Shown here: positions 1 through 64,000 of the stretch, piece by piece | How positions within the stretch are numbered: position 1 is the stretch's first letter | Layout of the letters: each line of letters opens with the position of its first letter | From: Yuukianura sp. NJ FZ-2021 | Taxonomy: Eukaryota | DNA: 64,000 bases | Direction: 5' to 3' | NCBI GenBank assembly: GCA_046563655.1 | Contig: CM102285.1 | Location: 14,446,001-14,510,000, forward strand | Program-made: the position numbers and the translations under genes | Notes under the pieces: generated by a model | The model's input: the letters and a program-made list of their open reading frames with translations, nothing else | Databases searched by the model: none | Told to the model about the DNA's origin: nothing

Positions 1-2651
1 CAGTTCACTGCCAAAAAATTAGTTCCTAGAAACATATACTAATAGTAATATGTTAGCTTGTTTCTAGGAACAGAACTTGTCATTTTTGTTAATTACTTTA
101 AAGTTAATTAACTTCGTGAGAATGACAATGTCACTTTCTCACGACACAAGGTCACTCCAGATAAACGAAACGTTTCCCGTGAGAATTGCAGGCAACAAAT
201 AAGTTGTAATTGGATGTGAAGAAGCCGTAATTCGTTATCAAACGACGACACAAAAATGGTTTACCACAGTTGCTAAATTATTGCAAAACGGATTGCTCAA
301 ACTTATATTAATTCGGTTTAGCTGAAATACCTTTGCTTCCTTCTCTTTGTCCAGGTTTTCAATAAAATCCTTAAAAATGCACTGAATTTGCTGGAATTTT
401 TGATGACTTACCATTTTGGAAGGCGATGTTGATGTTTTTTGATGTTGAGTTGCGATCTTCAACTGAAATTGTTGTAAGGTTTCTCACGTTTCTATGAGAA
501 AAGAGAAAGTAAAATTAATTGATATGCCAGGTTAGGTTACTGAAGGGTTAAGTAAACTCATTGTTCACCATATGCGACTAATGACAAATACAGTTCAAGT
601 GTAGTAAAATGTTAAAAGAATACCACATTTACGAATATTCATACGAAATCAACATTAATAACTATTCCACTACTTAAAAATGTTACTGATATTATGCTGA
701 ATTATTCCATAATTCTATCTTATTCTGTAAAAACCCACGTAACAAAATTTACCACAAAACTTGCCAAGAAATGGACTTTTTTCTTGAGCTCGTTTCTGTG
801 CAAAGTCAAAACCACAACTCTTTACTAAAGTAAAGAGAACAACAGACTGCCGATTCCTTAAAAATAACAGAATCTTCAAGGTTTGTACTTCTCGAATGCA
901 TCTTCGGAAGTGAATTGTCTGTGTAGTTGGCCAAAAGTGGAAATAGGAGCCCCCGCCCCCGGGTACGATTTACTAAAACCCATTGCCATTTACCACGCAA
1001 CCACCAGCACGTAATTCTTTCCCAAAATTCCAAATATTCCAAGGCCAAGGTCAAAACCCTCTGCCATAAAAATCTAAACCCAGACAACACAAAACAACTG
1101 AAAATAGACCAAGAACTTATAAACCCAAATGATACAAATCAATTACTACTCGAAAGCAACAAAATAACATAATGCACTTATCACTCACTACTTACTAATC
1201 ATAATCAATCAGCACCAAAGGGGTTACTCAGGTTAAGGTTAATTGTCGAACGGTTGAGCAACTGTAATAAGCTTACCTTGAAATTCTCAGCGTGCGTAGT
1301 AGAAGATTAATCGCACGTACATTCCTAACAAAACGAGTTATCAGTTCAAAAGTTAGCCAACTACTGATCTCAACTTGTTCTTCATGTAATGAAACTTCTT
1401 GAATTGGCAAAAACTCAACTCCCAAGATACAAGAAGGAGCGGAAGTTTCCCCCACACTTCGCATTTGTTGTTGTTTTTGCTAAGGGGAATATTGACCACC
1501 ACCTATCCGACCTACCTCACTTCGCACTTGCGCACTTAACATAAACAGTTAAGGTAAACAGTGCTATTTAGTATTTAGTTCATACTTTACAATTAGTTGT
1601 ATTTAATTAATTTAAATATTACCTAAAGTAAAGAAATTCCGTGTATAATGTGGGAATTGTTGTTCAGGGAGGGGTATTTCAATATAACGGAGGAGCGGGA
1701 TGTGTTTTTTTCATGTAAAAATTCCAATACTGTGGGTGGCCCGCCTTCTCCGGCAGCCAATCCCCACACACGGTTTGGCTCCGTTGAATTTGCCTATCTC
1801 TGAAATTAACGGTATTCAATGTTATTTTTCAGAAGAGTTCAACGGTGAAGGTCACAACACAAGGAGAGGCAGACTTCAGACAGCGTGGTGCCCTCCAAGG
1901 CAAATGAACTAAACCGGGCACTACTTTCAGCGTTTCAACCTTTCATCAATCCATAACCAGCCGAGCACTAAATATCGTCACTGGTCAACGTAAACAACTT
2001 GAAGAAGTTACAGAAGTTAGTTCGGAAGGTCACCGAGGTCAGGACCAATTATGTTTCATCGTAGCAAGAGGACTTACTCTAACACCGTCACTGGTAAGCA
2101 TTAACGGATAAAATATTTGCATATCATTTGATTTTCCTATAAATTCTGTGCATTAAAGTTTTAATCTAATTGATTGTTCAAAGGTGGACAGTGCATCATC
2201 GGTGGATATCAGTTTGGAGGGCATCCAACGGATGATGACATGTTGAACAGGAGAATTGATCAACCGTAGGACAAGCATTGTCACCTCACAGCTGATGTGT
2301 CGTCCGGATTCCAAAAACTGATTAACTCCGCTAATTCATCGTTTTCTAACAAATAAGTTCATCTTTTCATGTAAACCGTTTCATTTCTCACAACATTCTT
2401 TCCATCGTTAGTTTATTTCTCGTTTCTTTGGTTGTACAAAACGTAAAGGTAACGATTTTACTTAAAGCGCTTAGCAGTCATTTCACCTTCCAAGTGTCAA
2501 GTTGACTCCGTCAACTCCTAAAATTATACCTTCTTACAATTAGTAATTGCGAATACGATTCGATCAGAGCTAAGATTATAAAAATATGAGCCCAAGCTGA
2601 ACTTAATTAATCGTCTATGTTCTAACTTCTCTTCAAATAAAAACTTCCAGT

Positions 2652-5600
2652 TCATTGCAACGCTTGACCCTGGTGCTTGAGCCACTGTGCCATCAACTTC
2701 ATTTCCATTGCTTGCGAAGCAATACTTTTCCTCAGTTTAAGCAAAAGAGCAGAGTTGATGTGATTGCGTTCACCGAAATCGCATTTTGATTGGATCAGCT
2801 GATCAATCTGCACTTTTGTATCTGAAACAAAACGAAGCACAGTTTAATCAACATCAGAATGATCAGCTGTTTTTTAGTGTTTTGAAGAATACTGGCAACA
2901 TACCTTGCCAGCATTTCGTGTTGCGTCGGATAAGTGCCTCAACGTCATCAACAACATTGCTGGGTTCATAATCATCATCATTATCATCAACTCCATTTTC
3001 CTTTTGATCTTTGGATGATCGCGGTGTATCTTTTTCTTTTAGATCCAGACCAAATGTACTGCGAGATGCTGAATGGTTGCTGTTAGACGATACTTCTTTG
3101 GTAACGTTTTCAGTCAACGGTAGCACTTTTCCATCTAAACGTAATCAAAACGTTGCAATTAACTCAACCAATTAATCGACCATCCTAAGATGTTTGACAT
3201 AAATCATATCACATGACATACTTTGTAATGGAGCCGGTGACAAAGGTACTGCGGCAGCATAACTTGGAATGTACTTGGGGTAAGTTATCACTGGTTGTCT
3301 CCCACGGTGGGCCAAACTCAGGATCTTCTGCAGATTCTGTCTATTCGTGCCAATTCTACTGGAAATGACATTGGCCGTCACTTCACTGTCAGTTTCCTGG
3401 AAACTGTCCACAGTTTCACTTTTGACCGTGGCCAACAAATCAGCTGATTCCGTCTTAGTCTTCCACGGCGGTGACGGTGGGAGTGTGACAGAAAGGGACC
3501 GCATGTGACGCGGTTTCCTGTTTGAAATTGGTGGTAAAGAGTGTCGACGCCGCCGCGGTGGAACGGCCAGTAGATGCTTGGAAATGTTGTCCATCATGTC
3601 CCACGGTTTCTTGGTACCGCTCAAGTGACGACCTCGCTTCAGTCTTAGGATTCGTTCGGCCAGTTGCAGTCGCCAATTCTCTTCAATACCTGCAAAAGTT
3701 ACAAAAGTTACATACTTTTTCACGTTTAGGTCAATTTTAGAAAACTTACGGTATTTTTCAGCCTTCGAAGTCGGTTTCATGTCCAAATTGGTCATGAATT
3801 TCAAAAGTAGTGGATTGTTGGGAACCTTCTTGAGCGAAGCATCTTCAAATGCTGTTAGCAGCACATGCTTCTCTACTTTCTCACTCATCAGTCCAATTTC
3901 TTCTTTTGGTTCTCCTGGACGTAACTTGATTGGCGGCAAAGTTCCGCGGTTGAACCGACTTACAAGTATCTTCAACTCGACTTCTAGAAACACAAAAAAG
4001 TCATTAAACAATTAATCAATCAATTAACTAACCTAAAACCATGTTCAAAGATTTTCCAATTACCATTTCTCTTTTTGGGTGGTACAAGTTCCAGTCCGTT
4101 TAAAAATTCCGCTTTAGCCTGCATGTCCAACTGCTCTCGAGCAGCTTTCTCTGCCTTTTCTATCTTGAACTTAGCAATACACTTCTCCACGATTGCCTCT
4201 TCTGACAAATCTTCTGGAATTTCTGGTCCAGCATCAGCATCTTGTTCCATGCCATTTTTGTTCCTAGCTTGTCTAGCTTCTACTCCGGCACTGGATGTCT
4301 CATCGTCAATACTCTTCCCAATGCGCAGTAGTTCTTCGGTCGAAGTAGATTTCAAATTATCCGAACTTATGCTGGCAGTACTTCCACGCCTCTCCAGTAT
4401 TTCAATTCGTTCTTCATCAATTTTAGCCGGCGAAGCTTCATTGTGACGTTTAATTTCAGGCACTTTTTCCATAACAACAGCTCTTTCTGCCTCTTTTGTC
4501 ATCTCTTCAGCAGTAGTTGATGTGACAAGCACTGGTGACTTGGCTGCTGTGATACTCCGAGGTGACCTTGACATGCCACTTGGAGGTGACCTTGACATGT
4601 CGCCTGGTGACCTTGACATGCCCCTTGGGGGAGTTCTGGACACCGTGACAGGGCTCTTGGACAAAACGATTACTGAATTCCTCTCTTCTTCCACTTCTCT
4701 TTCCTTAGAATACTGAATCGGTTTTGCAGCATTAGTGGATGGTCTTAGTAGTTTTGGTTGTGGCGGAGACATATTCTCACTACATAAATTGGCAATGAGG
4801 AACCCCGAAGTATTTTTCTCTTGTTGCTGATTGGTTGTTGAAGTTCCAACGGAGTATCTCAGGGGAATTGCATTACCCACAATGTCTGTCCCAGAGCCGT
4901 GTTTGAGTACGCGCATCAAACTCAAATCCATAGCACCATTAGCATCCTCCATCACCTGTTGGCAAAAATTAAAATTTTAAAATTCAAAAATGCAAAAGAT
5001 TCAAAAACACGTTACACAACGTGAATTACTTAAAATCCAAACATATCTCGACTAACTACGTAGAAGAAAAAACACATGTGGTTCCACAATCCTACAATTC
5101 AAAATCAAATTAAAGTTTTAGCAAACAAAGCAGAAAAACTGAAATACTTTTGAAAAAACGAACATCAAATGACGAAACAGCTAAAAAAAAGGAAACTTGA
5201 CAAAAATTGTAGAATTTCAAACAAAAAATTAATATAAAAATATGTTCATGTTAAGCTCAACAAAAAATTAAAATTTCGAAACAGTTGAGGATAACACCAC
5301 AAAAATTAAATTAAAATGTCAATTAAAGCTAAAAACAGCACGACACAAGTTTTAAATTGTGAAAAAGCGGAATTTTAGCATTTAACAAGATTTACCCTGG
5401 GTCTGCCCACCTCTGCCTCATTGACAATCGCTGCCACGGAACAAACGTAGTCTCTATTCGGTTCCAGTGTTTTGGTCTGGTTGAAGTGCCTGGTCCCCCG
5501 CGGGGTCAAATCAGACGACCTTGAATTGGCAACATGCTGAACCTTGGCCATTGACATCCCGTCTCTCTCAACATTGAAACTGCTCGGCGCATGTCTCTTC

Positions 5601-8096
5601 CTGGAAACATCAACTGATGATGTCGTTTTCAGTACTGGGTTCATGGGTGCCACTTGTTGAGACTTTTTCCCACCGAGGAGCTGAGCCACATGGTGGGACT
5701 GAATTGAACTGGCAGCATTTCTGTTGTAACTTGCGTTTGAGTTTCCATTTTCTGGTGCCAGAAGAGGATGTGGGCGAGGTTGGGAGAAGTATGACTCAAC
5801 AGCATTCTTGTAACTGTAACAAAAAAAAAGTAATTGAAAATTCCAGTTACATCCAGATTTTAAAAATTTCTGTCCAAATCAGACGATTAGTGAAACCCAC
5901 CTATTTCCGGTTACGGCCAGAAAAGTTTGGTATCTGGCATAATCTGGATTGATAATTGCCGGTGGAACTTCCCATGACAGGCCACTGTTACTGCTGGCTC
6001 CACTGCTGCTCGTTCTGAGTGTCGTACTTTTTGGATCGATTGTTGTCAATTGATGTCCATAGTGATAATGACCAGCATTTGTTCCAGCCCAGGGAGTGAA
6101 CGCTCCATAACCTAAGTTATTCGCAAGAAGCGATGCTGCAGCGTGATTCAACTCCGGTTTCTGGGATTGTCTCAGCAATTCAAGGCCGTTGGCAGAAACC
6201 TTGTGCAAATCCTGAAAATTCAAAAAAAAAAATCACAACTTTTTATAAACTTGGTTGTTATTCAAAATTTTAGGATTTGCCAGGCGGAGGAAACAGGGAT
6301 CTGAATATTGCCAATACTGCTTTTGCATTGCTAATACTGTGTCCTCATTTCATTGAAATGTTATGCATACTACGTGATACACAATGGTAATGGCATTGAG
6401 ACGATACAAGGTAAGAACAGGATCTATTAATAGTCCTGTCATCAACACTGTCAACACTCTAAAAATTTCCATCACGGTAAAATACCAGGACCACTTAAAA
6501 GTCCAAAAATAGACTCTCATCTGTCAAAAATTTGCTTTTTTTTTGTCACCGTTTTTCAAAAAAATGGGGAAAAAATCAAAAAATTCAACCATCTTTCCGC
6601 TCAACATGAAATAAAATGTAGGAGATTAAATCTTTGAACATTCTTAGATGATTCATAAACTCAAAGCCTCATTTGTCTTCTTTAGCTCAATCCCGAATCC
6701 CCTGCCATTGAACTTGAACAAATCAGAAACATGCAACAGGAATTTGGTTGTTGTCAACAGGAAATGTGTTGTTGTCAACAGGATAACAGGAATTAAGTTA
6801 TGTAGGAAGTTAAGACTTACATTTTGGTTTGTAGTTGACGTGACATGCGGAGCGAGTGGAGCGACAGTGACGACTGGGACAGTGTTTCCATGGAGATGGA
6901 GTCCATGCTGTTCCAGATGACCTTTGGAAGGTGACCTGCCTAGTGACGTTGTCGTAGCTGTCTCGGTGGACGACCGATGAGGACCAGCCTGATACGGATT
7001 TTGTGAGTGACTAGCTGATGAGGTACGGGTACGAAATTCAGTGTTACTAACTGGTTTTGGTACAGTAGCGATGTTGAAGGGCTCTTTCCGTCTTGGAGCC
7101 ACCATGGGTTCCGTTGGAGGACATCGCGGCAACTACGAATGTAATTCAACAGTAATTCAGAATTCAAAAGTAATTCAATTATTCAGTAGTTCAAAGGTAA
7201 TTCAGAAGTAATTCAAAAGTAATTCAACAGTAATTCAGAATTCAAAAGTAATTCAGAATTCAAAACTAATTTAGGAGTAATTCAGAAGTAATTCGAAAGT
7301 AATTCAAGGGTAATTCAGACTGGAATTGTGTAATTCAACAGGACAATTGTGTAATTCAGTGGTTAATTACCTGGGTTTCCCCCGAGGGGAGACGTGCTAC
7401 GGTCGCCTCCATACTGTTTTCGGGTGGTGGTGGGCGTGTCATCCAATTGAAATGTCGCTTGTGAACCGGTAGGCCCCACCGATCATACTCAGCACTCTGC
7501 GCCCACAGTGTTTCTGAACAGTCGAGACAAACTACTGCCAGTGGGTTTTTGCCCAAGGTCAAACTCCCACGCGGTCTCTCTTTTGTCAAAAACGGAAACT
7601 CCTGCAAAATCAAAACAAAAACCATAATTAGAACAACTATTTTCAAAATTCTTTAAATTCTCACCGTTTTTTTTTTATTTCTCACCTGAAACGGAAGAGC
7701 TCTCACTCGTTTTCTATACGTTTCAATACCACAAACAGCACAAATGAAGTTGTTCAAAGTATAATTTCGTTCTTTCACTGGAACAATGTCTTTTTCAAAC
7801 GTTCTCCACTGGGCATCCAGTGACGCATGACAAAAAGCACACAAGTAGGCTGACCCATCCTGGAGACACATGTAAGATCCAGCAGGAGGGGACTTGATAT
7901 CGGCTAGAAACGGATAAAATGGTTTCGATTGACCTTGTGACCTTGAATGTACACGTTGAGCCCATTCCTTGGAACTGGGCATTCCACAAGTATAACAGGT
8001 CACTGTACTAAAGTTTTCACTACTACTGCCAGTACCCTTACTCACCCCCATTGTACTACTAGGAGGTGGTGGGGCTGACACAACTACACTCAACAT
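2652..8096 (-). CDS. px: Plexus/GSE1-like nuclear protein (multi-exon)
   Basis: Phase-consistent GT-AG exons of about 7686-8096, 7371-7601, 6821-7132, 5901-6211, 5396-5813, 4064-4955, 3750-3983, 3222-3689, 2904-3134 and 2652-2821. Two Cys-rich repeats (CYTCG...PFYPFL...[17 protein letters not shown]...RNY; CAVCG...FPFL...[24 protein letters not shown]) resemble arthropod Plexus as I recall it. [10 protein letters not shown], and WQ followed by a terminal coiled-coil-like segment, resemble GSE1. The start codon and last junction are uncertain. Confidence 0.6.
4554..4625 (-). repeat. Coding tandem repeat of about 21-24 nt encoding (G/D)MSRSP three times
   Basis: ggtgaccttgacatg occurs three times on the + strand; the translation is [24 protein letters not shown]. 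Confidence 0.85.
7141..7360. repeat. Intronic degenerate minisatellite (gtaattcaaaa-like, about 11-nt unit)
   Basis: Repeated gtaattca(a/g)aa units fill the intron 7133-7370. Similar gtaatt-rich arrays lie at about 24830-24890 and 41170-41365. Confidence 0.8.
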
Positions 8097-11000
8097 GTAA
8101 CACTTCAACCACTTCACTTATCACACCTTTCTGTTGATGTAATCCTGTTGATCTAATGAAGATAACTGAGATAGAACTCAAACTCCAGAAAAAAGTGAAG
8201 TACTGATTGTCGTTAGTCCGTCGTCACTCTAAAACGATGATTTTACTGAAACTGATTGAAGTGGAAGACTTGCGCCTCCGTTTTGGGTAGTGTTTGCCGT
8301 AACCCGTTTTCGTTTTTTGCATTATCTGATCCCCGTAACTCCACTAATACTGACACCCAACTGTAGTAAATTGGAATTGTCTGGCACTCTGGTTATCTGG
8401 AGCAGTACAAATTGTTTCCAGTATCACTCAATTCCTGGGGACCAGCCAATTCTTGTTCCAGGAACTGACAGTGACAGCAAATTGGCAAATTGAAGTCCGC
8501 CCCTCTTCCAAATCCGTGCAGATTTCAACCTTGCCCTTTGGAATCCAGTTTTAGGCAGACCGTCAATGACTGTTACCTAAAACACAAAAGAATGATTGTT
8601 AAAGTGTTAGATTAGTTCAAATATTCGTAGATTACCAAATCATCAGCACTCAACTGCAGAAAATTAGGTATAAACAGTAAATAGAACTTTTGTAACACTA
8701 AAAAACCACACTTATTTACATTTACATCTTACCTTAATTTCAAGCAAGTTGATTGATCAGGTTACGTCAAGTCCAAGTGCTTCCCATCTGTCAGCGCCGT
8801 TCGAACTAAATTGACCAGAGTAGTTGACGCAACAATTTTCCGGTATTAGCTGATTGTGGTCTTGTCCAGTGCTAGGTCGCTGTTTATGGTGCTTCAGTGC
8901 TAGAACGCTGTTTATGGTGTTGTCCAGTCGTCCAGTGCTAGGTCGCTGATTACGGTCACCGAAGAGTCTTCTGATTACAGTAGTTGACGATCATGCTCAT
9001 AACTTTCTGGATGGACTTCTTGTTGTCTGTTGGTTTCGTTGTGAACGTCATATGACGATGGAGGGTGGGTCGGTAGCTGTGTAGTATATTAGTTGAGAGT
9101 TGGTTGGAGAATAAGGATGGTGTTGAGGAATGCTGGCCTAGAACAGTCAAAAAAATTAATTCCTGAGTATGACGAAGCTACATGAGAAGTTAAGTTAGGA
9201 AGCGACAGTTGATGCGAGTGAATACTGACGAGAAGTGAGAAAAATCTGGTTCAGTTGAATGAAATCCAGTTTGTAACTAGAATGTAAAATGAGTGACTGG
9301 GAGGGAGGTGATAAGTAAGAGTAGTTCCCATCATCATCGTCCAACAGGACACCAAGAGCACCCTGCTCACTTAACTTTAGTACTTATGGAGTGACGAAAG
9401 ACGATGGAGTTCATGAGAACAACGTCAATTTTAAATTGACAAACAAATAACATCCCTCCACAGTCATTTTTTCCACTCCAGCAGCAAAGATATTTCACTG
9501 TAGTGAAATATCTTAAAACTGAGTCTCTAAACATTTAAGTTGCGAAGCGTATACAGTCTAAATGTCACACTCTACATCAATCATGTCATGGATGAGTAGA
9601 CGTAATGTTAATAACATAAAACGGGTTTTGATTTTGGAGACACGAAGACACGATTAGCGACGTACACAAAACGTCAAGATTTTTAGAATTTTTACATTTT
9701 CATGAGAATAACTGTAAAATCCGGGTAAGTCAGGATAGAAACTGGGAAAAACCCCACCCCTAACCCTCCTGTTGTTAAGGAAAAGTCAGAATGACCTCTG
9801 GAACATAAGTTAATTGATGAAGTTAACTTATGCGTAAAGCCACACTGCAGTTAACTTAACCAGAACCTGCTACAACACCACTTTATGTAATGTAGTACTA
9901 CTATGTACTTGGTATGATGGTTATGTTGGCGATTGACCTTGGCGAAAAGGTGCTAATTGGTTAGTGTTATTTAGCCAGAATTTGGCTGTGTTTTAGCGTA
10001 GTACGGTCAGAAGTTGCTTACTAACAACACGGGATACAAACAGTTGCTGATACAAGTGACGTCTATGCAAAAATTTCATGTTGCAAAAATTAATCTGCCA
10101 AAAGAAAAACAAATCCTAAATTCTGATATCTTTGGCACGTGTCATAATAGCAAGATCAATGCTCTGCTTATTGCAAAAACTACGTTTTGGGCTTCTGGCA
10201 CGGCGAGGTTCCATAAGGAACGTAATTTACTGAATCGGTAACGATTTTGAGCAGAATAGAATATCAACACATTCATCCAAAAACTAACAAGTTAGTTAAA
10301 GTTAAGCTTTCGTAAATCAGTTACTGATTTGTTAGGCAGAAGCGCTGATTAATCTATACGATACGCAGTTATTGCAGTTTAGTTTACTACGTGTTAGAAG
10401 TAATTAGCCCTTGACAATTGACTGTTTTCACACCTCACCTGTCCAGTCGTCCTGTGTGGCCAGTTTTATCCAGTTTGTATCCAGTATGAACCAAACTTCT
10501 TGAGTGGATGACGAGATGTTACTGTTTACTTTCTCTGTTGTGGAGGTTTCGTGTCCTTCTGGATTTCCATCCAATGACTAACTACTTTACACCTTTTGAG
10601 TCTCAATTAGCTTAAATTACAATGTTAATTCAATTAATTGCTGAGTAACGTTTTCCTTCCAACACTACTCTGTCAGCTGAATTGGAATTCCATTACATTG
10701 GAATTTGACACACTGATGATTTCAACCACAAACGTTAAATTTTAATTGAGTTTTCTATTTTTAGCAACTTTTTTTTTCAAAAAACATTTTGAATCTTGGC
10801 AGTTCTTTGTTTTTGTTTACTTCCTTGTAAGAAGTTTTAGAGGTTAGATGGCGCTCGCGATGATTTTCTTAACAGTAGACAACGCGAAGCAAGACTAATC
10901 CTTTGCTAACATTTGTAAAATTTTGAGTTCACAATTTCCAAAATCACAATTTTAAAAAATTTCCATATATTTCGATTGTTGTTTGGTTTTTTTTCGTTTC

Positions 11001-11522
11001 GTTTTTACGGGTTCTTCTGATTCAATTCGAATTTCAACCTAAGGATCTTTGCTGAATAAAACAACGTCAAAAATACGTATTTGAGAAAGGAAATAAAAAT
11101 TTGCAATTTAAATTTACAAAACGTTCGGTCCAAATGTAACACCCGAAGCATTTTAGCAATTTGCTGAACTTTGACCTTACTTTGACTCAAACAATTGAAA
11201 AAATTGAAATGCAAATTTGAAAATACTTGCGAAATAGTCATAGTATACTTTGGTAAACGTAACTGAACGGTTGATGACGGAAAAATTTATTTCTCTCTAT
11301 GTTTTTTTTGGCGGCGTAAAAGCATAACCTTAAAAACGCAGAATTTTATTTTATACAATATTTTTGGATTTCATGGCTATGACGAACAAGCACATTGCAT
11401 TGAATAACACCAAACATACAAAGTACCTCGTAACTTTTCAATCGTGAACTGTTCAAGATTACACTTTTCAAACTGTTTTATAATTTTTTCAAAAAGAAAC
11501 TTGTTATTTTCCAACTGAAACA

Positions 11523-14500
11523 ATGGGACAAAAAATTTCATCCAAAGCTGCCTGGAAAAAGAAAAAATCACGTCCCCCGCAGGCAATTCGTAAATTTAGA
11601 AACGAAGAATACCCGGAGATTATTGTTTGTGAGCAGCAACTTGACCTTTGACCTCTCAATTCCATTTCGGGTGAACAAATTTTTATAAATTCAAAATTTC
11701 AATTTCAGTTCGTAATCTTGGAATCAAAGATGAAGAGAGACGGATACTGACAGCTCCGAAAGCAATTCCAATTCCAGCCACAAAAGCGGAAACGAAAAAA
11801 CAGAGACACAGAATTTTTAGGCTTCTGGATTGGATTAGAGCTAAAATTTCAAAACTCAACTCACATCGTTTCTTTCGTGTAACTTCTGTTGACCTTTAAC
11901 CTTTGACATTCAAATTGACCTTTGACCTTTGCCCTCTCAGGTCAAGGCCAACACTTTCGATACTCTGGATGACGACAACGATGAATATGAAATTGAAATC
12001 ACAGAAAATAACTGGAACAGAAATATTCACAAGCATCTTGCAATTTATGCACTCGTCATCAGTGCTTCCAATGTCTTTCGATTTGCACATGACTGTGTCC
12101 AATACGGTGGAGGTCAAAGTTCAAATTTCAAAATTTCCAAAATCAAAATATTCCAAAATTTTCATATTTTTACAATTTACATATACAGCTGTGTTCTTCC
12201 TCGCCTACTTTTTTGTGAATATCTTCATAATTCAACCGGTAAGGTCAAAATGCTAAACTTTTTTTTTAGTTGAAAATCCAAAACTTGAATTTTTCTTTAC
12301 TCCTATTTTCTGAGTAAGGTCAAAGTTCAAAAAATTTTGACTTTCGCAGATGATCTACCTGGAAATGGTTGTTGGCCAGTTTTCTCAACAAGGCGTTTTC
12401 GGATTTGGCGCTCTTCATGTCTTTGCCCGCGGCATTCCATGGGCAATTGTGTTCATGTCACTCGTATTTGTGCCTTTCAACACGGTCGTCCTTGGTTACA
12501 CGTCCAAATATGCTTATGGCTCATTCTACCGAAAACCCGGGAATTGCACCGATTCTTGGAACGATTTGAGTAGTTGCGTCTCATACGACGACATTCGGAG
12601 GTTCCGAGTGCTGCCGAACGTCAGCTCAAAACCGATTTGGTACGAAACCAAAACACAACGCACGTCGCTCCTCTCAACTGAACTCTACTTTCGGTATAGC
12701 AGCTACCTGATATCTAAAACTTCAAAATTTGAAATTTTGAATTTCAAAATTTTGAAAAGCCAGTTCATTCTACACCACAACTGGGATGGAACGCTGGCAC
12801 ACGGCCATGGCGGCTGGAATCCAACTCTGTTTTTTGGTCTTGGATTTACATACTTTGTTGTCTTCATTTCAACAAGAGTCCGCTTGACCTCGATTCCCTC
12901 AAAGGTCAAAGGTCATAAAAATTTCTTCAAAAACTAAAATTTTGGTTCACTTTTTTTCAAAATTTTGAAACAGGTCATCATCACCGTTTCCGGTCTACTT
13001 CCGATTCTCCTTTTAGGACTTCTGATGAGCCAAATCCTTCGCGATGGAGCTCTTTCCGGAATTTTCCAACTTTTCTTTTTGCAAATTCAAGAGTGGACGC
13101 ACATCATGAATGTCAAGGTGACCTTGACCTTTGACCTCTAACTTAAATTTTATAAAATTTTGAGTTTTGCTTTGAATTTTGAAGTTTTGGAGCCAAGTTT
13201 TTCGAAGTGCTTTCCTTACTTCTGGAATTGGGTGTGGCTTGTACAGTCGAATCGCTTCAAAGAATCCATTTAACAACGACTCGCTTCATCGCACTTCTTG
13301 GTTTGTCATTTCCATTTTGATCTTCATTTGTCTCACGACCACGTTCATACTCATGGCGGAACTGGGAGCTATTAAAGCAATCTTCACAAGTAGCACTTAC
13401 AACAAAATTTTTGCAGAAGGTTTTCAAAATTTTGTAAAAGAAAGTCAAAATTTTGAAGTTGAATTTGGAGATTTACCACCTATCTTCTCAAAATTTTAAG
13501 GAACGGGCTCAAGTTTTGCAGGAATCGCTGGAGCTCTGATGATTTTTAAAAGTAGAACAGCCATCTTCATTTTCTTTGCTTCTTGCAACATTTGTGGCAT
13601 CTGGAGTCAGGTGATGACTTTTTGAAAAACTAAATTTTAAAAAGTTTGAAATTTTAAAATTTTGAAATGATACAAAAGATTGTTGCTACTGAAAACTGTA
13701 CTTCGCAAGTCGTCCACTGGCTTTCCGTTGCAACAAAAAATCAGAAAATGGCTCGATACGTGGCTCTTGCTGCCGTAATTGCTTGTCAAGCAGCTTGTGC
13801 AACGCTTGTGAGCATGGTAAGTGTGGAGGCCAATGACCTTTGACCTTGTGACCTCACATGGATCCGTACATTTTCAATTTTGAAATTTAATATTTTTTTA
13901 ATTTTGAAATTGAAAAATTTTTGAATTTAGGGGGGAGGTTTGATGCTGGATTCTTTTCTTTTTGACGGAACTTGGGCAGCAGCATTTGTGTCGTTAGCGG
14001 AAGTGATTTCAATTTCATACATGTATGGCTCCGTTTTCTTCATGATTGACATTGAACTGATGTTGAGACACTCTGCTCCTGTGCTGTTCAAGTACCAACT
14101 ACGATACTTCACTCCACTCATGTTGTTGGTAAATCCGGTTTCAAAAATTCTTGAATTTTCAGAAATTTTGATTTATGATTTTTGAAAAAGTTGTTTTTTG
14201 TTGATGAAGGTCATTCTTGTGAGTTTGTCGTACACGAACATTCGATACGGAGATGAAAAATACCTCGGAGTGATTCCGATTCCAGCGTTTCTGATCAATT
14301 GTGGATTTGCGTTCAACGCCATTCCACCTCTGCTTATCCTGGTGGTAGGATTCCTTGGAGTTCTCAAGAAACAGGTGACCTTTGACCTCTAACTTCTCGT
14401 CTTTCACCTTTGACCTTATAAAACTGTTTAAACTTTTAGGGAACGAAAGGCTTCTTTTGGTTCCCGGCCATCGATTATCTTCAACGAATTTTTACTCGAT

Positions 14501-14568
14501 TTACACACCGAAGAGGCGCAATTTTCGAAGCTTACGAGACACAAACAATGCAAGAATCTTCAATTTAA
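11523..14568 (+). CDS. Divergent SLC6 (sodium:neurotransmitter symporter family) transporter-like protein
   Basis: Exons of about 11523-11628, 11709-11878, 11941-12112, 12189-12238, 12350-12693, 12760-12904, 12974-13117, 13185-13419, 13501-13610, 13679-13816, 13931-14128, 14210-14374 and 14440-14568. Motifs NVFRFAHDCVQYGGAVFFLAY, YLEMVVGQFSQQG, CTDSWNDLSSC, ELYF, ASKNPFNND and AEVISISYMYG appear in SLC6 order. The true C-terminus is ambiguous (see findings). Confidence 0.8.
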
Positions 14569-14603
14569 AATTTCAAAATTTTGAGAATTTTGAAAAGTTG
14601 AAC

Positions 14604-16913
14604 ATGAAAATTAATGGTCGGAGGTAAATTTTTTCATTTTTGAAATTTGACCTTTCAGTGACCTTACGGCTGAAATGAAGCGGAAAGCAAAACAGCAAGA
14701 AAGAGCGGAAATTTTGGAAAAATTGAGATTAGATTTGGAAAAAATCGTGAGATTTCAAAGAGCCAAAGCCAATTGGATTCGACTGATAAATAGAGTTCTC
14801 GTAAGACATTTTCAAAAAAAATATGCAAAAATGAAAGAAAGTAGTTTTTAAAAATTTTGAAAAGGTCTTGGGCAGAAGACAAACTACGCTGAAAAAAGCT
14901 GTTAAATGGATTTTGCGAGAGATGGAGCTGAAGAGAAGCGGAAAAGAAGTGAAATACATTCGGAAAATCCTGAACAGTTACAGCATGGAATGTGTTTTCA
15001 CTGTTTCAAAAATGGCAGCAGTGCGCAGACGTCAGGACAAAAGTGACCGTGACCGTCTTGCCGACATTTTACTTAATACCGTACCGCCGGAAACACTGGA
15101 ATACCGGTACGCCAAACCGACTTTGTATGAACGGCTCATGGGCAAAGGAAGTCCGGTTCCGGAAGTAGACAAAGCTTTTATGGTCATGCGTATAAAGAGA
15201 CATCTTGGTAAGTTCAAAATTTCAGTTTTTAAATAAAAGAAGTTAGAAAAGTGAAAAATCTGCAAGTGTTTGTTTAAATTTTGAAATCTTAGGGTTAGAT
15301 TTTTCAAAAGACTCCGAAACTTGGTTGCGCCTGACGCGCGAGCTGGACGAAAAACGCCATCGTCATTCCGTTTTTCAAGAAGAACCGCCCGTAGAATTTT
15401 TCTTTGACCACGGTCCATCCACAATCCGTGTGATCATGTTCAAGGGTAAAGATCACTCCATATTACGCAACCTTCAACACCCCCATCCACCTTTAGTTCA
15501 AGTCCCGCAGCGTCAAATTCGTCAACGTGCAGGTCGTGCATTGTGGACTTACTTGAAAAATATCGTCGTTTTGGAGATGCGGAAAATAGATGCTAAGAAA
15601 TCCAGATCGAATCGGTCCGTACGTATCGCCAAAACTCCGACAAAACCGAAATTCGCGTCGTCAAAAGTCGCTCCTGCTCCTAATAGCGCGAAATCGTCAA
15701 AGTCAAAAGTCGCTTTTGCTGCTCCTAGCTTGAAATCGTCAAAGTCAAAAGTCGCTCCTGCTCCTACTAGCACGAAGCCGTCAAAATCAAAAATCGCGCC
15801 TCCCGCGCGTACGTTATTTTCAACATTTCAGCAGTGGTACTTCAATTGCGACCCACGTCGGTACAAAATCTCACGGAAAAATACTTTTCTGATGGCAATT
15901 TTGGATAAAACCGGGTTTAAAGAAGACGTCAAAAATCGTTTCGCGCTTATTCTTCCCCCCGAAGGCGCGTATAGGCCTCCAGAAGAAGTTGTAGCCTACA
16001 ACGCCCCAGGCGTTTACGAAGTCACTTATGCTCGTCTTAAGCCTTACTATGACGCTATGGCCTTGGAACAAGAATACCGGGAGAGATTCGACCAAGGTCA
16101 AGAGTTGACCCAGTCAAGGTCAATGACCTCTACTGCTAATGTGGCCGAAACTAACAGAGTCAGAGACCTTCGGCTACCGAGGATTCGCCAAGTTCCGGGA
16201 AAAGGGCGTTCGGACGTTGACGCTCCGAAGGCGCGAAGAAACGAAACAGCTGATTCTGGGAGAACCACCGAAGTTAGATTTTCGGATAGCGCGGTTTCGG
16301 ACAGGAAAAAGAGAGAAGTGACGATAGAACTGCCTGGAGGTGTCCAAACCCTGTATACTGATTCTTTTGTATCGACGTCTGCTATTGGTCGACGCGCCCT
16401 CCACCCGGGAGATGATGATTGGCTGGAACATCACATGATCAAAACAAGGTGGAAGTCTAAAGATTCCGTTGCCTCTATTGCTGAACTCGCTCGCACGAGG
16501 TCGCAAGTTTACTCTGAAAAGGCTATGGCCGCTTACCTTCAAGGAGAAAAAAGTAAAATGTCAAAACTTTTCAAAATCTTGGCATTTTATGAAAAAAATC
16601 GTTTTTTCTTGGAAAAGTTTCTATTTTTTCTTTAATTTTGAACAGTTAAGAAAAAGGGGCTCAATGAAGACGACGAGTTCTTCTACATCCGTGAAGGTGC
16701 GTTGATTCTTTGAAGTTATCAAAATGTTTTTTTTAAATTCAAAGTTTCAAAATTTTAATTTCAAAATTTCAATTTCAAAATTCTGTGGGAACAGGAAGAG
16801 GGCTAGTTGTAGAGCCGAGAAATGGGAGACAAGAGACCAGTGACACGGCAATTCCCTTCGGCTCTAAACTATTTCAACTATTTCCGAAAAAATCTAATAA
16901 CTTTAAAAAATAA
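14604..16913 (+). CDS. Uncharacterised Lys/Arg-rich protein (a separate gene, or a C-terminal extension of the SLC6)
   Basis: Phase-consistent exons of about 14604-14623, 14659-14800, 14865-15207, 15292-16552, 16646-16696 and 16795-16913, including the 436-aa ORF. No family recognised. Confidence 0.6.
15658..15805 (+). repeat. Coding tandem repeat, about 42-nt unit (SSKSKVAPAPxSxK-like), about 3.5 copies
   Basis: tcgtcaaagtcaaaagtcgct... is repeated; the translation is SSKVAPAPNSAK SSKSKVAFAAPSLK SSKSKVAPAPTSTK PSKSKIAPP. Confidence 0.8.
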
Positions 16914-16968
16914 AAAAATGTATTTAGAATAACTTATTTAATTGTTTTTTATATTATTTTAGTTACAT

Positions 16969-19900
16969 TTAATTTCCATGGAGCAATCTATTTTCCTCCA
17001 TGACCTGAGCCGTGACCGTCGCCAACTGCGGAGTTCCGCCTGTCACTTGGTCCAGTTTTTGTAAAATGCTTTGAAACTTTAGTGAAATGTCGCTTCTCTT
17101 CTGGTCACTTTGACCTCTGACCTCACTTTGACCTTTGACCTCAACTTGACCTTCACTTTCTGTGCTTTTGGTGGAACTTGAAAATGCTTTACGCATTTTT
17201 GAAATTGTTCCGATGGACAACCCCGGCGGATATTCAAAAGTGTAGAGAAGAATCGGTTGTGGTTCTTCCTTGGTCGATAGTAGACCAATCACGACGTAGT
17301 GGTCAAAGGGATGATACCTTAAAATATAATATATTATAGAAATTCATTATTTTTAATATATTAATTTAAATAATATAAGTTATTACGTCACACTAGACAC
17401 AACGCTGTTGGGATGATCTGCTGGATGGATTTGAGACAGCAGCCTGCCAGTATCAGCGTCCCAAATCAGCAGCGCTGAATTTTCGCTGCCGCTTAAAACA
17501 AGATTTCCACACGGACTGAGCACCGATTGCAAGCGGTACCTTAAGAATTGAAATTTTCAAAAAATTCGAAATTTTGAAAAAAAGTTTTTAGAAATTTCAA
17601 TTTTGAAAGACTGACCTTTCATTAGCAACTCCTTGAAAACTATTTAGAACCAGAAAAGTTTCAATGTCTAAGATTTTTAAACAATTTTGAGAAAGTTGCA
17701 CAAGAATTTTCCGTCCAGTGGAATCCAGACACAGAGAAGTAATCGCTCCATGTCCAAGCGATACCAATTTGGTTTCTCTAGAAGGTCAAAGGTCAAAGGT
17801 CAAATTTCAAAATTTTGAACTTTTTAAAAATTGTTGTTAAAAAAATGTTACTTTTCAAGTTTTGGCGGTTGTCTATGCTTTCCTTTAGACAATTGCCACT
17901 GACAAAGCGTTCCTTTTCCATCGCCACTAAATAAAACTTGGCCATTCGGATGAAATCGGACAGAGTTGATGTAACTGCGATGTCCATTTAACTAAAATTT
18001 TGAAAATTCAAAAACAAATTTTTCCAAATTTCAACTTTTTGAAAAGGGAAGTTTTGCACTTGCAAGAAAAATCGGAGCACTTTGTTCAATATTGACATCT
18101 TCACGTTCAATTGTGTTTTGCAGTTTCCAAATCCGGATGACCGAATCGTAGCACCCAGTTGCCAAAAACGATGGAACGATTGGTGAAAACTCCAAAGTGT
18201 AAACATACGTCGGATGAAGCAAAATTGCAATCGGTTTTACTCCGATTTCGATTTCTTCCAGTTCTAATTTCCAAATTCGCACAGTTGAATCTGCCGAAGC
18301 AGATCCAATTGTGTAACAATTTTCAGAAATCCGACTCCAGTCCAATTCGTAAATCAAGCCATGATGACCTCTCAGACTCTTCAGTAACTTCCCACTAGGA
18401 ATCTAAAAGAAAGCAAAGTTTCAAAATTTCAAAAAAAATCAAATTTTGAAAAATTTTACCAACCTCAAAAATTAGAACAACGTGGTAGCGCTCAGTGTCC
18501 AGCCCAGCTCCAAGCAGGGTTCCGCAAGGACTGAATTTTACACACTGAACGTTTCCCATTACACGAAAATTGAGCGAATCAATCTCAGATGCTGGAAGCG
18601 ATTTGAGAAGTTTGTTGGGCACTTTGCAACTTTGACCGGGAAAACGCTTCCACTGCGGTCCTTGTTTTCTGGTGACCTCTTGTGACTTTTGACCTTGACC
18701 TTGAGCCAGTTGACCTTCAATAAGAGCTTCAGTCAACTCACCTTTCTTCATGTTCAGCAGTGTGGATAAAGTGAACTTCGGAGACTTGTGTTCCGGTTCT
18801 GGCGGCAAAATTGACTTCAGAGTGACGTAAAGCGTCGAATTCAATTTTGACCACCGTTTGCTTCTCCACCATGCAAAAACCTAAAATTAAAATAACTTAT
18901 TAAACGTTAAGTTAGGTTTAGGTCTGCGGGAAAGCTGTGTCATTTTTTTGCCTTGGGTTTTGACTTTTTGACTCACATTTTGTTTTTGACCCGTGAAATA
19001 TTTTTTTTAAATCTATTTTTTGACTCTTTGTATAAATTTTGACATTGTACTTATGTTTTTGGTTTGATTTTTGATTTGATTTAAAATTGTTGACTTTGAT
19101 TTACATTTTGAGTTTTTGCCAATGTTTTGGCTGACTTACATTTAGACTTTTTGCCGATATTTTGACTTTGATTTACGTTTTCACTTTTTGCATATATTTT
19201 GACTTTGACTTACATTTTGACCTTTGGAGAAATCCGGTCGATAGAGTTGAAGTCTCAGTTTTCTGTTGACATGGCGTGTGCCGTGTACCCCCAGGGGTTT
19301 CAAAAATGCCCAACCAATTTTATGCCATCCAAGATCCTGTTGTTTTCTAGAAGGACGCTGCAGACTTTCGTGACCCATTGGCACAAAATCCATAATTTCA
19401 AAAAACAGGATCAAGGGGTCATCGGAGTTTAGAAATTTCTGAAGTGGTTCTGCCACCACAACCATTTCTTCCCACTTTGGCAGGAGGCGATACACTCCAG
19501 AACCACTGAGCAGTGATGGACGAGTCATGATTTGTTGGACACAATTTTTAGTCAGTGTAGGTTCGGAGTGACCTTGACCTTGACAACTTGACCTGACAAC
19601 GTAATGACCTTCCGGGGTCATCACTGTGATTCTGACAACGGGATGAGTAATATTTGGATCCGTGGGAAGCAAATCGGTGTGATGAATTTTGATTCCGAGA
19701 ATTTTTTCATTCGGGTCGAATTCCCCGGCTTTTTCGCGTCTTCGGAGATTTCGTTTTGCTGAAGGACTGGCGAGAACTGAAATCGTAGGAGGAGGAGCTA
19801 AAATTGGCGCAGCATCTTCACTTTCACTTTTTAGCGTTTCACTTTTGTCGTTCTTTGATTTTGATTTTCGAGGTTTTGTCGGTTCGATAACTTTCGGCGG

Positions 19901-21019
19901 AATTAGTTCCTTTTCGGTTTGTTTCGGCACAACTTCTTGAATACCGGTTTGTTTCGGAGATTCGCTCGGTACTTTTGATTTTTGAATGGTCTCAACTTTT
20001 TGAACTTTGAGTTCGGAACTTTTTGTTTCGGTTTTCTTTTTCTTCTTGACCTTTGACCTTGACTTTTTCACTTCATCTTCTACTGTCATGACACTTGCAA
20101 CCTCCGACCGTCTGACATGGTCCACCTCTTCAGAAAATTTCTCCACGTCGATATCCTCTTTCTCCTGAGAAGATTTTGTGAAACTTCCCGCCATTTTCTT
20201 GGTCCATTTTTTCAAAAGTGAGGGTTTGGCCTTGACCTTCTTGGAAATTTCTTCTGGCTCTTGACCTTGACCTTGATCTTCAGCCTTGACCTTGACCTTG
20301 GAATATGATGGAGTAGAATTGACAGTAATTGCCAAGTATTCATCCACTGGAGACTTCTCTTTTGCTGCTGATTCTAAGGAACGCAGTGATTCGTCTTCGG
20401 AAGTCACGCAGACTCGCTCGGGAGTGTCCGCTGGAACTCGGGAAGTCCAGTTGCTACGCCTTCTTTCTTTACCGGCCGAAATCGATTTTGAAATTGGACT
20501 TTCGGTCTGAAATAAAACAAAAGCAAAAAAATTTCGTTTGAAGATGTTGAAAATTCAATCAAGTTTTTTATTCACTTTGCTTCGATTGGCAGTCACGTCG
20601 CTTGCAGTTGAAATTGACGAAAGGGGCGTGGCTTGAGGTGAATTTGTGTAGCTAGAGTGAAATGGTGCCACAATGTCATCTTCAGCTGAAGATCCGTCAC
20701 CAGCTTCATACAATTCAGCTGTAGCGGTCACCATGGTCCGAGTTTGTGCTTGCGGTGACCTTTGACCTCTCAAAGTTTTTCGAAATCCTGAAACCGCTGG
20801 TGACTTTAACGTTGATACTTCAACTCCGTCTGCAAAATTGAAAAAAATTTATTTTACATCCAAAATTTTGAAAGTTTTTAGGTTAGCAGATGGATCCAGT
20901 TAGAAACTCTTGGTACCTGATGTAGAATTTGAATCTCTCTCCGGAATCATCACTTTTCTGCCCCTGCCGTGACCTCTTCGATTGACCTTGACCTTCACGG
21001 AATCCCCTGACTCTGACAT
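16969..21019 (-). CDS. AHI1: Jouberin (AHI1): C2-like domain plus WD40 repeats, ciliary transition-zone protein
   Basis: Exons of about 20917-21019, 20576-20829, 19214-20506, 18464-18880, 18058-18402, 17852-17991, 17616-17777, 17388-17539 and 16969-17317. Motifs ILGIKIHHTDLL..D..ITHPVVR, PKWEE, LFFEIMDF, GWHKIGWAFLKPLG..G..VNRKLRLQLY, STLYVTL, WKRFPGQSCKVPNK and LLHPTYVYT...LATGCYDSVIRIW match AHI1. Confidence 0.92.
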
Positions 21020-21172
21020 TTTAACTTTTAAGTGTCACACAACACAAAAATAAAGCGAAAAAAGAAGACAGTTTTATATAGTTTTATTAAAAAAAAATGA
21101 TTTTTTTAGAAACTCTGTTTCTCCTTTCTCAAGGTGCTCAAACTCCACCGAATTTTTGAATGTTTTCATTTT

Positions 21173-21186
21173 GTTACCATAGAGAT
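21173..21186. promoter_or_regulatory. RFX X-box motif upstream of AHI1
   Basis: GTTACC AT AGAGAT (reverse complement ATCTCT AT GGTAAC) fits the RYYNYY-AT-RRNRAC consensus and lies about 154 bp upstream of the ATG of a ciliary gene. Confidence 0.65.
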
Positions 21187-21476
21187 CTGTCAACAAATTC
21201 TCCAAAGTTCTGCGCAGGCTGGAAATCATTGAGCTAGTGACAGTGCTAATTTTTAACTGCCCAATGGGAAATGAATATTTAAATGGCTTTTAGCACTAAC
21301 TGTTAATGAAATGTTAGGTTAATTTTATATTGTTTATGAAATGACGGTCATTTTATGACATCTTAATGTCACTCTCATCATGGATTGTAAAATGTTACAA
21401 TCTACTACTGGATTTGTGAACAACTAACCAAATCTCCGGAGCTGATTCAAACTCAATTTTTTATTTTTAAACGGCC

Positions 21477-23452
21477 ATGTCGGTGTTATTCATTTTTCTA
21501 TCACTTTTAACTTTCTCCATCCAAGGAGATGGACCTGGTTGGATCACACTTTGTACAAAGTCATCGGGGTCACGCAAGGTCAATGCTGGTGGATGTCCAA
21601 GAGGAGTCGTCATGGACAGTCCACAGTTCGTCACTGCAGCTTGTGTCAACGGAGTCTGGATTCTGTCACTTGGGGACTGCGACCTTCAGCCAGTCGTTTT
21701 AGTCGGCAAAGGCAGCAATGACTGCTTCTCACTCGGAATTCAGGTATACACTTTAAAAATATTAAAATTTTGCCAAACTCATCTTGAAATTTTGAATTTT
21801 TTAACAAAGGTCAGCAAGGTCACGTTTTTAGGCAAACCAGGAGACGCTTTTGCTCCGACGGATTACGTTGGTCCGAGCACTTTTAGCGTTTTTTGGTCGC
21901 TCGCAGTTGGACAGAGCTCGTGCGACAAAAATTTTACGTCGCCTGGGCACGCCCTGGTTTCAATCAACTCAGAAAATGTCGTAGAAGTTGTTCAACCCAA
22001 CGGCGACATAAACTGTTGCTCCACCCCTTACGATTTGGCTCCTTCGCTGGACGCAATTCCTCCAGTGAGAATTTGCGTCGGACAAACTCTCCCTGGACAA
22101 TTTTTCCGCGTTCAAACTACGTGTACACAAACTCCTCCCGCAAAATCTCCCCGACCTTTGACCTCTCTGTTCCTTAACTACGGCGACGGAATTCGGATTG
22201 AACAAGGGAAACCAAGTGAAACTTTTTTCAGATTCCACGCTGATGCTAAAAGTCGACGCTGCGCAGATTCTCCTATGACGCTGGAAACAGATTGCTGCAG
22301 TGCTTTAGATTTTGAGGTCAATGACCTTGAAATGGCAACGGCCGAACAGAAGAGAATCGATGACCAAACACGTCGCGTTGCGACGAAGTACCTCCATTGG
22401 TCACTCGGCAAAAGAAAGGCCCCGCCCCTTGACCACTCGGAATTTGTTTACGTCCAGTTCGGACGACGAATCATGGGCCACGTTTGTCCAAAAGAAGAAT
22501 TTCCAGATCAGTTGTCACTAGGAATGCTTCAAATTTTTAAACTTTTGATTGCCGAAACGCTTCAAAATTCTCCGCTTGTCAGAAATTTTGAACAGAAGAG
22601 ACACGATTTCATCGTAGAAGCGCTAAAAAGCTGCTTAAAACATGCGAAAATGGGCAAAAGTTTGAAAATTAATTGGGGTAGTAGTGACGAAGTTTGTCCA
22701 GTAGATGTAAGAAATTTTTGGGAAGTAAAAAATTTGCAATTTTGTTAAAATGTGTTTTCAAAATTTTGAATTTTTGTTCAAACAGGTTCTGAGTGTAAGC
22801 AAAGGTTCAAAAGTTTATGCGGTGGAGACAAATTCAAATGAAACGCTTTTGTACAAAGTGCTTGACTTCCCGCTGGAGGTCATCTGGAAAATTATGACCT
22901 TCACGCACTACTTCTGTGCAAAAGAGTTTAGATCACATCCGGTAAGTATGATTTTTTTTCCTAAAAATTTTGAAATCGTTCTTTCATAAAAATTTTGAAA
23001 ATGGAATTTCGAATTTATTTTTTTGCACAGGTTGACCACTCCGCTCTTATGGTCAGTTTTGAATCCTTCTTCAACTCAGAACTGCTCAAACGGTGGGCCA
23101 ATCCTGGTCGGGCTTTTCAAATTCTGAAACTACTTTTTCCGACAGTCGATCTTCTTCGTGTTGCAACAACAATCGACGCATGCGTCAAGTTTGCCCAAAC
23201 TACTTCCGACTACAAGAAGTGGATTGAACGTCCTGTTCTGACTCCGCTTGGGTGAGTGAACTGCGAAAATCTTTTTTATTTTTTATTTACAATTTTGAAT
23301 TGTGAATTTTGAAAATTTTCAGGCCCAGACCAAAAAATTTCCTGGGACGAATCTGGAACAATTCAGCAATTTGCCTCAACTCGTACTGGGAAGCAAATTT
23401 CAATGACGATTCAATTTGCTTCCCATCCTACACCAACTTCTACAAACAATAA
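21477..23452 (+). CDS. Uncharacterised secreted Cys-rich protein
   Basis: Signal-peptide-like start MSVLFIFLSLLTFSIQG. Phase-consistent exons 21477-21743, 21810-22706, 22786-22941, 23031-23251 and 23323-23452. No family recognised. Confidence 0.7.
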
Positions 23453-25175
23453 ATTCGAAAATTTTTAAAAACAGAAAATAAATTAAAAAAACAATTGCAA
23501 TTTCCTCCAAAATACCTAGTATACTTTTTTTTTACACACCATCACACCTCCTACCTTTCTAGCGTATTACTTTTGGAAAAAGTCAAAAACCGAAAAAAGG
23601 GAAAAACAAAACAAAAAAAAACTACAAAACAAAATTTTTGCAACCCGTTTTACTTGGAGCAAATTCAAAAAGTAACAACTAACAAACTCAAAAAACAAAA
23701 TTTTAACCAAAATGAAGAACTGAAAAACAAAAGCTAGGGTAGACGAAACTTAGATTAAATCACAGAAACTGAGCACAAAAATGTACTCCAAGTATAAAAT
23801 TGTAAAGCCTTGATTTTGAGAACAAAGCAAAAAAAAAACTGTTGTTTCGTTTAAAAATTACACAAGAAGATGGCATCACTTTTCAGAATTTTTTCAAAAC
23901 AGACTCCATGGCTTATGATTTTAATTTTAAGAAAATTATGGCTCCTTAACATTAACTTTTGACTAAAATTTCTGAACTTTCTGAGTACATTTTTGGATTT
24001 CTGATGACACAAAAGACATAAACCTAACATTAAATTTTAAACGTTATGTTAGTTAAGTTAGTAATTGTGTTCAAGGAGATTCAAAGATTAACATTGAGTA
24101 AGTGACTTTTTCCTTAGACTCTAGACCTTACCTAAGCCATTTGACCTCTGACCTTTCTAACTCTACACTGACCTCTGACCTGAAATTTCTAAGTCTACTT
24201 TGACCCTATTGGTCTAAAGCTATGATAAACTACCGGAAGTGAGGTGTGATGTTGAAAGTAGTCTTGGAGTCGGCAGTTTTCTAGCAGTTTTTCAGACTAT
24301 GAGGTTAACTTGTTGCAAAAATTCCGTTCTTCCGCTTGTTTTAAGAGCGAGTCACAGGAAGTGAAGTACAAAACTAAAAAATGATAAGATCATGACACTT
24401 AACATTTAATTAACCTAGAATTAAATAAGTTAATTAATTAATTATTACAAAGGAGTATCAAAACATGGTCGCCCTGCTCCACGACGGTGGGTTTTTAAGT
24501 TGAACATTAAGAGAGAACTCGTGCCGTGCTTTTTTTTTTCTAAAATCTAAGAGTTAATTATTTCAAGCCCTTAGATTTAACTTCTTTTCGGAATAAGTCT
24601 CCACACGCATTAAATAAGTTAACACCTTAATTAATTAAAACTGAAAACTAATTAAGAGGCAAGAGTTTTACGAAGAGTCATCTTATGGGAATGACCAAAC
24701 ATTGTACATTTCCCGTTTCTACTGAGATTCACATTCTCCTTTGAAGAGATTCAACCTGAGAATTTCTTTTTTCATAATTAAGAAAGCATTTCTGCTAAAA
24801 ATGGAAAGGAAGACGTTAACCTACTTTAACTAATTCAACTAATTACTAAGTAATTCAAGTAATTAGCTATGAACTACCAAGTAATTACTTGTCCTAACTT
24901 ACTCAGTCCATATTTTAGCATTATAAAACTTAACTCTAGCATGAGGGGACTCCAACAATACTTTTTTAGGAATGTCAACACGGATAAAAAGAGGCAAGAT
25001 TCTTTTTGACTTTGGTAAGAAATAATATGAAGATCACTGGAATTTGACGACTTGAGGATTTGTGTTTTAGGATGATGAGATTCGTCTTCTCTGACTTGAG
25101 TTTATGACTTGGCTTGGTTGGATTAATGACTAAAGTGATCGAGTGACCCTTGACCTCTGCAAGGTCATTGACCTC

Positions 25176-28100
25176 TCATTGATCCTCTTCGTCACTCTCC
25201 CCGTGACCATACATGTCTGCCAGCTTTTGAAACCGGGGACCCCAACCATTCAAGTAGTCAAAGTCTTGCTCGTTGTCATCCGTCCCAGCTAAAACAGAGT
25301 AATTGACAGTTAATTTAAACCAATCGCTGGAATTTTCCTAACTCGGCTCCTGATTGGTCAATTTTTGGCTAACCTGAGGCCAGAGAAGACAACGACCCGG
25401 CAGTACTTCCTCCTCCTTCGTAAGCGTAGTTTCGTAGGTCGTCAAACGGCGGCGCGTTCGGATCGTGATCGGCTCTTCGTTTGTGATCGTCAATGAAGAC
25501 GCTGAAATTCGGCTCTCCGCCCATCATCACTTCTGGTGCTGGCATCTTCATCATGTCTAAAAAATATTTATTTTAATTAAAAGTAATTTAATTTGTGTAA
25601 AAACAATTAAAAGCATGCAAATATTAATTAAAAGCATAACTACTGAATCACATACTTCAACCACCTACAAAAAACTATTCAATTTCATAGATTTATAAAA
25701 ATATTTTTCTTACATGGCATTTTGGTGACCATCATCTCATGCCCTGGCGCTCCGATTGGAATTTGCAGAGGTGTAATGTCAAAGGCCGTCACTAAAAACA
25801 CGCAGTAAATCGATTAATTAATATAAATTAATTAATTATAATATCTTATTTAAATCCACTCACTGTCGTCCTCTCCGCCCCCTTCATCGTCATAGTTGAT
25901 TATGTTTTCTCGTACGTCGTCGTCAGGACCTGGGTACTTAATTTGAGCCTCCCTTCGACGATTGTATACCACAAACACCAAAACAAGGACTAAAGGCCAA
26001 ACACATCCAAAATTTAACAACTTTCCAAAAATTCATTCAAAATTTTGAACTTCCGTTCAAATTCAACTTCTCCGCTAACCGCCATTCTCCAGAAGCATCA
26101 AGCCCAACCACTTTGTACGATCATGCGCCATAGTTAATCTAACTTACTGAGCATCAGGAGAATGCAAACAACTAGAGCAATTATGAAGTCAACGGAAGTC
26201 GTGATGATTCCACTCGGAAGTACTGCCAGTTCACAGTTTTTGCCCGAGTATTCATAAGGACATTGACATCGATACATTTCCCGCGTCTCCAAGTTGACAC
26301 ATCTTCCTCCATTCAAGCACGGCTTCTCTTCTGCGCATTCGTCAATATCCTTGCAGTCAATTCCATAAACGATGCGTGACCCCGGCGGACACCTAAAAGC
26401 GCCCAATCAAGCAAAACTTAAACAGAAGCCGACTTCCGAAGATTTAAAAAAAATGATTTCCATTTTGATTAACATCGAGCGCGCCAAAATTCAAAATTTA
26501 TGTCATGCAGGTCATTCAAACTAGTTAACGACGACCTAGGGTTCAACGAAAGCACAACGACAGGTCAAGGGTCAATTTCTAAGGGTCAAGAGGTCAGCGG
26601 GGGGTAAGGGAAGCTTTTGATCTACAAACTTTAAGCCCAAAAACGTCGAAAAAGCCGAAAATTCAAAATTTGGCGGTTAGTTACGGTACAAGTCTCCTTT
26701 GAAAACCAAATGAGGGAGCCTCATTGGTCAAAACTGAGAGAGCCAATTAGAGCTGGGACTGGATTGAGCTTTGCACAATCCACTTTCAAGCGGAAAATTT
26801 TTTAACATTCAACTCGTTGTTAGTTGAAGACAATACGGTTAAGGCATGGATTAAGGATAAACATTGACGCCGAACAGTGTTGCCACTTCGGCCATCTTTT
26901 GTGGCTACAATAGGTGGCAACGCACTGGCTACGCACGTAATCCCATGTTCATTTGTATTTCAAAGAGGTGATATTTTTTTAACTAAATTCTATGAATAAG
27001 TGGCAGATCTGCCGAAATCTGAATTAAAATAATTTTCTCCGGATCCATTTTGTTATTTGGAAAATCCATTCCACTCCGTTCCATTCCACTCCATTTTGAA
27101 CAATAAGTACTTCGTTCCATTCATAGTTCTGATAATAGCTCCAATCCATTTATATATGGAGTGGATAAATCCAGTCCCAGCTCAATCGGATTCCTTTTGT
27201 CAGTTTCTGGGAGGAAACTTACTGAGAATCATAAGTAGACAGCATAAAATGGCTGCCAACGCCCCCATACTCAGAGTCAGAATCTGACCCTCTTGGTACA
27301 GTTCACAGTTCTGGCCCCAGTAGCCTAAAAATGGAGGTCACGAGGTCAGTGAACTTTGGAAAGTCAAGAGGTCAAGGTCAAAGGTGACCAAGGGTACCTG
27401 GCGGACAGTCGCAGTAGTAGCGAATACTTGGATCTCGATTTGAACAAATGCCGCCATTTAAGCAGGGGCTGTCCAAACATTCGTTCTTGTCTTCGCATCC
27501 CTTGTCGTCTTTCGTCGCCTGCAGACCCTCACCACAACTTCACACACCCAAGTTAAAGTTAAATTTTTAAAAATTAGCGCACTTTTTCAAAATTTTGACC
27601 CCCCAAGCACTTGTCATTTGTTAGAAAACACAGTTAGACCCAAACAGTGTCATGCAAAGGTCAGAGGTCAAGGTCATACAACCAATTCTCGAAATCATAC
27701 ATCATCTGGCGGCATCCGGAGAACTGAGCAAAAAAAAATGAATCTCAGGAACCATACTTTTGATTTTATTCATCCGGCGGTAATTTGAAACTTAACATTG
27801 TGATTTCTTTTTCTATTCAAACTTTTTCTTTTCTGTTTTGTTTTGAATTTTTAAAACAAATGTTTGAATCCAACTACGTGTTTTCTAACAAATGACTTTC
27901 TCCGCACTTTCAGAACAGTTTTTAGAAAAGAGACAGAGAAAGGCTTTATGTTGAAGAAGGGACTTACGCGCACTCGTACTCGTTCCACAAGTCTGTGCAG
28001 TTGAAGGGCTCAGGACATCGGACATTGTCACAAGGGCGGTTGGAAGGGCACCCGGGACTTAGGTTTTTGGCCATCGTCGCTTGACCCCACTGCGTCCCGT

Positions 28101-31100
28101 TCAAACTCGGCGGAAGCGGCAACTGCTTTCCCTCCAGCCGAATATCGTCCAAACAGCCTACAATTTCACAATTCCAAGCATTTCAGCAAAAATTTCAAGA
28201 TTTCAAATATTTCAGACATATGTACCAGGATTTCAAACATTTCAGCAAAAAAAGAATTTCAGCCAAACTTTTTAAAAAACTGAAATCATTTCTTACTCTT
28301 CTGATAATCGGCATAAACTTCAAAGGATCGGTGTCCAGTGTACTCTGCCTTTCCTCCTAAGATTTTCAACCAAACGATTTTTCAAAAAGTAATTCAAAAA
28401 CTACTTTTTCTTCCTCTTTTTTTAAGTACCTGCGTAAACTCCCTCCTGCTTGTCAACTTGCATCCATTGGTGACCTTCGAACCGAAAAGTTTCGTTGTAC
28501 TTCTTGCCCTCTCCTCCGTCCAGCTCCAGAATTGCAATGGATCCAAATCGTGATACTTTGGCAGTATGCCATTGTCCATCATCCACTGGGACATAGGTCA
28601 ACCACAGCATCTTTTCCTCGGTTCTCAAACTGTTCAAGTTGAATCTGAACCGCAACCGACTATCCTTGATCTGAAATTCAAAAATTCATTTTCAAAATTC
28701 TATTGAAAATGTTCAAAATTTTGTTGAAAATGTTCAAACATCTAAAGTTTTTACCTCCAGAATTCCATACTCCCGATTATGTTGATCGCTGATTCTGAAA
28801 AGTTCTCCTTGGACTTCTCTTGTTCTAAACCTAAGTTGAATCAGCGTCACGAATTTATCCGGTTCAAACGACAAAGCATACTTGACATAACTTTGAGCTT
28901 TGAACGTCGTTGCCACGGTGGGGGTGGCACATGACGGACCCATCCAGCCTGGTAAAGGATTTAAAAAAATATATTATAATAATATAAATTAAATATAATA
29001 TAAAATATATGAAATATTACCTGGTTTGCACTCGCATTTCGGTTCGTTGAAACTGCCGACACAGTAGCCATGGTCAGAGCATCGCGCAGTGATGTCATTG
29101 CCCAAACACTGCTCTTCTATTGGTTGACATCCTGGAAGACTCTTGTGTCTCGAGTGTCCTGGATTGGCCAAATCATATAACTTGCTATTATGAACCAAAT
29201 TCCGAATGCAGCCATCAAAATGCTTCTGGGTTGGAACGTATCGCCATCGGAACAGTCCAGGATCAAATGAATCTGCATGAATTCCACCAACTTGGAGCGG
29301 AGTGTTGACGTTCAGGTATTCGTTGAATGGCGGAATTTGACCTTCGCCTAAACAGTGACTGCTGTCGAACACTGTTGGACTTCCGTCGTCAGCTTCGTTG
29401 ATCCTCGCAGTTCGACAGAGATCAATTACCATTTGGACAGTCTGAAACAAAATTTCAGAAAAAAAAGTTTCAAAATTCAAAAACTTTCAAAAAATTGACC
29501 TCAACTGACCTCTGTGTTCCAGAAAATGTCAATTCGATGCCACTCTCCATTGCTCAGCGTTCCATTCGGTCTGATCCGGAGCTCCAGCGTTCCAGAACCA
29601 AAATCCAGCAGAAGTCGAGGCTCGCCTTTGTCCAGTTCCAGCGAAATGAAATCCGATAAAATGATTTCTTCCGGTTCAGGAGCCACTAGAGGTCCATTGT
29701 ACAACAGCAGCGCTGAAAAATTTCCAAAATTAAGGTCAAGGCCAGATTTCAAAATTTCAACTTTTTTGACAATTTTGACTCACATTCATCCTTTTTCGTA
29801 ATAAATTCCAAACTGAGATGAGACTCTTCACACATCTCCAGAGCGGGGTACCACGCCCAGTCATTGTTCCGGAAAGTTCTGCTGCTAATTTGGCATCTCG
29901 GACCGTCAAAACTTCGTGGACATGCACAAACCGGCCCAGTTTTGGTTTCGATACATCTTCCGCCATTGTAACACTCGTATTTCTTGCACGACTCTTTTTC
30001 TATGTCTGAAAAGTTACGAGCTCCACAAGTACATTCCGCCAAAGTTTCAATCCGAACTCCAACGACTGCTGTTTTATTTGCATTGACAGTGTATGGTAAC
30101 TTGCTAATTTCAACAGCATTTGTACAGGAGCCTTCACAGGCTTTGTTTTCGTACAGACATTCGTCAATCCCCACCATCGTTATGTTGATTCCAACATCAC
30201 GTTCAATCTAAACCAAATTCAAAATTATACAATCCGTGCGTCTTGCCTAACTTTTCAAAAAGTTAAAAAAATGTCCAAGTTTTTTTCCTCACTTGTTCTC
30301 TGTGGAGTAAAACAATGCCATTGAGACGCACAGGTTTGAAGTACGGAGATCCATGAGCAGCAAATCGCACGTCTGTGATTGGCGGACGTTGCTGTTTGAG
30401 CTGAACACTGAAAATGTCTACGTTCGCTTCATCCGTGCCCAGAATTTGAGCCAGTTTGGCTCGAAGAAGGTCTGATTTACTTTTGATGATACTTTGACTC
30501 TGAAAGAAATCAAAATTTTAAAACTTCAAAATCAAAAAAGTTCAAGTTAAATTTTTCGTTTTTTCCAACTTACCCGGTAATCCCAAATCCGAATGAAATC
30601 TTCATCGGAAATTCCGGCGATTCGGATAGACCCAGAATTGACTACCGCTTCATGTGAAATTTCTTTTACAAAAACAGACACGTTGGCTGGAACGTTAAGC
30701 TGAGTGTGGTAGCGGTCAAAGACTTCGAATTCCAGTTCATACCTTTTTTCAAAATTTTGAACAAAACAAAACACACTTTATCATTCACAGTTCATTGAAC
30801 TCTTACGCCAAAACGGTAATCTATTGAAGTCAAATGGTGTGAACCGATTGACCTCGATTGACCTCTGGCACTTACATTCCAGGCGGCGTTTCCTGTTTCA
30901 TTGTGATGATTCCAGAATCTTCATCCAAAGTAAATCTTGGATGCGGATGCTCGCGCCCTTTCCAGTAAAACTTTTTGTCTCCAAGATCCCAATCGTCCAG
31001 ATCATACACATACACTCTCCCAATTTCCGTGTCAGGGGTCACCCCTTCCCCTACATACTTGTACACCAAGATATCTTTTGACCCTGGCATCATCTTGTTG

Positions 31101-34100
31101 TCATTGATGTCTGAAATCAATAAAATATATAAATAAATGAATTTATAATATATAATAATTGTGTGTCCAACCTCCAATGATGACTGTGAGTGTAGAAGTG
31201 CCGGACATGGCTGGAGATCCAGAATCTTTGATGACAATGGGCACCAAAAATTCCTTTCTTTGCTCACGATCGAACATTCTGAGAGAAGAGACGATTGCCA
31301 TTCCATCTCCATTGGCACCCTCTGCAGAAAAAAGAGAAAAGTTGAAAAGAATTTTTGAAAATGAAAAGGATTTTTGAAAGTGAAAAGAATTTTTACTTTC
31401 TTTCAACTTTCTTTTGAGATGAATAGAAATTTCAATAGATTTCCTATTGTTGGAGATAGAACTTACTCGGATCATGTTCAACTTTGAAAGAGGCTTTGAT
31501 CTCATCAGCCGCATTTGGATCCATCCGGAATGTGAACGGTGGACCATTGCCTAAAATTCATAATTTTACACATTAGGCTGACATTTAACTAACCTAACTT
31601 TAAAAACTAACTTAAAACTTAACATAAACTTAAACTTACCTTTAGAACGATCATCGTCATCAGTTGCCAAAACTTCAACGACTTTGCGCGGTGACTGATG
31701 TTCAGGAAGTACTGGACGATAGTCTTTGAGAAACGTTGGAGCGTTGTCGTTGACTAGAAACATTAACATAAATTTCAAAAATAATTCAAAATTTCGAAAG
31801 TTAAAAATTTGAAATTTTAATTCTGTTCAAAATCTTACTGTCTGTTGTTAGAATTCGCATAGAAGGACGAAGAATCATAAAAAAAAGTCAAAACATTATC
31901 AAATCTGCACATGACCTTTGTGACATTTTGAGTAAAGTGTAAAATTGACCTTGGACAAGAATGGAGAGTGTGGCTGTAGCCGTTTTGGGCGGAACTCCAT
32001 CGTCAATCGCCAGGATTTTTACCTAAAACAATTTTTTGATTCTCAGAAGACGTTTTCAAAATTTTGAAATAGAAAAATGATTTTTGTGTCCTCACCTGAT
32101 GTCTCGGTGTCTCTTCCCTGTCCAGCGTTCGTTGAATTGTGACAGTTCCGTCTTGACTGATTGAAAACTGGCGTTTCCTATCTGATGACCTATCGATGGC
32201 ATAAGAAACTTTGCTTTTCCCACCTTGATCAGGGTCAGTGGCCTTGAAAGTCTCTAAACTCTTTCCAACTTCTGCATTTTCATACACCGATACTTCAATG
32301 TTCGGGCGTTCAAACTAAACAAAATCAAAAAGCAATTTCAAGAAACGCTCTTTTTTTTTAAAAAAAAAACAAGGTCTTTTGGTAAGATCACTTACGCTTG
32401 GCTTGTTATCGTTGACTGAAAAAAGAAAAAACAAAGATTACAAGTTATTCTCAATCTCAACTGTAGTTAGAAGTTACAAATCAAAATTCAACTAAAAAGG
32501 TAACTTACTGTCTGTTGTTCATCATTCACGGATCAACAAGAACCAGGAAAAATAGAACAAATATTTTAATTTATGCACAAATAATATAAAATATTGCGTA
32601 TAATATTACATTTTATATTAATATCTCACCTCGAAGAGCCACTTTGACCCAGGCATAACTCACATGGTACCTGTAACGCAAAAAACAAAAATATAGCCCT
32701 AACTCCAAAAATTCTTAAAATCAGTAAACCAAAAAAAAAAATATGAAATTCCGAATTCAAGGGCGAAATCAAAAGTGCTGGAAAAGGAAACTAATTTCCA
32801 AAAGTAAAACTAAAACTGACTGCTGTTCAAAAATTCAAAATTTTAAAAGGGTCATTTAAATAAACCAAATCGAAGTTACTTCAGGCGTTTAAAATTAACT
32901 GATACAGAAAGACACAGAAATTTAATAAGCAGATTTTCAGAAATATCCCTCGGTTGTGTAGTCAGAGTAAAAGTAAAAGTAAAATCAAGAGTAAAAGTAA
33001 AAGTAAAATCAAGAGTAAAAGTAAAAGTAAAATCAAGAGTAAAAGTAAAAGTAAAATCAAGAGTAGAGTAAACGTTAAAAGTGCCAAATGACCAAAAAAG
33101 TGTAAGAATAAATGAAATTTTTCAAAATTTCTAAATTCTATTTCTCCTTACTTGTCATTGTCGTTGTCATCTCCCTTGTCGTTGACTTGTATTCTGAATC
33201 TGAATCCTTGACTCTGGAGTGGATCTTCGTAGTCCAGTGGCTGGACAATCTTGAGTGATCCTGTTCCATCGTTGTTTCTGACCATTGTGAACTTGTCTGC
33301 ACCATAACCACTGTTTTCTAAAACTTTGTAATGAAACTTGTTCGTTTCATCTTCATCATGGACAGTCACTGTCAGAATCGGCGTGTCCGGAAGAGACGAT
33401 CCATCCGTCTCGTCCACTTCCGTAAACCATTCGTCTTTCGTGAAATGCGGCGGCATGTCATTGACTAAAAACGACAATATCATTATCAAAAATCACAAAA
33501 ATTTACTCAAAATTCAAAACCTAAAACTGAAAATATGTTTCTTACTGTCTGTTGATGTAGAAGAGAAGCACCATTTGAAAAAGAAACACAAAAATTAGCA
33601 AAACTGCGTAGAATCAAGTACAGTTTTCATAATCCGAATTATTTAGATTTACCTTTTACTCGAATCGAGGCCGTTCCAGTCCCTGCAAAATTTCAAAATT
33701 CGAAAATTCAGATCATTTTTTCAAAAACTTTTTTTTATGGAAACTGACCCTTAAGTCCCCCTCCATCCATTGCGACAACTTGTATAGAGTAGTCCGGCGT
33801 CTTTTCTCTGTCCAAGCAGCACACTGCCGTCTTGATGACTCCCGTGTCCGACTCAATTTCGAAAATAGGTCTTCCCTGATCTTCGTCAATGACGTTCTTC
33901 TCAATGGAGTACATGAGTTTAGCATTCGTTCCTTCGTTGGGGTCATCGTAGTCAACCGCTGTCATCGTCATCACCACCATTCCAGAAGTTCCATTCTCAG
34001 TCACATTGCCAACATAAACTCCTTGCGGAAACAGCGGAGCATTGTCGTTAACTAAAATTATACACAGCAATTAATCACAAAATCACAAGAAAAATATCTC

Positions 34101-37100
34101 CGATTCAAAAATTCACAAAAATTAAAATCTTACTGTCTGTATTGACGATCAGGACAAATCAACGGAATCCAAAACACAGTTTCGTAGTGGAAATTTTCAA
34201 AAAATACAGAGTTAGTCAAATTAATATGCAAAATGTCTAGGTCAAAGGTCATTGAAATTATAGCATTACCTTTCAGATTGACTTGAACATCACTGTATCC
34301 AACCAAACCTTCGCCGCCTTCATCTTGTGCAAATACCGTAAATCTCCACTGGGCTCTTCCGTTCGGCTGATCTCTATCCAGCGGCTGTTATAAAAATCAA
34401 AATTTTAGTTTTCAAGTTTCAAATTTTAAAAAATTTTAGTTTCCCAGTTTAAAAATTTTGAAAATTGAAAGCAGACCTTGAGCACATAGATTTCTCCCGT
34501 GGTTCTGTTGATGTCAAACTTGCTGTTGGCGGGATTGTCCGAATCAATGCCCTGTCCAGTGAGGAAGTACACAATGTTCTGCGGTCTGTCCTTGTCTCCA
34601 TCACTGGCCGTCACCTTTTCAAATTTTGCCAAAATTCAATTCAAAATTCACAATTTTACTCCAGAATTCCAAAAAATGAAGCGAGGGAATGTTGGATTTA
34701 AAAAATCTTGCGCCTGTGCAGACCACGGTTGTGCTACCTTTAGCAGTTTGAGTGGCAGTATGGCGTCATATTCCTCCTCAATTTGGGAAGTGTACATGGA
34801 CTGACTAAAAACTGGCGGCAAATCGTTCTTGTCATTGATTCGGATGACGACCGTAGTTTCATTTTCATTGAGACTGTCAGAAGCCACGAGAGCCAATTCA
34901 TACTGCTCCAGCCATCAACAGGTCAAAGGTCACAGGGGTCAAACATAAACGAAAACATAAACAAAACAAAAAACAAACAAAACATAAGTAAACAAAAACA
35001 ATAATCAAAAGCCATGCTAAACAAAACGACACCTAAAAGTATAAACCGCCACACAAACAAAACGCATATCACATTTTTAAGTCACAAAAATTCATTCCAA
35101 AAAGTTTAACTTAACATCTGGCCGAAAGCAAACCAAAAAATTTTTCAAATTCAAATTTTATTTTTTATATTCAAAAATTTAGGTTTTTGAGTCTTCGTAA
35201 TCATGTGAGAACTCATATTCTGCCGACTGAAGCTTTCGATATTATTCGATTTTTTTTTGTATGGAAGTTTAGTCATAAAATGCGAACTGTTTTCTCCCGC
35301 CACGTCGTTTTCCATTAACTTTGCACTTTTTTGAAACTTTTTCGAAAAAAGAGCTTTTTTACTCAAGTTTTTTTCATGAAGTCCTTAATTTAATTGAGTC
35401 TTTTCCTTAGTAAAGTGCCAAGAACAAATTCAAAGGGTCCCGATTTACAACGTAACCAAAGGGAACTTAAGCCATAACCATTTAAACACGGTTTTGCACA
35501 GTTCAGCAAAAAAAAAGAGTGTCTTGGCCAATAAACTGGCAAGATTTCATTGGATCCGAAAACCAGTAAGCATTGACATGACTAACGGCAATTGTCCAAT
35601 TGGCCCCATTTTCAACTTCGCACACATCGCTGTTTGAACAGAACGTTCCTCTTTTTTTAAAAAACAAATCGTTCCTAAGGGGGAGGAAAAGTTCCCCCCG
35701 AAATTCGGGGGCACTTTGGGCTGCCAAATTCCTGTTTTTCGGCCATTAGACACGTATTACCCTCCCGCCATTTTTTAAATTACAAAAAATTCTAAACTTT
35801 CAAAAAAAAAGCATCCAACACACATTACACAACACATTTTAAACAAAAAGTTTAAACATTATTGCACATACCAAGCTGTTTTAGAACATGACTCAAAACT
35901 TTTTTGAACAAAAACTTATGTTTTAAAAACAGGACACATTTTTAGAAAATTTTTACAAAACAAAAAGCAACAAACCAAAAAACGAGGTTAGGTTTTTGTA
36001 AAGTGTTCAAATTGTTTTACTGGAACTGCAAAACGAAGTTATTTTGGAAAAACCACAACACTTGGTCCTAATTGCACATTTTACAGGGAGTAACTAAATT
36101 CCTTCTGAAACAAAGAAGTCATTGCGGGAGGTCGAGACGCAAGATTCAAAGGAAAAGGATCAGAGGGAAAGTGCAGAAAAAGTAGAGAAAGTTAACCTGC
36201 AAAACTCGTTTTGGAAGATTGCGATCATCTTCTTCCGTAATTTGTGTTTCGTAAGTAGGACGATCAAACCATGGTTGGTTATCATTTTGGTCTTTAATTT
36301 TAATTAATTACAAATTATTCAAATTCAAAATTTCCAATTTTCAAAATTTCAGATTTTCCAACTTTCATCACCTTTAACATTGATTACCACTGTAGTCGAA
36401 TTCTCATTTTTGTTATCCGAAGCAGACAGACGGAGCTCATACTAAATTACCAAAGTTGAAAATTTTTCAAAATTTCAATTTTTTCAAAATTTCACACCAT
36501 TCTCACACTAAAGTTCATTGACCTTTCACTCAAAAAAGTTGACCTTTGACCTTACCCGTTTTCTCGTTTCATAATCCAGAGGTCCTGCGACATAAATGGC
36601 TCCCGTCATGTTCTTTACAGCAAAAGCGCCTCCAGTGTTTCCCTTTGTAATTTCGTACCGAATTCTTGAAGCTGAAAAAGAAATCAAAATTTTAGAATCT
36701 CAAATCAGCTAAAAACTTTTTCAAAAAAGTCAACTTTATGGCAAATTTCCAATTTTTCTTTCAAAAAGTTACAACTTTTGGAAAGTTTATAAACGGGAAA
36801 CCAAGAGCGTATCGCTCTGTCTCCAGAAACCATCATAAAATAAATTTCAAATTCAGCCAGTATTTTATTAATCCAAAGAAAAGGTTAGAAATCTTGTTTA
36901 ATAAATCAACTTTTTCAAAAAAACAACGTCAGACAATTTTTACGAAGACATAAAAGTGAAGTTTTAAAAAAAGTGAAAGTTGGATTTCACTTTAGTTAAC
37001 ACAAAAAAAAAATTGAAGAAAAAATTGCAACAAAGAAGGAGCGATGAAGCATCACTCAAAATCCCAATTTCCTTTGTTCTCTTTCGGTCGTTCATAAAAA

Positions 37101-40100
37101 CGTGCTTTAATATTTACCGGAAGAAAGTTCCATTAACCTCCTTCTCTCTTGAGTCTTTTGAATAAAAATTCAATTGAGAACTTTCTCTTTTCTTTCCCGC
37201 TCTTTGTCTCTTACCTCAAATGGAAATTGTTTATGGAAAAAAGGGGGCGGGGAAGTGAAAATGAAATTCATCTTGCCCAAATTGAACCTCCTGCTTTTCT
37301 ACTCAAACTCCCTTCTCAAAGTCCGTCATAGACTCTCAGGTTTTACGCAAAAACACATGAGCTCTTCTGAAATTTCAACAGAAACTCTCTAATTTTCGGA
37401 AATTCTACGAGAAACTCCTTACTTTTCAGACATTCTTGCAGGAGGAACTCTCTACTTTTCAGAAATTCTAGGATACCTCCTACTTTACTTTTCAGAAAGT
37501 CTACTTAAAAATCCCGACTTTTCAGAAATTTTTGAAGAAAGGTTCCATACTTTTCAGACATTCCTGGTAAAACTCCTTACTTTTCAGACATTTCTGCTAA
37601 AAACTCCTTACTTTTCAGAAATTGTATAATAACCCCCTACTTTTCCAAATTCTAGCATAAACTCGATCCTTTCTTTTCAGACATTCTACCAGAAACTCTG
37701 TACTCTTCAGAAATTCTAGCAGAAATTCTATAATTTCAGTAATTCAGTAATTTCAGAAATTACGGCCTTCTGATTTCTCGAAAAATTTTGCTGGGAATAA
37801 CTTCCACCGATTTTTTCCCTCACAATATGCTGCATCTCAAAAATTTTTAGTTTGTTAGATTATGGATCGCTGAAGCTATAGTTAGATCGGAGGGGTTTCT
37901 GAAATTTTTGCAAAACTCCCATTTTTTATCGCAAGTTTCTGATTTTCCAAAAATTTCAGCCGACATTTTCTTCATCTTCTCAAATCCTGGGAGATCTCTT
38001 TCATTGTTTGGCCAATCAAATAACATCTCTCTTTTTCCATTCAACTTTCTCCAACGACTAAAACAAATAAAAAAGAAAAATGAAAAACGAGAAAATAATC
38101 ATGATGCCAAAAATCTTTTTGTTCAAGACTTGAAGTGATCCAGCCAAAAGTTGACTGGCTCCACTCCATTTTCATAATCTCCCGGAAAAATTTAAATTTC
38201 AAAAGAGAATGTCAAAGCGAAAACCAATTTTCGTCAAATCCGCTTTCACTTTTGCTTTCTCTTTGATTTTTCGTCTTCTACCCTCAAAATCAAAACCCAT
38301 CCCCTTTAATTAACTTTAAATAACAAACATTTTAAAAAATCAATAATTCGTAAATTTAACTTTAAAAAGCCCCGCCATTTTCAAAATTCCATGACTTCCA
38401 TTGTAATAAATCAACCAAAAATGGGAACAAAGACTAAAATTATGTCCCCATTTGTCAAAAAAGTGTTAAACTTGAGACAAAAGTGTTGCCGGAAGTGCTT
38501 TTGAGAAAATTTCGCGAAACACTACGATAGTTTTTAGCACACCAAAGGTGACGACAACTTTCCACTTTAGAAAATGGGCACGAAAAGGACAAACTTTTTG
38601 AAAATGGCGCCTGGGACGAAGAGCATCTGGACCTTGTTTGTTTCAGCGATTTGCTGGAAGCGATGATAGGAGATCCATGTTTCATGAAAATCCGAAAAAC
38701 AACTTTCTTTTGTTTTCCTTTTCTCCAGAAACTGTCCAGAAGCTCCCCTGCCTTTTCTTCCACTTGAGAACACACTTACTTCCAGTTTATCCAGAAAACA
38801 AGGAAGTCCGAATTTCATTTCCTCCGAAAAACCAAAAAGGAAAGTAATACCCGGGAACAACCAATTTCCGGATCCACTACATTGCGTCCTGTCTTTCCGC
38901 AAAAAGGTAACAAAAGAGAAACACAGAGATTTTGGAAGGATTCAAAATTTCCATAAAATATCTCTTCACGAGGATTTCACTCCGCAGGGGGACTGCTAAA
39001 AATATGTTCAAAACGTTAGGTTATGTTATCCTAACATAGCATAACCTCAACCCTAACCTAATCCCGGTCTCACCACTTTATCATAACCAAACCCCAAGAA
39101 AATTCCAAAAAATGCTTACAAAACTTAGCTTTTCTCTGCCTAAACCATACTCAAATTCTTCTCCGACTGAGAAAAAACGAAGGGAGCAACTACACTAGTG
39201 AAGGGAGTAACTATGCCAGTGGAGGGAGTAACTATGCTAGAAGATAATTTAACTGTGCGAGTAGAGGGAGTAACTATGCTAGTGGCGGGAGAAACTATAC
39301 CAGCGGAGGGAGTAACTAAAACGGGGAGTAACTATACCACCGGAGGGAGTAACTATTCCACTGGAGAGAGTAACTATGCTAGAAGATAATGTAACTGTAC
39401 CAGTGGAGGGAGTAACTATGCTAGTGGTGGGAGTAACAATTCATTCGAGTTAGTTGGTCAGAGAGACAAAGGGAAAGTGGAGCGGAAGCATGAAATATGG
39501 CCTAATCTTCACTAAATTCTCTTCCTAAACTGTGGCAAATGGGAATCTAAAATTCCTCCAACCAAAAACTTTTAGTTTCTCTCTCTTTCTGACACCGATT
39601 TTCGGAAAAGTTTCCTTTTAGCAGCGTTTCCTCCTAATTATCACTCCCTTCAGAAAGTCCATTAGGGGACATGGGACATAGGAAGTGGGTCAAAGGTTAA
39701 ACTTTTCCGATTAAATCTAAAACACTTACATTCGTCCAAGTCTTTAGCTGTCACGGTGAGTACGGTGTGTTGAATGTCTTCATTTTCGTCAACTTCGGCC
39801 TCGTACAAAGCTTTGTCAAAGTACCTTCAATATCAAAAGTAGTCAAAATTAGTTTAGTTTTGTTTGTGTTGTTTCAAAAATAGTTTAAAAATTCGAATTT
39901 CGAAAAATTATGGCCAAATAAATAATAAATTACAATGAATTTTCAAAATTGAAGTTATACTTACGGAGGGTTGTCGTTCTTGTCAGCGATTCCAATTCGA
40001 ATGAACTTGGTTACTAAAAATTTCGAAAAAGACTCAAATTAGCTCCCCTTTTTAGAATTCTCTTTTCAAAAACTAAAAGTGAACTCCTATAAGTTGTTGT

Positions 40101-43100
40101 AGAGTTTTAAGTGCTCCAAATCCACTGAAATCCCTCGCGACAAATTACTTTCTCTACAGTGCTCAATTACCGATTTTAACTTTTTAGCCTTTGTGAAACA
40201 AAGTTTGTTACAAATTTTTCAAAAGAAGAAACTTTTAATTAAAACTCTCTTTTTAAAAGTTCGTGAGTTGTAGAGTAGCTTACAATCTTAAGTTTAAGAA
40301 CAAGCTATCGGAGGGAGTAACTTTCTCCTAATGCGCCACACGAGTGACTGATTTCTCCTCTGCCTCTTTCGTCCAACTTCAAAAAACTCAACACAGTTCA
40401 AACTTTCTCCACGCGCAAACTCTAAATAAAAATTCACCAGAATTTCAAAAATTTGCAATTAGAAAAGTTGGTTCAAATTTGCATCCTCAAAAATCTGAAA
40501 ACATATTCTGTTTCATCTGCAACAAAATACTAATTTCAAATTTTCCATTTCAAATTTCCGAAATGAAGGCAATTTGTTCAAAAAAGTGTAAAGAAAGAGA
40601 AAACAACGGTAGAAACTTTAATGCGAAAAAGGCCGTAAAAATTGCAATTCTGAGCACGTTTTGTTTCCTAATGAACTCCCATTGGTCTTTAGTACTTACA
40701 GAGGAAGAACAACGAATCTAACCTTATGTGATGTAAAAAATAGCATATAAAACATAATAAAATATATTAATATGTAATAAATATAAATAATTCTGACCTG
40801 TGTTGGGCTGACCACCGCTGTTAGGTCTAGCACTAGGGGCACTGTCACGTGCTTCAATGGCCAGTGCATAAGCGCCTTGCTTCTCACGATCAAAAACAAT
40901 TTTCGTAAAAATTTCTCCAGTAAATTCATTCACTTCGAAGAAATCTTTGCCCTCCGAATTCACCACATAGTATTTCACCTGTAAAAATTCAAAAATAATT
41001 ACGAATTAATTGTAATTACTTCAATTCAAAAACCGATAATTACTTGAAACTCAATGAATTGCTACGAATTAATTCCAGGCAGAATTTTCCCCCACGTACT
41101 AAAAACCTTTCCTCACAAAGATTATGAAGTTCACTGGTAACAAACAAGGCAACGAACAACTTATGAAATACTCAAGTAATTACCAAGTAATTACAAGTAT
41201 TTCCCAAGCAATTACAAGTAATTAGTAATTCCTATAAATAATTACCATGCAGTTTTAGGTAGTAATTAGTAATTTTTATAAGTAATTACCAAGTAATCAG
41301 GAACTAAGTACAAGTAATTAGTAATTTTAGAAGTAATTACCAAGTAATTCGTATAAGTAATTACCAAATTGTTTGGGGCAGTTCCATCCTTATCAATTGC
41401 GTTGACCTGTGACACGCGCGTGCCCACTGGTTCCCCTTCGGCGACAGTTTCTTGCTCTCGTTCCGTGAACAGCGGAATTTCATCGTTCACGTCTTCCAGA
41501 ATTATGTAAATCGTCGCTTCAGAGGCAAGTTGCTGGGCTCCGTTGTTCTAAAACCACAAAACCAAAAATCAAAATTTCGAAATCCTTCAAAATTTCAGAA
41601 TTTTCCATTTTACCTCGACTCGAATGGTGAGGTTGTACTCCTTGTTGGTTTCAAAGTCGAGTGGATGGTTGACCTTGATGTCAGCCCATGTGAATCCATT
41701 GTCCTGTCTCTGCTGGAGGTAGAAAGTGTCGTACTTGTTCGTCTGTGCAGTCGACCCACGAATCAACCGATAGAAAACTGTCGGATTCCCTTCAATTCCC
41801 GAACTAAGGTCAAATCAACTCAAAATTAGTACCAATTTTTCAAAAAATACATCAAAATTTCAAAAATTCCAAACTTTGGTTAAGCAGTTATTCAAAAAGC
41901 CAAAAATGTTAAAATGCAAGTCAGCCAATTTGAAAATTGAAAGATCCATGCACTGTAGCTAAATCTACGGTCTAAACTAAATACAGGTTTCAACTGTATT
42001 CAAAAATTTTCAAAAAAAAATGTGCATCACAAAAGTTACAAAATTTCGAAGAAAAATCCAGTTTGTAAAAAACTACAAAAATTACCCACTGGAAAAATTT
42101 CCAAGAATTTCAAAATTTCGTCTACACTATAACAACTTTTTGACTATAAAATTCACAATCAAAATACCAAAATGCAGTACCATTTCACCAAAACCAATAA
42201 AAATCGTTCTAAACAAAATTTCAAAAACAAAGTTGAGTTCAAAAATCCGCAAGAAAAAGTATTCAAAAAGGAGAAGAACACAATGGAACTAATAAACTAC
42301 AATAAAATTTTGAACTCATTTTCAAAAAACTGTTCCACGGACTCAAAATTACCAAAGAGGACTAAATTACAAAAATCACATATTTTTAGTCCAAGTTGGC
42401 GTAATCTAAATAAAAATTCAGAAAAACCAAAATTTTCTGAAAAAAATTATTTCCACCACAGTCACAATAGATCAAAATGCAGTTTTTTTTGGAAGAGCCA
42501 CCGTGACACATTGTTGGAAGTGACCTGACCTTGCTTTGACTGCCACGACCTTTGCCCCCACCGGCATGTTTTCCTTGACGTGGATTGGTCCATAGACGAC
42601 TTGGTCCCACACGGGGGGATTGTTGGCGCGATCCACAACGTCAATTTGAATTTCAACAGTCCGTGACAACGGCGGGAAGCCTTTGTCCTGTGCAATCGCT
42701 TCCAACTTGTAAGTCTCTCGCTAAGGGGTCAAGAGGTCAACGTCATCAAACAAAAATACAACAGCTTACCATACCTATTAGCTATTAGTAACAAATAATA
42801 CATATTTAAATATAATTAGATGTAGTATATTTAAACACAATTAAATATAGTATATTTAACTATAATCAAATATACTATATTTAAGCATATTTAAATATAA
42901 TTAAATAAATCTAAAATCGAAATATTTTAAAACGGACTTATTTTCTAAACTCTTAAGAATTCCAAATTTTAGCAACAGAAGCCCCCTCATGATTTGAACT
43001 TTTTCAGCTGAAAAATCCCAAAGTGGTGCAAAATTCGCAAAAAGCGTTTTCAGCAATTTAGCTTTGGCGTTTTGCGTGAAGTGCAAGTTAGCTTCTGCGT

Positions 43101-46100
43101 AGCGTCAAAGCGCAAGTGCAAAGTTAATTAATTGTGCAAGGTGTGAACTCAATTAGTTAATTAATTAACTAAGGTGCAAAAACGGTAAGATAAACGCTGC
43201 TTCATCGTCCGATTTTAGTAAACCGAGTTCGGCGCGAACAGTGCATGGCGACATTTTTTAAAAAGTCAGGAAGAGGAAGAAAAGTGCTGAAGTTTGAGAG
43301 TAGTTGAGGTGTAAAATGAGTTAGTTAATTAGTTAAAAGTTGATTAATCGTCAGAGCAGAGTGTGAAGCAGGGAGTGTGGACAGACCTTGCTTTAACCGA
43401 AGTGACGACCGTGCCCACCGTCACATTTTCCCTGATGAAGATTGGTCCATACGTGGTGGACTCCCACTTTGGTGGCTTGTTGTTCCGATCCACCACGTCC
43501 AGTTCTACATCCACAATTGCAAACAGAGGCTCCACCCCTTTGTCAGATGCTTGTACTTGCAGTCGGTACTTGTCTCGCTAAAGGACCAGTTCATAACCAT
43601 GAAATTCACACTTTCAAAAATATCAACTTTTCAAAAATTTCAAAAATCAAGTTTTTTCAAAAATTTCCCAAAAATCTACTGTCAAGATACTACGAAAAAC
43701 CCAAAAATTCTTTAACACGGTTTTTCGCTCTTGATGGAACAAAATTCACAAAGTCTACGGCATTCTATTGCAAGCGCTTACATCCACAATTTACAATATT
43801 GTTTCAAAAATCCACTTTTTCAAAAACAAAAAAGAAAAAATCGAGTGAATGAGTGATTCAAAAATCTACGTTTTCAAAAAAAATTGAGTGATTCAACAAT
43901 CGACCTACTCTACAAAAATTCAAAAAATACCACGGAACCTACTAATCACAAAATGACAAATTATAAAAATTACATGTTCATGCGGCATCCAGATTTATCA
44001 AAAACAAAATATAAAAAAAAAAGTTTCAGAATTGAAAAATCGTTGTTAAAAATCAAACCAACTCACGCATGCAAAAAGTTGTTCAAAATTATAAAACACA
44101 AAAAAAAAATCAAATCTGGCCAATGGTCTCTGGGTTTTAAAATTCAAATTCGCATGCGTAACGGTCCAATAAGTTATAGTTAGTAGTAATACGTCCAACT
44201 TCTGGTTTGTCATTTTGGAGTGAACAATGTGGATATGAAACACCATATTTTTCAAAATTTTTATGAAATTATGAAAAGCAACATAAAACAGTCTCGCGCT
44301 GCAATTTTTCCAAAATTTCCCACTTTTCAGTCAAAATCTTCACAAATTTTCTCCCGCCAGCACCAAATTCATCGCCGAAACCGAAACCAAGCTCCATTTT
44401 TTTCCGCTTGAAGCTAATTCGCAATTTTTCGTTGTTTTTCAGTTTTTCAAACCGGTACGTGCACCAAGTTCAAAAAAGTATTGAATTACACACTATTTGG
44501 AGTAGAATTCATGTGACCATGTACCATTACCGATTCCAGGAAGTTGGAAACTTCCTTTAGCTGAAACTTAATACCTTCAAAGTGACTTTTACCTTACTCA
44601 CCTTACTATTTTTTTGTGAAAATGACTTTTGGACCATAGAGTATAACTTACATCGAGCGGTTTCTTGAGAATAATCCAACCAGATTCTGGTTGAATCTCA
44701 AAGTAATCCAAGTCTGCATGATTCTGTGGAGCAGTCAGAGTGTAAATGATGGCTCCATTGTTGTCAGCATCTTCGTCTGATGCTGATACTCGCAGTATAT
44801 TCGTTCCAACACTCGTGTCCTGTTTCACGTTCTCAACATATTTCTGTCCACAAAAAAAAATCAAAAATTTTGGTTACAAATTTTGAAAAAGTAAGTTTAA
44901 AAAATTTTAATTTCAAAATTTTCGTCAGAATCCGACAGCCGACACGGCAACTTCAGCAGAGCACAGCGTCTCGAGGAGTTAAAATTCCGAAAAACTTTAC
45001 CTGGCGGTCAAATAGTGGTCTGAAATACAAAAAAAAAACAGATTTCACATTTTCATCCAAAATCAAAATTTCGAAATCTCAAATTCAAAGAATTCTCCAA
45101 ATTCGAAACACTTTTTGAACTTACGGATTGTCATTGACGTCTTCCAGTTCAACTGTGAAGGAACAAACTCCTTCCAGGGCCGGCTCGCCGTGATCAGTGG
45201 CCTTCACTGTCACTGAAACGAATTTTCCGTCATCTCCCTCCCGATCAAAAACCTAATAACAAAAATTCAATCAACATTTAAAAAATTTTTCAAAATTTTG
45301 CTTCCTAGTTTTTATAAAAATTTTACTTTGTTCGTAATGACTTCTCCAGTTTCTTGATCCACACTGAACTTGGCTCCTTTTTGATTCGGTTGTTGCACAA
45401 TCGAGTACTTGACTTGTCCATTCACTCCTTTATCTTCATCAGTAGCATGGACCTGGAATTTGTAATTTTGAAAATCAAAATTTCGAAAACTTTTTTGAAC
45501 TTTTTAGAAAAATCTCTGACCTTGATAACTGGCGTTCCGTTCGGGGCTCCCTCCATGACTTTTGGGCTGTACGACGAACAATCCTTGAACTTCGGCTTGT
45601 TATCGTTCACATCACTGTTCAAAATATTACATTATAGAGCCTATTTTTTAAAATTTTGTATTCAAAATTTTCAAAATTCAAAATTTTACGTAATGAACAC
45701 GACGACGACAGCCGTCGACGTGTGAATCGTCTTCGGTCCACCTTCGCAACACGATCCGTCGTCAACTGCTGTCACATTTAGCTCGTACTTGTCTCGATCC
45801 AAGTCAATTGCGCCTGCGTGGAGCCGAATCACACCCGTGTAGTCCTCAATCACAAACTGCCCGGACTTGGTTCCTCCTCCCACAAACCCGAATCTACAAA
45901 CATTCAAAATTTCAAAATTTTGAAATTCAAAATTTCATAAAAATCCAAAATTTATGAATTATTTCTGAAATCGTACCGAACATTGTCTCCGTCCTTGTCT
46001 GAAGCTACGACGGTCGTCACAAGTGTATCCGGACCCGCATTTTCGTCAACATTCGGAGTATAAACTTGTTGCGAAAACTTCGGCTCTTCATCGTTCTTAT

Positions 46101-49100
46101 TTTTTGTGTAAATCCGCACCGTGGCTGAACCAGTTTGTGGTGGATCGCCTGCCAATTTCAAAAAAATCCATTTCAACAAAAAAATCAACATCAATCACCA
46201 AAATTTCAAAATTCCAATTTCAAACTCGACAAACCACAAATGAACATCATCTTACACTCATCCAAAAAATAAGTTTTTCTTTACAGAAAACCAACCAGAA
46301 AATAAACAGGTTGGATATTTCGTCGAATAGGCTCAAATTCTTCAAAAATTTGACAACAGATTCAGAAATTTTCAGTTCGTTTGTGGTTTTTTGAATTTCT
46401 GGCTCTAGTTTTCCAAATTGTCTGACCTTTGTCACGGGCAGTGACCACAAATTCGTAGTAGGCATTGTTGTTGTCAGCATCCAGTTGCTTGTTGTTCTTG
46501 ATGACCCCATTAGAGTCAATTTTGAAGTGGTCATCACTCACAGTATACTCTATCTCAGCATTTGAGCCTGAGTCAGCATCAGTCGCCTTCACTTTCAAAA
46601 TACTCGTTTCCAGTGGCAGGTCTTCGTCAATGTTATGGGCTTGGTAGTCCGGCAACTCAAACTTCGGAACGTTGTCGTTCACATCCGTCACTCGAATTGT
46701 TAACTAAACAAAAAATACATAAATAAATTAAGAAATAATTAAATAAATAAATTAAAATTATTTAAATACTTTAATATGGACGCTTCAAATCAATGAACTA
46801 CACTAACACTACTACTTAAACTTAAATAAATCATACCTCAACAGAAGTCGAAAAGCCTCCAGAATCTTCAGTGGCAGTAACCTACAAAATTATACAAAAA
46901 TTGCAAATTACTCATGTAAAAGCAACTTCTAATGTCACTTTTGAATTTAAATCATTAGGTTATGTTATAAATTAGGTTAGTTAGGTTGTAGAATAGGTTA
47001 GTTAGGCTATGTTTTACCATAAGTTGAAAGACATGTGGTTGACGTAGATCTTCAAAGTCCAGTTCCTTGGCCAACTTGACGATGCCCGTCGTAGGGGCAA
47101 TGTTAAAAGTGCCTTGACCTTGCTGTCCACTTGCTTTGAGCGTATAGCGAATTTCTCTATCAGCAAACGACTTTGCCTTGACCGAAATGATGCTAAAACA
47201 CAAACAAAACTCAAAATTAATTAAACTTTCCTCACCCTTCTGCTTTTAATTAAAAGCAAACACAAATGTTCATCACATTTTCCGAAATTTTGGAAAACGC
47301 TGTCATAACATAGTTTTCAAAATCCAAAAAAAAACCTAGGCATAACTCCTAACTATAAGTTTCCTATCGAATTTGAACTCACTCTTTTCATTCTTTTTTG
47401 AAATTTTTTACCATTAAAACTTTTTCGAAAAACTTGTTTTCATTTTGTTTTTTTATGAAAAGTGAACTGTGCAGTCTCTAATTAATCACTTTCCACCTCC
47501 CTGTCATCATCTGCTCAGAGGCTATGCACCTTCACTTTTTTACTCAACTATTATTTTCAAATTAAAAACAAAATCACTTCCTTAATGAATTTTTACTCAT
47601 CAATTTTCAAAAAATCTCATCAGTTTTGAAAAAAAAAGAAAGGGAAAAAGCTTCCAAAATCCCAAAAAAGTCACCCTGTTTCTTCTAGTTTTTTTCCACT
47701 TTCATAAAAAATGTGCTGACAGTTTTCAGTTTCAGTAAAAACAAAATCCTTCTCAATTGCTTATTTATACAAGACCATTTTTCTTTAACTTTTTCTAAAA
47801 AGCGCTTCTTAAAATTTTGTGTTTAAAAAAACGCTGCTCATGCATATTCCTACAGTTTCCGTCTGCCTCTGTTGTTTCGCTTAAAAAAGTTAAAAGTTTA
47901 TGAAAAAAGCAGAGCGTAAAAGTGGAAACTAAAATAAAAGAAACTTCGCCATAAAAACTACTGTGCGTTAAAACTCAAATACTTTTCATTATTTTGAAAC
48001 TAAAAAAAACTAAAAACTTTTGTGAAAAAAACTAAAACTTGTGAAGTCATTTCCAGTAACAGTTCAAGAAACTGCGGAAAAGCGGTCATTCTCCTTCTAA
48101 AAAAGCCCTTTCCAAACAGTTTTCCCAAAAATTGTCAATTTCGACACTTTTAGTCCAAAAAAGTAAAAGTAAAAGTGCTTGGAGCTGCAACCGGAATCGA
48201 AAAGCCCCACAAAAAGCGTTGTGTCCCACTGGGTACAATAACCATAAACTTCTTTCCCACCAAAAAACGACCAGTCCAGATCGACTCTTAACACTAAAAT
48301 GACACAAGTCGTTTCTCAGCATCACACTCAAAAAACGGAGACACTAAAAATCGGTCACGTGCTTATCCCAGAATCGGTTTTCTTACTCTGAGTCCTTCTT
48401 CCGATTTTCTGGAATTTCAGCTTCATATTTCTGCATGTAAAACTGTGGTGGTCGTTTCCCACCCACAATGGACAGCCTCTCTTCCTGTGTTGACTGAAAT
48501 CTTCTATCATCCAATCGTCCATTTTGATCTTCCGCTTTTACATACAACACATACTCCATGTCCAACTGGAACGGGTCATTGGCTCTTGTCTTCACGACCC
48601 CTGACCTCTCGTCAACCTCGAACCGACCACCAGCTACAAACAAAATATAAACCGTTTCATGTGTGAACATAGCCCATCATGGATCAAAATTTCATAAACC
48701 CGTCATTAGGGGTGTGAAAGTTCCGTTCCGTTTCTCGATAGAAACAGAAATGGAACGGAACAGAGTGTGCGGAAACAGAAACGGAACAGAAAGTTTGAGC
48801 TTGGAACGAAACGGAACTGGAACAAATCCCTTACGAATGCATCTTAGCAGTCTATTTCCAAACTTTGCAAAGTTAGCAGTTGAATAGCTAACAATATTCA
48901 TAAGCATAAGGAAAATGTGATAAAAACTAAATTTTGTCGTTTGAAAAATGCCGTTTCTGATATTTTTACCGCTAAAAATTACGGAACACGAAGAAAATTC
49001 TTCCGTTCTGTTCCAGTTCTTTCTGATCTTGGAATAGTAACGAAACGGAACCGGGTTTTCTGTTACAAAAACTTATCCGACACAGAAACGGAACGGAACT

Positions 49101-52100
49101 GGAACAGAGGCTGTTCCGTTTCTTGGAACTGGAACCTTCCCACTATTACCCGTCATGGGTCAGCCAGCACTCAGGTTGACCCGTCATGGGTCAAATATGT
49201 TTCAGAATGAGTTATGGGTCAACTTACTCCTGTCCCTGACAATGAAGTAGTGGATGCTGTGATCAGTATCTGGATCTCTCGCTTGGAGTGTGAAGACGGG
49301 CGTGTTGGGCAGGGCATTCAATTGAACAACAGCCTGCATCGGAATTGGACGATTGATGAAGTATGGTGGCTCATCGTTCACATCTAAAGTCAAAACACAA
49401 TTAATTCCATTATTCCATTCCTATTATTCTCAATTAATAAGTTATTTTATATTAATATATTATCTCACCTTTCACGTAAATTATCACTCGCTGATTGTCC
49501 GTATCTGCAACAATGAAAACAACAATTTAGCAATAATTCAAAAGTAAAAATTTATTTAAAAATTATGTATTTTCCCACCCCACCCCCTCTTTTCTTCTCC
49601 TAATTGAAACTTTCCATAAAAAACGCCCCACCCTCAATCATCTTTCCAAAAATTCTTTCAATTCATTCCAAAAATCAATTTTCTCCAATTTGAATTTTCT
49701 TTTGAAAAAGTACAGTTTCCAATTTCACAAAAGTTAATTTTTCAAAAAAGAAAAGAAAAGCAACTTACATTTGACTCCTGTGACGAATCGAGATTTCCCA
49801 AGAGAAACACATGAAAGGAACAAGGAAAAAGAAGAAAGTTACCAAAACAGTTTTTCCTGTGTTTTTCAAATTCAAAACAGTTTTTGAGCTCAACAAATTT
49901 TGTAGACAGCACAGAGAAGCAAGACGCAAAAACAACAATTTGTTTGCTAATCATTACAATTCGCAGGAACAAAAACAATCATGCAACAAAGTCAACCCAA
50001 ATTCAAAATGTGGCATAAACATAAAATTTCATAAAATCAAAAAGTTCCCCAAAAAAACTTCTTTTTTTTTGAAAAGTCCCCCTCCCCTTCCCTTTGGTGA
50101 ACTTGACATTAATCAATACCCAGAAAGCCCATCCACCATTAATTCCCTTCCCAAAAACCCTTAAGCTTCTCCTGTCAGTCCCTGAATAATTGACGCCCTT
50201 AAGTCAATGTCTCAGTCACTGCCAAAGTCCGCCCTCCCTACCTTACCCCTCCCTCCATATTTCCGATTTCAGATTTATGAAGATCCCAAAATTTCAGATT
50301 TCAGATTTATGAATATTCCAAAATTTCAGATTTCATATTTATGAAGATTCCAAAATTACAGTTAATCAATTCCTATAATGTCAGAGTTATCCATTGTCCA
50401 AAATTTCACATTTTTCGAATTCATAAAATTTCAGAACTGACGTCAGATTCTACCAACCGTTCCCACAACTCGGAATTTAAAATCTCTCAGCGTACAGAAT
50501 TTCATATTCAAATCCTTTAAAATTCGAAAATCCGATGTTCACCATCATCACACCTGTTTTCGCCCAACTTCAGAATTCATCAAAATTTCGGAAAAGTTAA
50601 AAACGTACTAAAAAGTAAAATTAAAATTGTCTTGCAAAAAAAATCTGTATTAGTCATAATTTATATAAACCAAGCATTCTTCTCCAAAGTTATGATTACA
50701 CAGGGGGGAAAAGAGAAAAAAGAAAGTCATGAGCACCGAAGTTACAGAGCGGGAAAAAAAATCGAAGTTAGAGGTGGTGGTGGTCGTAGTTGCTAATGGG
50801 AGCATCCAACTTTCACTTTTGGACTTTCTCCTCCCCCATCCCCCTACAAAGCATAACCTACTCTATACTAAGAATCCCCCTTCCACAACTTCTCACAACC
50901 AAGCACCTCTTATCGATTTCCCTTCACCAAAACAAGGAAGAGCCTCACTTTCTCCAAACACAAAAGGCACCGCTGTTCCCCTCATGAACTCAACAAAGTG
51001 CATTCCCCTTAAGCCGCTTTCAGGTTCCAGAAGAGTCCAAAGTCCCATCGACCCACCAAAAACTCTCCCCTCGGTGGGGCACAGCCCCACCACCACAAAA
51101 TTAATCAACAAAACATGAGCCATATGATCATCTTCCCACCAACAGCATCCAAACCACATGAAATGATTAACCACTGCAGCAGTAGCAGTTGGTGCTTAAT
51201 TCAGCTAACCCTAACTTAATCCTAATCCTAACCTAATCTTAAGCCTAACCCGCTGACCCCTCACCCCAAAAATTCAATATTCGCGTTTTTGCAACCTAAA
51301 ACATTCAATTTCTAAACAAAACTTTTTTATTGCATGGTCAAGAACAATCAATTTCTGAACCAAAACGCTCCATTTTTGTGGCACTGTGCCAAAAATCCAT
51401 ACACAACAAATCAAAAATCTCAAAATAGAAAATTTTACGTGTGTTTTCACATTTTAGCTCCAACCATTTTCTGTAATCCCACACTAAATCTTTTCAGGCT
51501 CAACTTTTCAAAAAAAGCGGGTAACCACCCTGGTAGCGGCAACTGGCAAGTCAATTTTGAAAAATTCTTTTGAAAAGGATTCTGTTCAAACAGAAGTTCA
51601 AACAAAAATCGACCCTCATCCCAAAGTCACCTAAGCCAACAACTGCAACAATCTAAACAAAAAGAATCGATTTTTTGGTAGCCATTTGGGGTTCGGATTT
51701 CCTGTTCTCTGTTCACAAATTCAACAATGGAGGCCTAATTCTTGTGCCAGATCCAAAAAGAACCAACTTAGCACGCGATCGATCCATATAAAATTTCAAC
51801 CCCACTTCAATTCAAGTTTCCCGCGTTAATCCACATACGACGTCATCATCAACCGAGGGGGGGGGGGTTTAGGCTGGATCTCCCCCTCTCGAAAATACAT
51901 TGTCGAAATGGTAAAATCAAAATTTCTTCGTTCTTTCATACCCCCCTCCCCCATAAATTCGAGTTTTTACTCCCCCCCCCCACACACCCCCCATTTGGTG
52001 ATGACATAAAATATGGACAGACCATCCCCTGCTGTCGCTATGCTAAAACCAGAAGACAGGTGACAAGAAACAACCGTCTGAGCCTAACAAATTACCCGGA

Positions 52101-55100
52101 TTCAACCAAAGAGAGAGTAAAAAAGTCTCTCAGCACTTCTGCAAAAAAAGTAAAACATTACACTTTTTTTTTGTTAGAAAAAACACTTTACAGAAATGAA
52201 AAAATTCGAAACATTTTTCTTTCCAAATTTCGAAAAAAGCTTCCTTCCAGAATAAGTTCATTTTGAATTTGAGATATTGGATCTGTCACTTGTGAAACGA
52301 AATGATTCACACACGAAGGGTGGGTGGTTTCCTCCAAAAATCAATCAAACCCCCACAAACTTTCCCAATTTCCAAAATTTCACAAGTTTTGTTTGAGCAC
52401 GGGCAGCTTCATTCTGATTGGTCCGTCGACTGCCCACACATGAACTCTGATTGGTCCATGAGTCCATCTGGACTCAATCAACGCTGGACACGACTCTCCA
52501 ACTTCCACAAAACTTTGAGCTGAATACAAACTAATCTCAAAAATTCAACAAAAACGTTTTTTCTTGTGGTTGGACACAACCAAAGAAAAAAGTCTCTTGA
52601 GATCTCACACGCACAAAAAAGACACACAATTTCCGCCTCCAGTGTCAACTTTTGTCCAAATCCAATTTCTCTTCTGTCTTTTTTTCTCAAATGTAAAAAG
52701 TTTAACACAATTGTGATTTTTGGATCAATTCAAAAATCCAGTTTAGGTTTTGACCAAACTGGCAACAAGCCATAAATGGTCCATTTTCAATTGGAAAATG
52801 TGCGTTGAAAACCTTGTTTTTGTTTAGAGTTGTTACAAAAAGTGCAATAAATCAGAGTGTGTTAAGTGGTCCATGCACTTGACCTTGAGACACTTCTAAA
52901 GAAGGTCATTAACCTGGTAGTGACACTTTGCACTCACATCATAAATCAGACTGCTCATTCACACCTTCACTAAATCACCACAAAAAAACATAAAACACTT
53001 ACAAAAAATACGGATACATACAAAAACACACACAAACTACGTAAAACATACTATACACACACAAAAACACTGAAAACGCATAATTCTTCATTAACTTTTT
53101 TCTGTGTCACATGATATGATAATGACAATGCACGCTCCAAATTTTTCAAAAAATACAGCGTGGTCATTCACAAATTACGTCACCAGTCGCCAAAAAACTT
53201 TTCAGCATTACTTGAAATGTGCTGGACACCCACTGCGAATGTGCTGGCAGTACATTCAAGCACATCGCCTTTCGCTTTTCCAACTTGTACCTTAACAACT
53301 GTCAATGTCACCTCCATTTTTGAACAAAACCCAAATTTAGCGTGACTCATGGGCCTAATTTAAAAAAAAATGTTAAAAAGCGACAATTGACAATGACAAT
53401 TGTTCATTGCTCATCAACTTCATTCAATTTCTTCCAAGAACGCAACAGCATCTCTGACTTTACTTTGAATCTGAGTCAGCCAGCAGCGATTTCAAACCGT
53501 TTGAACCGCAGATTCCGACTATTTCAGAGATTTAGTGCGCCTAAAATGACTTTGCACTTATCATTTCTTTTCAAATTCAAACGCAATCAGATCACCACAA
53601 AACTATTCGAGTCGAATCACACCTTTCAAATTCTAAAAAAAATTCAAAAAAAATCTCATTCTTCAAAACCAATTCGCTTCATGTCAACCAATCAAATGCT
53701 GCTCTCCGCAATGAAAAAAAATTTCAAACGTTTCCAGCAGACCCTCACTTTACAAATTGAAAAAAAGAAGATATTCATCACAATAAAAGAAAGTACAAAT
53801 CTGTTTTCTTTTGGCCAACAAGGTTTGGGCCCTTCAAGGGCCCCCCTTTAGCATCATCAGGTCTCTTACATTTTACAACACAAAAATCTAAGAATAAGCT
53901 AGGTTACATTTATCCATATCCCTCACTTAAAAAAGGAGCCCTTAAGGGCCTTCTCCCTTTACAAATTGCATCCACTTTGTAATTCTTCATCAAATCATCC
54001 CTTCAGCATCTAATCCTCGTCTTCAGCAGAATTGTTAAGGAACTCCTAAGCACAGGGTTGATGTGGGCCCTTCAACTCTCCTTATTTTCAATCACCAGCA
54101 GAATACTGGAAGTACTGCCAGTATTCTGCGCAACAATGCTTCCTCACTGACTCTCTTTCCTAAAATAGCTTTCCAAAAAATCGCAACCTCATCTTTTACT
54201 CTTTGTTCCAAAAAGTCGGAAAAGTCTATGATTTCCAGATATGGAAATGAAGGTGCCCTTAATCGGAGTGATGGATGACTTTTCCAATTGGGCAATAACT
54301 CATACGGTACCCTTCAGAGGGGGTACTTCACAAAAAACGAAGGGGGTAGATGGTGCAGTGCGCTCTTTTCCAAAAATCTACACGCACTTTTCAAAATCCA
54401 TACGCTCTGTTCAAAATTTCTGTTTAGTCCATCTGTGTACCCTTAAGTCCCCCTTCCAGCAGGCCGTTAACGTCCCAGGCCCAGAAGAGACAGCGTCTGT
54501 CCAACTTCCCATCACTCTTGTTCATCTCCAGAATAGAAATGGAGGGCCCTTGTGCCTCTGTGAGGAGGGGTACTTAAAGGGGCCTGTTTCTGTCCACAAT
54601 GGAATTGGAAAACAATGGACCTGACGCTACTACCTGTCCAAAGTCACTCAACCATCAACTATACGTGTTCATTGTCTCATAGTGCATAGAATAATCAAAA
54701 TTCAAAATCTCCCGGGCATTTCCTGGAACTTAAATTCTGGAAGATCGTTGTTCTTTACAGTATCATTCTCCTCCCCCTCTGTGACGCATCATTATGCATG
54801 TACCTAACTACATGACATATGAAACAAAAGACACTTCATGTCAAAGGTCACGCAGGAAAAAAAATTACGTCAGGTGTCAAAGGTCATATGGAACCGGTAT
54901 CTACGAAAACAAAGTTTTTGAATTGTAAAGTTTTGAAACCGTTCAAAAAATTTCTTATTTGACAAATTCCAATTTAACCAGAAATGCATCCCTAGTTACA
55001 AATTTTATTCGACTGCCTAAATCTTTAATTTAAATTTCTTATTTCCGTTTAAATTTGCAAATTTAAAAACCAACGAAACAAAAAATATGTTCAAAAAGTA

Positions 55101-58100
55101 AAATTTCTGTTCACTCAAATTTGGAAAAAAAGTTACACTTTGTTCATGCTTTCATGATTGCTTACACTATTTAATTTATCGTTTAAGCCAACTCTTGCAA
55201 AAAAAAATTGCAACTTTGCTAATTTCGAAATGTGTTTACAAATTGACAAGTTGTCTTGCCCTGAGGCGGGGGTTGGGCAACTAATTTAAAATTCAGCTTG
55301 TTGCAAAGTGCAACTCGAAGCAAAAGAAGAAAAAAAACTTGAACATTATTTCCTGTGAGGTGACAATTTCTACATAGAGGAATTGCTGGTTTTGACACTT
55401 TGAAGTTGAAAATTTCAACGTAACAAACATTTGTGTAATGTTTATTTCCTATTCTCTCCTTGTTAAAACGTTATGTAATGTTCTTACAAATGGAAATGAC
55501 TGCAGATGGAAGTTGATACGAGGTCATTGAGAGTGTCAGTTCGTTGCAGGGTCACTCCAAGACATCAACTAAACTTCACTTTTTAGTCAATAAATTTAAC
55601 ATGGAACGCATCTTCTTCCTTTTAGCTCTCTCTCCACTCCTACTTTTTCCAGCTCACGTTCAATCCAAAATAGAACCAACCAAATTCCAACACAACAAGG
55701 TCTACGCCCTGGAAAATCAACACACTGGCAAGGTACATTTCAACACTTTCAAAAAAATCAAAAATTTCATTTTCAATTTTGAAAAAAATCATTTCTTCAA
55801 CTTTTTTAACTTCCAGTACTTGACAGCAGGCGTAAATGGCGAATATTTGCGAACGGGAGATCATGGAACTCCTAGCAAAGATCAGTTATGGAAATTTATC
55901 AAGACAAAAGAATTCAAAACTGGTAGGAAAAAATTTCGAAAATTTTTTCGAAAAAGTTGCAAAAGTGCAAATTTTGTAAAACAGGAAAAGAAGGTTGGCA
56001 GTTGATGCCGGTCAACGGAAGTCCGGCTCAGCCAACAGTGTGGAACGAAAACTACGCAGGACACGGAAAATTTCGGTTCAAAAGTATCCAAACCGGGAAT
56101 TGTTTAGAAGCATCAGAGTAAGAAATTTCGAAATTTAAATTTTTTGAAATTTTCAAAAATTTAAAGAAATATTCAAATTCTAGACGTGGAGTGGAAGTCC
56201 GTTGCGTTTCGGATGATCTTTTCATGAAATGGTATCCACATCCTCAGGCAGAACAAAAAAACTAATAAGAAATTATTCTCTCTCTGGACAAGTCACGCAT
56301 CATCCCAAAAATATAATTTTTTATATCAAAAAAGCATAAAAAACGAAAATAAAATATACATATTATGCATGTAGAGAGACATGACCAAAACATATCCATT
56401 TTCCGATGCAAAAAACCCCCCATGGTTTTACCCCATTACGGAACTCCTTATAATTTCCTCAAAATTTAACATTTTAACATCTTCATTTTTCCCCACTAAT
56501 TTTATAAATTAAAAAAGACAATTCATTTCTACCATCCAAACCTTCCATTACAGTCATAAATTCACAAGAAAAAAAAATTAATTTCTCAACTCTGCCACCA
56601 TAATTTTTTAAATAAACTTAAAAAAAAAAATTTTTTTTTTGTTTCACTTCGCCCCCCATAAAGTTTTTCTATCATTGTAAAGTGTCTAAAATCAGCAGAA
56701 TGACAACGGGAGTTCTTCCAGAACAAAAAAAAAACTTTAAGATGAACATGGAAATGATATTAACCACTTCCACTTTTCCAAATTTTCTTCTTCTCCCCCT
56801 AACCCCATACCAGTTTCAACCACTACTCTCAGCACAGTATATTTTAAACTTAGGCAGCATATATTGCCAGCATATAACAATATATTGGCAGCACATCAAC
56901 ATATACTCTGAGCATATACAAGAATATACCAAGTACATTTTCAAATGAACTTTGAAACTCTGCCATAAATTATTCATTCTCCGAACGTACTTCTCATGTT
57001 TCACTTTCATAGGCCAACTTTCTACTTCGCAGCATTTCATTTTCACTTAAACCTTAAACCTAACTGAAATCTTATCTTTAGCACAACTGTCCATTTTGAT
57101 TAGCCAATCACAACGCTCCGTCCGTCCATCACCTCCAATCAGAAGTCATTAAATTAGTCACAGAACACTGGAAATTCCAGACTCCGTGAAATTCATGACA
57201 CATTTCAGGATCAGTCAGAGAACAGTCTGCGACAATCGCTCAAAAAGCTGCTCCGTGCAACTGGAACTGAAACACCGAACTAATTTTACTAATTGACAAA
57301 ACTTGTTCTGTTTAGTTTTCCGGTTCCCACAAAAAAATTATTTGGTCCAATAAAATTTCAGACTCTGATGAACAATCCGACAAGCGAACTGAAGTTCTAT
57401 CAGAATTTTCCCAAATCCGGGTCTTTTCAAATTTTACCCGGCGTCAAACTCTACCAATTTCCTGCCTCTTTTTGCTTCGTCGTCGTACCAAATGAATTGT
57501 TCATCTTTTCTTACAAGTAAAAATTGTTCAAAAAACCTTCTTTTTGAATTTTTTCTTGTAATCCAGCACTAACTCCGGGAGAATAAGAGGAAGAGGAATA
57601 AGGTAATTGGCCAATAATCAGAGGGTTTCTCACATCTTCCAAATGCCCATCATTATCCATCCTCATGGATCCAATCCAACGCTAACCAACAGCCCATGTG
57701 TAAAACAACAATGGAAATTATACAAAACCAAAACCACCAAGGATTTCCACTTCTTGTAAAAAAAAACAAGAAAAAGAAAAACGAAACAACAATCGTAAAT
57801 GCTTCAATACATCAAAACTACAAAACGATTTTTTACTCACTTCTAAACGATTTTCCATCAGAAAAATTGAACTGGACAATCGAAAAAACAAACAAGAAAA
57901 AACTCAAATCAAGACTAATTTCACACAAAACTAAACTTTTGCTCTCCACTCTTTCCAAGTTGAACCTAAAACTTTCAACTTTTTATGATTCCATGAAAAT
58001 TTGAAAATTAAAATTTCAAAATTTCATAATTTTTTTTTGTTGACCGACACATCAAGGGCCCAACCCCTAATCAAATCTGAAGTCTCCTCATTATAAACCA

Positions 58101-61100
58101 TACGAAACCAAGAGGAAATAAAAAACATGTCACGACTAGAAGGAGCGTCTCTCGGAAATGGAAATGTTCAAGCATCTTAAAAAATCATCTTCATCCGTCC
58201 GTCTTCGGCTCCTTAACTTTTTCGAAATTTCATTTTTTCGAAACCAGTCAAGCACAAAACCGCTTTTCCCATTTTCGAAATTGCACACAGCACAATTGGA
58301 AGAAGACTCCTGTCGTGTTGTCGGCTGCATTCAACCAAAAACTCATCAAAATTTAGAAAAGAACCGTCGTCACTTACGGCGCATCAAATCAACAGTTTTA
58401 AATTTTACATTTTTAAAAGGCGGAACTGAATCTAAATCCGTAAATCCAAAAATTAACAATGGACTTGTGCCTAAATGCTAAATTTTTGGCACTTCCCAGA
58501 GGCAGACCCGCCATTGTTCAATTTTACTTAATTCCAAAGTTCTTGTTCAAAATTTTGAAAAAACGATGAGCATGATGTTTTTAGGTTATAAAACTGTTGA
58601 GTAATAAAGTTTTAGATTTATGAGGTCCTTAATTTAAAGTAGAAGATGTACCAGGGAGGAGCCTTCCAAGTACTCATTTTGGCCACATGACAAGAAAAAA
58701 TTCACTCAAACTTTTATTCTCTTGTCTTTTCAAAAAATTCCATGAGGGGGGAACGTCACCATAATTAATTAAAAATAAAATAAAACTTTCAAAATTCAAC
58801 ATTCAACTGCAAAAATAAACTCAACTTCTTCATATTTCAAACCCTCCTAACTGAAGAAATCTTCACACAATTCTGTTTTTAATTTTCGATTTATCTGAAG
58901 GCGCCAAAAACATGCGAAATCTCTCTCCTCTTCACCCATCATGAATTTTATAAAAATTTTGAAAATTCAAAAAAGATTTAAAACTTTTTTCCCCGCCAAA
59001 AGATCTGCCAGATCTCAGTTCAAAATGGTTGCCAAATGAAGACATTCCGGTTCAAAATTTTGAAGTTTGAAACACGCACTCAACTAAATTGGATCTTTCG
59101 TGAACTTCGAGAACAAAAGATGGCCTGTTTCCTTCAACGCAAAAACAACATTAGACTCAGACACAAAACCTGTCAAAGTCTTTTGACTTCAAGTGGCATC
59201 TTGTGAAGAGCCCTTCAAGTCCCCCCACATCACAAAATCCTCAAGAAGATGAGACACATCTCTCACATCTTCAAAGTCCTCAAATCGACTTAAGCTTCAC
59301 AAAACAATACAAATTAGGCAGATTTCATCTTTCCGCTTTCAGGTTTCAAGAAACAGCTTCTCGAATTCTTCTTCAAAAATTCTTTTAAATTCTTTTCAAA
59401 AATTCTATTTTAAAATTCCTTCACCTAAACGCCCCTCCATACCGCTACTGTCGAATCGTGCTAAAAGCCTAAAACTTTTAAGCTCGGCGTTGAAACATTT
59501 ACTCATTTCAGTTCAAATTTGAACTTCAAATTCCTGTTCCAGTAATTTCGGCTCCAAAATTCAAAAAACCATACGCATCTTAAACCTTTTAAAAAAAACT
59601 TTCGTCTCCCACGACACACATCCATCTCACTAATCATTCAACTTTCCATTAAAATTCACCAGAAACTTTACAAAAAATGGTTCCCACGACTGTCCCTTAG
59701 CCTCTAAACGCTTTAAGATTCTAAGGGTCCTGGGCCCTGCAAAGTCCAAAGTGTTTGTAACGGTTAACTTTTTTTTGTATAGCCTAACATTTTGAAGCCT
59801 GTTCCTTAGTAACCACACACCATTTGGTTACGCATCTTCCAAGGAATCCGTGGAGAACACGCTCTTTTAATTTCCTTCAACCAACTGAACATCTCTCGTA
59901 ATTTTATCCCTCACTGGCTCCTCGTTCCACACAAAAAGTTAAAACAAAAAACATCTTTTTCGAAATTTTTTTCAAGTCCCCTCACAGCTTCCTTTGACTT
60001 TCAGACTAAACAAAACCCTTCAAGTCCCCTCTCACACCCTTAGAAAATCCAAAGACTTCGCCTCGCATGCTCATGATTGACGACCAAAATCAACCGGAGA
60101 GAAAATTTTAGTATTTCAGAATTTGAGTAGCTCCATTTGGCAAAAAAACAATTTTTGAAAAAAAAAACTTCCGCTTTTCCACCTTTCAAAAAACTTTCAA
60201 ACTTTCAAAAATTTACAATGTATATCCAATAGTTTATTCGATAATTTCAACAATGAAGGGCCCCATCGTCACAGAGAAAAACTGTTTCACTTTTCTGCTA
60301 CACCGAATCTGTTCAAACAGAAATAATTTCTCTTTTCAAAAATCATTTTGAAAAGCTAAATTTTGAAAAAAACATTTTCAAAAACTTTTCAAACAGTTTT
60401 TGAAAGAAATTCAATGAAACGGAAAACGATGGACGATGAAGAAGCTCCTGGGGAGGCGTGGCACCCTTAGCACAGCGTCCCTTGGCTATCCCCAGGGGGA
60501 CCCTTAGGTGCTGTCTCAAAAGAAATTCCCAACGGTCAATTTCTCCTTGCGTTGTTCAGAACAGGTGAAACTGAGCTTAACAATTGGATTTGAAGGTTCC
60601 CAGTTGAAATACGATTATGATTATTGCCAGGGACATGAGGGGTGGGGTACTTCAAGGGACCCTAAAATTTACTTTCATTTCTTCCAAACTTTACAAACTA
60701 CAAACAACAAAGTGTCCCTTTCCATCCGCACCCTTTTCCTTAACATTTTCTTGACATTTTTCAAAATTTTGAAAAAGGGCCCTGCCCAAAATTTCAAGGG
60801 ATCGTCCAAGTCCCTGTCACTCGCCCACACTTAAACACCGTCCCTGCTGCGTCTGTTATTCTTAGGGGGCCCTTAATCCTTAAACTTTAGACCAATTAAA
60901 GCCTTACCAAAAAACTATTGAAACCGAGTGGTAAAGTCTCAAAATTTTGAATTTTTTCCATTTTGAAAGTTTTCCTATCATGAGAACTAAAATTTCAAAG
61001 AATTCCTAATTTTTTTTTCATCCAAAATTCGAAAAAAAAGAAGATCCTACCTTGTTAAGGGCCCCCCTCTCAAATTCTTGTCTCAGAAAACCTATTGTTG

Positions 61101-63306
61101 TTTTCTCTTTTTGTGCATAGTGTCCGTTACGGACGTCCCTTCGATTATTCAATTTGAGAATTAATTGTTTACGATGAAGGCAGAGACGAAAAAGTACCCC
61201 CCCCCCCTATAAAAAAGTAATCGTAAGGGGTGGGGGACTTGGAACATGGGAGATCCCTTAAGAAGAAGAAGAAAATTACAATGGAAGTGAATTAAAGTGA
61301 CGCAAACAAGAAAGTGGATTTTTATTCTTTCCAATAAAAATCTCCTCTTTGGAGTAGAAATAAATCCCAGGCAAGAGCCCTTAAGTCTCTCTCCAGCCTC
61401 CTTGGATAAATCCAAGATCTTCCAAGTACCCCCGGCTACATTTCACAAAACCTTACAATGGAAGTTACTCATCCTTTGGCTAGGTTAATGCTAAGGTTAG
61501 GTCTCATCCTTAAGCTTTTAAGGTTTAAGGGCCCCCGTCCGATCCGATAAGGGAACAAATAAGGGACACTTAATCATTCTACCTCAACCTCATGTCAAAC
61601 ATCTCCCATTACTCTTTTTCTTCTAAAATTTTGGGACAGTTGGGTGCCCGGGAGTTTCAAACAGAAACCAAAAAAGGCGGGAAATCAAAAATTCAAAAAC
61701 TTTTTCAAATTCGCAAACGAAAATCAGCGCATTCCCGTACGAAAATCTAAACATTCTTGGATTTTCCACACAAAATGAAGCGTAAAACGAAAAAAACGTT
61801 CCAAAAACGTAAATGAAAATTGAAATTTTGAAACTTACCGCTATTCGTTCCCGGATTGGTGATCATGACCCAGAAGTCAATCGTTTTTTCTTGTCCAAGT
61901 TCTTCATAGTCCCACTTTTTCTTAACACGGACTGCTCCATTCGGTTCCACCGTAACCCACGGACTTTCGTCTCGAATTTTAAACGTTTCATGCTCAACTT
62001 CTTTTTTCAATTCAAAAACTACCCGCCCTTCTATCTGAGCCTCCGATTCCAGAAATTCCTTTCGAACTGTCGGCCTAACAGCTCGCGTTACCCGCCTTTT
62101 TGTAATCCGATGTTTATAGACTTCCTCTTCACGGTCATCATCATCATCTTCCAGAAGATGGTTGCCCATTTCCAGGTCTTCATCTGTGTCTCCTTCCAGG
62201 ACAAGCACAACCATACCACTAGTTGTGTCCGGTAAGACTTCCAGAATGTTGTCATCATTGACTAAACTCACATTTCCTTCGTCACTTGTCATTTCCGGAA
62301 GTACTTTGATGAATACTTGTGCAGGTTCAGTGGAGTAAAGAGCCGGTGAGTGGATATCGTGAGCTTGGACTTCCAGATGATAGTCGGTGGCTTCCGGTGG
62401 ATTGACTAACAAGATTTCTCCTGTTTGTGGCACAACGACAAACGGGTGACTACCGGAAGTTAGCCTGTAGGACACTCGATCATGGTCAGCATCCGTTGCC
62501 TTCACGATTCCAACGATCCGAAAACGTTTTGGATTCGTCACGCACGTAGAATTGCCAATTTCCCAGTGATATTCAATGGGATCAAATACAGGATGATTGT
62601 CATTTTCATTTTCAATGGTCACTTTGACCTTGACAAGGGCCGAGTCGACTCCTACTGTATCATAAGCCTTGATGACCAGACTGTACTCTTTCTTGATCTC
62701 CCGATCCAGTATTGACGTTGTATACAGTTGGATTCCTCCGGTAGACTCGTTCATGCTGACATGAAACAGGCCTTTACCGTCTCCACTGACTATTTCATAC
62801 TTCAGGAGTCGTTCCGGATCGGTACTTGGACGAAGCAGTCCCAGTCCGGTCACTTCCGTTCCGATCGGTTGATTTTCAAGAACGAATCCTTCAGAAGTAT
62901 CCTTAGGAAAAGCCAGCATCGCATGACTATCCAGTACGTACAACTGGACTGTGTAAGTCGTTGACACATTTGACTCTGGCTGGTCTTCTCGGACTAGGAG
63001 TGACACTGGATGGTCCACGAGAGTTGACAAGTTGGCAGTGGACATGAGGAGTCCTGAATTGAGGACGGTGAAATACGATGAATATTCGTTCGGTAGGAGA
63101 CGATAAACATGGCCACTGGATCCGCCTTCCAGACCGAACTTTTTGATACTGTAGCCTGGATAGATGTCATGCGGAATTCGGAGCACATTTCTCCTGACGA
63201 TGGCCAAACTAGATGATTCCGGAAGGTTAGTTAGGATGAGCACTACGAAATGGAGAAAGACGAGCCCCATTGTCCCTACTAAAACGTAGTTTGTCCGAAA
63301 GGTCAT
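25176..63306 (-). CDS. CadN: Neural cadherin (DN-cadherin type classical cadherin), complete gene with more than 45 exons
   Basis: Exon 1 (61839-63306) encodes the signal peptide, EC repeats and the processing site [10 protein letters not shown] 12.3-kb intron 1 follows, then phase-consistent exons from 49469-49504 to 25176-25288. They encode EC repeats, the non-chordate domain, EGF-LamG-EGF-LamG-EGF, the TM helix, the p120 site ([15 protein letters not shown]) and the beta-catenin site ([16 protein letters not shown]...[13 protein letters not shown]). Confidence 0.98.
26148..26392 (-). other. CadN: CadN mutually exclusive exon, 18b-like (EGF plus TM, 245 nt)
   Basis: [19 protein letters not shown]...[14 protein letters not shown]; entry phase 2 and exit phase 1, the same as the 18a-like cassette. 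Confidence 0.9.
26748..27185. mobile_element. MITE-like element with 16-bp perfect terminal inverted repeats
   Basis: gagctgggactggatt (26750-26765) is the exact reverse complement of aatccagtcccagctc (27168-27183). The interior is non-coding with ttcca-type subrepeats. Confidence 0.55.
27223..27537 (-). other. CadN: CadN mutually exclusive cassette, 18a-like (EGF plus TM), split into exons 27398-27537 and 27223-27324
   Basis: [29 protein letters not shown]...CPPG / [33 protein letters not shown]; 140+102 = 242 nt, paralogous to 26148-26392. Confidence 0.9.
31839..31841 (-). other. CadN: CadN 3-nt microexon ACA (fourth in transcript order)
   Basis: aacag|ACA|gtaaga; restores ILVQ-DI-NDNAP between exons 31950-32022 and 31640-31753. 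Confidence 0.85.
32509..32511 (-). other. CadN: CadN 3-nt microexon ACA (third)
   Basis: aacag|ACA|gtaagt; restores VALR-DI-NDNKP between exons 32630-32670 and 32396-32415. Confidence 0.85.
32964..33059. repeat. Intronic 24-bp tandem repeat, 4 perfect copies
   Basis: agagtaaaagtaaaagtaaaatca repeated four times. Confidence 0.9.
33546..33548 (-). other. CadN: CadN 3-nt microexon ACA (second)
   Basis: aacag|ACA|gtaaga; restores IRVK-DI-NDMPP between exons 33653-33682 and 33152-33464. Confidence 0.85.
34134..34136 (-). other. CadN: CadN 3-nt microexon ACA (first)
   Basis: tacag|ACA|gtaaga; restores VNLK-DI-NDNAP between exons 34270-34384 and 33749-34051. Confidence 0.85.
34738..34902 (-). other. 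CadN: CadN mutually exclusive exon, 13b-like (165 nt)
   Basis: [55 protein letters not shown], phase 0-0. Confidence 0.9.
36197..36441 (-). other. CadN: CadN mutually exclusive cassette, 13a-like, split into exons 36372-36441 and 36197-36291
   Basis: [23 protein letters not shown] / [32 protein letters not shown]; 70+95 = 165 nt, exactly the length of the paralogous exon 34738-34902. Confidence 0.9.
37385..37760. repeat. Degenerate intronic minisatellite, about 30-33-bp unit
   Basis: About 10 recurring units of aaactcctt-acttttcaga(a/c)attct. Confidence 0.75.
39180..39437. repeat. Intronic minisatellite, about 21-bp unit
   Basis: About 12 recurring gtggagggagtaactatgcta-like units. Confidence 0.85.
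42530..42720 (-). other. CadN: CadN mutually exclusive exon, 7b-like (191 nt)
   Basis: [39 protein letters not shown]...VKA, phase 0-2. Confidence 0.92.
43387..43577 (-). other. CadN: CadN mutually exclusive exon, 7a-like (191 nt)
   Basis: [39 protein letters not shown]...VKA; same length and phases as 42530-42720, so including both would shift the frame. Confidence 0.92.
45001..45019 (-). other. CadN: CadN 19-nt small exon (PLFDRQ), required to keep the frame
   Basis: tttcag|ACCACTATTTGACCGCCAG|gtaaag joins DVNDNP to KYVENV. Confidence 0.9.
48707..49144. mobile_element. Putative MITE-like repeat with ggaac/gttcc subrepeats
   Basis: The ends taggggtgtgaaagttccgttcc and ggaactggaaccttcccacta are imperfect inverted repeats. 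Many internal ggaacggaac units; acccgtcat occurs on both flanks. Confidence 0.45.
55601..56265 (+). CDS. Small secreted protein (150 aa), ricin-B/beta-trefoil-like, nested antisense in CadN intron 1
   Basis: Exons 55601-55732, 55817-55922, 55985-56117 and 56184-56265 are all GT-AG and phase-consistent (453 nt). Signal peptide followed by [14 protein letters not shown]...[20 protein letters not shown] and MKW. Confidence 0.75.
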
Positions 63307-64000
63307 TGCCAATCACTGCACTTCACTTGATTCCGTCCAGAATCAGTTCTGTTTTATACCTGTAAGTTATAAAAAGAAAGGCATTTTAGATAAAAATAGA
63401 CACTGACGAAAAAAAGTCGGAGGGATAGCATCTCTGGATCTTCGAGACGGAAAATGCAATAAGCTCTTGAGATTCCAAGAAGAAGAAAAAAATCGTCGGA
63501 GATTGACTGTTGTTTGGTCGAGGAAGTTCTGAGTTTGGTATAACCCGACTTCCTGGAACAAACTTTTAGCTCGTGCGTATATGAACATCCGAAAACCCCG
63601 AAATACCCGGATCCAACCGAAAGCAAAGGGCTCCCCTGGAAAACTTTGGATTCCACCCGGAACATGACATGCGTGCGGAAGTAGAACGCAAGTTACATTC
63701 GGAAACTATGGTTGGATATAGCCAAGTCACTGCATCCCCCAAAAAGTCCAAAGAAAATGAATAAAAATGTCACTTTGGCACGGTGCGAACCGTCACGGTG
63801 CAAACCGTCGTACTATGCTATTGTTACCTTGTAATTTTATTATTATGATGGATTACGCACGTCACGGTGTGCCATTTCGTGCTAAATGTCAACGGTTATG
63901 TTAAATTTTAAACAAGACTATATCAATTACCATCCCACAAATCGATTACAACGTTGTGTAATCGAATATATCGTTGTGTAATCGTTTTCGATTGAGGTAA

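Follow-up and report, generated by a model that had tools for sequence, protein, structure and literature searches.

Four identical 3-nt exons, likely constitutive, at consecutive linkers of an N-cadherin gene in Yuukianura sp.

The window, the whole 64-kb stretch of Yuukianura sp. contig CM102285.1 analysed here, carries a gene for N-cadherin (CadN, a type III classical cadherin), located by tblastn with four homologues and by Pfam searches on exon translations:

25170..63312, minus strand: N-cadherin (CadN) gene, approximate extent in the window

The cadherin repeat (PF00028) scores above cut-off in all four ectodomain exon translations, and the classical-cadherin cytoplasmic domain (PF01049) lies on 25372-25512 of the minus strand (E = 9.2e-15, 54.9 bits, cut-off 24). 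The C-terminal halves of two homologues, P0001 and P0009, are matched collinearly by tblastn, and the top named matches of the gene are neural-cadherins; the Pfam entries for the membrane-proximal LamG/EGF region were precomputed on those matches, not on exons of the window. Judged by sequence, the gene is the arthropod CadN orthologue. Insect N-cadherin is described as having mutually exclusive exons in three duplicated pairs (PMC2655722); putative counterparts in the window are duplicated tblastn matches to the same homologue residues (43583-43383 / 42720-42523, 36672-36173 / 34929-34738 and 27539-27203 / 26364-26149). No near-identical transcript-derived protein is found among the homologue matches, of which the best reaches 90% identity, full-length CadN proteins of ~3000 aa lying beyond the searched length range, so that an annotated protein of this species may well exist; among named proteins of the lengths searched (771-2200 aa), none exceeds 45% identity to the N-terminal exon. 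A WD40 exon with three weak protein matches adjoins the gene. In a rough FastTree of projected sequences, which comprised rows of 300 or more aligned residues and left out L033 and shorter rows, the window sequence forms one clade with L001, L011, L014/L035 and L022, outside insects plus Daphnia; this position may hint at a non-decapod crustacean affinity.

Four consecutive linkers of the ectodomain each contain one internal 3-nt exon, ACA, between AG and GT. All four positions reported in an earlier sequence-only reading are confirmed, on the minus strand, as is its range of 81-133 nt for the flanking introns; upstream introns (a1-a4) and downstream introns (b1-b4) are all GT-AG. The features follow in the direction of transcription, with exons and introns taken from the splice model and any further support named:

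34270..34384, minus strand: exon ending ...CTGAAAG, its final G opening the Asp codon of linker 1
34137..34269, minus strand: intron a1, 133 nt, gtaatg...acag
34134..34136, minus strand: microexon 1 (ACA), Asp bases 2-3 and Ile base 1; homologues VNLK-DI-NDNAP
34052..34133, minus strand: intron b1, 82 nt, gtaaga...ttttag; position used alone in relative L001
33749..34051, minus strand: cadherin-domain exon, 303 nt, start TT AAC GAC; also Pfam, homologues
33653..33682, minus strand: 30-nt exon ending ...GTAAAAG; also homologue alignment
33549..33652, minus strand: intron a2, 104 nt; position used alone in L001
33546..33548, minus strand: microexon 2 (ACA); motif match, frame, homologue alignment
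33465..33545, minus strand: intron b2, 81 nt
33152..33464, minus strand: 313-nt exon, start TC AAT GAC ATG; also Pfam
32630..32670, minus strand: 41-nt exon ending ...CTTCGAG
32512..32629, minus strand: intron a3, 118 nt
32509..32511, minus strand: microexon 3 (ACA); motif match, frame, homologue alignment
32416..32508, minus strand: intron b3, 93 nt
32396..32415, minus strand: 20-nt exon (TC AAC GAT AAC AAG CCA AGC); the intron after it is common to L001
31950..32022, minus strand: 73-nt exon ending ...GTCCAAG
31842..31949, minus strand: intron a4, 108 nt
31839..31841, minus strand: microexon 4 (ACA); motif match, frame, homologue alignment
31754..31838, minus strand: intron b4, 85 nt; position used alone in L001
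31640..31753, minus strand: 114-nt exon, start TC AAC GAC AAC
30876..31110, minus strand: fifth-linker exon, start ACATCAATGAC; upstream-type intron only (61 nt, 31111-31171), no microexon

At linker 3, the 20-nt exon and microexon 3 place three introns inside 24 nt of coding sequence. At the fifth linker, the same ACA had been said simply to open the large exon, and the exon start ACATCAAT is indeed seen at 31110.

The 12-mer ACAGACAGTAAG has exactly four matches on both strands of the 64 kb, the same four when one mismatch is allowed, as against a mean of 0.14 in shuffled sequence, where four matches were reached in 0 of 100 shuffles. YAGACAGTRAG finds these four again, and four of the five copies of the minimal AGACAGT in the window fall inside the four linker introns. 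Thus, chance is excluded as the reason why four introns in a row each contain AG|ACA|GTAAG. With the microexons spliced in, translation runs through 671 aa without a stop and gives KDINDN, KDINDM, RDINDN and QDINDN at the linkers, with all 18 modelled exons intact; omission of all four also preserves the frame. Spliced translation therefore bears out the proposal that inclusion yields DINDN (DINDM at the second site) and that skipping stays in frame. At linker 1, D-x directly precedes N-D in 114 of 118 aligned homologues, the other four rows being incomplete or starting inside the exon, and K-V-N-D occurs in none. The Asp is present in 110/110 homologues at linker 2 and in every one of the 40 commonest homologue patterns at linkers 3-5. 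Every informative homologue has the K/R/Q-D-I-N-D form and none the short x-V-N-D. Apart from the ACA elements, no way of encoding the invariant linker Asp is visible, and homologue alignments together with the spliced frame indicate that their inclusion is required for the conserved protein sequence, in keeping with the earlier idea that ACA completes a conserved DxND motif. We infer that the microexons are included in the mRNA, probably constitutively, since inclusion gives the canonical Ca2+-binding D-x-N-D linker.

All four microexons have GTAAG as their downstream donor; the 13 other donors of the modelled region include gtagca, gtctgc, gtcagt, gtcaat and gttgga. Upstream of the microexons, the acceptors (caatacag, atcaacag, aacaacag and aacaacag) lack the T-rich tract found in most other acceptors of the gene, so that recognition could be inefficient and some skipping may happen; as skipping preserves the frame, a skipped mRNA need not undergo nonsense-mediated decay. 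Alignments reveal no similarity among the four upstream or among the four downstream introns beyond the ACAG-ACA-GTAAG core, whose identity therefore looks like splice-signal constraint and not recent copying. An introner or gene-conversion origin was considered and rejected, as alignment of the introns does not extend past the splice core and the repeats of the gene are a loose low-complexity AATTTTGAAA-type motif. No target-site duplication beyond AG is seen at the linker introns.

It is likely, in our view, that the four ACA elements are coding exons of the N-cadherin orthologue, probably constitutive and young, and derived from paired introns 3 nt apart. At each of the four linkers, two short GT-AG introns would cut the Asp-Ile codons (G|AC A|TY), leaving the three bases between them as an exon. 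Introns of 81-133 nt may be recognized by intron definition. On a 3-nt exon, U1 pairing at ACA|GTAAG would overlap 3' splice-site recognition at ACAG|, and the introns are therefore most likely removed successively, with ACA perhaps first joined to one neighbouring exon in a re-splicing-like manner. The uniformly strong GTAAG donor may compensate for the poor exonic ACA. Such an arrangement would be young and lineage-specific, a side effect of introns being gained or moved at an unusually high rate in the codons of cadherin linkers in this clade, and not a regulatory feature under conservation.

The relatives of the window species point to how such pairs might arise. The closest, the metagenomic contig L001, shares 96% protein identity over 663 aa. 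In one exon, the window and L001 differ at 3, 0 and 46 per 100 of codon positions 1, 2 and 3, from which the CadN gene is evidently under strong purifying selection. At linkers 1 and 4, L001 has the downstream intron only (spliced GACA|gt...ag|TA), at linker 2 the upstream intron only (AAAG|gt...ag|ATATC) and at linker 3 neither; every such junction yields an intact DIND. Each intron position thus works independently, and a microexon amounts to two introns 3 nt apart. An upstream-type intron is also present at linker 1 of L011. Outside the small, crustacean-like clade of the window species, no intron interrupts these linkers in 14-24 loci for each linker. Across four related species, the four linkers show 15 distinct intron positions no more than 24 nt from the Asp codon. 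Intron positions at these linkers evidently turn over very fast.

It had been suggested that the microexons arose by insertion of a second intron 3 nt downstream of the first. Linker 2 of L001, with the upstream intron only, fits this order, but linkers 1 and 4, with the downstream intron only, imply the reverse. It is possible, although we put it forward tentatively, that the Asp-Ile-Asn-Asp linker codons are hot spots of repeated intron gain or relocation and that the 3-nt microexons capture intron sliding midway, at a stage with two introns: a new intron would arise next to the existing one, and later one or the other would be lost. If true, this would be natural evidence for a long-debated mechanism of short-range intron relocation. 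Alternatively, both introns, and hence the microexons, may already have been present in the ancestor that the window species shares with L001; L001 would then have lost one of each pair, no second intron being gained in the window species. This account bears only on origin, and we regard it as a doubtful one. The linker-1 upstream-type intron shared with the more distant L011, and absent from L001, speaks for it, as does the loss of two older introns from both the window species and L001; B, C and the outgroups retain these, near residues 165 and 301 of the modelled part. However, intron loss via a cDNA copy would, on the usual model, be expected to take both introns around a 3-nt exon, L001 has single introns at three linkers, and the window species itself has upstream-type introns without a downstream partner at three further linkers.

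Is the ACA a switch? The sequence-only reading proposed that the microexons are real and skipped in some tissues, such that loss of the first Asp of D-x-N-D would create Ca2+-poor, more flexible linkers; the four sites would allow as many as 16 combinations, and an activator of the SRRM/eMIC type might control them. Skipping keeps the frame at all four sites, the acceptors are atypical, and 283 of 411 internal coding microexons in a Drosophila survey are alternative (PMC8042270). Moreover, DN-cadherin has fixed Ca2+-free inter-domain linkers at EC2-EC3 and partly at EC7-EC8 (Jin et al., 2012, as given in PMC8325961), so the family tolerates such linkers. However, the Asp is invariant at the four linkers in all informative homologues, many multi-isoform RefSeq entries among them, and L001, L014/L035 and L011 encode D-I within ordinary exons at these linkers and cannot skip it alone; any such switch would therefore be no older than the lineage of the window species. 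The UGC noted ~18-22 nt upstream of microexons 2 and 4 is there (TGC at -22 and -18), but TGC is not enriched within 40 nt of the 3' splice site, occurring in 2/4 microexon introns against 5/13 other modelled introns. Four folds of ~210-240 nt around the microexons gave no stable RNA structure (z = 1.63, 0.57, -0.25 and 0.39). An on/off stiffness switch thus appears improbable. If the ACA elements were no exons at all, the large exons would splice directly to give a protein with x-V-N-D linkers, or the gene copy would be decaying. Direct splicing would keep the frame, but an exact AG|ACA|GTAAG in each of four successive introns is beyond chance, the Asp that ACA restores is invariant elsewhere, all 18 modelled exons are intact and purifying selection against the relative is strong, which together make this reading very hard to credit.

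Constitutive microexons from paired introns would matter in several respects. Standard gene finders and RNA aligners would miss all four exons and so predict a cadherin without four Ca2+-ligand aspartates; where a protein seems to lack a conserved residue, the intron at that point could be scanned for AG-NNN-GT in other intron-rich genomes as well. As four identical exons of 3 nt that occur naturally between short introns, they would also be a compact system in which to study how a spliceosome copes with splice sites 3 nt apart, and relatives with one, the other, both or neither intron give a rare view of gain, loss or sliding at single-nucleotide resolution. Skipping, were it to occur, would offer a new means of adjusting how rigid a cadherin is, but no result of this analysis points there.

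Coding microexons of 3 nt are already known from mouse Ncam and Drosophila TnT (cited in PMC8042270), Drosophila homothorax (micro-Ex8; PMC7392893) and human MAP4K5 (a three-base exon; PMC8632122). Like the CadN exons, these are internal, flanked by AG and GT, and add or change one residue while keeping the frame. However, they are described as single and mostly alternatively spliced and are of a type that adds one residue, whereas the CadN exons split two codons and are four identical ACA at equivalent sites of consecutive domains, probably constitutive. Four such linker exons in one gene, lineage-specific and likely constitutive, would likely be a new variant of this known class. The Drosophila CadN microexon mentioned in the sequence-only reading does exist in insect N-cadherin, but as the 12-nt micro-exon 7a', tied to alternative exon 7a (PMC2655722), which belongs to the same gene family and differs in size and gene location; no mention of a 3-nt linker exon was found in the portions of that paper available to us. 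Among the papers listed, no title or abstract opening deals with 3-nt cadherin exons, although the supplementary microexon tables of PMC8042270 could list Drosophila CadN exons. A skipped CadN form would resemble the Ca2+-free linkers of DN-cadherin, which bend (PMC8325961), but those are genome-encoded, lie at other linkers and are not splicing products, whereas the four CadN linkers are canonical D-x-N-D in all homologues. Intron sliding is itself debated (PMC2891723, PMC7730772). Lineages with rapid intron gain, including by introners, which copepods are among the groups to bear (PMC9860276), resemble the CadN linkers in having many lineage-specific intron positions among close relatives, but introners share family sequence and the CadN linker introns do not, so membership is not supported. 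A further parallel comes from plants, in which conserved domains contain constitutive microexons of 1-15 nt (PMC8831610); these are likewise needed for the conserved protein sequence, are usually missed by annotation, have conserved strong GTRAGT donors and, in some species, have their bases merged into a neighbouring exon or their introns lost. However, the plant microexons are described as ancient and kept across land plants, whereas the CadN ACA exons are absent even from a 96%-identical relative.

The four microexons lie in a large N-cadherin (CadN) gene whose exon translations contain Pfam Cadherin domains and a classical-cadherin cytoplasmic domain. Arthropod neural-cadherins are its best named matches (83-90% identity for a 100-residue exon), and four homologues are collinear along the window. 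Three stretches are each matched twice, as expected from the three alternative exon pairs of arthropod N-cadherin described in the available text of PMC2655722. About 14 residues of one homologue (P0003, 679-692) are unmatched between two exons at 46703-47015, where there may be a further small exon. The features considered here are:

About 63312 down to about 25170, minus strand: large N-cadherin gene, containing the microexon region
34136-34134, minus strand: microexon 1, ACAG/ACA/GTAAG, read from the sequence
33548-33546, minus strand: microexon 2, same core and basis
32511-32509, minus strand: microexon 3, same core and basis
31841-31839, minus strand: microexon 4, same core and basis
33653-33682, minus strand: very short coding exon (30 nt) adjoining microexon 2
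32396-32415, minus strand: very short coding exon (20 nt) adjoining microexon 3

The region was modelled as 18 exons from 34905 to 30876, and all 17 introns are GT-AG (123, 92, 133, 82, 66, 104, 81, 481, 118, 93, 81, 73, 108, 85, 89, 145 and 61 nt). Including the microexons gives an open frame of 671 residues in which linkers 1-4 read KDINDN, KDINDM, RDINDN and QDINDN; at linker 5 only the first intron is present and its exon starts with ACATCAAT. The sequence-only reading had described the microexons correctly in all details checked (coordinates, core, frame and linker 5). The window contains exactly four copies of the 12-base core, also when one mismatch is allowed, against a mean of 0.14 in shuffled sequence and at least four occurrences in 0 of 100 shuffles. 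Even the bare AGACAGT is found only five times in 128 kb (both strands), four of these inside the four composite introns (upstream intron, ACA and downstream intron), which together span about 816 nt. At linker 3, three introns fall inside 24 nt of coding sequence. Tandem arrays occur in the 481-nt intron, the sole long one modelled (32952-33083; 12-nt register, 24-nt unit), and in another intron of the gene (39161-39440; 21-nt period).

The case that the ACA elements are exons rests on comparison. In cadherin structures, the leading Asp of DxNDN ligates Ca2+. At linker 1, Asp-x immediately precedes Asn-Asp in 114 of 118 aligned homologues, the remaining four rows being truncated or beginning inside the exon, and the short K-V-N-D appears in none of the 118. 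The Asp is likewise present at linker 2 in 110/110 homologues and at linkers 3-5 in all 40 of the commonest patterns listed. Two Daphnia galeata predicted proteins (P0075 and P0096) have NLKDN-NDNAPF at linker 1 and an odd upstream sequence, ENCL, which may be a gene-model problem. Inclusion of ACA is the only way we see for the window gene to encode this invariant residue. When metagenome contigs were scanned with an alignment of the microexon-region exon, 58 loci were found, among them a 5.8-kb genomic contig from a close relative (L001; 96% identity to the window over 663 residues; in one exon the first, second and third codon positions differ at 3, 0 and 46 per 100, respectively). This relative has one intron at each of linkers 1 and 4, after GACA, where the window carries its downstream intron; one at linker 2, splitting the Asp codon behind its G, where the window carries its upstream intron; and none within D-I-N-D at linker 3. 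Splicing at linkers 1, 2 and 4 yields an intact D-I-N-D. Each of the two positions is thus used independently of the other, and in the window they occur together. On this comparative evidence the microexons are very likely real, and that they are both real and constitutive seems probable.

It had also been proposed that regulated skipping of ACA acts as a switch, turning D-x-N-D into V-N-D under an SRRM-type activator acting through an upstream UGC. Skipping does stay in frame, the acceptors before the microexons are unusual, being A/C-rich rather than T-rich, and most Drosophila microexons are alternatively spliced according to the accessible part of PMC8042270. However, the linker Asp is invariant in homologues, in relatives D-I at the same linkers lies within ordinary exons, and TGC lies within 40 nt of the acceptor in 2/4 microexon introns versus 5/13 others. 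The switch is therefore unsupported, and we regard it as improbable.

The short introns would favour intron definition, and the two introns flanking each ACA would probably be removed sequentially, since U1 pairing at the donor would cover the whole 3-nt exon. Removal of the first intron would join ACA to a normal-sized exon, and the final product would be a canonical Ca2+-binding linker. The donor after all four microexons is GTAAG, whereas donors elsewhere vary (gtagca, gtctgc, gtcagt, gtcaat, gttgga); this uniformity probably offsets the poor exonic part of the donor. Folding of the four units gave no structure above shuffled controls. The ACA itself is largely set by coding (GAC, then the A of ATH). 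Recent copying or gene conversion is an unlikely source of the identical cores, because neither the four upstream nor the four downstream introns align beyond the splice core and a repeat search returned only loose AATTTTGAAA-like motifs, common across introns of the gene. On the gene strand, many introns within 25000-64000 (e.g. 31773-31818, 36315-36357, 45645-45691) recurrently carry a loose AATTTTGAAATTTTGA-like motif, which may represent an intron signal typical of the species or mere low complexity.

How the paired introns arose can be approached through the relatives. A rough tree places the window's clade outside insects plus Daphnia, and in loci outside this clade the D-x-N-D codons are uninterrupted.

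Loci outside the clade with uninterrupted D-x-N-D codons, and intron positions within it. The counts include some transcript-like contigs, uninformative on introns, and many clearly genomic ones with introns elsewhere. Positions are in nucleotides from the first base (G) of the Asp codon (A at linker 3 by eye). Species labels are ours: W, window; A, L001; B, L014 and L035, joined by eye on identically overlapping ends; C, L011.
Linker 1: 24 loci; W 1 and 4; A 4; B 17; C 1
Linker 2: 23 loci; W 1 and 4; A 1; B 15; C 15
Linker 3: 19 loci; W 1, 4 and 24; A 24; B 17; C 9
Linker 4: 14 loci; W 1 and 4; A 4; B 14; C 10
Linker 5: 15 loci

Four linkers in four species thus hold 15 distinct intron positions, at 90-96% protein identity to the window, and positions near the linkers vary between nearly all species of the clade (L001, L011, L014, L035 and L022 against window 30876-34905). 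L022, a further homologous locus, has an intron within the second Asp codon of linker 2 (AATG/AC; by eye), and L001 has an apparent GC-AG intron immediately following linker 5 (about 2700-2840 of L001; GACCAAAGG/gcaaga) where the window has none. In the window, the upstream-type intron stands without its partner at three more linkers (the fifth, whose exon starts at 31110, plus two others), and another linker has a phase-2 intron directly before the Asp codon. Linkers at 49384-49470, 36292-36373 and 45630-45700 are interrupted by just one intron, either within the Asp codon (G/AT, G/AC) or, in phase 2, a base before it, and have no 3-nt exon. Two older introns, kept in B, C and many outgroup loci, have been lost from both W and A; in the modelled part they would fall close to residues 165 and 301. 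Together, the 15 positions, the single introns elsewhere and the two losses show very fast turnover of intron positions around the linkers. We lean towards gain of the second introns in W rather than their loss in A, since loss through a cDNA copy should eliminate the two introns flanking a 3-nt exon in one step. Copepods are among the groups reported to carry introners (PMC9860276, as available); no introner family was detected in the introns of the window gene.

The value of the finding lies mainly in intron evolution and annotation. Exons of 3 nt are known in Ncam and TnT (PMC8042270), hth (PMC7392893) and MAP4K5 (PMC8632122), as given in the accessible parts of these sources. Our literature search, which covered titles and abstract openings, returned no 3-nt cadherin exon, and the sole microexon found for N-cadherin in print, in the available text of PMC2655722, is the 12-nt exon 7a'. 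New here are four identical 3-nt exons in series, each at the corresponding site of a repeated domain, together with their young age and the hypervariable intron positions surrounding them. Their nearest analogues are the constitutive microexons of plants, which, in the portion of PMC8831610 available, are 1-15 nt long, overlooked by annotation and in some species fused into a neighbouring exon.

Follow-up and report, generated by a model that had tools for sequence, protein, structure and literature searches.

The exon 7 cluster of neural cadherin

The window, by which we mean the whole 64,000-nt stretch of Yuukianura sp. DNA analysed here, carries on its minus strand a gene that, by its protein matches, is neural cadherin (CadN), the N-cadherin orthologue with a 7a/7b-type exon pair (Table 1). 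The 521-aa first large exon is 37-46% identical to proteins with the name neural-cadherin in many insects and decapods (best E 1e-113), the best named relatives being insects and one springtail (43-46%), with up to 76% identity in further relatives. An insect CadN protein could be aligned exon by exon from ~63183 down to 25206, and exon 6 has a counterpart with an 89% match in a related locus (L002).

Exons 7a and 7b share 49% protein identity. The reading frame is open in 7a+8 and in 7b+8, with stops in 7a+7b+8 and in 8 alone. Since both exons are 191 nt long, inclusion of both or of neither disrupts the reading frame, which supports mutual exclusivity. The pair is also found in related loci, where upstream copies are nearest to the 7a and downstream copies nearest to the 7b of the window. 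Judged from equal length, homology and frame, 7a and 7b are predicted to be a mutually exclusive pair, and the assignment to the N-cadherin 7a/7b type in the initial annotation of this DNA is upheld by the neural-cadherin matches, the homologous exons and their frames. In a self-comparison of the gene at E 1e-6, 7a/7b was the sole tandem exon duplicate, and neither 13a/b nor 18a/b could be located; according to passages in Hsu et al. 2009 (PMC2655722), N-cadherin has retained three alternative exon pairs for >400 million years.

Table 1. Exons, putative pairing elements and upstream UGCAUG of the exon 7 cluster in the window. A slash marks the splice boundary.
Feature	Position	Strand	Basis or remark
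Exon 6, constitutive, upstream of cluster	44652..44858	-	tblastn with insect neural cadherin; donor CGAT/GTAAGT
UGCAUG, intron 6, 496 nt upstream of 7a acceptor	44068..44073	-	motif search
Exon 7a, 191 nt, upstream exon of the predicted mutually exclusive pair	43387..43577	-	acceptor TTTAG/CGAGAC, donor AAG/GTCTGT
5' arm, selector-like element GCCAUGCACUGUUC	43236..43249	-	paired core 43248..43238
5' arm bulged extension, window-specific	43209..43237	-	part of -36.4 kcal/mol duplex
Exon 7b, 191 nt, downstream exon of the predicted mutually exclusive pair	42530..42720	-	acceptor CCCTTAG/CGAGAG, donor AAG/GTCAGG
3' arm bulged extension, window-specific	41957..41986	-	part of -36.4 kcal/mol duplex
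3' arm, docking-like element ACAGUGCAUGG	41946..41956 (RNA sense 41956..41946)	-	holds UGCAUG
Exon 8, 190 nt, constitutive, downstream of cluster	41614..41803	-	acceptor CCTTAG/TTCGGG

Two complementary arms enclose exon 7b

The initial annotation had described a long-range RNA stem between ccatgcactgt (41946-41956) and acagtgcatgg (43238-43248), and both words are indeed present as exact reverse complements, with a spacing of 1281 nt between the two arms. In RNA sense the core of the 5' arm reads CCAUGCACUGU. This arm starts 138 nt past the 7a donor, and the 3' arm begins 573 nt past the 7b donor, with 142 nt between its end and exon 8, so that by its position relative to the three exons the duplex encloses 7b, as had been claimed. 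The UGCAUG ascribed to the 3' arm was found as well, at 41952..41947 in RNA sense, with all six bases paired within the core duplex, which is devoid of G-U pairs. Beyond the core, the annotated bulged extension with its two G-U wobbles is present in a duplex of 43249..43209 with 41986..41945 (-36.4 kcal/mol), which holds a third wobble outside the range first given. Four DNA contig runs display haplotype differences, none of which, among the differences listed, falls inside the arms.

The sequence of the window, taken by itself, does not clearly lift the pairing above chance. The arm pair ranks only 25th longest of 43 inverted pairs in 2.4 kb, and an exact intron-intron complement of at least 11 nt appeared in 45 of 200 mononucleotide shuffles. 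Intron-intron duplexes were searched in 60-nt windows, whole-intron folding having yielded one uninformative 600-nt structure, and the -36.4 kcal/mol duplex ranked best when 1845 pairs of such windows, one from each intron, were compared, the runner-up among distinct duplexes reaching -31.9 kcal/mol. None of 59 dinucleotide shuffles attained this energy (mean -28.9, sd 2.1, best -34.4), but among natural segment pairs of similar GC from the neighbourhood in the same gene, some of which overlap one another, it was reached by 11 of 74 (mean -33.5, sd 2.8). An Rfam search of 41400-44700 produced no hit that came close to a gathering score. The minimum-energy fold of the entire 7a-to-8 RNA of the window contains the stem, with a pair probability of 0.998; when L001 and L002 are folded globally, the probabilities of the core pairs are near 0 and the arms choose other partners.

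Conservation of the complementary cores

Six loci (window, L001, L002, L003, L006 and L021) could be compared for the intron after 7a and three (window, L001 and L002) for a complete intron after 7b; four-fold degenerate sites of the related loci are saturated, with identities to the window of 20-42%, and apart from the arms the introns of these relatives are scrambled. The 5' arm word ATGCACTG follows 7a in five of these six loci, which were chosen after the motif had already been seen in them, and the sixth, L001, has ATGCACGG in its place, a single change. Its position is 140-240 nt past the 7a donor in every locus, and it is the only 8-mer common to at least five of the six introns; 500 shuffles produced none. 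Correspondingly, ACAGTGCATG of the 3' arm is the only 10-mer common to all three complete introns after 7b, at 576-617 nt past the 7b donor, placing a conserved docking-type element next to the flanking constitutive exon 8 in each of them. The two words are mutual reverse complements and each is the top conserved word of its own intron. Conservation of two complementary cores is what functional RNA pairing predicts.

The arms were found by word searches after a MAFFT alignment had missed them, the arm distances being too different between loci for MAFFT to align them. Conservation of the arms, as anticipated, stands for both cores, which are kept and complementary in relatives, and fails for the bulged extension, which shows no conservation in L001 or L002. 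Control flanks from the own introns reached the energy of the actual duplex in 18 of 400 trials for the window, 45 of 400 for L001 and 308 of 400 for L002. It is through the conserved arms in relatives, and only through them, that the pairing amounts to more than chance. A chance complementarity without function would account for the frequency of exact complements in shuffles and for the natural segment pairs of equal energy; with both cores kept across loci whose neutral sites are saturated, we consider it highly improbable.

The arms are absent from L005 and L004, which are <79% identical in 7a and offer enough intron, and from insect-like loci, so the arm pair appears confined to one arthropod clade. 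In L005, the intron after 7b holds a 9-nt word resembling the 5' arm (CCGATGCAC), which was discarded for want of a convincing partner, and complementary 9-mers in insect-like loci occur at chance level by a rough estimate.

No compensatory change was detected among the three species holding both arms, a number of sequences that gives such a covariation check little power. Eight core pairs are invariant, and three varying positions are each broken in one species: L001 has an uncompensated G.A mismatch within the core and, at a helix end, U.C, and L002 a G.A at a core position different from that in L001. A preference for cognate arms was considered and dropped, cross-species arms pairing as well as same-species arms in an energy comparison.

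The initial annotation cited competing pairings as a precedent. A conserved second pairing was not found, and competition in the Dscam sense is consequently not shown. A conserved upstream docking site was likewise not found, intron 6 yielded no conserved upstream partner, and comparison of intron 6 with the 7a-7b intron gave no conserved pairing beyond low-complexity A/T-rich words. A conserved selector is present after 7a only and not beside each variant exon. L002 alone has a selector copy after 7b, 11 nt past the donor (8 bp, -14.3 vs -20.9 kcal/mol), and a second copy within the same intron exists in L003 only.

Two further explanations of the conserved words dispense with RNA pairing. 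They could be separate single-strand sites, an Rbfox-type site and a site of another factor at AUGCACUGUUC, the complementarity being irrelevant. Conservation of the 5' element extends past the paired core by 3 nt (UUC), for which the pairing as seen in the window gives no account, and the missing covariation in three species, the occurrence of UGCAUG without a partner in other lineages and the global folds of L001 and L002, which do not predict the pairing, point in the same direction. However, the top conserved words of two introns would then be reverse-complementary over 8-10 nt by coincidence, and we know of no factor that binds AUGCACUGU; we regard this explanation as unlikely.

Alternatively, the feature could act at the DNA level, as a double-stranded motif ACAGTGCATG present twice in opposite orientation, for example as transcription or chromatin factor sites in an intronic enhancer. 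An inverted motif pair is indistinguishable from two complementary RNA arms, and the core lacks a G-U pair that would point to RNA. Against this, orientation and splice-site distance are kept in every locus, though shared descent could suffice for that, and elsewhere in the 64-kb window just two one-mismatch sites occur, which is within chance. In all three species, the transcribed strand also gives a duplex more stable than that of the antisense strand, by 2.3-4.6 kcal/mol, which is weak evidence, since composition favours G-U pairs on the transcribed strand. Taken together, a DNA-level origin appears quite improbable to us, though not to the degree of mere chance.

UGCAUG in the introns around exon 7

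When the introns that follow 7b are pooled over 14 lineage representatives, UGCAUG occurs 14 times vs 3.3 expected and ranks first of 180 same-composition hexamers, with expected counts taken from base composition only and the lineages being related; the Rbfox-type site annotated downstream of 7b is thus enriched over arthropod loci. It remains the top hexamer without the window's clade (9 vs 2.8 expected, Poisson P 0.002). Nine of the 14 introns contain it, including all six complete ones, and most of the five lacking it end at contig ends. Introns between 7a and 7b hold none (1.8 expected). UGCAUG after 7b is also present in loci without the 5' arm (L009, L010, L020, L035, L037 and L008), which suggests that the site predates the stem. 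Besides the site in intron 6 of the window, UGCAUG lies upstream of 7a in L001 (two sites), L002 (three) and L006, L005 and L007 (one each), adding up to 9 observed vs 2.9 expected over 20 pooled loci, which fits a predicted factor that represses 7a and promotes 7b. Since the enrichment includes loci without the 5' arm, a putative Rbfox-type switch at 7a/7b is plausible.

Discussion

We propose, with a probability of roughly 0.55, that an intronic duplex of the selector/docking type loops out 7b and favours 7a in the exon 7 cluster of arthropod N-cadherin. The geometry of the arms, the conservation and complementarity of their cores and the frame logic of the exons are observed; from these we infer that the duplex forms in vivo and in which direction it acts. 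On comparison of the related loci, the arms probably pair in the RNA and steer exon choice. In this model, GCCAUGCACUGUUC, ~140 nt past the 7a donor, would be the selector-like element and ACAGUGCAUGG, in the intron ahead of exon 8, the downstream docking-like site. Pairing of the 10-11 bp core (about -19 to -20 kcal/mol) would place 7b and both its splice sites in a 1.3-kb loop and bring the 7a donor to ~280 nt from the exon 8 acceptor, so that a closed duplex would favour 7a-to-8 splicing. With the arms unpaired, 7b would be used as the exon adjoining the docking site. Among the features found, none explains how 7a-to-7b splicing is blocked, which counts against the duplex model.

A tentative extension of this duplex model, not exclusive with it, assigns the 3' arm to an Rbfox-type UGCAUG enhancer of 7b and regards the duplex mainly as a means of hiding UGCAUG. 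With the stem closed, UGCAUG would be masked, 7b looped out and 7a used; with Rbfox bound, the stem would be open and 7b used. The rank of UGCAUG as top hexamer after 7b with or without the window's clade, its presence in loci without the 5' arm and the sites upstream of 7a within the clade are consistent with such masking. So are the binding of RBFOX to UGCAUG as single-stranded RNA (PMC7404189) and, according to passages in Venables et al. 2011 (PMC3245913), a shift from 7a to 7b in Drosophila CadN during embryogenesis. On the other hand, 576-617 nt from 7b is far for a direct enhancer, the 5 of 14 introns without UGCAUG, mostly cut by contig ends, and the composition-based expectations over related lineages weaken the enrichment, and the literature searched contained no paper linking Rbfox with CadN splicing.

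Somewhat more speculatively still, the UGCAUG enhancer could have been captured as one strand of a 1.3-kb RNA switch. An ancient Rbfox-type enhancer downstream of 7b would have been taken over within a single arthropod clade, one and the same 10-11 bp duplex would both mask UGCAUG and loop out 7b, and a contest between protein and pairing would flip 7a/7b. The papers searched described no protein-gated docking site for mutually exclusive exon clusters.

The proposed selector/docking-type duplex resembles several known systems. Passages in PMC4691838 describe downstream docking sites in 14-3-3 and, for Dscam, in the clusters of exons 4 and 9 (with reference to Yang et al. 2011), a downstream pairing, stem II of srp, that moves splice sites closer (Yue et al. 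2016), an approximation for which Muh 2002 and Baraniak 2003 are cited, and use of the nearest exon when the docking site is unpaired. As far as these passages characterize Dscam, 14-3-3 and srp, the CadN cluster shares with them tandem homologous exons, a conserved element ahead of the downstream constitutive exon that is complementary to one after the upstream variant, a pairing that would loop out the intervening variant and draw splice sites nearer, and a predicted default variant nearest to the docking site. CadN differs in its single conserved selector, for which selector competition is not shown, in its short core (10-11 bp) without covariation, in the lack of a conserved upstream docking site and in a docking element that holds UGCAUG.

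In vertebrate FGFR2, the choice between exons IIIb and IIIc depends on the IAS2-ISAR intronic stem and on Fox-2 UGCAUG elements; this stem lies within one intron and is not known to enclose an exon or to include the UGCAUG elements in either of its arms. A mutually exclusive exon pair, an intronic stem approximating sequences and UGCAUG elements are thus common to both genes, but the CadN stem encloses exon 7b and has UGCAUG inside one arm. In the Rbfox 'RNA bridges' attributed to Lovci et al. 2013, a duplex reportedly brings an Rbfox site, itself single-stranded, nearer to the exon. CadN likewise combines a distal intronic UGCAUG, >500 nt from the putatively regulated exon, with a conserved long-range intronic duplex. 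Unlike the single-stranded motif by which this family is defined, the CadN UGCAUG lies within the duplex, and pairing would therefore hide rather than deliver it. Exons 7a/7b of human and mouse ATE1, as described in PMC7797038, also form a mutually exclusive pair with conserved complementary intronic elements, some of them long-range; there, however, several elements of the competing structures R1-R5 compete for one partner, and in CadN a single conserved pair was found.

Arthropod N-cadherin and its exon pair ME-7a/7b, to which the gene and exons of the window correspond, are treated in PMC2655722 and PMC3245913, the considered passages of which describe exons and expression and give no splicing mechanism for exon 7; the term 'secondary structure' has 0 occurrences in PMC2655722. 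Our case rests on conservation, without covariation, in what appears to be one clade, the arms being absent from insect-like loci. As no mechanism of N-cadherin exon 7 choice was found in the literature searched, the complementary pair enclosing 7b provides a concrete candidate open to mutational testing. CadN would join the few genes whose mutually exclusive splicing is believed to be directed by long-range RNA pairing, and the locus would illustrate how one element can unite a protein site with an RNA switch, provided that the embedded UGCAUG has a function.

The exon 7 cluster of neural cadherin

The first large exon on the minus strand (63312..61747) matches proteins named neural cadherin from many insects and decapods with 37–46% identity and E values down to 1e-113, unnamed relatives reach 76% identity, and an insect CadN protein could be matched one exon after another between about 63183 and 25206. 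Within this gene, two open frames 857 nt apart, 7a and 7b, encode cadherin-repeat segments that are 49% identical. The frame stays open in the 7a+8 and 7b+8 joins, and a stop is encountered at codon 140 in 7a+7b+8 and at codon 3 with exon 8 alone. On sequence grounds, 7a and 7b are the exon-7 pair of arthropod N-cadherin, and their mutually exclusive use is predicted; three such exon pairs have been conserved for more than 400 million years, according to PMC2655722. Outside the cadherin gene, positions 1-22800 hold other genes with long open frames on both strands (e.g. 19181-20554 minus, 21471-22748 plus and 15247-16635 plus).

Features of the exon 7 cluster and its complementary intronic arms (window positions)
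Feature	Position	Length (nt)	Strand	Sequence or splice sites	Location or basis
Exon 7a	43577..43387	191	minus	TTTAG/CGAGAC ... AAG/GTCTGT	splice sites
5' arm	43248..43238		minus	CCAUGCACUGU	starts 138 nt after 7a donor
Exon 7b	42720..42530	191	minus	CCCTTAG/CGAGAG ... AAG/GTCAGG	splice sites
3' arm	41956..41946		minus	ACAGUGCAUGG	starts 573 nt after 7b donor, ends 142 nt before exon 8
UGCAUG in 3' arm	41952..41947		minus	UGCAUG	read from sequence
Exon 8	41803..41614	190	minus		splice sites

In one related locus from metagenome contigs (L008:1790-2193), only 24 nt (GTATGA...TCACAG) separate the 7a-like and 7b-like exons. This gap is too short for an intron, so that the two exons could not be spliced together, which would make them mutually exclusive on steric grounds. 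The first 110 nt downstream of its 7b contain two UGCAUG sites.

The complementary arms in the window

The initial annotation had proposed a long-range stem that loops out 7b, and the two 11-mers on which it relied are indeed exact reverse complements, 1281 nt apart. Including a bulged extension beyond this core, the duplex pairs 43249..43209 with 41986..41945 at -36.4 kcal/mol, and when the RNA from 7a to 8 is folded as a whole, the stem belongs to the minimum-energy structure with a probability of 0.998. The exact 11-mer pair is unremarkable in the window alone: it comes 25th among the 43 inverted pairs of a 2.4-kb stretch, and 45 of 200 mononucleotide shuffles produced a perfect complement of at least 11 nt between the introns. 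When 1845 pairs of 60-nt windows from the two introns were compared, the extended duplex was the strongest, and the next distinct pairing reached -31.9. The annotation had made its case depend on a duplex energy better than that of shuffled introns, and here the outcome is divided. None of 59 dinucleotide shuffles reached the observed energy (mean -28.9, sd 2.1, best -34.4). Since shuffling removes local G+C-rich patches, natural controls were added, consisting of 74 neighbouring segment pairs from this gene, matched in length and spacing and with a G+C content of 0.26-0.36, some of them mutually overlapping; 11 of these 74 reached it (mean -33.5, sd 2.8). The energy test is therefore equivocal.

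Several further features were observed in these introns. Between the 3' arm and exon 8, a block TGGCTGACTTGCATT..ATTTTTGGCTT (41897-41927, minus) is 84% identical in L001 (2413-2443), one of the related loci, and may represent either another regulatory element or the branch-point region. A 19-nt block AAAAAAACTGCATTTTGAT about 40 nt past the 7b donor (42471-42489, minus) is identical in L001 (1860-1878) and did not turn up in L002, L003 or loci further removed; 300 nt deeper in the same intron there is a near copy (42161-42178). The middle of the 7a-7b intron (42793-42927) carries an A+T-rich array of about 25-nt units with nested palindromes, whose arms reach 48 nt at 81% complementarity. Throughout the introns (41560-41610, 41830-41880, 43600-43670 and many other introns), a short AATTTTTGAAA-type word recurs; it is the shared word met most often in the introns of the relatives and coincides with spots where contig depth rises several-fold, and it looks like a genome-wide dispersed short repeat. 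Contigs from DNA runs show a divergent haplotype (about 3% different) across the whole stretch, and in the intron after 7b (42209-42308 and 42130-42159) a haplotype that skips 98 nt and has several small deletions.

Conservation of the arms

The 7a/7b alignment was used to scan metagenome contigs and recovered 40 loci, in which 7a, 7b and exon 8 were mapped by tblastn. Five of them (L001, L002, L003, L006 and L021) share at least 79% identity with the 7a of the window. At four-fold degenerate sites these five agree with the window in just 20-42% of positions, and their introns could not be aligned with it; judged by these comparisons, neutral sequence is scrambled between them and the window. 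L001, L003, L006, L008 and L021 have a common contig-name prefix, and some could be paralogues and not separate species; species or paralogues alike, they are separately diverged copies.

The initial annotation had regarded the stem as refuted if its arms were not conserved; both cores are kept in the window's clade despite the scrambled introns. ATGCACTG follows the 7a donor by 140 nt in the window and by 200, 169, 161 and 238 nt in L002, L003, L006 and L021, and L001 carries the version ATGCACGG 190 nt past the donor. The complete intron before exon 8 was present in only three of the six loci (window, L001 and L002), where ACAGTGCATG is found 576, 581 and 617 nt downstream of the 7b donor, respectively. 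In a blind word count over the six introns after 7a, from loci picked after the motif had already been noticed there, the sole 7-mers found in at least five of six were ATGCACT and TGCACTG and the sole 8-mer was ATGCACTG; none of 500 shuffles gave any 8-mer common to at least five. ACAGTGCATG was the sole 10-mer common to all three introns after 7b, and it and ATGCACTG are reverse complements. That the complementarity is a product of pure chance is contradicted by this conservation and hardly credible. Two unrelated sites for single-strand binding proteins would require the coincidence that each intron's most conserved word is the other's complement, and we regard them as unlikely. A DNA-level motif in inverted orientation would fit a core without any G-U pair, but in all three species pairing is stronger by 2.3-4.6 kcal/mol on the transcribed strand, a difference for which composition could account; we consider such a motif quite improbable.

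The range of the arms is narrow. Among ten loci including the window, all at least 66% identical to its 7a and with at least 350 nt of the intron after 7a, the exact 8-mer occurred in five and a one-change form in one; it was absent from the intron after 7a in L004, L005, L022 and L027. In insect-like loci (the L009 group, L010/L013, L020, L025, L029, L030, L035 and L037-39), both arms were missing and complementary words did not exceed chance, which makes the pairing specific to one clade.

Pairing across species

Covariation, which the initial annotation had suggested looking for, did not appear: in ungapped register, no compensatory change was found among the three species with both arms. 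Eight core pairs are identical in all three, and each of the three variable positions is broken in one species (G.A in L001, G.A in L002, and U.C in L001 with both sides changed). In computed pairing, arms taken from different species bind as well as those from the same species. The core alone contributes -19.4 (window), -11.6 (L001) and -20.0 kcal/mol (L002). With the core fixed and the flanks swapped for other pieces of each species' own introns, the real energy was reached in 18/400 (window), 45/400 (L001) and 308/400 (L002) trials. By this control, the bulged extension described by the annotation is at best a property of this species.

Global folds of the 7a-to-8 RNA of L001 and L002 gave a stem probability of about 0. 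The 3' arm of L002 pairs preferentially with another copy of ATGCACTG, 11 nt past the 7b donor (L002:5985-5992), a pairing that is locally weaker (-14.3 vs -20.9); in L003, another ATGCACTGTT lies in the 7a-7b intron, 150 nt before 7b (L003:2771-2780). These extra copies, whose positions are not conserved, hint at turnover or multiplicity of selector-like elements.

Distribution of UGCAUG

In the pooled introns after 7b of 14 lineage representatives (15.3 kb), UGCAUG was counted 14 times where composition predicts 3.3 (Poisson, 9e-6), and was the most frequent of 180 hexamers of the same composition. With the window, L001 and L002 left out it still ranks first (9 vs 2.8 expected, P 0.002), and it is present in 9 of the 14 introns, or 6 of 11 without these three. 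Introns between 7a and 7b contained none in 8.8 kb against 1.8 expected. Upstream of 7a, it is found in the window's clade as well (44073..44068 in the window), with 9 occurrences vs 2.9 expected over 20 pooled loci and none in insect-like loci. Judging from this distribution, the UGCAUG after 7b appears to predate the stem and to be more widespread; in the window's clade it would form one strand of that stem.

Discussion

We propose a model, inferred from geometry and precedent and to which we assign a probability of 0.55, in which pairing of the arms steers splicing towards 7a. Pairing would favour 7a by looping out 7b and placing the 7a donor close to the exon-8 acceptor, 7b would be used when the arms are unpaired, and the frame rule would remove double or null products. 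Nothing found in this analysis accounts for a block on 7a-to-7b splicing. The initial annotation further envisaged that a Rbfox-type protein opens the stem. Putative binding to UGCAUG, in competition with the stem and promoting 7b, would fit the enrichment of this motif, the preference of RBFOX for single-stranded RNA (PMC7404189) and the 7a-to-7b shift during Drosophila embryogenesis (PMC3245913), and we advance it only tentatively, as a doubtful addition. Unlike in Rbfox RNA bridges, the CadN motif lies inside the duplex.

Among the matches listed, which covered few subscription journals, no RNA pairing or Rbfox site was reported for the CadN exon-7 cluster. In the downstream docking-site systems of the Dscam exon 4 and 9 clusters, 14-3-3 and srp, pairing brings splice sites together, and an unpaired docking site leads to use of the variant closest to it (PMC4691838). 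CadN resembles these systems in having a conserved element before the downstream constitutive exon that is complementary to an element after the upstream variant, and differs from the full docking/selector family in that its arms come without competing selectors and without covariation, two defining features of that family. We therefore file the CadN arms as long-range intronic pairing in a mutually exclusive exon cluster, a kind already known elsewhere. In L003, L006 and L021 the 5' arm reads CCGAUGCACUGUU, compared with CCAUGCACUGU in the window. A 3' arm ending in GUGCAUCGG in these lineages would be a compensatory change, speaking for pairing and, with UGCAUG lost, against Rbfox, whereas a retained GUGCAUGG would leave a bulged G and speak for UGCAUG being kept for its own sake.
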